In this document: positions 1 to 64,000 of the stretch, one piece after another
Layout of the letters: each line of letters opens with the position of its first letter
Position numbering within the stretch: the first letter of the stretch is position 1
From: Convolutriloba macropyga
Taxonomy: Eukaryota
Assembly: GCF_964194025.1 (NCBI RefSeq)
Contig: NC_134474.1
Span: 40,548,001-40,612,000 of the forward strand
Reading direction: 5' to 3'
DNA: 64,000 nucleotides
Program-made: the position numbers and the translations under genes
Notes under the pieces: model-generated
The model's database searches: none
What the model saw: the letters and a program-made list of their open reading frames with translations, nothing else
Told to the model about the DNA's origin: nothing

Positions 1-412
1 TCCCACTTACGGCTAAACAGGGGTAGTAAGGGGATCATGATTTTCAGGTGCTTTCAAAAACTTAAAACAGGTCATGTGGTTCCTCAGCGGTAATTATCGG
101 CAAAAGAAAAAACTGATCAGGAAACTAGTCAGATATCTTTAATATTAGTCTTGTACTACAGGAAATGTGTGACAGCTTTAACATTACAAGAGTCAGTTTT
201 AAAACTGACACCTTTTGATTAGCATGATCATAATATACCGTAATATTGGAAAAGTCATATTACAGAGTTACCTTCTCCCAATTATTTTTAAAACATTTTT
301 TGGCATATATAGTTTATTCTCTTAGACCACTGAATTGTATCGCGTTATTAGTTGTAAAAACTTCTCTCGCGCATTCTATATTTTATCACTCGGAATAAGT
401 TTGTGGTACATA

Positions 413-3348
413 TTACATGAGTCCCTCGAGTGACCGTTCGGTTCTTTCTGTGGCCAGTTGAGAATCGAGCAGTTTGACACAGTCTGGAACGTAGATATAT
501 TCAGTCGGCACGTGTCGAGTAAGAGATGTCAGACACGACACAAACTTAAGCTTCTTCTCAAATTTGTTGCTGGTGAAAACCTAAAAAAGTCAATCAATAT
601 AAAAACTGAATCAGCGCAGCCCAAAAACTAACTCACACTGAATAGACGCTAAAATCGATCGCGAGGGTGACGAAATCTTATTAATTTTGGTTCTTTCAAA
701 TATATAAATATACCCCCCAACGATATCAGCCCATCACTATGGTATATTTACGATAATAATTGGGGGATGGGGCTATACATTATATGAACACTAAGCTTGG
801 GGAGTGGGGTGTCAAAATTGGAACGACCCATCATGCCTTAAAAATCCCAAACTATGTCAATTGGCTAAATACTGAAATTAAATACAATCCCCTTTTTACG
901 CAATAAAAGCAAAAAGAAAAGACATGCAGCATCGTAGTTGTGCTGTTTCGGGGTTAATTCTTTTGTGCTTAAAAGTTAGTGCGTGAGGTAATGAATGCGG
1001 TATATAGGGGAAAGCGTTACGAATACCTCTACCACTCCTCACCTTGGCAAGTTTCATTCCAGTCTTCACCCAGAAATCCGGATGTACCAAATAGAGGGCC
1101 TGAAGATGTTTACGCACTCTGTGATCGATATGAGAAAAGCACTTCTTCAGCCAATTCAAGCTAGGCGTCACCGAGTCATCAGCACCCCCATGTAAATACA
1201 CCAACACGTAGTCGCCCGTTATTAACAACTGTATGGAACTGATAACATACAAAAACAAATTTTCTAGAATATATTTGTAATCTGGTCGTTTCTTCTCAGG
1301 CATGTAGCAAGCTGAGAATACTAAAATCATCTGGCCAGTATGCGTAAATCCTCCATGAGACAAAACCTTTTTGAAAGGATCTAAAACTTTCATGTCAATT
1401 CGCTTCTCGGTTCCATTGATGTAGGTTACACGCCACCGTCTAGTTGCTTGGATATTGATTGAGGTATCAATTAGTTTATCGTCAAATAGGTCTTCATTCA
1501 CGGACGAGTCACGGCGCCTAACATCGTCAACTCCTCCAAACCCTCCTCCCAGCTCCTGGTCATCCCACTCGAACTCGTACCCTCCGGAGGCCCCTGGAGT
1601 GTGGGCGATCTGGGAATCCTCAAGGTCAATTCCGTACTCTTCCTCTAACCGTCTCTTTTGTTCTGCAAAAGTTTCCCGCATTTCATCTACATCAACATCT
1701 TCTGAATCACTAAAAAGAACTGAAGAGTTCTTGGCAAGATCTGAGATTTCATCATCTTGCCATTCGTCAAATAGTTTAATGTTCTGTTCGCTTTCTGATG
1801 GAATTAATCTAGTTTTTGGCTGGTTAATTTTAGGCGTTGGTTGGACCAGTTTCAGATACCTATTACGTTCTTGGCATTCACGTTGTGACGCGAGTAAAGG
1901 TTCTCTGTAATCGATATCTGTCGGCATAAATCTCGGTATTTCAAAGTCAACTATCTGGCGTTTTGTATTGCGGGTTTGGGGTTCGATTCTTGGTTTTCCT
2001 GTTTCAGATGAATTGTGGCCTAAGCTAGCTGTTAACATTGCAGTGGTCAAAGGATCTGTAATGCACTCTTGAGCACCCTTGGTCGAGGTCCCTCTAAGTG
2101 CCTGGCTCCTTAAGTGGTTCAGCCTGGATGTATGGAAAGTTTGGTGCTTCACAAATTTTGTCACCATCTTGTGATACTCTTCACGTGAATTAGGTAACTC
2201 TGAAATGTACGCATGATATTTAGAGGAATCGACGCCATCAGCTATCATTTCCTGGCAGAGATTTGAGGCTACTACATTTTCGTTGTGCAAATCAAAAAGG
2301 TAATCATCCACATTAATGTTGACACCTGGCTGCGCTTTAGTCACTTCGGTTGGAATTTCATTCGAGGTTAATTCTTCATCAGCATCAACTATCGAGTCCA
2401 TATGCTGGATAAATTCTTCATTCTGTTTCCTGAATAATTCAAAAGCCTCTTCGGTTCCCGGTAAATCGGTTCTGTCATAGCCTATACGTCCCAGATCGTC
2501 GTCATTATCAAGTTCTGGTAATGTCCCTCGATTCCTCTCGACTTGATCATCTTCTAAACTGTCTTGTTCAATGTTCTCCGATACGACATTTTCTTCGCCA
2601 TCATCCTCCACAGTTAAGTTATTGTCTAACTTGGAGAGAAGTTCTTGGGTGTCCAAAAGAGTTGCACCCGTGGATGGAGGAACAGAGAACCGGGAGAATG
2701 CACTATCAACCGAGTAACTGTTGGGTGGAGTCTGAGGGTAGCTGGAACCATGGGACCTCGGAGACAGGGATCCACTTGTGAGAGAGTAGATTCCTGATGT
2801 CACACCTAGTACATAAAAAACCGTTTTATGTAAAGCTTCCTGTATTATAAATCATCAGACTCCTTTGAAGTCAATTTTAGTGTATAACTGCACCCGGCCT
2901 CCACTAAGTTCGAATGGATCAGTTAATTCCCCATTTCTGTTCAAACTGGATACAGGGTGCCATAAATAACAAGGTGAAGACAAAACACTAGATCCCAGTA
3001 ACTGTTGAAAACAAAAGCATTATCTAATCTAGATCATCTAAACAAAAAATTGACCAACAAAAACATAGGCCAGAACCAATAATCTTTGGAAGCAAAATTT
3101 GAAGCTCCAAAAAATTGTAGCATTACTTCTATATTAGATAGTTGATGTACCGCTGCCTTGATCAAAAAATCGAAATCCTTATAACCTGTAGATAATGTTC
3201 CTGCAGGTGACGCTGATGACTCATTTGCTGCACTTTGCAACCCGTGTCCGACCGCTCCAGGTGACGGGTTTCCGCTGTTGTCATCCGGAGGTACGGGTGT
3301 TTCCTGTTCATCAGCAGGAGGGAACACAATTTGTGTCGTATCAGCCAT
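413..3348 (-). CDS. BCH/CRAL-TRIO domain protein (BNIP2/caytaxin/PRUNE2 family); exons 3348-3186, 2805-1043, 580-413
   Basis: The C-terminus has the BNIP2-type segment 'RRWRV...IDMKVLDPFKKVLSHGG...LENLFLYVI...YVLVYLHG...LYLVHPDFWVK'. Splicing AAG|GTGAG (1043) to ttttttAG| (580) gives 'VFTSNKFEKKLKFV...VPTEYIYVPDCVK', matching the BNIP2 C-terminus. The exon1/2 junction is phase 1 (G|GT) and in frame; ATG context is aaaATGg. The long N-terminal region is acidic and low-complexity. Confidence 0.88.
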
Positions 3349-5613
3349 TTTGGTCACAACGATTTGCTACTGTTACGCTGTGGCTGAATAGGATGTCTTG
3401 GCAACTAGCGAAAAGACATACGAAGGAAATAAAAAACAGCCTCATCTAAAAATAGGGAATCGCGCAGTTGCTTCATGATTTGCAAAACAATTCATCCACG
3501 CAGTAAAAAAACGTAAAGCAGGTCAATAAGCACAAACGAAAGGTAATAAATGGCTCGTTAGTAAAGCATTTAGACAATTAGACACGCTTTCATTGCTGCT
3601 TTAAAAACAAAAGACATTTTGAAGGCAATCTATTCAACAGTCACCGAGCGAATCCTTTCAATAAAACGTCATGAACTTTTGACAAAAGCTTTTAAAAAAG
3701 CCTCGTAGAGAAAGCAAAATTAGAAAAAAAATGGAAAAAAAATCAAAATTCCACGGGAATTGAACTCATTATTTCCATAGGAAGCAATGCTTCCAGCTAA
3801 GTATGGTAAGAATGGTATAAAATTGTGACGGATGAAGGAATTCTAATCGCACCAAATTAAAGTGACACAATTTAGCGACAGCAGCGACTAACACATGTTT
3901 AACTCCATTCAATACATTATGCATAAATTCTGCACATTTTCACATTTTGCAACGCATACTTGTTCCAACGCAACTAAGGAGATACAACAAATACTTTTGA
4001 GCTCAGCAAAAATAGAACAAACATTACATGACTTCCATAATAGAGCTACAGAACCAGTTGCTACGGCAGACAAGATGCTTTATAGTTCAATAGCCGGATA
4101 AAAACCTCAAACTAAAAGTGATAACACCAGACTACTAGAAAAAAAATTATTGAGCTTGAACTTAATTCAATTTGGTTTAAGGAAACTGAAGGCTAAAAAC
4201 TGCAAATAACACATTTTGATTTTCTTCTACACCTGAACAGCGTGATGCTTACGTTAGCTGATCGGTCGCATAGTTTGTCGTACATTCCACATTGACACAT
4301 GAAAAAATCAGTGTTTGTGTAACATTTGCGTGATGAGTCGCATGATGTTCTGCCGAAATTTACATATTCCCTATTTCTTGAGTCACGTATTCCCCATTGT
4401 TTACGTATTCCCTAACCAAGAGTCAAGTAATTAGAACAAGACCATAGTATGAGGGCACTTAAATCATTCTAAATTTCTTCCAATCATAGATTAGAAGAGC
4501 AATATTTACTGGGGGCACAGAACATAAACAATATTGTTAGAATATACTAAAACCAAAACCGCTCCTAGCAAATAACACATTGCGTTTTAAACAACTTTTA
4601 CAAATTGGGTTCCAACCGATAGGTAAGCGTTGTATAAGAGCCACGAATCTTGTTCATAACCAAAATGGCTTATTTTTACACAACAGTGATGTGTGATCCA
4701 CTGAGTCAAAAGCCTCGGTACCACCCCAACTGAACAATTATTTGTTCCATCTTCTCCCTAAACTGCAAAAGCATCCCGTACAAAATTAGCAGTTTGGGTA
4801 ATCGTTGAATGCCCTGACCAAAATCGACCTTGCCGAATGCTTATCCAATATTCTACTTTAAATATATGTAGAAGAAGAACACTTCTCCCAAAATTAAAGA
4901 TGAACTTACAAGAATTCAAATTGGTTGACATTTCTCATTACCCGCACGCGATCACTTTTCTGTGAATAGGTGTACCTGCAGCATACTTCCACGCCTGTTC
5001 AGACACACCAAAAATGGCGCTAAAATTATTGTCCATTTATTGTGAGCAACCGTAGCAAGCAGTAACAGCTGCCTAGGGCGCATAAAAGAAGATGCGCAAA
5101 TCTTTTACATCAATAAAACAAAATTTGGCATACTGATCTCATTACCGTGCACCATCTTCAGATTTCAGATGACGTTGAGAGGACGTTGATACTATTCATT
5201 CGGTTCTACAGAGCACTGCCAAATAACTTATGAATTTCACTTCGCATTGTGAGCGATGCTGAACGAATACTTTCTTAAGAACTGACCCAAAAGATAGGTC
5301 CTGCTTACCTATACAATATCGACTAATGTTGAACAGCTGAATTGCACATATTCGCACCACAAAAAGGAATAAGTACGTATCAGCAATAAAAGGCAAAAAA
5401 CGAAAAAAAGCAGATCAAAGTCAACAATGAGCTCAGTCTGTGGTATCCGACTGATTGTCGATGACACGCTGAAAATATACAGTGAAAATTCAATAGAAGA
5501 AGCTAAATAACGACAAAGAGTAGTATAGGATTGCGAAGTGTAAAACTAAAACTATATGGTTATAAAAATTAGCTAAGACAATTAAGCAGGAAAGTTAATT
5601 CCTTATTATTCCA

Positions 5614-7760
5614 ACCCACTTAGGTGGGGGAGAACTATACAATCAAATGGGTTTTTAGTTCAGTCAATTTTGACCGATCGATATATTCATCGTAGAAAGT
5701 TGTGATTGGTATCATTAGAAAGCCCGTACAGCGTAGAAAACGGAAATGAAAAGATTTTTCTGTATTTCGTTTTTTCTAGGCAGTTATCGAGTTTCAAATA
5801 TTTGTGGACATTGGAATGATATTCCTAGTTTTTGTTCACATTTTAGGGAATTTTTGCCGATTTTTTGTTAATTTTGCTAAAATTTGTTAATTTTGTTAAC
5901 AATGGTGCTTTTCATTTCGCGTAAAGAAACAGAGGAGAGTGGCTAACACTTTTGATCAGACCATTTTAGCTTACAAACTGGTTTTTCTAATATTTAGCCT
6001 TGGTTTAATCCAAAATGGCCTTAAAAGTTTCTTGGGCTAACTTTTTTCAAATTTGCCGGAGGTACAAACCTCAAACTGCTGACAAACGTTTGAATCAATT
6101 CAAAAAAGGTCAGTTTTTTGCAAAGTTAAAACAATCATTATCCTAACTGAATCTTTGAATTTTGATATATTGACATTTTGTCGCCAAAGTATCTCTTGGT
6201 TACTAATGGAAGAATACTAATGGAGAGAATATAATGATTTCTATGTCCTCAACAATGTTTTTTTCTTTTCGAATAAAATTCTTCTGTTTTACTCGCCTTT
6301 CTTACAATCTCAAGACTGAGTATCAATAAATAAAGACAGAGCTGGCTTCCCTAAATGGTAAACTTGAACCTATATAATGCTTCCAGTTGACGCGTAATGG
6401 CTCTTGTGTTTTTGAATATATTTGCTTTAGAAAGTCTTTTTAAACTTTTCCACTAATCTCAAAATTCTGCCACTTCCTTCTGGTGAGTGAAAGTAAAGTC
6501 TTTCTAGAGGCTATTACTTTTAACTACTGGCTTAATTGCTTCGATACCACGGGTTCTAAATACTTTTTTGACTTTTGGACGCCGTTTTGGAAGCCCTTTT
6601 TGCTGCCCTGTCCAATTATCATTTTGATAACAGATCACATAACGTTTGCAAGAAAACGCATGTATACAAATAGATTTTTTTAGTGAATAGCGTATGATTT
6701 TAACGGCTTTAACGAGCTATCTCACATTCTGGATACTGGTAGGTCTTAGCGGCGTCTTCTGGAGACATAAACAACCGTATTTCATGCTCTAAGTTGGTTG
6801 CTTATGGAACCAATGACCTGAAATTTTTTGTTTTGAACAATTTGGTCGACCTTTTGAACTCTGCCCCTTTCTGTTTTTCTTTCTGACTACGTGTATCTTA
6901 GTTTTATTATTGACATCTCCCATCCACTTTGGGCAGAGCAAACAATAATTATTTTTTGTTTTTATGTTGTTGTTTTGTTGCAACAAAAATGACGTTTTCC
7001 ATTAGCTTTGATGATGAGAACTGTTAATCATATACAATGGCATTAATGAATATCACATGGTTTCAACTACTTCAAAACCGTTTTCTCGCAAGTTTAAACT
7101 GAATACTGGATTTCTAGATGCATTTGTCAGTCTCTATTGTAGTCTTATGGCAAATGCTGGATGAGACAAATAAATGGTTCCCTGTATAAACGAATAAAAG
7201 CGGATATTCAGTATTTTCAGTTGAGAGCTAATGCTTTTTTTTTACTTCGAAATTATTTTTAAAACGTATTTTCAAATTTTGCTCTTTTTGTACTCTTTCT
7301 GTGTTCTTGTTACATAGTCCCAGTAAGAACCGGCCGCAACAAGAAATGTAAGTTTCATGTTCCAAGAAACATGTAAGTTTCATTTTGCTGATGCCAAATG
7401 TTAATTGATGTCTTAGTTGATACTTTTTAGACTTTTGTCTGGTATTATGTGTTGACAATTCCAGTTTTCCATTACGCCTTTGTAAAACATTAGATATCAA
7501 TTTTTGATCGCAAATAAGTTTTTTAATTGATTTTGTTGTTTAACTTGTCTCCTATTTTCAACAATGACAAGTATCATCGGTTCTCCAAGGTGGCATTATT
7601 TATAACATTTTCTCGCTGCTAACGAATGCTCTTATCGGCTCCGATGAATAACATAAGACTATCTAGTATTTGCAGTTGACAGCTGATGGTTGACTTTTCT
7701 TCCTTTTATTCGTGCTCTTCTTACAACGCATTGTTAAGGTAAGGTCACATCTGCTTTGAG
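5614..7760. mobile_element. Degenerate unclassified DNA-transposon-like remnant; right boundary approximate
   Basis: The left end (CCCAC..GTGGGGG..AACTATA..GATCGATATATTCATCGTA..GGTATCATTAGAAAG) recurs at ~52650. It is followed by broken K/C-rich minus-strand ORFs. Confidence 0.35.
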
Positions 7761-8599
7761 ATGAAGTACAAGTTGATTTCTTTTAGTTTAGATTTTGAGT
7801 TAGACGGGAATTGATGTAGTCTGTGCGCATGTTTTATTCTCCTTACGATTTGACCTTAGCCTCGGAAGTTGTCTTTTATCCTCTAAAATTCATTTTTGTA
7901 ACCTCTTAGGATAAAACTCGACATTAATGCGTTTGAAGTGCCCTCCCATATTCGACTGGTGACGTTCAACTGATAAAATGTTTACTAGCTGGCAAAGCGA
8001 TGGGAGCAAGCAGTAGCTTTCAATCTTGTTACCCATCCTTTCGAATTGCTCTCCTAAATCAAAGAACTTTCTACTGATGATAAAGTTGGTCCGCTGAATG
8101 AGGGGTGAATTTAGTGGCTATCAATATTTTGTCATACTCCGTAATATTTTCTTCACAAAAGTAGGGAACGATTATACACCACATGGGTTAGAGGAGCCTG
8201 TTTCTACAGGGATTCGGGACAGACGTCAAGGAAAGCTTAACTCGAAGCGAGGAAAGCTGGAATTGAGCATAATGTCTATTAAAATCTGTGCTCAGTGAGC
8301 AAATTAGGTCTCTGACTGAAAATCGCGGAAATATTGAACCAGTTTTAAGGCAATGACGAGAGGCCCGGACAGAAATGTCTTAGCATTGAGAAACAATTAT
8401 ACTGCCACAACCAGCTCCATTCTGTTAGCCCGATATGTGTGAGAACTATCCTACCCATTTGTAGGATTCGGTTATGCTTCACGATCAAAATGGGGAGCTA
8501 ATACCCTTCGCAAGAGGCATCGATGTTTCTCGGAGCCAGGTGTCGTGACCTCGACACTACATACATCAAGGCGTAGCGAAAGCATTACATTCCATGACA

Positions 8600-9720
8600 A
8601 TCAACAGCCTAATATACAACAGGATAGGTATGTAAACCAGGAATTAAATGCCTGAAAGTAGCCAGAATTTTGCTTTTTTTTTCAAAAACAGCGATCGTAG
8701 CGACCCCACAAACTATTGAACAATCTCACTACTTCCAACAACTTAACTAAATACTTTTATTGATCTAAAAAAGCTCTCGATAGTGAATCATGAGCCATTT
8801 CTTAAAATGTGTGAACACTACGGACTTGGAGGAATGGTACTCAACAATCCTGATCTCGGAATTTAACAGACCGACTTCAATATATTAAAAAAGGCAACGT
8901 TGAATCTGCAAAGAAAAGCGTCAGATGTGGTCTACCTCAATGACATTCCAACCAAAAAATCAAAAGAAAGCAGGACTACACTATATGCTGACGATGAAGC
9001 TGTTTTTAATAAAGATAGTATTGAGAATGTAGGGATAAAACACGACGCCACATTTGACGCAGTTGCGAATGGGTTTCATAAAATTAAATAAAAATTAACA
9101 CAATACATGGTGTCCGGAAAAAGTGACCCAGCACAAACCAAAAATCGATCGAGCAGAAATCGAAGAAACCATCTCTTTTATTTTAAGGCAACTAGTTGAA
9201 ATTCAAAGACTAAATAAATTACGCCAAAAAGAAGCTTATAAAGTTCTGCTCTCTATTTTACAGATTGCGCCTTATTTTTACGAGAACACAGCTTCTAAGG
9301 AATTTCAAAATTTATGTCAAACCAAATGTAAAATATGAAATTTTAATCTACAGATCTACTAACAAAACTTTTTTTAAAAACCAATCAACGAGTTGATAAA
9401 AAGAATCTTAAGGTAATTTTGAGGAAACGTAAGCACGAGTCCACTGAGCAAATACGAGTCCACTAGGCCAAATGTTTTCAGCCATAATAGCGGACTCCGA
9501 TTTGAATGAAATGATGGAGAGAAAACGTGGAGAGTATTTACAAGCTGGTAGACAAAGATTCGATAGTAATTCTCTGACAGTAAGAGTTCATCTGATGCTA
9601 AAATTGGCACTGAATTACAACAATTCATTTTTTGAAGATGTTAGAACAATAAAAAAAATCAAACGTAAAAGGATTTTGCCATACATTTTTGGATCCTTAT
9701 ATAATTGGTAGCCAGGAGTT
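8600..9720 (+). mobile_element. Highly decayed non-LTR (LINE) RT remnant; boundaries approximate
   Basis: 'RTTLYADDEAVF' (YADD) in ORF 8900-9091; downstream frameshifted fragments resemble LINE ORF2 C-termini. Confidence 0.55.
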
Positions 9721-11878
9721 GCTAAACAATTTCGTTCATATACATTGGCGCAAATAAATAAATTTTGGTCGTTAAAAATGCCGTTTTTTCAATAGTTAAC
9801 CTGTATTCGATTTGATAAATTTTTATAACCAAAATTTTTTCCAACTAAAATTGAACATCTTCTGCGAGGCGCCTGAAAACAAACCAGATAGGTTTAATGG
9901 CGACCTTGTAGTGTCACACATTGTAATCAATTGTATCTGTACAATGAATCTAATTTTGACTATTGTATGGTATTGCACTACGAACAATTTATTATTGTTA
10001 CTCAAAATACTCACAGATCCTTCTTAATGAGAATCTGGACTTGCTGAGCGGGCATCCTTTGTGGGTGGCTACACTTATATTGAAAATTGTATATTGAGAA
10101 ATGCATCGCTCAAGTGAGGACTTGCCAATACCTACATGACAACGAAGAACTCAACCATTGCTGATAGATCATCTCGCTCGGCCGCCATCGAATCAGATGA
10201 CTCGACATCAGATGATCGATGGCAGGGTAGCAAGAGTAGCCGGAAAACTCAACCTCTTCCGGGTGGCCTCAAAAGAGCACGCTTCAATCGCAGAACATCA
10301 AAAGCATAGTTCAAGAGTGTGAATCCGTTTAAAAGGCAAGATTGCTTGTCGATTACCATTACAAAGGCTCAAACAGTTTTCAAAAATATCCATGGAAGTG
10401 AGTTAATGTTTTTAAATTTTTTTTTCAAATAACTCATCATAAACACAGTCAACAAATAAAAAGTCAGTGGCAATTAGATGTCAGGAAGAAGATTTCAAAA
10501 AGGTAAAGGGATAGATATTGAAGCTTCTAAAAACAAAAGAGCGTTCAATATAATAAGTAATACTTCACTATTTGCTACAATTATTTCGTCACAGAAGACT
10601 TATCGGGCTTCTACGCAGGATTTCTCCAAGAAATTAGAGCGTGGTGTAAGAATTACAAGACGGTTCCTGCGAGTCTGTGCATAGTACAGAATGTTCCAAC
10701 ATACAACTCAAGGTTGCAAAAACAACTTTTAATTCTGTCACAAACACAAAAGCAACAACACCAAAACATCATTTGAAAGATTTTCTTTTTGACAATGGGT
10801 CAATACTCAAGGTTAGTCACTTTTCATATAGATCTTCTGTCTTTTTTTGTCTTTTTTCTAAGAAAAACTAGATGTGGACTTAATGAGGCAATTGTATTGC
10901 TAAATTTAATTTCAAAATTAATTTTGCAAAAACTACTTTTAAATTCTGTCAGAGAAACCGTTGGGAGTATCCAAAAGCATATGAATTGGAGAAAGTTACC
11001 TGTGCTGTTTGAACCAAAAAATATGCCGTCTTTTTCAGACGAAGAAGGCAGACAAAATCAAAAACTCTTCACCCAGGGATATTCAAGCAACAAGGTTACT
11101 AGAGAAGTTTATTAAGCGAGTTCAAGCATCGACGTCTCGTAGAAGTTTATTAAGGAGATGCTTAAATCATACGTCTCAAAGATATGTTTCAGTGAAGCAT
11201 AATTTAGAACAATACCGTCCAGACAGAAACAGTTTAACTCTTTCCATAAAAATGTAATTTCTGCAAACGAATATTTAATTTTAATTGGCATGAAACTGTT
11301 CTCACGCTCTCCCTCTCCTGCTATTTTATCCCGCAATCGGCAGAAATTATTATTCGCATCAGAGAAATATGAGAAAACCAAAAAAACCCCAAAAGATATG
11401 CTCCTATAAAATACGACTAAATAGCTCCAGTATGGACCCATTCATGACGCCCTACAAGAAGCAGAAAAATCGGATAAATTCTTGGGAAAAGTGAGGCGCT
11501 GCGTAAAAATATGAGCATTTCTAAATATTGAAAATGTTGAAACAAATCCCGTGCGATAGCAGCTCTAACTGAAAAACCAGGACGTGCAACGACTTTAATA
11601 GAATTCTTATCAATAAGCAGACATTAATTTGGCCTGAATTATTAAAGTACGATGAAAATATCTATTTGCAGTGACATAATACAGCTTTCAAAAACAGGCA
11701 GATAATGACCCGTTTCGTAAAAAATATTGTGTTCCACAAAATGTATTTCTGCCGCTTTGGAGCAATTATTATGATTCATAGGAAATGAGATTTTATGTTT
11801 TGTGTGAGGGACATTCAAGCGATAAAAGTATAAAGGATTAAAGCAATTAAAAGGTAATTGAAAGCAATCTGATAGAAT

Positions 11879-12306
11879 CGGTTACATGACAATTTACCTA
11901 ATGCCATTATATCCAATGCGAAAATACCCAATGCAATTATACCCAATTCACATGGATGTTTTCGTTCAATAAGCCGAGTACTAACTAGCAGAAAATAGTT
12001 CTTAAACGTATGATTTAACAAGCAGATAATTTAATCCCATGTTCGGTTGTGATAGTTTCATATTAAGTCCCACGGGCCGCTGAGGCATGGCCATGACCAT
12101 TAAGCATAATACTTTAATCAGTTGTTCGGTTCTGATATTTTCATATCAAGTCCCACGGGCCACTGAGGCATGGCCATTAAGTATGTTAAAACATACGGGT
12201 AATAGTGACTGCTAATTTGTTGTCGGATTATTGAACGAAAATATCAAAGTACATTGGGCATAATGGCACTGGGTATAATTTCATTTGGTAAATTGTCCCG
12301 ATACCG
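11879..12306. mobile_element. MITE with CGGT..GACAATTTACC terminal inverted repeats, ~15-bp subterminal repeats and a 2-bp AT TSD
   Basis: Left end CGGTTACATGACAATTTACCTAATG; reverse complement of the right end CGGTATCGGGACAATTTACCAAATG; AT at 11877-78 and 12307-08. Confidence 0.75.
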
Positions 12307-12667
12307 ATAAAATCTGATAGCATTAATTGCACCATTTCGACCACGGCTCCGTTGAGTAATGGCAGATTTTGCAGACCTTTATTTAGCAATGCTTAAATCG
12401 CTATTTTTTTGGCCATGAACAAAGTAAATTCTGCAGACTGGCATTTGAATTTAAGTGACCAGCAATTGTCAAGCTCTCCATCCCATGCTAATTTACTCCG
12501 CGATCGACAGAAACCATTCTTCCTAGCACAAAAACCTTGAAGCCTGCAAAAATTTTAAAACATAACCCGACAAATGTCGGAAGAATTGCTCTTGAACGAC
12601 AGGCGAGGCAATTTAATTCAGGGTCTGTAGCCTATATCCATTGTTCTTTATGTGTGCAAAAAAAGCT

Positions 12668-12739
12668 TGCCCCCAACGGGATTCGCACCTCTGACCTCCC
12701 GATCCATAGGCACCCGCACTAACCACTGCGCTAAGAGTC
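12668..12739 (-). pseudogene. tRNA-like sequence (tRNA pseudogene or SINE-type head)
   Basis: Minus strand has an A box TAGCGCAGTGG, a B box GGTGCGAATCC and a following T-run. The acceptor stem pairs poorly. Confidence 0.6.
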
Positions 12740-14301
12740 ACTTATTATACCTATACTGCAACCAATTATATATTAGCAACAAACTTTACTTCGGAGTGAG
12801 AGCAATAGAGATCACTCAAAATGATGAACGAAAGCGTAAAAAGTCACTTGATAAGTCAAAGAATGTTCTAGAAGAAAAGTGCAGAATTGTCAAGCGAAAA
12901 ATTTGCATACAAAAAGACACGCACGTTTACAACAATTGCTATGAACTTCGTTCAAGAGCAATTAATATATGCTCCTATAAGATACAGCTTGAATTTGTAC
13001 CCACTTAAAAAGTTCGCTGATATGCAGAAAAATCAGACATTTGATGGAGAAAAACAGGCTTCTTGCAAAAAAACTTTACAGTCTCTAAATAATGAAACTT
13101 ATGAAACGAATCCTGTGCGAAGGCAGATTTTACCAATTTTACCATGCCTTGAACTTCAATTCGACATCTTAAATAGAATCTATACCATTGGGCAGACATA
13201 ATTAACGCCTGAAAAATCCATGTAAGATCAGAATACTTCCCAATATTCAAATATATCAAATCTGAAAGCTATAATTCAAGTTACGCGTTAAAGCTTTCGA
13301 AAACGGGCACACAAATCCTTTGCCACAAAAATGTATTTTTTACAGCTTTGGAGTAATTATTATCATTCTCATGAAAAGATATAACTGTGTAGGGGACACT
13401 CAAGCGAAAAGGGGTATTCAGGATTAAGAGTCAATTGAAAGCAATTTTTGTAAATTCCGGCAGCATTTCAAGAATGAATTTGAGCATAAAAACGTTACGT
13501 AATGAAAAATTTTGTAAAAATTTCTTGAAAGTTTCTTAAACAATACGTCAAATTTTTCAGTGTAGCATAATTTGGAATAAACCCCTTCACACTTAAACAC
13601 TTAAAACTTCATTTCCGACAAAATATTTTAATTGTTGCAAATGCACATTTAATTTAAATGATATGAAATTGTTGTCAGGCTTTCGACTTCCCCCTATATC
13701 GGCCCGCGATAGGCAGACATCATAATTCATATCAAAGAAATCTTGAAAATCCAAAAACATGCTATTATAAGCTACGGTTGAACAGTTCCTATATGGACCC
13801 ACTCATAACGTCCTCTATAATGCCAAGAAAAATAAGATATTTCCAGAAAAACAGGCCTCGCGTAAAATGTGGGCCTCGATTTCACTTAAATATTGAAACC
13901 TTTGAAACGAATCATGTGCCAACCCAGACTTTTCCCGAAATACGGAGGCTTGAACTTCAGATAGAATTCATATCATTGAACAGACATAATTTTTGGCCTA
14001 AATAAGTCATGCATGATAACAACATTACCCAACATTCGAATAGATAAAATCTGAAAGAGCTACTTCCATTGACATGATAAAGCTTTCAAAAACGGGCACA
14101 CAATGACCCTTTTTTAAAATCTCTTTCCAGAAAAATGTTTTAATTTTTCTTGAAAAAATAAAGTCCTATTTCAACTTTGCTCTGTAACAGCGCAAAACAT
14201 CAAGAAGAGAGAACGATTATCCTGTTAGAGCTTCCAACGATGAGGCTGTCATTGCTTCCACACATAATTCGGACAGCTGTACAAATACTTTAATCCGACA
14301 A

Positions 14302-17300
14302 CTATCCAGTGGAGCTGATTAAATTAGTCACATCACCTATAAGTCGTCGTTTGTCTTCTTTTGACTGCTCATTTGAAGTTGTAACCTCATCACCGCTATC
14401 ATTAAGTTCACTTTGTACTTCAATATTTCCAAGGAAATACGTTTCATTCACTTCATATTCTCTAACGTTAGTTTTCGGTTTCACTTCATCAAATGGAATT
14501 TTCCCTAGATATCCTTTTCGGAATTGTGACAAAAATCTCAGCGAGGCTCCTGACCAATCGTATCGTCTCAAATATGAGCCACTCGAAATAAGCATGTGAC
14601 CATCTTCAGCTATTTTTGTCAGCAGGTCTCCGATGTTATCAGTCGGCTCTTTTAGTCCAAAAAACTTGACATAATTGAAGACTTCATAACTGTTTAACTG
14701 GTAGAGTAAGTAATCGGCAATACATTCATTTTCAAGAGAGGGTTTAACGTAGTCGAAAATTGCGAGTTTCATGCCTGTATCTATGCATGATATAGAGGGT
14801 GGCAAAATTCCTGGCGTGTCGTACAAAAACACAGGAGGGTAGTCCACAATTTTGACACGTTCCATTAAAGCGCGAGTTACACCTGAAAGTATCATTGATC
14901 ATTATCTTATCCAACAGCAATACACCATTTAGTGCTCTTAAATTGCTATCTGAAGATTACTCGTGTACAAAGGTGTGTAGTAACAAGGTGTTCTGGTATA
15001 ATACTAATAACTTTTTAATCAAAAAGTTTGCTTGTTGCGTGTGCATGCACTACAGTTTTTCTAAGTTTTTCAGGTGGGTTTCTACAAGCGGATGGATGGC
15101 AAAGCAGTTCTTCTTTTTTCTTCAGATACGAGGTCGACAACTTTTAGGTAAGTATTCAACAAAATAATGTTTTTTACAATAATAAAGCCAAAAAAGATGT
15201 GTTTAGTGAAGAAATAGGGCGTCACTCCCCCCTCCTCAGGGAAACTTCCGGACTTGAAAAAATATGTCGACATTTTGGTCGACGTCCAAAAATGTCGACA
15301 TTCATTGGTCGACGTCCAAAAATATTTCGATACAATTCGGCCACAAGACTCCAGTCCCAAATGTAATTGTTCCGTGTATAGAATTATGATGGCATCGTTA
15401 GAAAAATTGAAAATATGATGAGGCAACTATATAATGTCTTTTGGCGAATATATACTGGCTGTAGAAAATTGAATCCATTCGAAGTCATTGTTTGTCGGGG
15501 GCGTATGGAATAGAGCAAGATTGTAATCCAAATGAGAGTTGGCAGTTGTTGGAGCCGTTGATCAGAAAGAAGTTTGTCGAAAGGGCTTTTTAGTTTTACA
15601 ATAACACTGCACCTTAAACTGGGGATACGAGTGTGAAAGCATCGTACTGACTTTAGATGATGGCACATTCATACTACTGCGGCGAGACAGGGATGGCTTA
15701 TACAGTTTCATCTTATTGTCCTCGAAATGAAAAATTTCATACTGGTTCTTCCATTGCTGATACACATTATGAATTTCGGTGACATCATCAGACTTGACTA
15801 CAAGACAATGGCGAACATTATCATGTTTGAGGAGCGAAGGCATGTATTTTCGTATGATGTCAAATCTGTGGTAGGCCCAGATGAAGGCAATATGAAGGAA
15901 TAGGTTCAGAACAAAAACAATTATGGTAAGTGATAATGACAGTTTGATGGGAACATATTCTTTTAATTCAGATCGAAAAGTCGGTTTCAACTTGGACATG
16001 TCCATTGTCAGAGGTTGAGCAATCCTCACGAGATCTTCACTAGTTTTTATCTTAGGGCTTCTCAGAAGTTCTGCTCGCACTTTCCTCAAAAGTGTTACGC
16101 CTGCCTCTGTTCGGGTTTCAAAGTACGGTAAGTCTTTAACATCCGGAACTGCTCCTATCAGATGTTCGAGCGGGTCTGGCAGTTGTACATCAAGGAATTT
16201 TGCAGGAATTTTATCGCAGCTCTCCAGATCAGATCTTATTTTGATGTTGTCTCCCACTATCACTTGGAAATCACAGGCAACAGTAATTATACAAATTTTG
16301 CAACCGGGAATTAGTCGATTCCGCGATTTGTGTTGCTCCTGTAGGCTGTACTCTCGCATTTCGTAGGTGTCGATTGCAGAGGTGAGCAGCCATATGCCGT
16401 ATCCCAAGTTGTCTGCCTGTACTTGTGTCGGGAGGTAGAATACCTCTGTATCGCAAGTTTCAGCGGCTTTTAGGGAAGAGCTTAGAAATTGTGTCGCGAG
16501 ACATGAGGGGTGATTTACTTGAGATGCTAGCGGCTCGTGGCAAATTTTGTACCAGGAGGATCCTAGGCAGCTGTCGTACTGTGCTTGAGAGATCGTCATC
16601 GATTCCATTTGATCCTCGGAAATTGCAAGATATGGGTCTTCTATAACCCATTTAATTGCCATTCGAGGTTCTGTCAGTGGCATTGGTACCACTCGAGCAC
16701 TGTAAGTTGAAAATACTGTTTGGCGAGATGCAAGTGGAATCGTAAGGGTTAATATCAATCCTTCATTGACCGTTACAACATCGCGCAACAGCTTAGCATC
16801 ATAATAGGACAATGTCTGAATTTGGCGGTATTACCAGTGAGAGCCTGCTGCCTGAGAGAACAAGTTCGTCTCCGACTGATTGAAGAATTGCCAGTAGTGA
16901 TTCTTTGGGAACTAGGGACATCGGGAGGTGTTGCTGAAGAAGAGTTGGTATAGCATTCAAGACGTTCATTCGGTATGTATAGATTGCAGATCGATAACTT
17001 TTTACATCAGAGTATAGGAGTGACAGTATAAATGCCATGGTATCAAAGTTAAAATTTACTTGCTGATTCGAAAAGAGCATCTGAGTGATTCCTGATACTG
17101 CTAATGCTCCTATATGAGCGCCTCGTCGTACACGGCTCCCTTTTTCTCGGTTGGCATTCGGATAACCGAAACATCCCGTTTGGATTGGTTCATTTCGTGT
17201 TCAATTTTATGAAACATCCAGTTCACGTTGAATGATGAGTGATTTGATTGAAAATGAGAAGCAAAGTCAAGTGGACAATGGGAAGATGGAAGACTCCACA

Positions 17301-20300
17301 TGTGATTTAGTTTATCAAGCATTGTCACTATTTCTGGTTTCAGCGTGAAATTATATGAGGGAAATGGGACCAGAAACTGTACAGGAATAAATTTTTGTGC
17401 CAAAAGAATTTTTGACTCTTCATTAAATAGAATTCCTTTTTTTAAAACATCGTCGAATTCGTGTTCGTAGTCAGTCACAATAGTTTGGGTTAGGGCAAAT
17501 AAGGTTAAGGTTAGGAGGGTTAGGGTGTCAGCAAGCCTCGTCTAAACAAACTTCTCTTTATTATAATTAACTGCTGTGTTTGTGTTTTAGATGTAAAATT
17601 TAGCTCCTCTTGTATTGAGTTGAGTGGAAACAGGTAAAAGATGGAAGTGTGTGTTCTCCCTGTGTAAGTAATCTTGCTGTTTTCAGTTCCTTGTTATGTT
17701 GAAATTTGTTCTTGCCTCTGCTCTCTTAGCAGTCAGCTTGTGCTGTACTGTTATCGAGTGGCGAGGCCACATCTTGAATTGCTGTCACAACGGCTCATTC
17801 ATTGAGATGGACAACACAAAGGTGTGGGCCGGCTGTTGACAACACAAGTGTGAATTGGTTGTCAGTCATCACAATAATTGTGTCAGCTGTTTGCTGCTGT
17901 CAATTCTCTGTCTTCACTTTTCACTATTTAGTGTACTTAGTCCATACTCATTTCTAGACTGACTATTGATTACCGTTGGACTTAATTCTTAGTGTACTTT
18001 AGAAATACTTCAGCTTTGTTTTAGATATTTGTGCTTTGGTGTTTTAGTTTTTGCTTAGAACTCTGTGGATAACTTGACTTTCGACTCTAAACTTTCACAT
18101 CTCAGAGAATTTGGTGAACGCTTTCAGAGCTAAAAATTTTTCAGATAATTTTCATGAAGCGAACTTTAAAGAGTGGTTGTGTTAGACCAGAAGGTGTCAA
18201 CGTTTTACATGATGTTGTTCAAAACACATCGAATCTCCACAAGGTTTTATCTGTCAGTAATGTGGAGGCTATTGACCGAACAAAACCTGCTTTGGTTGAG
18301 TCTGTTAAGTGTATTAAGTACACTTCTGACAACACTCAGGTAAAAAATTATCAACTGTTCTCATAATTTTCATAAGTTTATTAGCCAGAAAATTTCTCTT
18401 TTGTTTTAGCGAACTATTGACAAATTGGTCTCAGTTGATCGATTGAAAAATAGTTATGACATTTCGGGAACCAGAACTGGAGAATTCGGCCCTTATGTTT
18501 ATATGGGTCTTTTTCCAAAAAATCCATGTGATTACAAAGTCACAGTGCCAAAAGAATCCCAAATTTCCAATCTTTCTTATGGTTACTTGCTGGTCACCCA
18601 AGGAAAAAATTTTACACGTTGGCATTCGGATTTCACTGAAGCTACAGATTGCCTGACTACGCTGTACGGCCAAGGTGAAAAATTTTGGTTTTTTGCTCCT
18701 CCTGGGTCTGTTGCAAAACAGCTCGAAGATGGATACATTTTTGCTTATCAATTTAAAGAATGTACTGAACAATATAGTGACAAAATCACTTTTTGTAAGC
18801 AACGAGTTGGGGATTCCGTTTATCTCCCGTATGGATGGTTACACAGTGTAGTTACAGTTAACAACATCGGAGGCTGTACCTCATTACTATCAGTTGGTTT
18901 AAAAGTCCCAGAAGAACGTCGTTCCGCTACTTGGAAATTGGTTACAAATAATCTGCCTCTAGGGAAGCGAAGACAGATAGTAAAAGAAGCTGGCCCAGTT
19001 ACTTCTACTGCTTCATTAAATTGAAGACGTATTATGACTACTGCAAAGTTTTTCCGAATAGCTTGTAATTTCTTTTAGTTTTTCAGTGCTTGATTAAGTT
19101 AAAACATGTTGAAATCAATTCAGTACTGGGAACTCATTTCCTATGAGTGTACTAGTGATGAAACGTTGTACAGCTGCACTATTGATTGCAGAAAAATGCA
19201 TATTGAAAATATCGATTGCAATTTCAGCATATTTTTGGCTGGAAGAGAAAAAAATTTTTTTATTCCCTATCTTAATACGTGGGGGGAATTGAGTTTTTTC
19301 CGTTTTTATGGTTACTATGGGTCCACTGGTGGTAAAGGCTGTGGTAGAGTCAGCTATCATGCAAGGAGAGCCCAGAGATTTTTTGGAAAATCAAGAGTTA
19401 ATTTTTGCACCCGGGGAGAGAAAAAATTTTTTATCCCCAATCTTAATACATGGGGGAATTCAGTTTTCCCGATCTTTATAGTAAATGGGGGTCCCCTGGT
19501 GATGAAACTTGGTAGGAAAGACTAACGTCCGGTCAGGAGAGCCTAGTAAATTTTTGAAAATTTAGAGTTCAAAATTGTCGCCGGAGAGAGAAAAAATTTT
19601 TTATCCCGTATCTTAATACATAGGGAAAAATAAAATTTTTCAACAACTCAAAAACTACTAGTACCCTGGTGATGAAATTTGCTCTGAATGTTTATGGGGT
19701 CTCAATTGTGCGTGGAAATTTATTTGTGTGCATATAACTTTTTTTTTAACCTCATTCTTGTCTTTTAGCTTTTTGATTAGATTGTATCAGGTACATACAT
19801 CAGGAACTCAATGCGAATGGAAACATAAAATATTATTATGATTGACTACGTTTAATATCAAACTAATATTATATTCGCTTTTTATATGTATGTAAATATC
19901 TAATTTGACATTTCGAAAGGTTTCTAAAATCATTTTACAAACGATAGGCCAATTTCTACTATCACTTTCACAGTCGATTTGAGAGATGGATAATTGATTA
20001 ACTTTATTGTTTTGAACATGCCGACGTAAGCTTAAGAGACAAGTGAGTATCACATTTTTTGAGAATGGTTGATTTTTTGACATTTTTGTGACTAAGCTGT
20101 AAACAGATCTGTAATTCTTTTTGTCTTCAAAAGAAAGAAAAGTTATTTGAATTTTGTGTCCTTTCGACTCGTTGCTAGGTAAGAGCTTCAAGTCAGTTAA
20201 TTTCTGATAGGGATTATCAGCCGTTACCGCTTGAGCAATTGAGTACGTAGAGTCAGAAATTTTCTGTGTTGTAAAGAATATCTGTGGATTAGGTCCAATA

Positions 20301-23300
20301 ATAGCACTGAGATGACCTTGTTTGCTTTTTCTTTATTCAACTTACTTTTTCGCCTGGCTCCTACAACTAAATTATGCAAGGGTGACGACTGTTTATGTGA
20401 TGATTGTGTTTTTGTTGAAGTTTTGTAGCGCGTGAAGGTCCTTGTTAATAGGCTAATCTCTTCGTGCTGTCTCTCGATGACTCTATAATTTTTTGGCGTT
20501 TCTGTTCTTTCGACAAGTTGGAGACGGGAATCAATATTCCTCCATCTCCTAACGAGATATTTACCGTTTTCCTTTTTGATTGAGTTACGGCTAGTTTTGG
20601 TATTTTTGTGGAGTCTGGATGAAATGTAACCCTTGTATTCACATTTTTCTGCGAAATAGGGGTTTCGAGTGTACATTCATGTCTTATCCTCGGAGATATT
20701 TGTTGATTGATTCCGGAAAGTCGGCGAAAGGAAATTCTGTTCACTCTTCTTGCATTCCTCCTGTATTGACCATTGGATGTACATCTTCTGCTGGATCTCG
20801 GTTTTCGTGAACTTCAATTTCAAAATCACTGTCTGACTCCAAAAGGATTTCTGGAGGTTCAGGAAAATTGAGAAGTTCTTTCGGTTCTGCTGGTTGTCTT
20901 GGTTGAGCAACCGCTGTTGGAAGCAGTACAGCTGGTAGTGGTACTGGTCCCGGTGCAGCTACTGTTCATGATAGTTCAGTGTAGTTGTGACAGGTTGACT
21001 TTCTTCCTGCTCAATTTGTTCTGGAACATCACTGATAAAAGTTCTGCTCAATTTCCTCATCGAACATTTCTGGTTCTTGACGATATTTTCCCAATACTGG
21101 ATCTGATACAAAATTGTCAGGGCTGATGTCTTCTAAATCAACTGGAGCTTCTGTAGGTTCGTAAGGTCTAAGTGTAATCCGATGAAGGCATTGTGTAAAG
21201 TTTGTTCCAACTTTACGAATTAGATAATTTGAATTCGTTAAAACTTTCCACTCGGTATAATGGTATCCAGACATGCATTGATTTGCTTCCAAAATCAGAT
21301 TGATGGGATAATTTAGGATTTAAAATGAGACAGTACGTATGAAGTTTTAATGGATTTGCGTTTGCTTTAGCGTCATAATAAGTGCGATATTTGTGGTAGC
21401 TTTCAATGAGTGAAGATTTTTCTGCAAACTTTTGTTGCATTGCATCCTGTAATTCAATCACAAAATCAGATTTGGGATCCAGCGTTTTAATTGCTTTGTT
21501 ATTGAATCTAACGTCAAGTGGTTTTACTGGTTCTCTTCCATGGAATATTGCCGTTGGAGAACATCCAATTGACGTGTAGTATGAGGTGTTGTGAATGTAA
21601 GTAGCAAGAGGTACATGTGCCAATTGGACCACTGGCTTAAGAATGCGCTTCAGTGCTCTATGAGCTCACTCAACTACTCCTACACTCAGCGTGTTTTAAA
21701 GTTGCATGTCCAATTTTTATTTCTAACAGTTTTGCTAATTCATGCATGAGTTCTGCTACTTAGTTTGTACCTAAATCTGAAATGATTGTATGGGGAATAT
21801 AGCTGTGCTGAAAAAATATTTTTGTGAGTTCAGTTGCAATTACTGTTGCTGTGATTCTTGTCAGTGGTACGGCAAACAAACATTTTGAAAATACATCAAT
21901 GCCTGTTAGTACGTATTTATATAGTGTTGATGGCAATGGGCTAACGATATCTATCTGAAGCAAGTCGCCTGGAAACGATTGCAATGACGATAGTGGTTGC
22001 AAAAAGGTTCGCAGGGCTTTGTTTGAAATTGCTTTTTGTTGTATGCATGTTAAACAATTTTTGATCATTTGATCAAATTACTCAACAAAACCTGGAAGGT
22101 AAAATCCTTTTCGCAACTCTTGCACTGTTCTAACTATTCCGACATGGCCTGCCGTAGGCGAATTGTGCAATATAACCTCTTTCCAAAGGTGCTTTGGTAG
22201 ACAATATTGTAAGTATTTCACTTTTCCGGTGTGATCAAAAAATTGTCTGTGGAGAATGTTTTCAATTAGTACTAGGCGGTCAAATTGTTTTTTGTACTTT
22301 TTAAGAGCAAAGGATGCATATTGCAAATCATCAATATGGTTTTGAAGCTTCCACTGAACAACGCTTTTTATAACCTCATCCTTTGTTTGTTCCACTTTAA
22401 GATCTAATGGGTTAAGTTTTTCCAAAAGGTCATTGAGTTGATCAGATGGATCACGCATAGAATTGCGTTGATTTCATTTTTGCAATATTTGAGTCGGATT
22501 AAGCCTGAAATGTCATCTGTTTCGGTATTTGTTTTTGTTTGCAATTGTATTGCATAAGAAGGTCATCGGAAATTCCTTTTTGTTTGAGTTCAGAAATCAC
22601 ATTTTGACCTATTTGTGAGGAATTTGAACTAAACAAACTTTCGAAGGTTTCCAAACAACTCAAGAAAACATCAGGTGATTTTGCAACCGTTTCTATCTCA
22701 ATTTCCTTAACAGGTATGCGATCTGATAATTTGAGCTGAATTGTCTGACTAGGGTCAGTTTGGACACGTGATAAAAAATCTGCGGCATAATTTGCTCTGC
22801 CGGGGATATGTGCAATTACAAGGTTAAATGACAAAATTCTGTCCAAGAAATTCCAAAGCGAAGGTGGAATTGCTTTTGAATGAAAAAATTGCGTCAAATT
22901 TTTATTATTAGTCAAGACTAAAACTGGTTTTTCTGTACCCCAGATAAAATGCGAGAAATGATCAAGGGCGAAATACAATCCCAAGAAGTAGTACAATCCC
23001 TTGTAGTATGAAATACAATGCCTTGTAGTATGTCGAGAATTTCAACTGAGATTCATTAAAAAGTTTTGTCCCGAAAGCTACTGGTGCATATAATTTTCGT
23101 TTTTTTGTTTTTTTGGTCTAGGATATAATCTTCAATCATCAGGACAAAGCCTGATCCGTAATAGCTAGCATCACATAATTACACATACTGTAAGCCTGGT
23201 TTTGCTAATCTTAGTGTTAAATTTGTAGCTTTTTGAAGATCTGTTTTCAAGATCTCTAGATTTTTGTCATGCTCATCAGTAATAAGTGTTCCACGTTTTT

Positions 23301-24387
23301 TCTCAACAGTTTATAAAATGGCAGCAGTTTCTCACCTAAATTAGGGATAAAATCTCTCAAAAATTGCAGAAATCCAATCAACCTTTTCACTTGTTTTACT
23401 GTGTTTGGCATGGTTAGTTTGCTCAAAAACTTTTTAATTCTTTCACTTTCTGGCTGAAAAGGTCGTCACTAGATTCGAACTACCTTTATTATGACCAACT
23501 TAAACGAAAATCTGACGATAGTTCAAAGTTTACAGTTAGTTTTAAAAACTTCAACTATATAACGAAATTATAAATTTGGTGGAGCTAAAGTTAATAATTC
23601 AAAATTTGAACGTCATTCGCTGAACAGAAGTATAGCTATTCTAATATTCTGTGCTATACCTGCTTAGGGTAATAAAGTGTTGAATGATAAGTAGTATTAG
23701 GTGCGGAAGTTAGCAATCAACGGCAAAACAAAAACAACACCTGACTTCAGTTAGAAGGGATGTTGCAAATTTGTACTCTCACCTGGTCTGGCACCCTCTT
23801 CTGCTACTTTGTGCTTCTTTCTAGCCATGTAAATTCGCCGCAGAGCGTTTATGATGGAGCTCTTCCCCACATTGGGAATTCCACACACCATCAGGCGGTA
23901 GTCGGGAACGAATTCTCGGTTGTAGCGGTCCTCATTGTTCACCACCTCTATTGATCGAGCTGAAGACATACAAACAAACTAATAGGGTATTTCAAGTTGG
24001 AACGAAAAAAACAACTTATCAAAAATACGTACCTACTAGGCCTTTTAATACTGGGTCTTTGTCCATTTTGGCATTACAAAATAAAACGTCTTTATAATCC
24101 TCCTCGGCCATTAACTGCTCCTTTATCACATTTCTCTGCCTTGAATTCCACAACGCCAAATCGGACTTGCATAGCAACAGAATCCTCGGTTTGATTCCGA
24201 TACGGTGTTTGAATGTCTTGTTACGACCTGTGAATGGTATCCTGGCATCGTGCACTTCGAATAGACAGTCGACGTATTTCAGTACATGTTGCATTTTGTT
24301 CATGCCCCTCATCATGTGCCCCGGAAACCAGGACAGTTGATCCCGATTTGGAAACACAAACGAGGAGCGAAATGCCTTTGCTGCCAT
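14302..24387 (-). CDS. MTG1: Mitochondrial ribosome-associated GTPase 1 (RbgA/YlqF family); exons 24387-24033, 23959-23783, 14882-14302; 370 aa
   Basis: N-terminal WFPGHM, EVHDARIP, G4-like CKSD, G1 GIPNVGKSS, PGVTR formed across the exon2/3 junction, G3 DTPG, C-terminal FRKGYLGK. Both introns are GT-AG, phase 1 and in frame. Confidence 0.93.
14960..15226 (-). repeat. 3' LTR of element 1 (distal end uncertain)
   Basis: Follows the PPT directly, starts (AG)TGACGCCC on minus, and contains ATTAAA near its end. No full second LTR is available to compare. Confidence 0.55.
15225..15238 (-). promoter_or_regulatory. Polypurine tract of element 1
   Basis: Minus strand GAGGAGGGGGGAG, downstream of env and abutting the LTR. 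Confidence 0.75.
15562..17541 (-). pseudogene. env: env: class I fusion glycoprotein (errantivirus env/baculovirus-F-like), frameshifted, with an apparent internal deletion
   Basis: Hydrophobic leader TLTLLTLTLFALT; RVRR|GAHIGALAVSGI at 17134-17099, in frame with ORF 16799-17080; 'LPMSLVPKESLLAIL', 'YYDAKL...LTLTIPL'; Cys-rich region; TM 'LSLTIIVFVLNLFLHIAFIWAY'; cytoplasmic tail. Confidence 0.8.
18154..19024 (+). CDS. JmjC-domain Fe(II)/2-oxoglutarate dioxygenase; exons 18154-18339 and 18410-19024; 266 aa; antisense within element 1
   Basis: YLLV..FTRWHSDF (His 18623, Asp 18629), GEKFWFFAPP (Lys 18680), FCKQRVGDSVYLPYGWLHSV (His 18842). A 70-nt phase-0 intron CAG|GTAAAA...TTGTTTTAG|CGA joins the two ORFs in frame. 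Confidence 0.88.
19230..19690. repeat. ~3 diverged tandem copies of a ~172-bp unit
   Basis: GAGA(G)AAAAAATTTTTTAT(T/C)CC..ATCTTAATAC(G/A)T recurs at ~19240, ~19413 and ~19583, each followed by an imperfect CCCTGGTGATGAAA-like block. Confidence 0.85.
19808..20332 (-). CDS. TARG1/OARD1 (Poa1p-like) macrodomain, likely the frameshifted C-terminus of pol
   Basis: IFFTTQKISDSTYSIAQAVTAD ... VYSLVTK ... LLSLRRHVQNNKVNQLSISQIDCESDSRNWPIVCKMILETF parallels TARG1 as recalled (ITYVKGDLF..SLAHCISED ... IYYLITK ... [41 protein letters not shown]). Confidence 0.8.
   Translation of the reverse strand, partial: RKSKQGHLSAIIGPNPQIFFTTQKISDSTYSIAQAVTADNPYQKLTDLKLLPSNESKGHKIQITFLSFEDKKNYRSVYSLVTKMSKNQPFSKNVILTCLLSLRRHVQNNKVNQLSISQIDCESDSRNWPIVCKMILETFRNVKLDIYIHIKSEYNISLILNVVNHNNILCFHSH
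20330..23456 (-). pseudogene. pol: Gypsy pol remnant: RT thumb, RNase H, integrase (HHCC, DDE, GPY/F-like) and a low-complexity tail
   Basis: PNTVKQVKRLIGFLQFLRDFIP; CDASYYGSGFVL; LGLYFALDHF..HIPGRANYAADFLSR; HNSPTAGHVG..CLTC; LQIDIV..IDVFSK..ISDLGTN; WIPLYRV. Multiple frameshifts and stops. Confidence 0.9.
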
Positions 24388-25371
24388 CACGTACTAAAAT
24401 AAGTTAAAAGATCCAGCATAAAAACAAAATGAGCACATTCAATAAAATGAAGACATTAAGTGGCGCCCGTGCGAATTATCTTTGTCAGAAGAACAATAGT
24501 TGTTTTCGGATTTTCTCGTTGTCCAGAATTTTTATCTCATGATTCTAACTCAGTCCATTGCGCAATGCCCAACATCTGTCGTGGAGAAGACATGTTTTGT
24601 GTTCAACTTGGGGATAGCAAAAGCGTTAACTAAAATTTCCATTGATTCTATTTTAACATATATCAAATATCAAAAAATTAGCAAAAATTGATGAAAACTG
24701 GTAAAATCATTCCAAAGGAAGCCCCACTCAAGTTACTATGTCTGAGAAACTAAATATCCCGAAGATTAGTGACAACAATTGAATTATCATGTCTTAAATG
24801 TTTCAGTTCATACCTTTCATCATGTGATCTGGAAACCATCAAGAGATCATCGTGAAATACAAGATGTCGTTCTTTGACTATGAGAAATGAAATGGGGCAT
24901 TCAATTTACTAGGGGCATGTTTAAACAGCGTACATTGTTTGCAACGAGTAAAAAGTTTAAAGTATAAAGCTAAACAAATTTACTTCAAAATTGAACATTG
25001 TCAATATTATTCCTTTCCCAAAAAGAAGTCGAAAACCCCTTGAGCTGTTTGCCATTTTCTATTACACCCGCTTTATCAAAAAAAATGTTGACGTAATATT
25101 CAAGGGGCAAAAAAATTGCTAAAAGTAGTTCGTTAAAAAGAAGTCACAGCGGCGTTTCAACGTATAGACCTATCCGGGTTGCGGGTAGTTATGTGGGGTG
25201 AGGGTAGGGGTACATAGGTGCCCAGGGGGTAGATTTTGCGGGAGTTGAGTGGGTGTAGGGGGTGAAGGTAACGGGGGTAGGTGGCGGTATTGTTCGCGGG
25301 GTAGGTCGGTTGGTCTGCAGTTGAGATAGGTAGGAGGGACTGTTATGGGATCGAAAACTCCCAAAATGACC

Positions 25372-25942
25372 TCAATTGTTACACAAACAAAGCATTTCTG
25401 TATTGACGTAACTGAATAGCTGTCAGTATGTATCAGATTCTAATATTTACTGAAGATTTCTCAGGCTCGTTTGAGTGAGAGGCTTAAGATGCCTAATTGA
25501 ACTTTTTATCGTTCTCAAACGAAGTTTGTAGCAAATATATTAGTTCCAAGGTCTTTCAACGACTCGAAAAGGAATATTGGTGTTAAACAGGTTTTCTTTT
25601 CAGCTGAAGCAATTTTGTTCATGGCTCTAATTTTGACTTCTTTCTCCTCGAACACGAAGTGAATGTTCGAGAAAGAAGTCAAAATTCAAATCATGAACAA
25701 ACTTGCTTCAGCTGGAAAAAACCTGTTTAAAACCAATACTCATTTTCGAGTCGTAGAAAGACCACAGAAATAATATCATTGCTACAAACTTTGCTAGAGA
25801 GCGATTAAGAAGTTCAATTAGGCAGATCAAGCCTCTCAATCAAGCAAGCCTGAGAAATCGTCAATGAATATTCAAAGAAGATACATGCAGCCAGTTAGTC
25901 AGTTACGTCAATATACCGAACTTATTTGTGTGTGTAACAATT
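25372..25942. repeat. ~570-bp imperfect palindrome (foldback/MITE-like)
   Basis: CAATTGTTACACA...TGACTTCTTTCTC..CGAACA, short loop at ~25658, TGTTCGAGAAAGAAGTCA...TGTGTAACAATTG. Confidence 0.85.
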
Positions 25943-26344
25943 GCTTCTAGATTAAAAACGGCTTTCAGAAGACCTTCAGGTCTTATCTGCAGATTTATAA
26001 GTTTTACAAAATTTATTTAACTCCAGCTCTTTTGCTTGAGAAATCTAGATCATGATTATAAGCTAAAAAGCATTATTAGAAAAGCATTATTTCAGAAAAA
26101 AATCTTTCAATAATTTAAAGAAGACACAATTGGCAAAAAACGTCGCCTATTTTTCTGTGAAGATCTTTACGTTCTCCTGAAGTTTTCACAATCGGTCCAT
26201 GAATATGGTTATGCATCGAACATAACTTGAACTTTTCATATTTTAACATTTTATAACTTTGTTGCTTACACTGCCACAAGTAAATCTTAGGTTCACTGCT
26301 TAATTATACTAAAATGGAAATTCAGTTTTTATTAAAGGCACGGG

Positions 26345-29300
26345 ATATTTTACTCATTTTCGAAAATTGCAGGTAGACAAAAGGTGAGCTACTTCTAAAA
26401 ATCGTCAACTGTCGAATTACAACATAAGGAAAAAAACCGACATATTATGTAATGGCCAAACATAAAAACCAAAAGAATGAAGCTTGTGCAAATTCCAAAA
26501 AAAAATCTGCTCGAAGACGAAAACTCTAAAACACCAAAATACACGACTGGCATTAACTCCGCATCAGCCTAAACTCGTTGAACACACATTATAGTCTCAA
26601 ATGATGAGAGATAGGAGGAACTGCAAAAAACCACATTGGCAGTTCTACAAATCTACGCCACAACTACTGAATTTAATCGCTGCCAACACGAAAAGCTTCA
26701 AAAATGTATTTATAATTTCTGCTGAAAACGTTATAATTTACACAGTTTCGAAAAAAGAAGTAACACAAGCATTCACTCAGAAATTTATTAAAAACTGGGG
26801 GTTAAATTCTAAGAACCGCCCTTCACACTAAGAATATATGTCACTCAAACAGATTCAGTGAATCGCACATTACCTGTTTATCCCGTTCCTGAGGACGAAA
26901 AGTCCAATGTCAGGCAAAAATAACAGACGAAAAGTCACAAAAGAAAACCAGCTTGTGTGAACAAAGCCATGTCACGGTCAACTCAAACCTAATTTTTATT
27001 CATTAATTCATGCGATTTTGACTGAATTGCGTGCGCGACGTCATTTAGTACTCTTAAAGGAGCGAGTTTTTATGTTCATTCCCTTGATTCAGTTTCTGGT
27101 CGGATGTGAAATAACTCACTCATAATGACCTTTTCAACCTTTAAATCGAGGAGATAAAGTCACCTGAGGGCTTGTCGCTCTAATTGAAGGCTATTTGAGG
27201 GCGGCTCATAGAAGCAGCAATAAGTTATTCAGATTCTTACTCAGATAATAGCACGAGAATTCTTTCTTCCGGTCTGTTTTAATATGTTAAAACTTCAGAT
27301 CTATTGCGGCTGCTTTATGACAATCTGCCTAATCTGTTTTTTTATTCAATTTGCATGATCAGTTCCACTCAAAACGAAGTTTATTAAATCATTTGGCTTT
27401 TTATTTTTTGCAAAGATATTGCCTCATGTTTGACTCCGATTTAAGTTTCAGATGACGTTAGTTTTTTGTGCTCTTTGAAATGATCATGCTGGTTGATTAC
27501 AAAAACAGAGCAGTCCGATTGCCATACAACAGCCACAATAGGTCAGAATTTTCAAAAAATAGCAGAACAGAACCAAAACAAATCTAGCTTTTTATTAAAT
27601 GGTGAGATGCTATATTCTGATGGTAGGGGGTACATAGGTGCCCGGGGGGTAGACTTTGTGGCGAGTTGAGTAGGTGTAGGGGTGAAGGTAACGGGGGTAG
27701 GTGGCGGGATTGTTCGGGGGTTGGTCGGTCGATCTGCAGTTAAGATAGGAAGGAGGGACTGACATGGGAACAAAAACTCTCAAAATGACCTCAATTGTTA
27801 CACAAACAAAGCATTTCTGTATTGACGTTACTGACTATCCGTCAGTGTGTATCAGATTTTAATATTTACTGAAGATTTCTCAGGCATGTTTGATTGAGAG
27901 GCTTGAGACGCCTAATTGAACTTTTTATCGTTCTCAAACAAAGTTTGTAGCAATTAAGTTAGTTCTAAGGTCTTTCTACGACTCGAAAAGTATTATTGGT
28001 GTTAAACAGGTTTTCTTTTCAGCTGAACCAATTTTGTTGATGGCTTGAATTTTGACTTTATTCTCCTCGAATATGACGTAAATGTTCAAGAAGAAGGACG
28101 TCAACATTCAAATCGAAGAAACTTGAAAAAGTCCTTATGAGTGAGGTAAGTCACATCCGACCAGAAACTGAATAAAGGGAATGAACATAAAAACTCGCTC
28201 CTTCAGACTACCAAATGACGTCGCGCACGCAATTCAGTCAAAATCGCATGAATGAATGAATGAACAAAAATCAGGTTTGAATTGACCGTGAAATGGCGTT
28301 GTTCACACAAGCTGGTTTTCTTTTGTAACTTTTCGTCTGTCATTTTTGCCCGACATTAGACTTTTCGTCCTCAGGAACGGGATAAACAGGTAATGTGCGA
28401 TTCACTGAATCTGTTGAAGTGATATATATTTATAGTGTGAAGGGCGGTTCTTAGAATTTAACCCCCAGATTTTATTAAGTTTCTGCGTCAATGCTTGTGT
28501 TACTTCCTTTTTCGAAGTTTTGTAAATTATAACGTTTTCAGCAGAAATTATAAATACATTTTTAAAGCTTTTCCTGTTGGTAGCGATTAAATTCAGTAGT
28601 TGTGGCGTAGATTTGTTGAATCGCCAATGTTTTTTGAGTGCTATCTTTCTCTCATCGTTTGAGATGAAAATGTGTTGAACGAGTTTGAGCTGATGCGGAG
28701 TTAATGCCAGTCGTGAATTTTGGTGTTGAGTTTTCGTCTCCCAGCAGAATTTTTTTTTTGGAATTTGCACAAGCTTCATTTTTTTTTTGGTTTCTAAGTT
28801 TGGCCATTACATAATATGTCGGTTTTTTCCTTATGTAATCATTCGACTTTTGATGATTTTTAAAAGTAGCTCACCTTTTGTCAACCTGCAATTTTTGAAA
28901 ATGAGTACAATACCCTCATAATAACCTTTTCAAGTTTGTTCATGATTCGAATGTTGACATTTTTCTTCTCGAACATTTACGAGGCTTGATCTGCCTAAAT
29001 GAACTTCTTAATCGCTCTCTAGCAAAGTTTGTAGCAATGATATTAGTTCTGTGCTCTTTCTACGACTCGAAAATGAGTATTGGTTTTAAACAGGTTCTTT
29101 CCATATGAAGCAAATTTGTTCATGATTTGAATTTTGACTTCTTTCTTCTCGAACCTTCACTTCGTGTTCGAGAAGAAAGAAGTCAAAACTCACGCCATTA
29201 ACAAAATTGATTCAGCTGAAAACAAAACCTGTTTAACACCAATAATCCTTTTCGAGCCGTAGAAAGACCTTAGAACTAATATAATTGCTACAAACTTCAT

Positions 29301-30300
29301 TTAAGAGCAATAAAAAGTTCAATTAGGCATCTCAAGCCTCTCAAATCAAACGAGCCTGAGAAATCTTCAGTAAATATTCAAATGGAACACATACTGACCT
29401 CTAGTCAGTTACGTCAATACAGAAATGCTTTGCTTGAGCAACAATTGGGGTATTTTGGGAGTTTTTGATACCATTTAAGTCCCTCCTACCTATCTCAACT
29501 GCAGACCAACCGACCTACCCCCCGATCAATACCGCCACTTAACCCCGAACAATACCGCCACCTACCCCCCGAACAATACCGCCATCTACCCCCGTACATT
29601 CAGCCCCTACACCTACTCAACTCGCCACAAAGTCTACCCCCTGGGCACCTATGTACCCCCTACCATCAGAATATAGCATCTCACCATTTAGTAAAAAGCT
29701 AGATTTGTTTTGGTTCTGTTCTACTATTTTTTGAAAATTCTGATCTATTGTGGCTGTTGTATGGCAATCGGACTGCTCTGTTTTTGTAATCAACCAGCAT
29801 GATCATTTCAAAGTGCATAAAAAACTAACGTCATCTGAAACTTAAATCGGAGTCAAACATGAGGCAATATCATTGCAAAAAATAAAAAGCCAAATGATTT
29901 AATAAACTTCGTTTTGAGTGGAACTGATCATGCAAATTGAATATAAAAACAGATTAGGCAGATTGTCATAAAACAGCCGCAATAGATCTGAAGTTTTAAC
30001 CGCATAATAAAACAGACCGAAAGAAAGAATTCCCGTGCTATTATCTGATTAAGAATCTGAATAACTTATTGCTGCTTCTATTAGTCGCTCTCAAATAACC
30101 TTCAATTAGAGTGGCAAGCCGTCAGGTGACTTTATCACCTCGAACTAAAATTTGAAAAGGTCATTATGAGTGAGGTAAGTCACATCCGAAAAGGAACTGA
30201 ATCAAGGGAATGAACATAAAAACTCGCTCCTTTAGAGTACAAAATGACGTCGCGCAGGCAATTCAGTAAAAATCGCATGAATGAACAAATATCAATTTCA
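26345..30300. repeat. Overlapping inverted duplications: ~26345-27127 vs ~28135-28910; ~27005-28075 vs ~29165-30290; ~28980-29450 inverts ~25372-25835
   Basis: Direct reverse-complement matches. ORFs 26601(+) and 28402(-) give near-identical translations on opposite strands. Confidence 0.85.
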
Positions 30301-31740
30301 AATGACCGTGACGTCGTCATACGGCTGTCATGATTCTTGACGATAAAAAAACGGCAAGAATTCCGGAAGCAACTCCACGCCCCAAACTTTCCTAAACCAA
30401 ACCGCAATAACAGCAAAAATCAATATTGTGCTAAAACATCTATTCTTTACCAGAGTTAACTAAACGATTTAGTAAAATCTTAAACCCATCTCATAACAAT
30501 AACGAATTTCAGCCTATGACAAGTTTGAAGGAAACGAAAAACAATCCGAACGTCATTCAGAAACCAAACCAAAAACCAGCTCAGATCTAAATCGAAAGTC
30601 TTTTAGAAATTATTCAACACTTTCAGTTATAAAAATAGTTCAAAAAACCTTATAATAGCAATTCCAAAACGTCTTAGACCTGCATAATTATCAACTGCAA
30701 TAAAAATTTTAAAAATTGATGAAAGGCTATTTTTTATTTACTAGAACTAAAAGAAGCTATAGGTTTGAAGACAACCCAATATATATAGTTGCGATAAAAA
30801 CATGCTTAATGTTAGAATTGGGAGGTTACGCAATTATTAAAATTATTAAAAATAGTAGGTATCTCCATCCTTTTGACAGTTGAAAACATTGACAAAATTG
30901 TAAAAAAAAATCGAATAGTGCATTGCATTAATTACCAATGGAGATTCAGTAAAAATGACATAGCAATCCTCGTTTCAATTGAAGAGCGCAAACAGAACTG
31001 AAAGACTCTAATTCGTGAAATATTTTGAAATTAAAAATATTGGTAAAACCACAAAAAAATTCAAAACATTGCAGCAAAATTTGCCAAAAACTTATTAGTC
31101 TTAGTACAGTATTAGAAAACAAATCATCTAAAGTCAAAAACAGAGGCAATCAAAGCATGGGTTGTCAAAGGGATTTTACCAAGTGCACTAATTACAATAA
31201 GTCCGGCAAAAATTCAAGAAATTTTGGAATTTTTTCCCAGAAAAATGAACGAATTGTAATTGTCCACTTGAAACGCAACACTTGAAGTCAAAAGCAGAGT
31301 TTTACACATTGATGCAGCGTCACTCAAAAAATAATTATACAAAAACCAAACTGCACGCAAATATATGAGCCAGATGGACTAAAAAACGACTGGAAATGAT
31401 TATCTATATGGGCCATTCTCCCAATATTCAAAGTCGAAAATTATTCACGCAACGCAACTTATGAATAAAATACGTCTCTTACTCACAAATATTTACGGCC
31501 ACATTACTCACTTCCACTATTAGGTCAAAACGCCTTAACGAGTACTTCAGGAAAAAACCTCAAGAAAACCAATACTGCTCTTCGAGTCGTAAAAAAACAA
31601 CAGAAAGCCAATAATACCCCCATCTATCGCTTTGCGGCTATTGAAAATAGAACAAACGATCTACGAAAACTCATTAGAATTAGCTTTGCGAAAGTACAAA
31701 CTCACAATCCTTTATGTTGCTTTTCTACCAATATTTTGAT

Positions 31741-31837
31741 TTCATAGCTTTAAAGTTGACGGAAAAGAGTCGACTTTTTCATAGCTTTAAAGTTGACGGA
31801 AAAGAGTAGACTTTTTCATAGCTTTAAAATTGACGGA
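31741..31837. repeat. 37-bp tandem repeat, ~2.6 copies
   Basis: TTCATAGCTTTAAA(G/A)TTGACGGA starts at 31741, 31778 and 31815. Confidence 0.9.
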
Positions 31838-32599
31838 CGCTCACATAATCACTTCCCGCATATGTTCTGTTTTGGATTTAAGCGTTGATTTCAAAAATTT
31901 AGCGTAATAAATTCTCAATTGATGTTTAAACAAGCAGCAAATAAAGCATGAAAAAGAATCAAATTTTAAGATCAGATGATTTGCTATGCATAGATTTGCT
32001 ATGTATCAGATGATTTGCTGTATAGAGTGTATTTGCTATGTATAGATGATTTGCAAAATCACCTCCTAGAAAATTGTCTTGTCAGCTTGCGTATTTTTCT
32101 GTTCAGAAGCGACAAATTAACTTGCATAAGTCACTGCTTTTCCTATCTATCATTTTATAATCAAAGCGCTACGGAAGTGAACTTTAACCAGACAAAAGAA
32201 GTGTGCTCATCTTACAGAGGCAGCTAACACTTTGAAATTACGTCTACCGCTGACAAAAAATTGTTAAGTTATTGATAAAGCTCATGTAAATTGATGCAAA
32301 CCCAACAAAAATGACAATCAAAGAGATCAATTTACGTGGCTTTTGAAACTTCTTTTCACAAATCAGTATTCGATTTGTTATTATTCAGTATTTTTGTTTT
32401 GCAGAGGACCAAACGCCTACGCATAGATCAAAATATGTGTAATTAATTGGCTAAAATAGGAACGAACGAGCAAGATTTACGACCCCTTTCTAAATTAAGC
32501 GCAGGCAAGAGATGGCCACAACTCCAATTAGTTCTCCTTCAAAAAGCCATAAAGCAGAGAGAACCTAGACATCTCTGGTGCCATAACTCACTTGACACA

Positions 32600-33900
32600 A
32601 CACACTGTCACGTAATATGGCTATATTTCAGCCCCAAATTAATTTATATCCGCACACACGACGTTTACATGCCATAAACTATCCACAATTTTCTTCTATT
32701 TGAGTTTTGCCCACTTTCCATCAACAAAATGGGAGACTACAGTAGGATTATTGAGAAAGTAATTCTCCTACTTTCAGTGAATCTTCTTTTAAACAGACTG
32801 TGCAACTCTTCCCAGATTTCACTGCGATCCTCTCCTTTTGATTCAATAACAACAGTGCCCCAAACAGAAGATTTTATAGATGTGCCCGCTCTCAGAAGGT
32901 AAGATACTCCTTTAACTAATGATCTAATTGATAATTACAAAGCCCCGGGACCGGGAGGGATATCATCATTCTTAATTAAATCGTGCAATTTGAGAATAGG
33001 TGTGCATTTGCGCAAATCAATCTTGCGTGAACCACAAACTTGAGTATATCAAGAATATGGTTGCCATTTTTAGGAACCTTTAGCTTTTAGCTCGATTTTA
33101 TAAACAATTTTTTTTATTAATTACCTTATACGGAATTTTTGACGATGCAAAATAACTGAAAAATTTGTTTACAGAATAAACCCAGTGAAACTGAATGTAG
33201 TGTACACCGAAAATGAATTTCTGAACCCTAGTGTACCTCAGGGAAGTTTTAGTTCATCGACTATTCTTCAAGTATACTTCAATACAACTGAAAAATTGAT
33301 CCAAATTGCAGATGGCACATGCTGTAATAACGAAAACAAAACACTACCGGCATAGCATGAACTGTTCTTACTTAAAGGGAAAAATTATTTGAAAAAAAGG
33401 TTGGTATTAAATATATATTCAATTTCAAGGATGTGTAACCTACTGGTTTATAGTTTCATTTTACTTTATTCAAAAAAAAGCGCAGTAACTTAAAACATAG
33501 CTGAGTCACTTAGTAAATTGAGTCAATCGAGTAAATTGCAGCAAAGCCAATAGAGTCTTGCAAAAGTGGTGCACGAGTAAGTGCATTAAGCATATAGCAT
33601 TAAAAATTTAGAAGGCATTCTAAACACATTGTGAGCTAACTAAAGAATAAAAATAGCTCAAGGTCCTTACCTCAGCTTTTCTTTTAATACACCAGCCTAG
33701 TTCAGTTCAATTTAGTTCAGCGGACGCAAAATAGCGATGGAAAAGGTGAACATTGATCCCAATTACGATTAAAACGAACGGCTCCAAGTCATACCTGGAG
33801 AAACAAAACTACTCAATTGTTGAGAACTACAATTGAAAGAAACAAGACCACTCCCTAAAGCCTGTGCATAGCACAGATTTGTTCTGAAACAACTCCTACG
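32600..33900 (+). mobile_element. Decayed LINE RT remnant; boundaries approximate
   Basis: KAPGPGGI (~32940), VPQGS (~33233) and IADGT (~33305, eroded FADD) occur in the correct order. Confidence 0.6.
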
Positions 33901-35335
33901 CTCAGCTCAGCAAGGAACAAAGTTTTGTTCAGGAAAAATTAAAACTTTTAAGCATGAATTTTTGTCTGATCGTTCAGATAAAAATTTCATATTGACCCTT
34001 ATTAGTTTAATCAACTGATGTCGTTTTCTTCAACAAGATATGGTGTCTAGATTTGGTATCTTCAAACTAGATATGGTATCTTCAAAAAACAGACGCAGCT
34101 ATTTGAAAACCAACCTTTCGAGCAGTTTGAACGCTGACGCAATACTACAATTATCTCAGTATCTTGGCATTTTGTTTTAGTTGTTTATTTTGCAAGTTTA
34201 AAATCCAAAAAAGTAGAACCTAAACCTCGTAGCTTTTTGAAAACTACATAGCAAAGTACTCTTGATGTCAAAACATATTATGGAGCAAAAAGAGAAACCA
34301 CCTTAGAAAGTAGATTAAGTTCGAATAAAATTGCACTTTTTAATAATAGATAAATTGCGCTTAAAGAGTCATAATTTTCACACATCTCTCCTCAAAAATG
34401 TTTATCAAATTTTACAATTTGTTTAACAGGTTCTGATTTCTAATGGTGACCCAAATTTTCTTCATTCGCTAAAACGCGAAAAACCACCCCGCCAAAGTTT
34501 TCTAGCAGGAAAAGATGGCAAAAAAAGTTCTTTCCAATTTGGACAAGATACCATAGTCTACACTTCAGTTAAACATTAAAGCCCGTAAAAATTAACAAAA
34601 ATTTCGGCTTTGTTAACTTCTTTTAGATAGTTAATAAAAGTTGAAATTCCAAACAATAATGCAGATAAAATACATAGCAAGAATATAAAATCAGAGGCTG
34701 CAGCTTCGAACTCGGAACTCATAACAGGGAAAAACTTTGAAGTCGCTATTATCAGAGCCACAAAACGAAGCTCCCTTGAATAATGCCACTGAGTGTAAAT
34801 CTGGAAAACTAATGGCAATGAACCTCGCAAAATTAAAGAGAAAACTAAATTCACAAAACACCTATGGACATTTTTAAACATTGTCCTTTTTGTAATCCAA
34901 TTTTGCAAACAACTTTTCCTTTTCTGCAATCTACTCATCTCTTGATGTTATTAATCGTGAATCCGTTTGCCTAAATTACTCGTCACTGCAACCGAATATT
35001 TTTATTTCTTTTTTTCTAATTACAAACTATCCTGAAACTTCAAATTAGAAATATTATTCGATCGAACAAAATAACTTTGAAAAAGATTTGAAACTCATTT
35101 TTTGAAAAAGCCTTGAAATTTCCTGATTATCCTTTCTGACATTTCCTCCTATCTTTATTTTAATTATCCTCATATCTGAGAAAAACCAACAGACGCAAGG
35201 ATCCAGTCCCACTCCAGCAAACACTTTCGCAGAGGAGACAACTTGACATGTATCTATCATAAATACAACTTGACATATATCTATCATCTATCATAAATGT
35301 GATCATGTACCTTAGTTAGGGTGATGAATCATTTT

Positions 35336-35336
<1 letters not shown>

Positions 35337-35389
<53 letters not shown>
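35337..35389. repeat. (GA)n microsatellite, ~26 units
   Basis: Seen directly. Confidence 0.97.
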
Positions 35390-35391
<2 letters not shown>

Positions 35392-38300
35392 AATTTATCC
35401 CGGCCCATAAATCAAATGTACAAAGAAGGATAATCAAAACACGACATAGATCACAATCAAACATCGAAAAATAAAAGCATTTGATATATCCAACAAACAA
35501 ATTGAAAATTTATTCAAGATTATGTTAGACTGGGAAAGGACGCGCAACGAGGTCCTTAGACCTTCTTTCCAGCGTGCCCTGTAATACAAACGTAAGAGTG
35601 GATAAACTTATTTTTTTTTCAATTTAATATTCTTGCCATTTTGTAAATGATTTCTTTTTTAGCAACCTTTTAACTGCTCGAACTTATTGCTCCACCAGAG
35701 CCCGAAGATAAGTACTTTAACTACATCGAATTGAAACTTGTTTACAGCAGAGAGCAACGTTGCAAGTTAAAAATTGTTGTGTTTTGTCAAATGTTCCTAT
35801 GAAGGAGGAAAAAGTGACGTGACAAAAACTGTCTTTAGAAATTGAAAAAAGTGATTTTTGACAGTAGAAATCGAGTCGCGGTGCCTTCTACGAAGGCATG
35901 GCACAACATTTTGGGTATAATTTTCAATTATTTTCAAAGAATTTCCAGAGTTGCAGGGATGTGACAAATTATCCAAAAAACACATTTCGAACGAGATCAT
36001 AATTCCCTTGTAATTGTAAAAAAAAATTATAAATAACAAAGCAACAGGTATATCGTGATCGCTTTATTTTATAGTTGGAAAATAATCTTTGTCAGCTCTG
36101 TATTGCCAAGAATATAATTGTCTTTTATTCTATGAACAAGGTTGTTGAATATATCTTTATTCATCATGCATAGTTGCGGTACGACATTATTTTGGCGAAG
36201 TATATTGAATAGCTTTGCGCCACGATATTTCAGCGAAACCCTTTGAAACTTATTTTTAGCAGCCGGCATAGCCATAACTCCAGTTGAAGATCTCCTGGTT
36301 AAATACGCATCTTGATTTTTAAAAGTGAAGATATTATTGAGATACGATTCTGAATGAAGTGATAGCACTGATCGAAGTACAAACTTTAAGAGCTCATAAA
36401 CGTACAGCTCAAGCACGGTAAGTACACCGTGTTTCAACAAAAGAGGAGATATGCTAACTTTAAACCGTTTGAAGAAAATTAGTCGGAAAATTTTCCTTTG
36501 TAATTTTTCGATATCGCAAAGATTTGAAAAACTTGTGCAGCCATATATCAAGACTCCATACTGAATAAGTGGCTTGACATTAGCCTCATAATAACGTATT
36601 AAAGTACTTCGTGGTACATAATGTCTCAACTTTGAAATGATACCACTGTGCTTCGTTAGTTTAACCACCACTGTATTAATATGATATCTGAACTGCAGCT
36701 TATAATCAATATATGATCCTAGATAGCGACAATTATCAATTTTAATAGTAGAATCATTTATGGATATACCAATGTTCGAGATAGAACTAGAGGCACCTGT
36801 AATCGAGAAATTTACTTGTGATGTTTTTTAAGGTTTAGTGTCAGCTTATTAACGCGTAACCATCGAGATAACGATTCCAAGTCATCTTTCAATTCCGAAA
36901 TTGAACATTCAAGGGCGCTCACGTTCGTATCGTCGGCAAATTGGTAAACGTCTGCTTTTTTACAAGCTTCCGAGAAGTCGTTCACGTATATGAGAAACAG
37001 GAGCGGTCCTAATACTGAACCTTGCGGGACGCCATAAATTAATTCACGCCAATCCGATGAAAAACCATTACAAACGGTACGTTGCGAGCGACCGGTTACA
37101 AAACTAAGAATCCAATTTCTAGCATTGCCACATACTCCGTAACGAGTCAATTTCTTCCCTAAGATGCCATGATCAATTGTGTCGAAAGCTTTCTTTAGGT
37201 CCAGAAAAACTGTACTGGTAACTGTTCTTGATTTCTAATTCTCTCGCAACCGCTCAGTGAGTTCTGCAATCGCATCAATCGTTGAATGCTTTTTCCTAAA
37301 TCCAAATTGTTTTGAATAGAGAAACTGGAAATGTTCTAGGTACTGATAGATGCGATTGTACATTATCCTTTCAAAAATTTTACTAAATACAATGAGCAAT
37401 GATATGGGTCGATAATTAATAATATCTGCTTTACTATCCCCTTTATACAGCGGAATTACTTGGGCTCGTTTTAGGTCTTCCGGAAAAATACCTGTCTTAA
37501 AAGAATTATTTATAAGCTGAATTAGAATTGGCGCTAAACTCTCGCTGCAGCTTTTCACAACAAGGTTGCATATATCATCTAAACCCGAAGAAGTTTTATT
37601 ATCGAGGTTGTCAATCGCCTCTCTGACTTCTAATGGCTTTGTTGGAAACAGCCATAAATAAAAAGACTGTTCATTCGCTTCCGAGCGATCGCCTATATCT
37701 GAATTCGTGCTATCGTCCTCCGAGTTAGTGGTGGTGTGATTCCTATTCAATTCTACAGCAATATTGCTGAAGTAATCATTCAAAATATTAGCAATTTCTG
37801 ATTTAGATTGCACTTTTCTCTTCAGTACTTAGCTTTATCTGTTCAATTTTAATCTGCTTTCTTTCTGATTTTCCTTGCAGTTCATTTAATAATTTATATG
37901 TTTGCTTAGGATCATTGATACAGCGTTCGAATCTTTTGCTATAATAATTTCTCTTAAGCTTCTTTAATGCTTTCTCAACTTTTAATCTCGCCCTTTAAAA
38001 TTCCTTAAATCTGATGATCGGCTAGTTCGTTTCCATTTCCGATGCAAATAATTCCTCGTATAAATTAGATTTTTCAAATAATTATTTACGTATTTAGGCT
38101 TGGAACATTGATTTGATTTAAATTCTTTATAGGGAGCAAATTTATCAATCAATTCAATGAAAATTTTATGGAAGGTGTTGAAATCCGATGGAATAGTTTG
38201 AAACTTTTTAGCGACTATCGATTGAGGTTCTTGAATTCTATATTTATCATTTAGATAAGATAAATCGCGTGCTCTTGATATCGTGTCATTCGTTTTTCTA

Positions 38301-38690
38301 AAATCATTATGATTTAAAGTTAGTAAAATTGGATAGTGATCGGTAATGTTTTGTTCAGTAAGAATATCGAGAACTAAATGATTGAAGCCCTTTGCTATAG
38401 CGTGATCTAAACAAGTATTTGAAATATTCCCAAATCGTGTTATTTGGCCATGTATAATCTCAAAACCATTTGACTCTATAGCTGATAAATACTTTGATGA
38501 TGCATTGTTTTTTTTCAAAGTATCAATATTCATATCACCCATTATTATTACTGGCATTAAAGATTGAAATGACTCAAGAACTTCATCAAGTCGCTCAATG
38601 AATTCCATTTTATTCGATCTTGGTGGGTTGGTTGTAAACAACAATAAGCACAAAATATAAGCCTGATATTCAAAAAAGAACAAAGCGCGA
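35337..38690 (-). mobile_element. 5'-truncated, frameshifted CR1/L2-group LINE (APE + RT) ending in a (TC)n tail
   Basis: APE motifs GDMNID, TCLDH, TDHYP; RT motifs NYRPISLL, QFGFRK, FLDLKKAFDTIDH, GVPQGSVLGPLLFLIYVND, FADD. The 3' UTR ends ATAAATTAAC(TC)n. Confidence 0.9.
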
Positions 38691-41149
38691 AGGAATATAA
38701 AACGGTATAATAGAGCTCTTTCTATACCCTAAAAACGTTACCAATAATGCAGAAGTCGAAAAAACAAGCTGTCCTCATATGGTTGTCACATAACTTAAGT
38801 ACCTCTTGAATCCTTTACTGACACCAAAGTGGATCAATTTTGTTTTAAAAAATGATAGTTTCAAGCTTGTTTGATATCTCGCACAGAAAGAGCAAAATTC
38901 AAAAAGTATCCGAAGACTAATATTCAAAATATTATACAATTGAGCAGAAATGCCGCCTAATTGGTTACCTAGTGCTACTATAGCACCAAACAGCGAAAGA
39001 CTCTAGCCTTAAATCTTCCACAGTTACGGCTCAAGAAAAGCTAGGCAATATTGAGAAAATCCCCCAGTTCAAATAGTATACACTCAGCGAGCTTCCCAAT
39101 GGTACCAAACGCAAGTTCGAAAACGGAGTAAATTCAAAGAAAACATACGCCTTGGTTGTAAAAAAATCAAAATTGTAACAATCAGAACAAGCTATAAGAA
39201 AGCGTTCGCGTTCACTGTTTAACAGAGAGAACAAAGACTTGATTAATCCCAACAGCAAAATTACTCCGAGATAACACATCGTTAGTTGAAAAATAAGACT
39301 TAATTGACCTTCTACGGAATTATACAACAATAGCATACAATAAAAACATTGGTACAATATCAATAACCATAAAAACCCTATAATAATAATGGTACAAGTT
39401 AGCTAGAGTTAAAAAAAATGAACTACATTGAAAATTAAAAATGAACTACATCTGCATCTGACGTACAAGGTGTAACAAAACTTAAAATCATATTTCTTAA
39501 TTCTCGTGCCATTAGAAGACTGACAATCGCTATTTTTGATTTCAATTCAAGGTCGAAAAAAAAAATCGATCTCAGATTAAGCGAACCCGCGTTATTTATA
39601 ATACGATCACCTTTGAAAAAGTTTTTTCTATGTATCTTTTAGCTCGCGTAAGTGCTAAACTATCTCGGTCAAAAACCTAAAGGTTCAAACATTTGAGTCA
39701 AGAATTAATAATTGTCAAGAGGGATGCAACTTTAATTGTCAGCAATTGCTTTAAAGACATGTATGTCAAATTCGACATGTTGATATTATGTACGCAGAGT
39801 TCGATAGTTTCAGCACGTAGAAGTAGACAGTGTAACCAACGGAACATCGCAAGCTATGGCCATATAGTTGTTCCAAACTTTGTGGATCAAAAATTTGGTG
39901 GAGATAGGCGAGAATAAATTGAGTTTAACTGAACGAAGGTTGAAAAGAACCACATGATTCAAGTAAATGAACGATAGGCAACCTTTCACTATTTTTGATT
40001 GTACATGAGGACTCGAAATTTAGATATCTCAATAAATAGAGCCAATAATGTATCTCGCTATAACAAAGAAACACAGTATCAAATGACGTTCTAGTAAAAA
40101 GTAAATAATCACTTTTTGCCCAATTAAAAGACAAGAAGTTACAAAAAGCCAATAACCGTAGCGAGCCTAGATTATTTTGAACTCTATAGATTTAGTTGCG
40201 TCTGTTTTAAAAGATAAATTGAAATAAATTGCAAGTCGCAACTGGAATTAAGTCAGAAAGGAAACAAGTTAGGTTTGGCGAGTTAAGCATGAACCGTTAG
40301 CGTTTCTAAACTTAGAATTCTTCGTCTGTTTAAAACTACATATATTCCACAGTTTGCGGTATTCAATTTCCACATACCAAATCCAAATCCTTTAGAATCT
40401 ACAAATGAGCAAGCACTTAATGTTCTTTTAAGCAGCTACTAATTCGACTTCAAACACGCTTTGAAAACAACAAAGTGAGCGGACGGTCCCGGAATAATCA
40501 AAATACATAGTGCGCAGTTATTCAAACTAAATTATGAATTTAATTTTTGTACATTATACACTTGATCATATAATATATACTTAAGATAACAATCACATGC
40601 AAACAATTTAAGCAAAAAGTTTCTAAATTATAAGTTGTAGATTTTTAACTAGTATAAGTTAACATCTATAATAAGTTAAAAAAATTAATTTCTAAAATTT
40701 AGACAAAACTACTATATTTTAAATTCTTTCAGAGCTAATTTAAAAAGACCAACCTCTAAAGTTGGCAAATATCGAAATAGGTTAAAGTATACTGGGCCTT
40801 CAGATGGTGAAGAATGCGTAATTGCTTTATTAATTTCTGAAAATCACTTGGTACGAGAAAAAATTCACAACTTATTAATTTCTGAAAACTCCATCTCTAT
40901 AAGTGTTAATTAATTATTAATTTCTTAAAATTCCCTGTCTGAGAAATTGAAATCCTTCAGCTGAATAAACTTAAATTCCAACAAAATTTAACAATTTTAA
41001 ATTTTTCAAAACGCCATAGACAAATCTGACAAGAATTGTGAAACAGTGCATGATATTAAAAAAGCTCCAAATCTTAGCCAAAAGTTTTCTAGCATTGATG
41101 TTTTTCGGAAAAATAACACAAAAATACGGTTTAGTTAGTGCTGTTTCAG

Positions 41150-41306
41150 NNNNNNNNNNNNNNNNNNNNNNNNNNNNNNNNNNNNNNNNNNNNNNNNNNN
41201 NNNNNNNNNNNNNNNNNNNNNNNNNNNNNNNNNNNNNNNNNNNNNNNNNNNNNNNNNNNNNNNNNNNNNNNNNNNNNNNNNNNNNNNNNNNNNNNNNNNN
41301 NNNNNN
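41150..41306. other. Assembly gap (N run)
   Basis: N bases. Confidence 0.99.
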
Positions 41307-41612
41307 CACTTATTTCGGAACAGAACAATTTTTAATTATTTTACATTTCATTTTGTGAAAAATTTTAACTCAGCCTTTGTTGCTTGTAGAAGTTTGCCAT
41401 AGTTACGAAAACTGACCAGAAACACCATTATGTTATGCCAATTATGTTCGAACATGTTCAGATAATCAAAATAACTATTTCAAGTCGACAGGGATTAGGT
41501 TAAATGAGGCATCAAGAAATTGAGGTAAATTTAAACAAAACTCCTTTAAAACCGCAACATTGATTTAAAAATCTTTCTACTCGCTATCATTTTTGTCATT
41601 TCTTTTTCTCAC

Positions 41613-41774
41613 NNNNNNNNNNNNNNNNNNNNNNNNNNNNNNNNNNNNNNNNNNNNNNNNNNNNNNNNNNNNNNNNNNNNNNNNNNNNNNNNNNNNNNNN
41701 NNNNNNNNNNNNNNNNNNNNNNNNNNNNNNNNNNNNNNNNNNNNNNNNNNNNNNNNNNNNNNNNNNNNNNNNNN
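41613..41774. other. Assembly gap (N run)
   Basis: N bases. Confidence 0.99.
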
Positions 41775-42057
41775 CTCAACCGCAGTATAATGTCATTGTG
41801 ATTTTTTTCGACCTTTCCCATTATAGCTCTCCCATCATCGTAATTATACCACAATGGTGGCTACTATTTCACGGGGAGCTATAATGGGAAGGAATACTGT
41901 TCCTCACCGGTCGTTAATTTTCTTCCAATGTGCAATTGTTGTTATCACCATTGCAGCTGAGTGATACACAGAACGGCATAGGATAGGTTCAAGACGGTTT
42001 TATACAACCATAATGTATTAACAATATTTCACAACAGATAGTGAGGAAGTCATTTTT

Positions 42058-42500
42058 GAGAGTGAGGTAAGTCACGTGTGCCGAACAACATAATCACTCG
42101 AATGGACAAACATATCGCTCCCCTAAGAATGAAAAATGACATTACGCATGCAATTCAGTTCAATTGCATGAAAAAAAGATTTGAAGAAATTGACGTCATA
42201 CGGCCGTTACAAAAATCTTGACCAAATAAAAAAAACATAGCAGGACAAGTCCTGAAATAATTCAAGGAATTTTCATTGATTAAACAAAACAACTATACCA
42301 AGAATGGACTACGAATGGATAGGAAAAACCATTTAGAAAAAATCGGATAACAAACTGTAATAATCAAGGTCAAATTGCTTTCATGTGGACAAAAACCACA
42401 AGCAGGAAAGCAAATTTTTGTTCAAACACCGTTTACTCACTCTACTGTAAAATTAGAGTGGAAAAAATTACACGCCACAAAACCACTCACTTTTTCATTA
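42058..42500 (+). repeat. Copy of a dispersed repeat family (also ~28140, ~30168, ~51283, reverse at ~27000-27125; 3' part also ~50300-50580)
   Basis: GAGTGAG(G/T)TAAGT(C/T)AC...TCGCTC...AAATGAC...AATTCA...GCATG; most copies also carry TGACGTC motifs. Confidence 0.75.
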
Positions 42501-44109
42501 TAAAAAATTCAAGAGAAAGCCAACAATAGCCCAAGGTATTGCTTTGCAGCTATTAAACAGCATAAATGCAATCGTCAAGTAAATTTGTCCGTTACACGAA
42601 GCTGAATTTTTAATACCACAGCCAAAAACTTTCAACTTGTCTCTTAGGAAATCCAGGTCAGATCCTCCGCTCTCCTTTTATTAGATTCCTACCATGTGAA
42701 TCTTCTGGATCCTCCGCATTTGTAATGGAGATTGCTATCAGAATCCAATAAAAATTGCATAAAAAGAAAATGAGTTAAGATGTACTGTTTTTCGAGTTTG
42801 AATGATAGTGTGAATCTGCTGGACAGCGTATTAACTCGAGCCCTTATATTTTTTTATCACACATTTGGTGGGATTTTGAAAGAAACTAAATCAAGTGCTG
42901 CAATGCTTTAGTGTTCCTCATCACCTCCTCAACAAACCCAAGACAGGAGTTCAGCTAGTTTTGGACAGACTGCATAAAATGGGCCACTTCTCCTCAGACA
43001 AGAAAAACCCTCCATCAATTCCTCTAGGCAAACGAGGCAGAGGTGGCAGACGCCGTGCTCAGGAATTCATTGATCGAAACCCGAAATCACAACAAGTTTC
43101 ATGGCTGAAGTACGGCAAATGATGCTAGGATTAGCTAAACAGTCATTTATTCAACATCAACTCGCATTTGTAATGGAGATGGCCATTAAACCAAATAAAA
43201 CTTGCTTAAATGCAAGCGCTTCACATAATCTCGGCCAATTTAGACTATTCATTAATGTCTCAATTCAAGTGCTATGCTGATTAATAAATAATCTTTACAA
43301 AGCAATTTTTCTCAAAAAGGGAGAGAAATAGCAAATAAGTGCGTCGAAGTTCACAAAACGCAGGATATATTGGATTTATTTCTGAATTTATGACATAACG
43401 CACACAAGTATCAAACCAAAGCAAATCGAAGATCTTGTACAACCCTTAATTTGGTCAAGCTAAGCCTGGAATTATAACTGCACTGTTGAAACAGTGAGAT
43501 AAATACCTTAATTCGAAACCTCCTTCCACATTAGGTTAAATTTTCAGGCCGGTTAAACGAAGTTGACTGCATCCCTTATTGTCATGATGGCCTTTTTTTC
43601 GCTATCAAAATTCTGAACGATCTTGCTTTTTGAAGACCAGGCGTCAAATTGTTTTACTTAAAAGCTACAAGAAAAATATATGAAACAAATTCAGAGCCCA
43701 CTGTCTACAGACTTCCCTTCTACATGCGATTTCTCTACAAACTGCTCACGACTCCTGAAAAAGAGACGGAAGCGACCAAATTTTTCTTAATAGGAAGATA
43801 TGTTAAAATGCATTTTTGCCAGTGGAAAAGGTCACCGTACCTCTCCAAGAGAAACGACGAAAGCGCTCAGTACGTTTGCAAAATTTCACTGGACGCATTT
43901 TATATACACCTAAAAGTTATGCTTTGCAGTGAAGTCTTCTACGGAATTATGGTAACTCTTTAGAATGAATTGGCGCACTTAGAAACAGTAATAGTTTGCT
44001 TCATAAATTTGATTACATGTAACTTACACCTAGTTACGACCTGATCAATGCAAAATTTAACTCCATCTTAAATTTGCTCTAGTATTGAATATATATAAAA
44101 TACGCAAAA

Positions 44110-44184
44110 AAAACCCCACAGATTCAACGGAGAATTACACATCTTGGCAAGATGTCTAGTTCTCCGTCGAATCTGAGGGGTTTT
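44110..44184. repeat. ~75-bp near-perfect hairpin
   Basis: AAACCCCACAGATTCAACGGAGAATTACACATCTTG-G-CAAGATGTCTAGTTCTCCGTCGAATCTGAGGGGTTT. Confidence 0.9.
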
Positions 44185-46314
44185 CTTTAGTATTTGAAAT
44201 TAATTACTAGGAACTTAAGTTTCCAGTGGAAACGTAAGCTCCAAATAATTAAATTTATCAAGACAGGCCAGCTGGCTCCTGCGAGTAGCTCAGAATAAAA
44301 GTTCCAACCAATTTTCAAGCGGGTCGAGAAAGCTTACATTATTCTGAGAAAATTATAACTATGTGAAAAATCAATAACCAACTTGCAGCAACTTTTTCGG
44401 AGAAATTTTCCTATTGTTTCCTTTTGTAAGAAAATCAGCTCAAAAATCCAACATCATCATATTTATAAATTTCAGCAACAATTTAAAACATTTGCAATTA
44501 GTTTATTTCGCAATAAAACAGTTTATAAAAGAATTTTTTCATAAAAGGAAAAAAACTTCAGAATCTTTAGACTGAGCTATGAATTGTCAAGAAATCAAAC
44601 TTGAATTCACTTATGCGTTGTATTGCAACAAACATATCACATGATAAATTTATCTTGCAAAAAATTTGCAGTGTTTGGAAAACAATGAACAATCGTTAAT
44701 ACTATTAAACAACTATTACACAACCGTTATACTAAATAAAAAGTCGAAAACTCGACCTAATGTCAGCTATGCGATGTTTACCGAAAAATAACTATTGTGC
44801 GACTCAAAATTTTTGTGATGTTTCAACCTTCAAAATTTAACAATTTTGGGATCATTACAGTATTGGCCAATACAATCCTTCTGACTAAATCAACTGGAGA
44901 GCATAGTTTTCACAGATAAATTAAATTAATAGAAATTAAACTCACAAAAAAACTTAAAACTATTTTCTCAAATATTTCGTTGCTTTTGAAATGTCAAAAT
45001 CTTGTTCAATTTCATTTGCTATCATTCAAACGTTGATAATCACGTATCTACTAAGAATGGCTTGTCTTCAGCTTAGCAAATGAGAGGAAAGTAATTTAAA
45101 AATTCAAGTGTCCATGTCTTCAGGCTTTTAGATAATTCGAAAAAATGTGTAATCAATTATGCCACGTTCGTTCGTTTCTCTCATTATTAATTTAATTTTT
45201 TTATTGAATTCAATGTTTTGTCAATTTGTTATTGAAAATCTTAATTAGCCGGACGACGTGATTACTATGGTTATCTTAGGAACCGAGGAACAAAAATAAT
45301 GAAGTTAAAGATCTTTTCCATTTTCAAACAAAAGGTCGTCTTATATCTTGTTCAGGTAACCAACACTCCTAACCGATGGGAGAGGATGATTGATAAAAAC
45401 TAATTTGAGCGTCAGCAGAACAGAAAGTTGTCGATTTTTCACTCCAGAAATTTTGTTTTCTGTTCTTAAACATTTCCAGTATACCCTATTTGATTAACTC
45501 TTAAAGATTTTGGTCAAATTTACTTTTATATCATCTAAAGGACAGGGTTTTACCCACTTCTTTACGAATTGGAATAATAATTTTGTTTTTTTCCCGTTTA
45601 AACATTTTCATCAATCGAAGAACGTTCATAAAAAAATCCAAAAATAACTGACTAACTTCAAGCAAATTGCTCTCAAACGACCGGCGAGCGATTGGCTTCA
45701 GTAGTAGCCAGTTGGGGTTAGGTATGATAGCAATGGGGAATGGAAGAGGATTAGGAGGGCTGGACAAGACGTGGTCCAAATCGGCAAATCGTACAAAACC
45801 ACAATGGATAAGAGGGTGGACGGGGCAACTGTTGGGGCGGGGTAAGTGCAGGTGACTGAGGGCGGGTCAAACTTTTAAGATTACAGACCGTCCTTCACTT
45901 CAGTAAACATCCTCCTCAAAGAAGCTTCGGTGTTCGGTGAATTGTGTACTAAGAGACTAATAAGGCGTAACACTCTAAAAGAACTTGATGCCCTCATCGC
46001 GTTACCTATTTATACCGTTTTTGAGAACGAAAAGTCAAATGCGTCAGACGAAAAATCTGTCAAGCGAAAAATTGCATTAGAAAAGACCACACAACTAATA
46101 TAATCGCTACAAACTTCCTTTGAGAGAAATTTGAAAAATGCGGATGCCAAAAATCAGCATATGGCTTTTAATATTAGTCAATTGTTCACTTTCGTACCAG
46201 AAGAATATTCACTTTAATCAATATTTAAGTAGAGTTAGATATACTTTTTTATCTCACTTATCGCTTCATATTTGGTCATTTGTGTAACAGTTCATGCGCA
46301 AACAATACTGACAA

Positions 46315-46989
46315 AAGATAGCTGGAAAGATTTTCAAGGTTAAACAAAAAGAAGGGAAAGGAAAAATAAATCGACAAACATTGAACTAATTACTCTCGAA
46401 CGACTGCCGAAGCAATCAATTTCGAATGGCGCATAGGCTAGAGAAACTTTTATGATGCTAAAACTTTTGACTGACGAGGGGTTCGGACCCGCGCCCTTAG
46501 ATGGTAGTCGGAAACATTATCCTCTACGATACACGGACTATATAAGTTCACCGCTTACAATTGGTTTTATTTTAGCAACAGAATTAATTTCTGAATGCGA
46601 GTAACAAAAATTACCCGAAAAATTAAAAACCCAAAGCTGAAAAACTCAGTTTCACTCCTTGAGCGACTTTTTTCCGCTTTGGGTTTTTAACTTTTTGGGT
46701 AATTTTTGTTACTCGAATTCCGAAAATAATTCTGCTGCTAAAATAAAACCAATTGTAAACGGTGAACTTACATAGTCCGTGTATCGTAGAGGATAATGTT
46801 TCCGACTACCATCTAAGGTCGCGGGTCCGAACCCCTCCCAGTCAGAAGTTTTAGCATCATAAAAGTTTCTCTAGCCTATGCGCCCTTCGAAATTGATTGC
46901 TTCGGCAGTCGTTCGAGAGTAATTCGTTCGATTTGTAATTTCCTTTCCCTTCTTTTTGGTTAACCTTGAAAATCTTTCCAGCTATCTTT
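46315..46989. repeat. ~675-bp palindrome; each ~330-bp arm contains an outward-facing tRNA-like sequence
   Basis: Arms AAAGATAGCTGGAAAGATTTTCAAGG... and ...CCTTGAAAATCTTTCCAGCTATCTTT with a ~20-nt spacer near 46655. A-box-like TATCGTAGAGG and B-box-like GG(T/TT)CGAACCC-type motifs at ~46782-46834 (+) and ~46478-46530 (-). Confidence 0.88.
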
Positions 46990-49048
46990 AGTTCAAAAAA
47001 GACACCTTCAAAATAATCGTCTCAAACTTCGTTCAAGTTCAAAAGCAATTAAATATGAAGTTAAGGCTCCCAAGTTTTCCTTAAAAAAGCTTTAATTAGT
47101 TATTGCAATTATCGCGTGTATAGTTAATAGCGTACGGTTTTGTTTCAATTAAAATCCAAATCAACAAATGAAAATTTTTTGGTTAAACCAAGCAGTAACT
47201 TCCAGTAGAACGTAACCTCTTTTTCCAAAATTATTCATTTCTATTTTAATTCAAAAGCCGCATACTTTGTGCAACTTTGCCTTAAAATCCAATTCAGTGA
47301 TACCTAACTCCTGTTTTGTCAAACATTCTCAACAATTAGCAAAAACTTCAGAGAAAAGAAAAAAAGCAATTACAGTTAGAATCACCTTCCCTTTTTTAAA
47401 TGGTTTTTAAAAAATTGGTTTCAAAATATTCATTCTACGAAGCTAATGATATTGAGGCTACAAAAATATCTCTGCCGTCCCCAAGGGTGCACCTTTTTCC
47501 TTCGAAGTTCTCTATCAAACTTTTTATATGTTCGCTCGCTTTTTAATTAGCATCAGAGTTTGTAATTTCAAAATAGAAGTCAAAACTAACTTCGAAGTTT
47601 AAAACCGCCTCGCATATGTATTCTGCGACTTTGAAAAAATACAACAATTAAGACTAAAAAATCGTGGCTGGTAGTCATCAAAGGCGATTCTATTTTCCAT
47701 TCTAAAAAGATTTACAAAGCCATCCGATGCGATTTTCGTTAAACTCCGTTAAAATCATTAGTGTATCTTGCAAAGTAAAAGACCGCATAATTACTAAAGC
47801 TATTTTTAAATCGAGACTGATGTTACGCTTTTTGTACTTAAAGTTTTTCCAAAAATTTTTAAACTTATTTGTTGACGTCTTTCAAATTAGGCTTCGTGAA
47901 AAATTAAACCTATCGCCTACCTTATATTTGCTTTGAAGCGGGAAACAAATTAACTTGTGTAAAAGAAGTTCAAAAAACTACGACAACGATGATGATGCTG
48001 TAGACAGATAATACGCCTCAGATGTGCATAAAAATGAAATCGTGCCAATTTTGAACCAAAAAATCAAAATTGTGATCAGCTTCTTTAAAAAAGGAGGGAC
48101 AAAAACAACTGCCCAAAATATTTTCGAGACAACAAAATAAATATCCTAAAGTTGACATGAACGTCAAGACTTATAATATCAATGCCAGTTTCCATCAAAT
48201 GTTTCTTTATCTGCGATTCGAGAAATCAATGATCAGAAAAATTATTGAAAACAATAGTCTTCAACAGGGTAAAATAATAGTCTTCTACAGGGTAACCAAG
48301 AAAAAAATGTTTACATGTAGTGCTTTTTACAAACGGAAGCAGTGTTTTACTCGACTCAGTTTACAAAGTCAGAAAGGAGTCCAAACAATTATGAATTGAC
48401 TGGTATGGCTACTTATTACTTGCAAGAAAAACACCAAAATCTCCTAAACATTAGCAGGGCAAATTTTCCGCAATCCTGCAGGCTTAATCTGAGAAGTGAA
48501 TACCGCAAAACTTCATTTTAACACTACGTCATCGACAAAAGAATTACAACACCTGAACACCAACTCTAAATCGTCCACTGAAACTTAAAGGCGCCGAAAA
48601 TTTTTAAGCTGTTCGTTTTCAAATTAAAACTACCTCTGGGTTTAGCAATGATTCAGAACCAACTTGCGCTGAGGATCAAAACGGGACCGTTCTTAAATCT
48701 CGGAGGAAATTATTCGTTGCAAATTTAATTGACGAATCCGGTAGATAGTCGAGAATATTTATATTCCTAAAAACATTGGCCAAAGAACGACTAATATGTA
48801 ATATATCTACCCTTATAATAGGTACCAGCCAAAAGTATTGAAGAAAAACACAAGTTTAGATTAACTGACGACAATGTCTGCCCTGGACACTCAATCTTCG
48901 CTTTTCATACATGCGCTCAATTTTTAAAAAATAAAAAGCAACTTCAATGATACTCAATTGTTTTTAATTACCCATTATAGCTTAAAAAACAGCTTTCAAA
49001 TTTGTGATTCAACATCACTGCCTCATTATCAAAATATTTCCACACAAC

Positions 49049-52000
49049 TCATTCTGAAAAGTTTTTCAGCTCATTCAGGGTTCCAATAAACAGCGACTGC
49101 TCGTAATTTGACGCCCAGTCATGCAAGTTGGCAAAAAATTCCTCTGACAAACCCAAATCTTGGAGATAATTGAACATAGCATCTTGAACAGGAACACTCA
49201 AAACGTCGAAATTGACTTCATAAGTTTCGTAATCGTCATTCTTTTTGTTCATGTGTCTGTTAAATGATAGGGTTCGGATAATTGGCCCCTCTGTGTCAAT
49301 ATCGGCCTCAATATGAAGAATTTTGTTGTTTTTCTTGATTTCTATTGAGATAGCATCGGGAATTGGGGAGCTCTGAAACAGGATTTATCAATCAACAGAT
49401 GTGCGAGACGTCTACGAATACTAAAGCGGGTCAGCGCATTGGACCAAAACTGCGCGAACTTTGTTCAAAACACTATTCGAATGGATTTTGCTCATTTTTA
49501 GCAAAAAAGATACAAATCTTCTGCTTGCCAAAAAATGTAGCAATAAGGAACAAAAAAATTGAAACTTTGACAAAAATGACGCAAATTATCAAATTTGAAA
49601 GAAAACGTTTGCTGAAAAGGAAAATAACTTTTGAAAAACTTTACCCGCAGAAATAAAATTTTAAAACCCTCCAAATTCATCTTAACCTTCACATCATGAA
49701 CTCATGTCTCCTCAACAGTTTCGATTACCCGTTTACTTATAAAATAGTTAAGCACTAAAATAGCTACTCCATGGCTTTATGGTCTCGGTGCTTTACCTGT
49801 TTCTCCAGTTTTCAAAAGAAAAGCAATCCGGAAAATTCAGAAAAACTTTGCAATAGACCTACCCTAAAACATAGCCGCCAGATTGGCAGAAAATATACGG
49901 CACTGACTCCACTCAATGACGTTGGGATTGCAACAGTTAGAGAAAAATAAATAAGAAAAATTGACAACCTAAAGCGTCAAAAAGTGTTTATTTGTTCTTC
50001 GTGATGAATTCAACCTCTAAATAGGATGACAATGAGCATACTAATATCAGTTAGGAGTACACTCCAATAAATCTTGTTCAATTAACGCAATAAGCCTTTC
50101 AACATTAGGTCTTAGCGCCCGTGCTCCTTATTGATTTATCCCGTTTCTATTGATTTCCATTGATTTCGGCTTTTAACATGGAACGAATTGGTGTAAATTT
50201 GCGGAAAATCTCTAATTCTACGCAGTTGGAACAGAGAGTGGAGTGAGTCCGAAGACAAATGTCAAAAGTTGTCAATTATATAAAACCAAAAAAGTTTAAA
50301 AAGAATAAAAAACATTACGACAAGTCCTGACCTACATTTCAAAGAACTTTCATTGATTAAACAAGAAACTAGACCTATAATGAATTATGATTGGATTGGA
50401 TAAACTTAGAAAAAAATTAAAGCATAAACAGTATAAAAAACAACAGTAAAAATAATAGTAAAATTACCGCATGGTTACAAAAAACCAGTAGCGAGAAAGC
50501 AATTTTATGTTCACACATATTTTTTCGCTAAATATTAAAAAAAGTGAAAAAATTTCAAGCCGCAAAACCACTCAATTTTTTGCTCAGCTTCCTGTTTCGA
50601 CCAAAATCAATGCTCCAATTTGACTTCTACTCGTTATGCGTACACCATAGAAATAACTTATCGAACACAATGAGAAAGACGTAAAAAAAAGACGCCAAAG
50701 TATAATTTGGCGAAGATCAGAATCTTTTTGAAAATTGTGTCCTCAAACAAAAATGTATAGATAGACCAAAAACACATCAGTATATACTAAAACCCTTAAT
50801 CAATACTACTCAACTTAAGAGTAAAAGAGTAAATGGTAAATATTTAGAGCAGAGTAAATATATTATTAAGTCCATTAGGCGGAAAAGGAAAAAATAACAC
50901 CAAATAAGTACAAGATTCAAAAATTCTATCTATTAAAACAATTGCTATCTATTAAAAAATTAGATAATAAAGAATCTGATGAATTGACAGAATTAACGCC
51001 ACGCTAAAGGCCAATAGGAACTTATCAGTGCGACAAGACTAAGAAAAGCTGCAAAAACAGCAAGAACAAAGATCCATGAACATTTGTTCGGCCAGAAATA
51101 ATGTAAGTCAAGAAAACTGCTGATCTGAAATCAAGCCAAAAACCAGAAGTACCTTTGCCTCGTTAGCCTGCTTCTATTAGCTGCCCTCTAGTACCCTTCA
51201 ATTCGAGTGCCACGCACTCACTCGACCTTATCCCTTAGAATTGAAAAAAAAAAGTCAATTTCATAGTGAGCAAGTCAATTTATGAGAGTGAGTTAAGTTA
51301 CGTGTGACCAAAAATTTAATCACTCGAATGAACAAAAAAATCGCTCAGTGTGAAAAATGACGTCACGCAAGGAATTCAATTAAAATTGCATGCACGTATG
51401 AACAATAAGCAGATTTGAAGTGATTGTGACGTCATACAGTTCTAACAAAAATCTTGACAAAAAACCAAGAGAAGGCCAATAATGGCATCAGCTATCGCTT
51501 TGCAAAAAAATACGTGCGATTAGAACACACGTGTAACATTATTATAGCACTGAATAAACACTGACAACAAAAATCAAATTGTCGCACGTGACAAAAAAAC
51601 GTGCAAGCGCCAAATTCTCACTCCACTTTCGAGATAGTTTTAAAAACGCTTCCAACCTAATAGCATTTTAGCTCCACTCTCATTTGACTTCTCAAAAAAA
51701 GTGCTCACAGACATCAAACAGTCAAACAGATCTTTAAAAAAAGAGCGCCCCTTTAGATTGTAAAAAAAGATAGCGCCGAAATAATAGCCTTTAGGAGGCC
51801 GAACAAGCAATTTAGATTACTCGAAACTCTAGAACTAAGCACAAAAACGTCGCTCAAAAAGAAAAAATCATCAAGCGAAAAATTGCATGAAGACTCAGAA
51901 CTAATTCAATTGCTAGACTTGATTGAGAGCAATTTATTGTCCGCAAAAAACAAATAACTGTTCAAACGTAATTCTTAAAATTTGATAGATAGCTACAATT

Positions 52001-55000
52001 ATGAGTATTAGAGGCTCAGGAATAGGAAAGACTACTGTTTTGCATTTTTGCACTCGGTCTTTTAATCGGATTTTATAGGTGAATCTGATGCTGTTTCGAT
52101 AATTAGTGTTATTCTTCGAAAATTATGCTGAAATATAATGTTTTTTTTTGAATTCCGAAGATGTACGGCGAAGGTTCAAAATTTCTATAGCTGGCTCAAA
52201 AAAGAACTAAGCGCCAGTTTTCTTTCCGTCAAAAATCAGTTTTCAGTAGGACCAATATACTGTTTTCATGGTAGGTCTAATGCTCGCCGAATTGTTTGAA
52301 ACTCTTAATTGAAAGCTTTTTTTAATGAGAATGGATTACTGAACTGGACTGAATGGATAAATTAAGTATTCTAAAGTAAAATAAACGTAGTTGTAGTCTT
52401 CGCATTTTTTTTAAGTTTCGACGGAGTTGAAGTGCACTACTCCAAAATAAGGGAAAAAAACAAGTCCACATAAGCATTGCGTGAGTGGAGACCGCTTTTG
52501 CAATGAACATTTGTTTACTTACGCACGAACAAATTGAACAGCGCTGCTTGGAGCTTGCAGACTGAATATTTTCACTCTGAAATTATTACTACCCGCTTCT
52601 TAAGCAAAGAAAGTATAATATCGTCATTTCGTCTTATTTTTGTTACGACCCACATTAGTGGGGGAACTATATACTCAACTGATCGATATATTCGCCGATC
52701 GATATATTCATCGTACAGGATTGTGAGCGGTATCATTAGAAAGCTTGTCAAGCCTAGAATTTTAAATTAAACACTTTTTGAATTTTCTGAGGATTTGCAG
52801 AGGCTTATAGATTTGTAAACTTTAGCCTAACTTCCGTTGCTTTGTTCACAATTTTCGTAAATTTTGATATAATATGATAAAATTGTTATCAATAGTAAGA
52901 TTTTTTGCGTTTAAAGATCGAAGAGAAATCGTGCACTTTTTTGGCAATATTTTTAGCTAAATTTTTGAAAATTCAGCACTTTTTTCCTTTTTTTTTCATA
53001 AAAATGGCATCAAATATGCCTACTTGGCCCACTTTCTCCAGTTTGACCGGTGAAACAAACATGAAAACCGCTGATACAATCTTTCTTTACTCAGATGTTG
53101 CCTGATTGTGCCTTCACTTCCTAACAAAAAGTCCTGGAAAAAATTTTTGCGTTTTTTCGGTAAAACAAACCGATATTTAAGAAAAGTGCAGAATTTTGGA
53201 TTGTATTTTGGATCCTTCTTTTTTGAAACATTTTAATTGCGATTTTTTCTTTCCAATCACTAGAAAGCATTTTTCTATTTAAAGCAACAATCAATAAGAG
53301 GTCCCATTACATTAAAACAAAGTCTACTGAACATACTAATAATTTCAGCAAAAACATGTTTTTTTCTTCAACGCCGTTCGCATAAAACTTCGCGAAATTT
53401 TGAGTTTTGCCTGAACTAATTGTTAATGTGCAGTCTGTTGATTTAGTCTCTAATGACGTATACAATTTTCTTAAGCAGTAATAACTTAAACCATTCAGAA
53501 GTTTTCAGTTGGAAACCTACGGTTGTTATGTCTTAAGATTTTGAAAGTTTGATTAAAAAATAATGTTTTTTTTTACATTTGCCAATTTCAATCTTATTTT
53601 TGCGTAGTCTCATTAAAGAGGGAGGTCATATTCCTTTTATGGTTTTGACATTTTACAATTTTTTAGGTCTCTTTAGCTATCTTGTCCCATAGTCGTATTA
53701 ATGGCACATTAATGAAACGTTGCATATCCTAATAATGGCTTGAAATAAGGCGCAATTGATTATCTTCAATAGTCTTAGTGATTAGATTTTGATCATATAG
53801 GCTCCGACTGTATTTGTTCTTTTTGGTCTTATGATATTCGTGATAATGAGAGGTCTCAATGGTTTTGCATGAAGGTATAAATTAAGCCATTGAATAATTT
53901 CAGTTGATAGCTAATTGATTTCATGAACTTGAATTTGTTTTGAAAAAGTGTAAACGTATTTTCTGAGTTTGGTCTTTTTTCTGTCTACTTGTTAATTATT
54001 CTCAAAAAAGACAATTCCCATATCTTTTCTGGTAAAATGCAAGTCATTTTATTTAGTTTACTTTTAATCTGATGCTATTTTGAGTTTTGGTTGTAAGTAA
54101 CGCTTGTTTTTATTTGATTTTGTTTTGTCTCTTGCTCTCCTTAATAGCAGTTATCATCAGCTCTCTGAGTTTATTGTGTCATTTGTGTATTCCATACAGC
54201 TTAAAGCGATTTTTTAAATGGATAAACCAATTATTCTTGAATAAGTGATTTTTGAAAGTTCTATCTATCTATCCCTCTTTTGGTGGACAATTAAGTCAAA
54301 AACGTGGTTGAGCAGGGTCGAAAGGTTATGTGCGGACGCACAGTACCGAGTCACCTTGTTGGAGCATAATTACCTCGGCGGGAAAATATTCTTCGTCCCC
54401 TTGTCCCTCTACATCTTGTGACTGACTCTGTTCACCCAGCAGCCCACTTGCTGGATCCTCCTCCCCCTCTAACTCCTGCTCGTCCACTATCTCATCGGGC
54501 ACTTCCTCTTCTTCAGAGCTATTCACTGAGAATGACAAACGAACTTGTACTCCAGCCTGAAAAGCTCGTTAATAAATAGAAATTCGGCCATCATTATTAC
54601 AAGTTTTCTTAACTTTTTTGTTTTTGTAGTTTCCCTATTAATATCCCTTTTCATTTAACAGCTGCACCTTTAATGAATTTTCCATCAGAACATTTGTCTT
54701 TAAACCTACATATTTGAACATAGATAAATATTGCGAGTGATGTTGATCTACGAGTTGAGCTTTCTAAACACTCATATTGCACAAATCTTATGTAAAATTA
54801 AACTGACGTTTTGGATAATGCATATCGCACATAATTAAACTGCTAGTAGTCAATTAAGATAAAACAAACTCTCAACTACAAGACTCGCTCTGAAATCGAT
54901 TAAGCCGATACAAAATCCTTTTCGCAACCTCAGCTACATACTGCGTTTGGGAGAAATTTATTTTTCTTACCTTATTAGCCGTTTTTTGGGTCATGATAAC

Positions 55001-55396
55001 TCTAGCTCCCAATTTCTGAATAGACCAATTTCCAGGAAACGATATCTCGTTGTCACCTTCAGCACCATTGCTAACATAATTCAGTTCTTCTTTTACAGCT
55101 TCCGATAACGAAAGCGGCTGGGAAAATTGCTCCTCGTATTCATTCCCATTACTTGCGCCCGATCTACTATTAGTCACGTTAGAACTGGAAAAATAGCGCG
55201 AGGGAACAGGGCTGAATGCTCTATTTACAGATAATTTATTCGCCCACAGAATATTGCAACTTTGCCTTTTGGCTGAAAATAAACCCGCATACTCAATTTT
55301 GAGCGTTCTGAAGGTACGTGAAACATTCAAATTGTAGTTTGCGGTTAATCTACACGTTTGGCGCATAGCAGACGAAGAAAACAGTTTCTTAAACAT
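49049..55396 (-). CDS. C1QBP: Mitochondrial acidic matrix protein p32 (C1QBP/MAM33 family); exons 55396-54971, 54556-54374, 49372-49049; 310 aa
   Basis: Basic S/R-rich presequence; LSEAVKEEL; VRLSFSVNSS followed by an acidic loop; ISIEIKK; YEVNFDVLS..QDAMFNYLQDLGLSEEF..YEQSLFIGTLNELKNF. Two phase-0 GT-AG introns keep the frame. Confidence 0.88.
52650..54290. mobile_element. Degenerate DNA-transposon-like remnant in C1QBP intron 2, related at its left end to 5614
   Basis: CCCACATTAGTGGGGGAACTATA..GATCGATATATTCATCGTA..GGTATCATTAGAAAG. The right boundary is a guess. Confidence 0.35.
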
Positions 55397-55503
55397 TTTG
55401 TAATACGTACTACTGGAGTGTTTCAAATTAACACAAACAATCTGAAAAGAAAACTGCTACTTAAACTCTTGAAATTTTACCTGATCAGCTACAATTTGCA
55501 AAA

Positions 55504-56130
55504 ATGAGCGATGAAACCCTTTCATTTCGAGCCCAATTAGAACTTTTAGTGACAAAAAACGAATGGAAATCCGTAATAACATTTCTACAATCATGCAGCC
55601 ATTCCAGTTTTTACAACCAATTTATTACCTGGGTTATTCCTGACCAATCAAGTTTAAGCCAGATATCGACATCATTAATATCACACGGAGTTACGGAAAT
55701 ATACAGTGTTGGGAGCGGTTGTGGACTTTTCGAGTGGATTTTGTCTCAATTTGAGCGTCGTTTCACAATAACTGGAATAGAAATTGATAAAATTTGGTGG
55801 AAAAGTAGCTATTCTATCGGTCCCTTTATCAAAACTCATTACGAACCCATGTACAATTCTACAAATATCAGCCAAAGAAATTTCGAAGAGACCGCTTTAA
55901 TGTTCTGTTACTTTAATAACAAAGATGCGTTTGAGAAATATTTAACCTGGTTTCCCGGGAATAATATAGTTATCATTGGACCCACGAAAGAATCAGGAAA
56001 GCATTGCTGTCCTTTGCCAGTGGGCGATCCTGTCATGGAAAACTACAAGACATGGACGCTGTTAAAAACTCTGGACATGGAATTTGGTCAGAATCAGATT
56101 GCATTATACTGTCGAACTCATGCGAACTAA
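55504..56130 (+). CDS. Uncharacterised class I SAM-dependent methyltransferase-like protein, 208 aa
   Basis: Clean ORF with aaaATG; motif-I-like IYSVGSGCGLFEW followed by a beta-strand ending in acidic residues (ITGIEID). Confidence 0.7.
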   Translation: MSDETLSFRAQLELLVTKNEWKSVITFLQSCSHSSFYNQFITWVIPDQSSLSQISTSLISHGVTEIYSVGSGCGLFEWILSQFERRFTITGIEIDKIWWKSSYSIGPFIKTHYEPMYNSTNISQRNFEETALMFCYFNNKDAFEKYLTWFPGNNIVIIGPTKESGKHCCPLPVGDPVMENYKTWTLLKTLDMEFGQNQIALYCRTHAN

Positions 56131-56574
56131 ATATTTTGTATAACCTATACGATTTGTGTAGAAATTCACAAGAAAATTTTAATTACCGTTTAAAATCTTT
56201 CATAAACAACGAGTAGAAATGTTTTAAAAGTGAACACTATTTACATAATATCAAATTTCAATGAAAAGGAATAAAGTTAATCAGTGGAGAAATGTTCAAG
56301 ACTTTGATAGATCAAATGAATAGTTATTTTTGAAAGAATCCGAAAGTACGATCTATATAAAGTTCAAGCAAACAGATATGTTGATAATTGTACAAAAGTT
56401 ATTGGAAACTTATGATATGAATTAGGTTGATTCCATGAGACGTTTTTTACATCAATTTCACCATCCGCTTTAAAACAAAGGGTGATAAATTTGTCTCCAC
56501 GAGTGAGCCAAAAATAGTATGCTAAACTAGCAGGGCTATAAACAATGACTCTTCAGCTCATAAAACAACAACAG

Positions 56575-57459
56575 TTAGAGATCAATCTCTGCCTTGTCGC
56601 TCTCGTTGCTTCTAACTTCATCGGGAAGCTGTCTGGGTCTCAAATTGCTCTGATAGTCAGGCTTAAAACGAGTGACTGCCGAGCTCGGAGGTGCCATTTC
56701 AACCTCAACGCCGCCCTGCGATTCGTCATCTTCATCATCAGAGTACTCTTTAATGAGGAGGAGGGATGCAATGAGCACAACCAATTGGAAGAAGTAAATC
56801 ACGCTTGATATACCTCCCACGACACTCATGTATCTCCAGATAAGATCCTTGGTTGCAGTTAAACATCCTTTATTGTAGTACAAATCAGGTTCCAACCGTC
56901 TAACACATCGCGACCGGAGACCTTCGTCTGAAGTGAAAGATTTACAACAAGAGGGAGGTATCAATACGGGATAATACTCTTGTTGCACGTAAGCGCTGAA
57001 ACTCCAATCTTCAGCTTTATGACTTCCACAGCATTTCCATCGTGTTTGGAAGTCATCCCACATTTGAGTAAGAAATGGGTACTGATCTTGACCGTACTTA
57101 TCCATGATTTTAAAAATCTGGTCACTAAACTTGTCCTCCCATCTCCTGCGCATTCCGAAGGGTGTAACCACAGCACTTATTTCAATAATAAGTAGAACAA
57201 TAACCAAGCCAACGAACATTTTCAACAAGGACGGACTTTCTGTCCAAGCTCCAATCAGACCAATGCATGCAACTGCGATAATTGCAATTGACAGACCACA
57301 CAAGAAAGCAGAAACAGCAGTCACCGTATCCGTATCCAGGATTAACATAATTGAGGAAGGATAAGACATTATGTAGATTGTAGATATGAACATTCCTAAA
57401 CCGCCGAGCAGAATTAGGATATGAACCACAATTGAGCCGATCTTTAATGTTTCAGCCAT
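56575..57459 (-). CDS. Tetraspanin, intronless (an in-frame upstream ATG exists at 57570)
   Basis: Four TM segments; CIGLIGAWTES; EC2 with CCG, PPSCC and GC. Confidence 0.93.
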   Translation of the reverse strand: MAETLKIGSIVVHILILLGGLGMFISTIYIMSYPSSIMLILDTDTVTAVSAFLCGLSIAIIAVACIGLIGAWTESPSLLKMFVGLVIVLLIIEISAVVTPFGMRRRWEDKFSDQIFKIMDKYGQDQYPFLTQMWDDFQTRWKCCGSHKAEDWSFSAYVQQEYYPVLIPPSCCKSFTSDEGLRSRCVRRLEPDLYYNKGCLTATKDLIWRYMSVVGGISSVIYFFQLVVLIASLLLIKEYSDDEDDESQGGVEVEMAPPSSAVTRFKPDYQSNLRPRQLPDEVRSNESDKAEIDL

Positions 57460-58172
57460 TCGTTTCTGAAAAAGGGCTTCAATTACAAAAAGCAGGCCAA
57501 CAAAGTTCCTCAGATCGTCACGTGATCTCAAAGATCTTGCAAAAGAAAAGTGTAGTGAAAATGCGGCCATTCAGTAGTGTAGCCATGTTACCCTGATAAA
57601 AAGAAAATATAAATATTGCCGTCTTAGGACGGACGCATTGCTCTTATACAATTGGCGAGGGTTCACTTTAGTAGCAGCTCCATGAAATTCACTCCACGAA
57701 ATTCTGCTTAAAGATCAAGGACTGCAACCTGAGTTTATCTCGTTACTGAGGGCAAAAAATTAACTCGATCAGAAAAAAACGATCGAGCTGAAAGTTACTT
57801 CCATATAAAACAACTAATCGCTGACATATAGAACGTGTTTCTACAAAAGTTGTGTTTTGAGGAATTTCGGATCAACTGCTGTTTTCTTTGTTTTAAATGA
57901 ATCGACTGAAAGTTCGAGGAATAAAATTGAGTTCTCGAAAAATGATAATACTTAAGGAAAATATCTATTGTTTCATGCCCCTCCACCCCTAAGGCATATA
58001 ACTATTACGTCTGCAGGCGCTATAATATCCATGCACTTTATGCTGATACGGTTTTGGTGGTTGGGGTTTTCTCAAGCACTTTACTTCTCGGGTGTATGCG
58101 CACTAGGAATATTCAGCAAAAGTTACAGTTAAATGAAATTAAATTTTAGAAATAAAAATTTGTAAGAAGAGT

Positions 58173-58613
58173 TGTTACAAGGGTGAATATGAAGGAATTT
58201 TATTGCTTAAGACAAAGGCAGCTGAATTTATGAGTTCAGATATTGAATTATGGTTGCTGTGGTCATATCAATGGTTAATTTATCTTGAAATATTTTGTTT
58301 CATTTTTCTCTAATCGGTTTGGGATTTTCTCATGGTTATTCTTACCCGCATGGGTCCCTGTTACTTAAACTAACAGATAACAAGTTTAACTGCGAATCCC
58401 GTCAAGTACAAATATTCCTTGACGTATCCCGTCAAGGTCAAAATCGGCGATGATTCCCATCATATTGGGATGCCTCTCCTTTAGTCTGTTAAAATCCAGT
58501 TTACTCTTGATTACAATCTTTTTCTGTTGCTAAAATTTGTGAATTTTTTGAACGGTGTTTGTATTGTATAATTTACAAGTTTGTCATGCGTTCTCTTCTT
58601 AGGGGTTACTACA
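58173..58613 (-). repeat. 3' LTR of element 2 (441 bp, TG...CA)
   Basis: Starts TGTAGTAACC directly after the PPT AGAGGGAGGAGG (58614-58625) and ends AATAAA...CCCTTGTAACA. Confidence 0.72.
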
Positions 58614-58667
58614 CCTCCTCCCTCTTAAATCCCATGACTGTTCAACTCACTCAGAAGCTTTTTTTTA

Positions 58668-59342
58668 TTATGATTCCTCCCGACCACCCTTGTCCGGACG
58701 ACACAGCAAAGATAATGTTTTGAAGTAATCCAGAATTGTGAGGGTTGTTGCCCCCTGAAGCAGGAACAGAAGGTCATATAGCTTTAGAGGACGACTTAAA
58801 GGTCTTTGTGCATTTATTGCTTCCAGCCTCCTCTGGATTACTTTTCTTGACGTCTGTTCCATTTTCACCCTACTTCCAAGTTTGTTGATACCCTCCTCAG
58901 CATTCTCCAGCTCTCGAGCTAAACACTGCCGCTCATCTACTAGAGCGACACATTCCCTTGTGTTACCTTCTGCTGGGCTTCTAGCATCTTCTAACTATCT
59001 GTTCAACATTTCAACCTGCCTCATGCAGGACTCCCGCTGATTCTCAGTTTTTACAAGTAACCTTTTTGTCTCTAAGAGTTGCTTATTAAATCTTTGATCT
59101 TCTAGCTTTAACTGCCGAAGCTCCTCTTCGAGCCGAGCCCCAGCAGATCCCTGCATTTTGCTCTCGTTTATTTTTCTTTGCTGATTTTCAATTTTCACTT
59201 GCAGCTCATTCAGCTGCCTCATAATGATTGGAGCTCCGTCCACAATATTGGGCGGCTGAAGCTGCGTCAAGGTTACTACATATTTTTTATTGGACGTCAC
59301 TCTGACAATCCGATAAACCTGGTGCCTGACGATGGACTCCAT
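58668..59342 (-). pseudogene. Accessory ORF: coiled coil + C-terminal DnaJ/J-domain
   Basis: ORFs 58995-59342 and 58668-58868 share a frame and are split by one TAG. The end reads LYDLLFL..GAT..TI..YFKTLSLLCRPDKGGREE. Confidence 0.68.
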
Positions 59343-59559
59343 TCATTTCGTAGAGTTCGGTTATATAATAACAGTCGCCAATCTTTGGTTCTGTCATTCG
59401 TAATTATTACGAAATAAAAAAAGTCCAATGTATCAATTTCAAATTCGGTTACTTCGGGGACAGATTTAGCTTTTTTTGCTTTAACAACAACAATATTTGT
59501 GTCACCAATCCACAGTTCACTTGTGGACCTTTTCTTCTCAAATTCTGTTCCCTCGAATG

Positions 59560-61400
59560 TTAATTGGGATGATGAAAATAACATCGTTCCACCATTGGAT
59601 AAACGGGTTGCAGTGCAAGTACATGATTGGAGCCACAGCGTAGCATATCGCTTGACAGGAACACACGCATGACACAAATAATGACTTTTAAGCCGCTTAG
59701 AATAGTAGTCAAACTTATGGTGACTTCCCTGGACACAAGCCAGATTTGTTTCATTTTACTACAAAAGTAAATTAAAATTAAGAGTTCGTGCCACTAGTGC
59801 CCGTATCTGGAGTCCATGTTAAGATATTCTAAGGTTTCATGTTCATATAAGCCCCATTGTCCCAGTGAAACCTCTCTTCCAGTTATTGTTTTACTCGAGT
59901 GTCTTAACTTTTGGGCTGTCTTACTAAGTTCAAGGTCATCATCATTGAACAGCCCTTCCATTGGTGCGAAACTAGATCAATTGACGTTAACTCTGTGATT
60001 GGGCATTTATTCGGTCTTATCAATCAGATCTAGTCGTTGGCCATATGTTATCCATGACCCGTTCTGCAACTCAATCGCGTTCGGGTGCAAAGAGTTGCAA
60101 TTCGTTATTTCAAAATTTCTATACAACACTTTGGAAATAGGATCCATGTATCCTATCCGTTCTGAACTGTTGTCAGAAGACACCCTAACTGGCACTTCCT
60201 CGGTACAAAAAGTGTTTTCTATGACACGTAGAACAATTTGAGCGCACTTATGGACATAATATAATACACCAGCTCTTTCGGCGTGCAATTTGAGGGCTTT
60301 TGTTTATTTAAAAGGACTTGGTGCAAAATTCCATTTATTAGTGTAGCTAAAATCATAGCTCTCCGCAGTTATTCTACTTGAAAATTTAATAGCTCTATTT
60401 TTTCAAATTTTCGAACATAGCTCGACAATCCCACACAAAGAGTTGAAATAGCTTTGTGTCCCTGAGATTTTTCTCAGAAATATCTGCTGGTGAAAAATTA
60501 CGTTCCTTGATCCTAAAAAGTTCTTTTGTGTAATATAAGTATCTGTGGCATGTTTCAAAAAGTTAAAAATTGTCTACCTGTTTGGTCATTTTTTACCTGA
60601 ACTACTAAATTTCTTTTTCCGTCTAACTTGCTGGTTAAATACTTATTTTTCCAGCGTTGACTATTTTTGCTATTCGCGAGTTAAAAAATTTAACTATTTT
60701 AGACTTATTTGGTTTTGTATCTTGGTCATAAATACTTTGTACTGAATCTAATTCAAATGTATCTCCTCTATAATTGCTCGCTCTTGTTTCAGGGGTATTT
60801 ATATTATAAACAAGTTCCTTCAGTTTTGTCCCTAGTTTGAATGAGCAAGGTTCCGGTGAAAATTTCAGCATTTATTATGATGTTATTTGTTTCTTTTCAA
60901 CTTTTGGATTGATCTAGTCCACGGATTAGACATAGTTTATTTCTTCCTCAGGTCCACATTTCTTGAATGTTTTGGCAATTCTGAGCAAACTCTTAGTCGC
61001 TTTCGCCACCAACCATCCCATTAAGTGTTTTTGGGGAACTGAATTCAAAGGGGCACTGAATTCAAGGTCACCGAGTCTCGACAACAACAGTTTGTGTCCC
61101 TGCTAAAAATTTTGGCAGACTGAATCCTTTAAAAGGTGATACGTTTGATTTATTTGTATTTTCTCGTTGAGGTATGTTGCATCTTCATATCAAACAATTT
61201 TTTCAGCGCAGTAACTGTATATGCGGCTCTGTACATGCAGTAATTTAACTTAATCTTGCTGTTCTCAGATTAGATGAGTCCTCCTTGTTTTTTGGTTTAC
61301 CTGCTCCACGTTGATACTTGAAATTTCGATTTTTGGTCCGTTCAGACATGGCAAATTTTTGCGTCTGCAAAATAATCTCAATTTTTTTCCTTGAAAAGTT
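59560..61400 (-). pseudogene. env: env: class III (herpes gB/chuvirus G-like) glycoprotein remnant
   Basis: AERAGVLYYVHKCAQIVL..FCTEEVPV..GYMDPISKVL..NCNSLHPN..NGSW; then EGLFNDDDLE (~59935-59960); then hydrophobic C-terminal segments. Confidence 0.62.
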
Positions 61401-61949
61401 CTCTTGAAAACAAAATAATCTTTCAATTTTTGTGGTCTGGTTATTCGCGATGCACTTCTTGTTTGATATCGTCGTTAAGTAACATTCTGCGAAGTCGAAG
61501 CCGTGCTTCTATTTGAAAATTCTTTGCCTTCACTTGTTTCGATTGTTTCCACCAGGCTATCCCAGTTCTGTTGTTTGTCTTCTTTGCGCGCAGGTGCATC
61601 TTTGTGCTTCTGCTCTTAATTGTGTTAGTAGTTGTGAATTCTCTTAGACTCCCACCCATTGGTGTTTCAAAAATTTCTTCTGAGCAATCTCATTGTGAAT
61701 TTCAGTACTAGGGATAATTTGACGATTGTTCCCTTCAGGAATAACTTCTCTTCTTTCTGTGTCATTTAATTTCGGAGTGACTACTTTAATTTCTACAAAA
61801 TCGTGGTCCTACGTAAGGTCGTTTTGTGGTATTAGCTTGTTGCCTTGTTAGTTTCTTTTTTATCAGTGATAGAACTTCTATTGTTAAAACGCTTGAGTCA
61901 ATCGTGGATTTTTTTACTCGTTGTTTGTTGTCTACTGTAAAAGAATTTT

Positions 61950-63022
61950 AATTTCGTTGCTTGAACAGTTTTTATGGTGGGTTGAACGCCCTTAATAAAT
62001 CACCCATTTCATATTGTGGTCCATGTTTGCTACGTTCATTGAAGATTTCTGGTTTTCCTTTCTCCAAGTTCATACTTTACCGTACGAGTTCATGGAACGA
62101 TTGTAGTTCGTCTTTCAATTAACCAATACAGTCACTCAAGTTTATGTAGGTTTTGGTTTATATTGTTTGATACAAGCAATCAATTGGCAGAGCGCATAAT
62201 CGTCCGAAAAGGAGATAAAAAAGGGCTGTACTTGGTTACAGAGTGAACTAATAATCATCATTACTAGCGGAAGGTAATCGCTCCAGGTGTTGTGATGATT
62301 ACCCACATATTTTCCAAGACTATCTTCCATTGTGCGATTAGTACGCTCAATCATTGCGTTTCCTTGACGATTATAAGCTGTTGTTGATGTGCTGTTAATT
62401 GCGAGCTTTTTACACATGTTCTTGAAAAGATTCGACATAAAGTTACTGCCCTTGTCACAATGGAGATTTGCCGGAAAACCAACCCTTGAGACCCATTTGT
62501 TTACGAAGGCCTTAGGTACCATTGAAGCGTCTTGGTTGCTCTATGAGAATTGCTTCATACCATTTTGCAAATCGATCTCCAATTGACAGAATGTATTTCT
62601 TTCAACTTGACTCGGGTAAAGGTCCCATTATGTCCAAGGCAACTTGCCAAAAAGGGGCGAGATGGTTTCTAAGTTGTCAGGTTGTGTATGTGTCTGGTGT
62701 GGCGACCTTATTTGACGGCATATCTCGCAAGCTCGTACAATTTCCTGAACATCCGTTCTCATCTTGGGACCGTGGAATCGTTCTCGAACCCGATCAAATG
62801 TCATAGCCATACCAAAATGTCCACAATTTTCATGAATGAAAATTAGAATTTTATTGAAAGTGATCATTGATTAGCTATTTGCGTAAAGTTGTTAGATTCG
62901 TCAATACGATTGTTTCTCTTACCTAACTCAATTTTTATTCATAAGCTTCTGAAATCAGTTCGAGGTTTCCATAATGCCCATGAGGCTCCCGCCATGCTTT
63001 TCCTTTGAGGGCGTTTCCCGCT
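61950..63022 (-). pseudogene. pol: Gypsy integrase remnant of element 2
   Basis: HHCC zinc finger and DDE core in ORFs 62628-62867 and 62142-62522. Confidence 0.88.
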
Positions 63023-64000
63023 AACAATAACCAAGCCAACGAACATTTTCAACAAGGACGGACTTTCTGTCCAAGCTCCAATCAGACCAATGCATGCAAC
63101 TGCGATAATTGCAATTGACAGACCACACAAGAAAGCAGAAACAGCAGTCACCGTATCCGTATCCAGGATTAACATAATTGAGGAAGGATAAGACATTATG
63201 TAGATTGTAGATATGAACATTCCTAAACCGCCGAGCAGAATTAGGATATGAACCACAATTGAGCCGATCTTTAATGTTTCAGCCATTCGTTTCTGAAAAA
63301 GGGCTTCAATTACAAAAAGCAGGCCAACAAAGTTCCTCAGATCGTCACGTGATCTCAAAGATCTTGCAAAAGAAAAGTGTAGTGAAAATGCGGCCATTCA
63401 GTAGTGTAGCCATGTTACCCTGATAAAAAGAAAATATAAATATTGCCGTCTTAGGACGGACGCATTGCTCTTATACAATTGGCGAGGGTTCACTTTAGTA
63501 GCAGCTCCATGAAATTCACTCCACGAAATTCTGCTTAAAGATCAAGGACTGCAACCTGAGTTTATCTCGTTACTGAGGGCAAAAAATTAACTCGATCAGA
63601 AAAAAACGATCGAGCTGAAAGTTACTTCCATATAAAACAACTAATCGCTGACATATAGAACGTGTTTCTACAAAAGTTGTGTTTTGAGGAATTTGTGATC
63701 AACTGCTGTTTTCTTTGTTTTAAATGAATCGACTGAAAGTTCGAGGAATAAAATTGAGTTCTCGAAAAATGATACTACTTAAGGAAAATATCTATTGTTT
63801 CATGCCCCTCCACCCCTAAGGCATATAACTATTACGTCTGCAGGCGCTATAATATCCATGCACTTTATGCTGATACGGTTTTGGTGGTTGGGGTTTTCTC
63901 AAGCACTTTACTTCTCGGGTGTAAGCTGAAGAAAAAAATTCAAAATTGCGCACTAGGAATATTCAGCAAAAGTTACAGTTAAATGAAATTAAATTTTAGA
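63023..64000 (-). pseudogene. Near-identical duplicate of 57196-58150: tetraspanin upstream region and 5' half, truncated in TM3
   Basis: Colinear match from AACAATAACCAAGCC onward, with a few SNPs and one 23-bp indel (~63924-63946). Confidence 0.95.

Follow-up and report, generated by a model that had tools for sequence, protein, structure and literature searches.

Does an envelope-carrying retroelement also encode a protein that recruits host Hsp70? Standard accounts of LTR retrotransposons list gag and pol, with env in some cases. The question arises from a 64-kb stretch (the window) of the 1.18-Gb genome of Convolutriloba macropyga, in which a preliminary description had placed a coiled-coil and J-domain gene between the env and the polypurine tract (PPT) of a decayed LTR element. 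We refer to this gene as ORF3.

The minus-strand frame at 58668-59342 is as first described: it contains a single internal TAG (residue 116, 58995-58997), ends in LYDLLFL...LSLLCRPDKGGREES with CRPDKGG at 58683-58703, and sits between env remnants and a purine tract followed by an LTR. When a natural ORF3 from a young copy was used as tblastn query, residues 21-241 (the rest of an N-terminal beta-barrel, the coiled coil and the first half of the J-domain) aligned to the main frame at 58674..59336 (minus strand, as are all parts of the element; 70% identity, E 4e-88). The coiled coil lies at about 58806-59222 within this frame, and the J-domain remnant at 58674..58781 comprises helices I-II and the loop, with RPDKGG at 58683-58700. 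The ORF at 59297-59677 had been suggested as the frameshifted N-terminus, which proved incorrect: its middle part (59545-59423) is the C-terminal tail of env, 68% identical to residues 650-689 of young-copy env, and the ORF holding this tail spans 59297-59755. The true 5' end of ORF3 starts at 59397 in a third frame, where residues 1-25 (the start of the barrel domain) were recovered at 59326..59397 with 60% identity and a frameshift after them. Upstream lie a decayed env of the Monjiviricetes fusion type (class III, gB/G-like) at 59423..61379, identified by tblastn and by PF24664 (E 1.3e-7 on 60010-60303), and a decayed 3' pol with the integrase at 61403..63022 (rve E 0.0012; tblastn to gag-pol residues 1106-1672). 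Downstream lie the PPT at 58614..58626, found in the sequence and at the equal position in other copies, and the 3' LTR at 58021..58613, which starts with TGTAGT and ends with GGATATTATA; these ends agree with those of the paired LTRs of young copies. About 9 kb upstream, the neighbouring stretch holds an LTR that shares 79.8% identity with the window LTR across 401 nt and is assumed to be its partner.

The window fragment scored 12.5 bits (E 0.17) against the Pfam DnaJ profile, below the cut-off of 27.8. This poor score results from the deletion of helices III-IV, as about 105-110 nt are gone between 58675 and 58666 relative to three other copies. The window copy is an old, dead relic of ORF3, with a frameshift, a TAG, RPD in place of HPD and the second half of the J-domain deleted. 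Contigs from three of four sequencing runs cover 58787-59043 with no differing letter, all from a single study that is possibly the source material and hence not independent. The relic now lies within a recent tandem duplication with a period of about 5.85 kb, whose unit (57196..63022) contains the 3' half of the element along with the 5' portion of a tetraspanin gene. Its 99% twin lies at +5850 (99.1% over 4872 nt) and runs past the end of the window, and the joint stepping back 5850 is present in contigs of two of the four runs. The tetraspanin frame (minus strand, 56575-57570 and 62939-63397) is intronless and follows the LTR immediately; its duplicated 5' part is fused to pol sequence at 63022/63023. 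The LTR may affect tetraspanin expression.

To judge what the gene looks like when intact, we turned to the other copies of the same family (family A). The young copies have the layout LTR - gag-pol - env - ORF3 - PPT - LTR, with LTRs of about 617 nt that are 98.4, 98.7 and 99.8% identical at the three loci where both are whole. Gag-pol has 1686 codons with zinc knuckle, protease, RT, RNase H and integrase, and env has 689 codons, a PF24664 (Monjiviricetes fusion) match of 52.7 bits, above the cut-off, and a hydrophobic segment near residue 590. With its paired LTRs, PPT and pol order protease-RT-RNase H-integrase, family A is, as placed by domain order, a Ty3/gypsy LTR retrotransposon. ORF3 of a young copy (P0002) is an open frame of 283 codons, 280 residues from the Met, just past the env stop. 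The Pfam check that the window copy fails is passed by this protein, as its residues 205-263 match DnaJ with 50.9 bits over the whole profile. An env-ORF3 fusion as the normal form was rejected, since the env stop lies 16 nt ahead of the ORF3 frame in young copies; one database protein (P0023) does fuse the two, and we read it as a decayed copy.

Our genome searches give lower bounds on copy number: the DNA search returned at least 44 matches (40 scored of 451 candidates) and the protein search at least 150 (150 scored of 1020 candidates). A tree of 50 ORF3 copies separated an old group, which includes the window copy, from a young group. In order to avoid selection by the J-domain itself, the 30 best env matches were taken as the copy set. 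ORF3 followed env in all 30, confirming that the coiled-coil and J-domain gene between env and PPT is present in other copies of the family. HPD, which reads RPD in the window, was intact in 26 of the 30, and a pattern test found an open ORF3 frame of at least 279 residues in 12. Sets picked with J-containing queries gave HPD in 29/29 and 16/16 copies, figures that are biased by that choice. Among 18 old copies only 10 retained HPD, as expected from decay, yet this count is not supportive. Old copies read on as CHPDKGG...IYDKYG, and 12 of 13 fragments of other old copies matched PF00226, four of them above the cut-off, so the DnaJ likeness of the window fragment is not due to chance. Head-to-tail arrays of element 3' ends were also seen, at L036-L038 (G000:C10:58955749-58962700), L010 and L024, their repeat units measuring about 1.8, 0.7 and 1 kb.

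Next we asked whether ORF3 has been under selection, using pairwise Nei-Gojobori net divergence between the old and the young subfamily (18 and 25 ORF3 copies, respectively). The net dN was 0.089 and the net dS 1.09, giving a dN/dS of 0.081 (bootstrap on a subset, 0.06-0.12); by part, the ratio was 0.025 for the barrel, 0.13 for the coil and 0.055 for the J-domain. Comparison of 13 long old loci with the 30 env-selected copies yielded 0.080 for ORF3, 0.023 for the barrel, 0.131 for the coil and 0.062 for the J-domain. For 13 old versus 12 young long loci, the values were 0.061 for integrase, 0.187 for env and 0.081 for ORF3. Within groups, dN/dS was 0.3-0.7. Estimates of dS near 1 are imprecise, and the conclusion on selection is independent of the exact value. 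As judged from codon divergence, these ratios show purifying selection on all three parts of ORF3, and the N-terminal beta-barrel, missing from the preliminary description, is the most constrained of them. ORF3 is thus very probably a selected accessory gene. The net dS between the subfamilies climbs towards the 3' end, from 0.18 in integrase to 0.42 in env and 1.0 in ORF3, which suggests that the 3' module bearing ORF3 was exchanged between element lineages. Such an exchange would suit a host or generic client no less than a Gag that had evolved together with ORF3.

The three-part build was also apparent in an AlphaFold2 model of ORF3, made from a 17-row alignment (mean pLDDT 89), with strands at 9-42, a single helix of 139 residues at 59-197 and J helices at 206-279; the pTM of 0.37 leaves the relative placement of the three parts undetermined. 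The predicted J part superimposed on the Sis1 J-domain (Z 11.2, rmsd 2.3, 75 aligned residues), indicating a predicted four-helix J fold. Model residues 2-54 matched Tudor, PWWP, KOW-like and other SH3-like barrels about equally well (Z 7.3-7.8, rmsd 1.3-2.4, 47-53 aligned). An SH3-like (Tudor/PWWP/KOW-like) barrel is accordingly what the model predicts for the N-terminus, and as its matches tie, they reveal a common fold and no function. In neither family A nor family B (see below) did ORF3 contain a membrane segment; the maximum hydropathy was 0.5, and hence no membrane anchor or signal is predicted.

With regard to the affinities of the J-domain, the best of 37 listed PDB matches by sequence were the J-domains of Sis1, DNAJC5 and DNAJB/A. 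The polyomavirus T-antigen likeness that had been proposed is without support, as no T antigen occurs among these 37 matches and cellular Hsp40s score best; the 50 best viral structures likewise include none by name (seven rows being nameless). The J-domain of ORF3 is C-terminal (205-263 of 280) and followed only by a short helix. A class A/B Hsp40, which has an N-terminal J-domain, a G/F region and client-binding domains, was therefore rejected, and ORF3 is class C by build. In a quick J-domain tree from a short alignment, 12 element-type rows grouped together (SH-aLRT 89) apart from 15 host rows; five unlabelled database rows fell inside the element group and intron-split host genes were missed. 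Given the modest support and these missed genes, we name no donor of the J-domain. The top 18 DnaJ matches in the genome included no host gene with the barrel-rod-J build.

A second family (family B) was found when the genome was searched with a distant ORF3 homologue. Among 19 distinct loci of this family, gag-pol lay upstream of ORF3 in 18 and env remnants in 17. Its ORF3 occupies the equivalent position, is about 27% identical to that of family A and matches DnaJ with 60.5 bits (cut-off 27.8). Identity between the families was 78% for RT, 63% for integrase, 30% for env, 46% for the barrel, 20% for the coil and 36% for the J-domain. The family B env matches PF24664 with 41.6 bits, above the cut-off, and has no C-terminal hydrophobic segment above the threshold. 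Variants within family B were even across codon positions (singletons 64/56/58, shared 6/7/12). Between env and ORF3, family B has a tract of 150-500 nt of imperfect tandem repeats of about 40-80 nt (e.g. L102 7629-8049, element orientation), whereas the corresponding gap in family A is only about 25 nt.

Homologues were also found outside this genome. A protein library clustered at 50% contained full-length ORF3 homologues at about 30% identity (P0153, P0162, P0174, P0137, P0157 and P0194), in which the N-domain and HPD are shared and the rod differs in length; the loop also occurs as HPDQGG and HPDAGG. The homologous proteins span 197-316 residues, the rod varying in length while both ends are kept, and eight of nine outside homologues scored 42-60 bits on PF00226 (cut-off 27.8). 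The best full-length genome matches of P0153 and P0298 were only 38% and about 30% identical, respectively, indicating that these homologues stem from other genomes. The P0298 cluster has 20 members, of which the 15 listed ones come from contigs ranging in size from 58 kb to 1.2 Mb, a scatter as expected for a repeat. Two metagenome scans revealed no ORF3 relatives, the viral scan gave only matches of J-domain length (nine loci), and the ESM Atlas gave no usable match for the barrel, P0162 scoring only 0.80-0.81. Longer fused forms of ORF3 were not found in the search, which is weak evidence.

Signals around the gene point to how it might be expressed. An acceptor-like TAG|G stands just ahead of the ORF3 ATG in 13/13 young and 5/7 old copies. 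Pyrimidine-rich AG sites are also present upstream of env in both families and, in family B, upstream of ORF3. The leader carries a donor-like AA|GTGAGT at 17 of 20 loci (6/7 in family A, 11/13 in family B), a site that was sought after the idea had formed and that occurred in 125 of 1000 shuffled leaders. In family B no clear in-frame start codon was seen before the barrel, and the leader supplies none at most loci. These signals hint that ORF3 may be expressed from a spliced subgenomic RNA.

What might such a protein do? We favour a reading in which ORF3 would be an adaptor that delivers host Hsp70 to the Gag-RNA particle of the element itself and thereby aids assembly or uncoating. The barrel would capture the client, the long coiled-coil rod would space and dimerise the protein, and the HPD of the C-terminal J-domain would stimulate the ATPase of Hsp70, which would in turn remodel the client. 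Several full-length Hsp70 genes are encoded in the genome. It is established that HPD of J-proteins stimulates the Hsp70 ATPase and their other parts deliver the client (PMC3486835; PMC11720896). That ORF3 activates host Hsp70 is likely, going by its sequence. The identity of the client is a far more tentative matter: the barrel fold is common, and the element's own particle is a possible client that we put forward because J-proteins such as auxilin are known to remodel lattices. Auxilin is a class C J-protein in which a client-binding part and a C-terminal J-domain aim Hsc70 at a protein lattice. Outside the J-domain, its resemblance to ORF3 is a functional analogy only.

The main alternative, which we hold less probable, is that ORF3 counteracts silencing, its Tudor/PWWP-like barrel docking on Piwi/Argonaute or on marked chromatin and its J-domain having Hsp70 dismantle or mis-load the complex. 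The best barrel matches do include the Tudor domains of PHF20, PHF1 and TDRD3 and a PWWP domain, although Z values under 8 may just reflect a common fold. The dS mismatch between integrase and ORF3, suggestive of a portable module, would also suit this role, as would the C. elegans host J-protein that is reported to be required for Argonaute-Hsp70 contact and miRNA loading (PMC11194074). The barrel, however, is almost frozen (dN/dS 0.02). Host-defence antagonists are often fast-evolving. The broadest version of this idea, in which an old lineage of enveloped retrotransposons in several host genomes would carry a dedicated counter-defence protein whose Tudor-like reader and rod direct Hsp70 against complexes that silence through small RNA or chromatin and so take them apart, seems unlikely to us; if true, ORF3 would be a counterpart, in a retroelement, of the accessory genes found in complex retroviruses.

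It is improbable that ORF3 merely acts as an Hsp70 decoy, which would bind the host chaperone with no client to serve and shift the stress response to the benefit of the element, as phage Rki does on DnaK. Such a decoy would have no need for a long rod or for a barrel more constrained than the J-domain, even though HPD is retained in ORF3 copies and RB43 Rki is reported to be a functional J-protein that is no generic co-chaperone and stabilises sigma32 (PMC3486835). We consider it quite improbable that the barrel was copied from the integrase C-terminal barrel and binds DNA or the integration complex, with Hsp70 stripping the complex after strand transfer. The strand pattern of the barrel is similar by eye to the C-terminal region of the element's own integrase, Integrase_p58_C matched one of five barrel sequences (E 0.17), and the top hhalign position fell inside that region; the hhalign profile test was nevertheless not significant (probability 0.03%) and hmmsearch found no such domain in 5/5 pol proteins, and the barrel as an integrase C-terminal domain was rejected on these grounds. 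Finally, that ORF3 is a functionless captured fragment of a host gene is very improbable and largely refuted by the selection result, as the net dN/dS of 0.08 spans about one synonymous change per site, a second family retains the gene, 27% identical, and no host gene of its build was among the top 18 genomic DnaJ matches, against which stand the broken state of the window copy and many others (12/30 with a long open frame) and the even codon-position variants of family B.

Several features of these elements have precedents, since gB-type env in gypsy elements, extra 3' ORFs and viral J-domains are already known. The errantiviruses that Chary and Hayashi describe with an HSV/gB-type env (PMC13524379) resemble family A in having LTRs, a gypsy-order gag-pol, an env after pol that is of the class III type (probably so in family A) and many near-identical copies, but family A has an extra conserved gene past env. 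The main text of that paper contains 'DnaJ', 'J-domain', 'Hsp40' and 'accessory' 0 times, and its seven supplementary files contain 'DnaJ' and 'Hsp40' 0 times. Bdelloid LTR retrotransposons likewise have a family-specific extra 3' ORF, typically expressed from a spliced message (Rodriguez et al., PMC5408684). In contrast to family A, where the extra gene comes besides env, the bdelloid ORF3 is GDSL, DEDDy, coiled-coil or TM and non-env, and the accessible part of that source makes no mention of DnaJ, J-domain or chaperone. 'DnaJ' has 0 occurrences in the available text of PMC8557442. The polyomavirus T antigen shares with ORF3 a J-domain with HPDKGG, that of T antigen engaging Hsc70, but as described in the text consulted it forms the N-terminus of a helicase/Rb-binding protein, whereas that of ORF3 is C-terminal on a rod (PMC11720896). 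Phage RB43 Rki is, like ORF3, a small stand-alone J-protein of a mobile genome that acts on host Hsp70 (an action that is predicted for ORF3), but it is a bacterial phage protein and the available description contains no barrel-rod build (PMC3486835). Within the open-licence PMC and bioRxiv literature, a coverage that stops short of Repbase reports, subscription journals and bioRxiv supplements, we found no LTR element with env for which a J-protein gene had been described. With ORF3, env-carrying retroelements would join polyomaviruses, giant viruses and phages among the mobile genomes with a J-protein of their own. The gene would represent a fourth function, present in two divergent families and under selection as tight as that on integrase, and its small soluble product offers a way of asking why a retroelement needs host Hsp70, be it for assembly, uncoating or escape from silencing.

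The window contains several other elements. A second decayed gypsy-like element lies on the minus strand at 14300-23430, with RT/RNase H and integrase matches. Its env-like region (15565-17541) gave no Pfam match, and no ORF3 match was found in this element; by eye, the region looks F-type, with an RVRR site, then a hydrophobic stretch and, late in the region, a further hydrophobic segment. Long inverted repeats of the foldback or MITE-like kind are nested at 25200-30300 and 46311-46992, with arms of up to 435 nt (96%). At 34576-39402 (minus strand), endonuclease and RT matches mark a decayed, LINE-like element. As to intronless frames, a BNIP2/CRAL-TRIO frame of 651 codons lies at 896-2851 (minus strand), and several of the genomic Hsp70 and DnaJ genes also show long unbroken frames.
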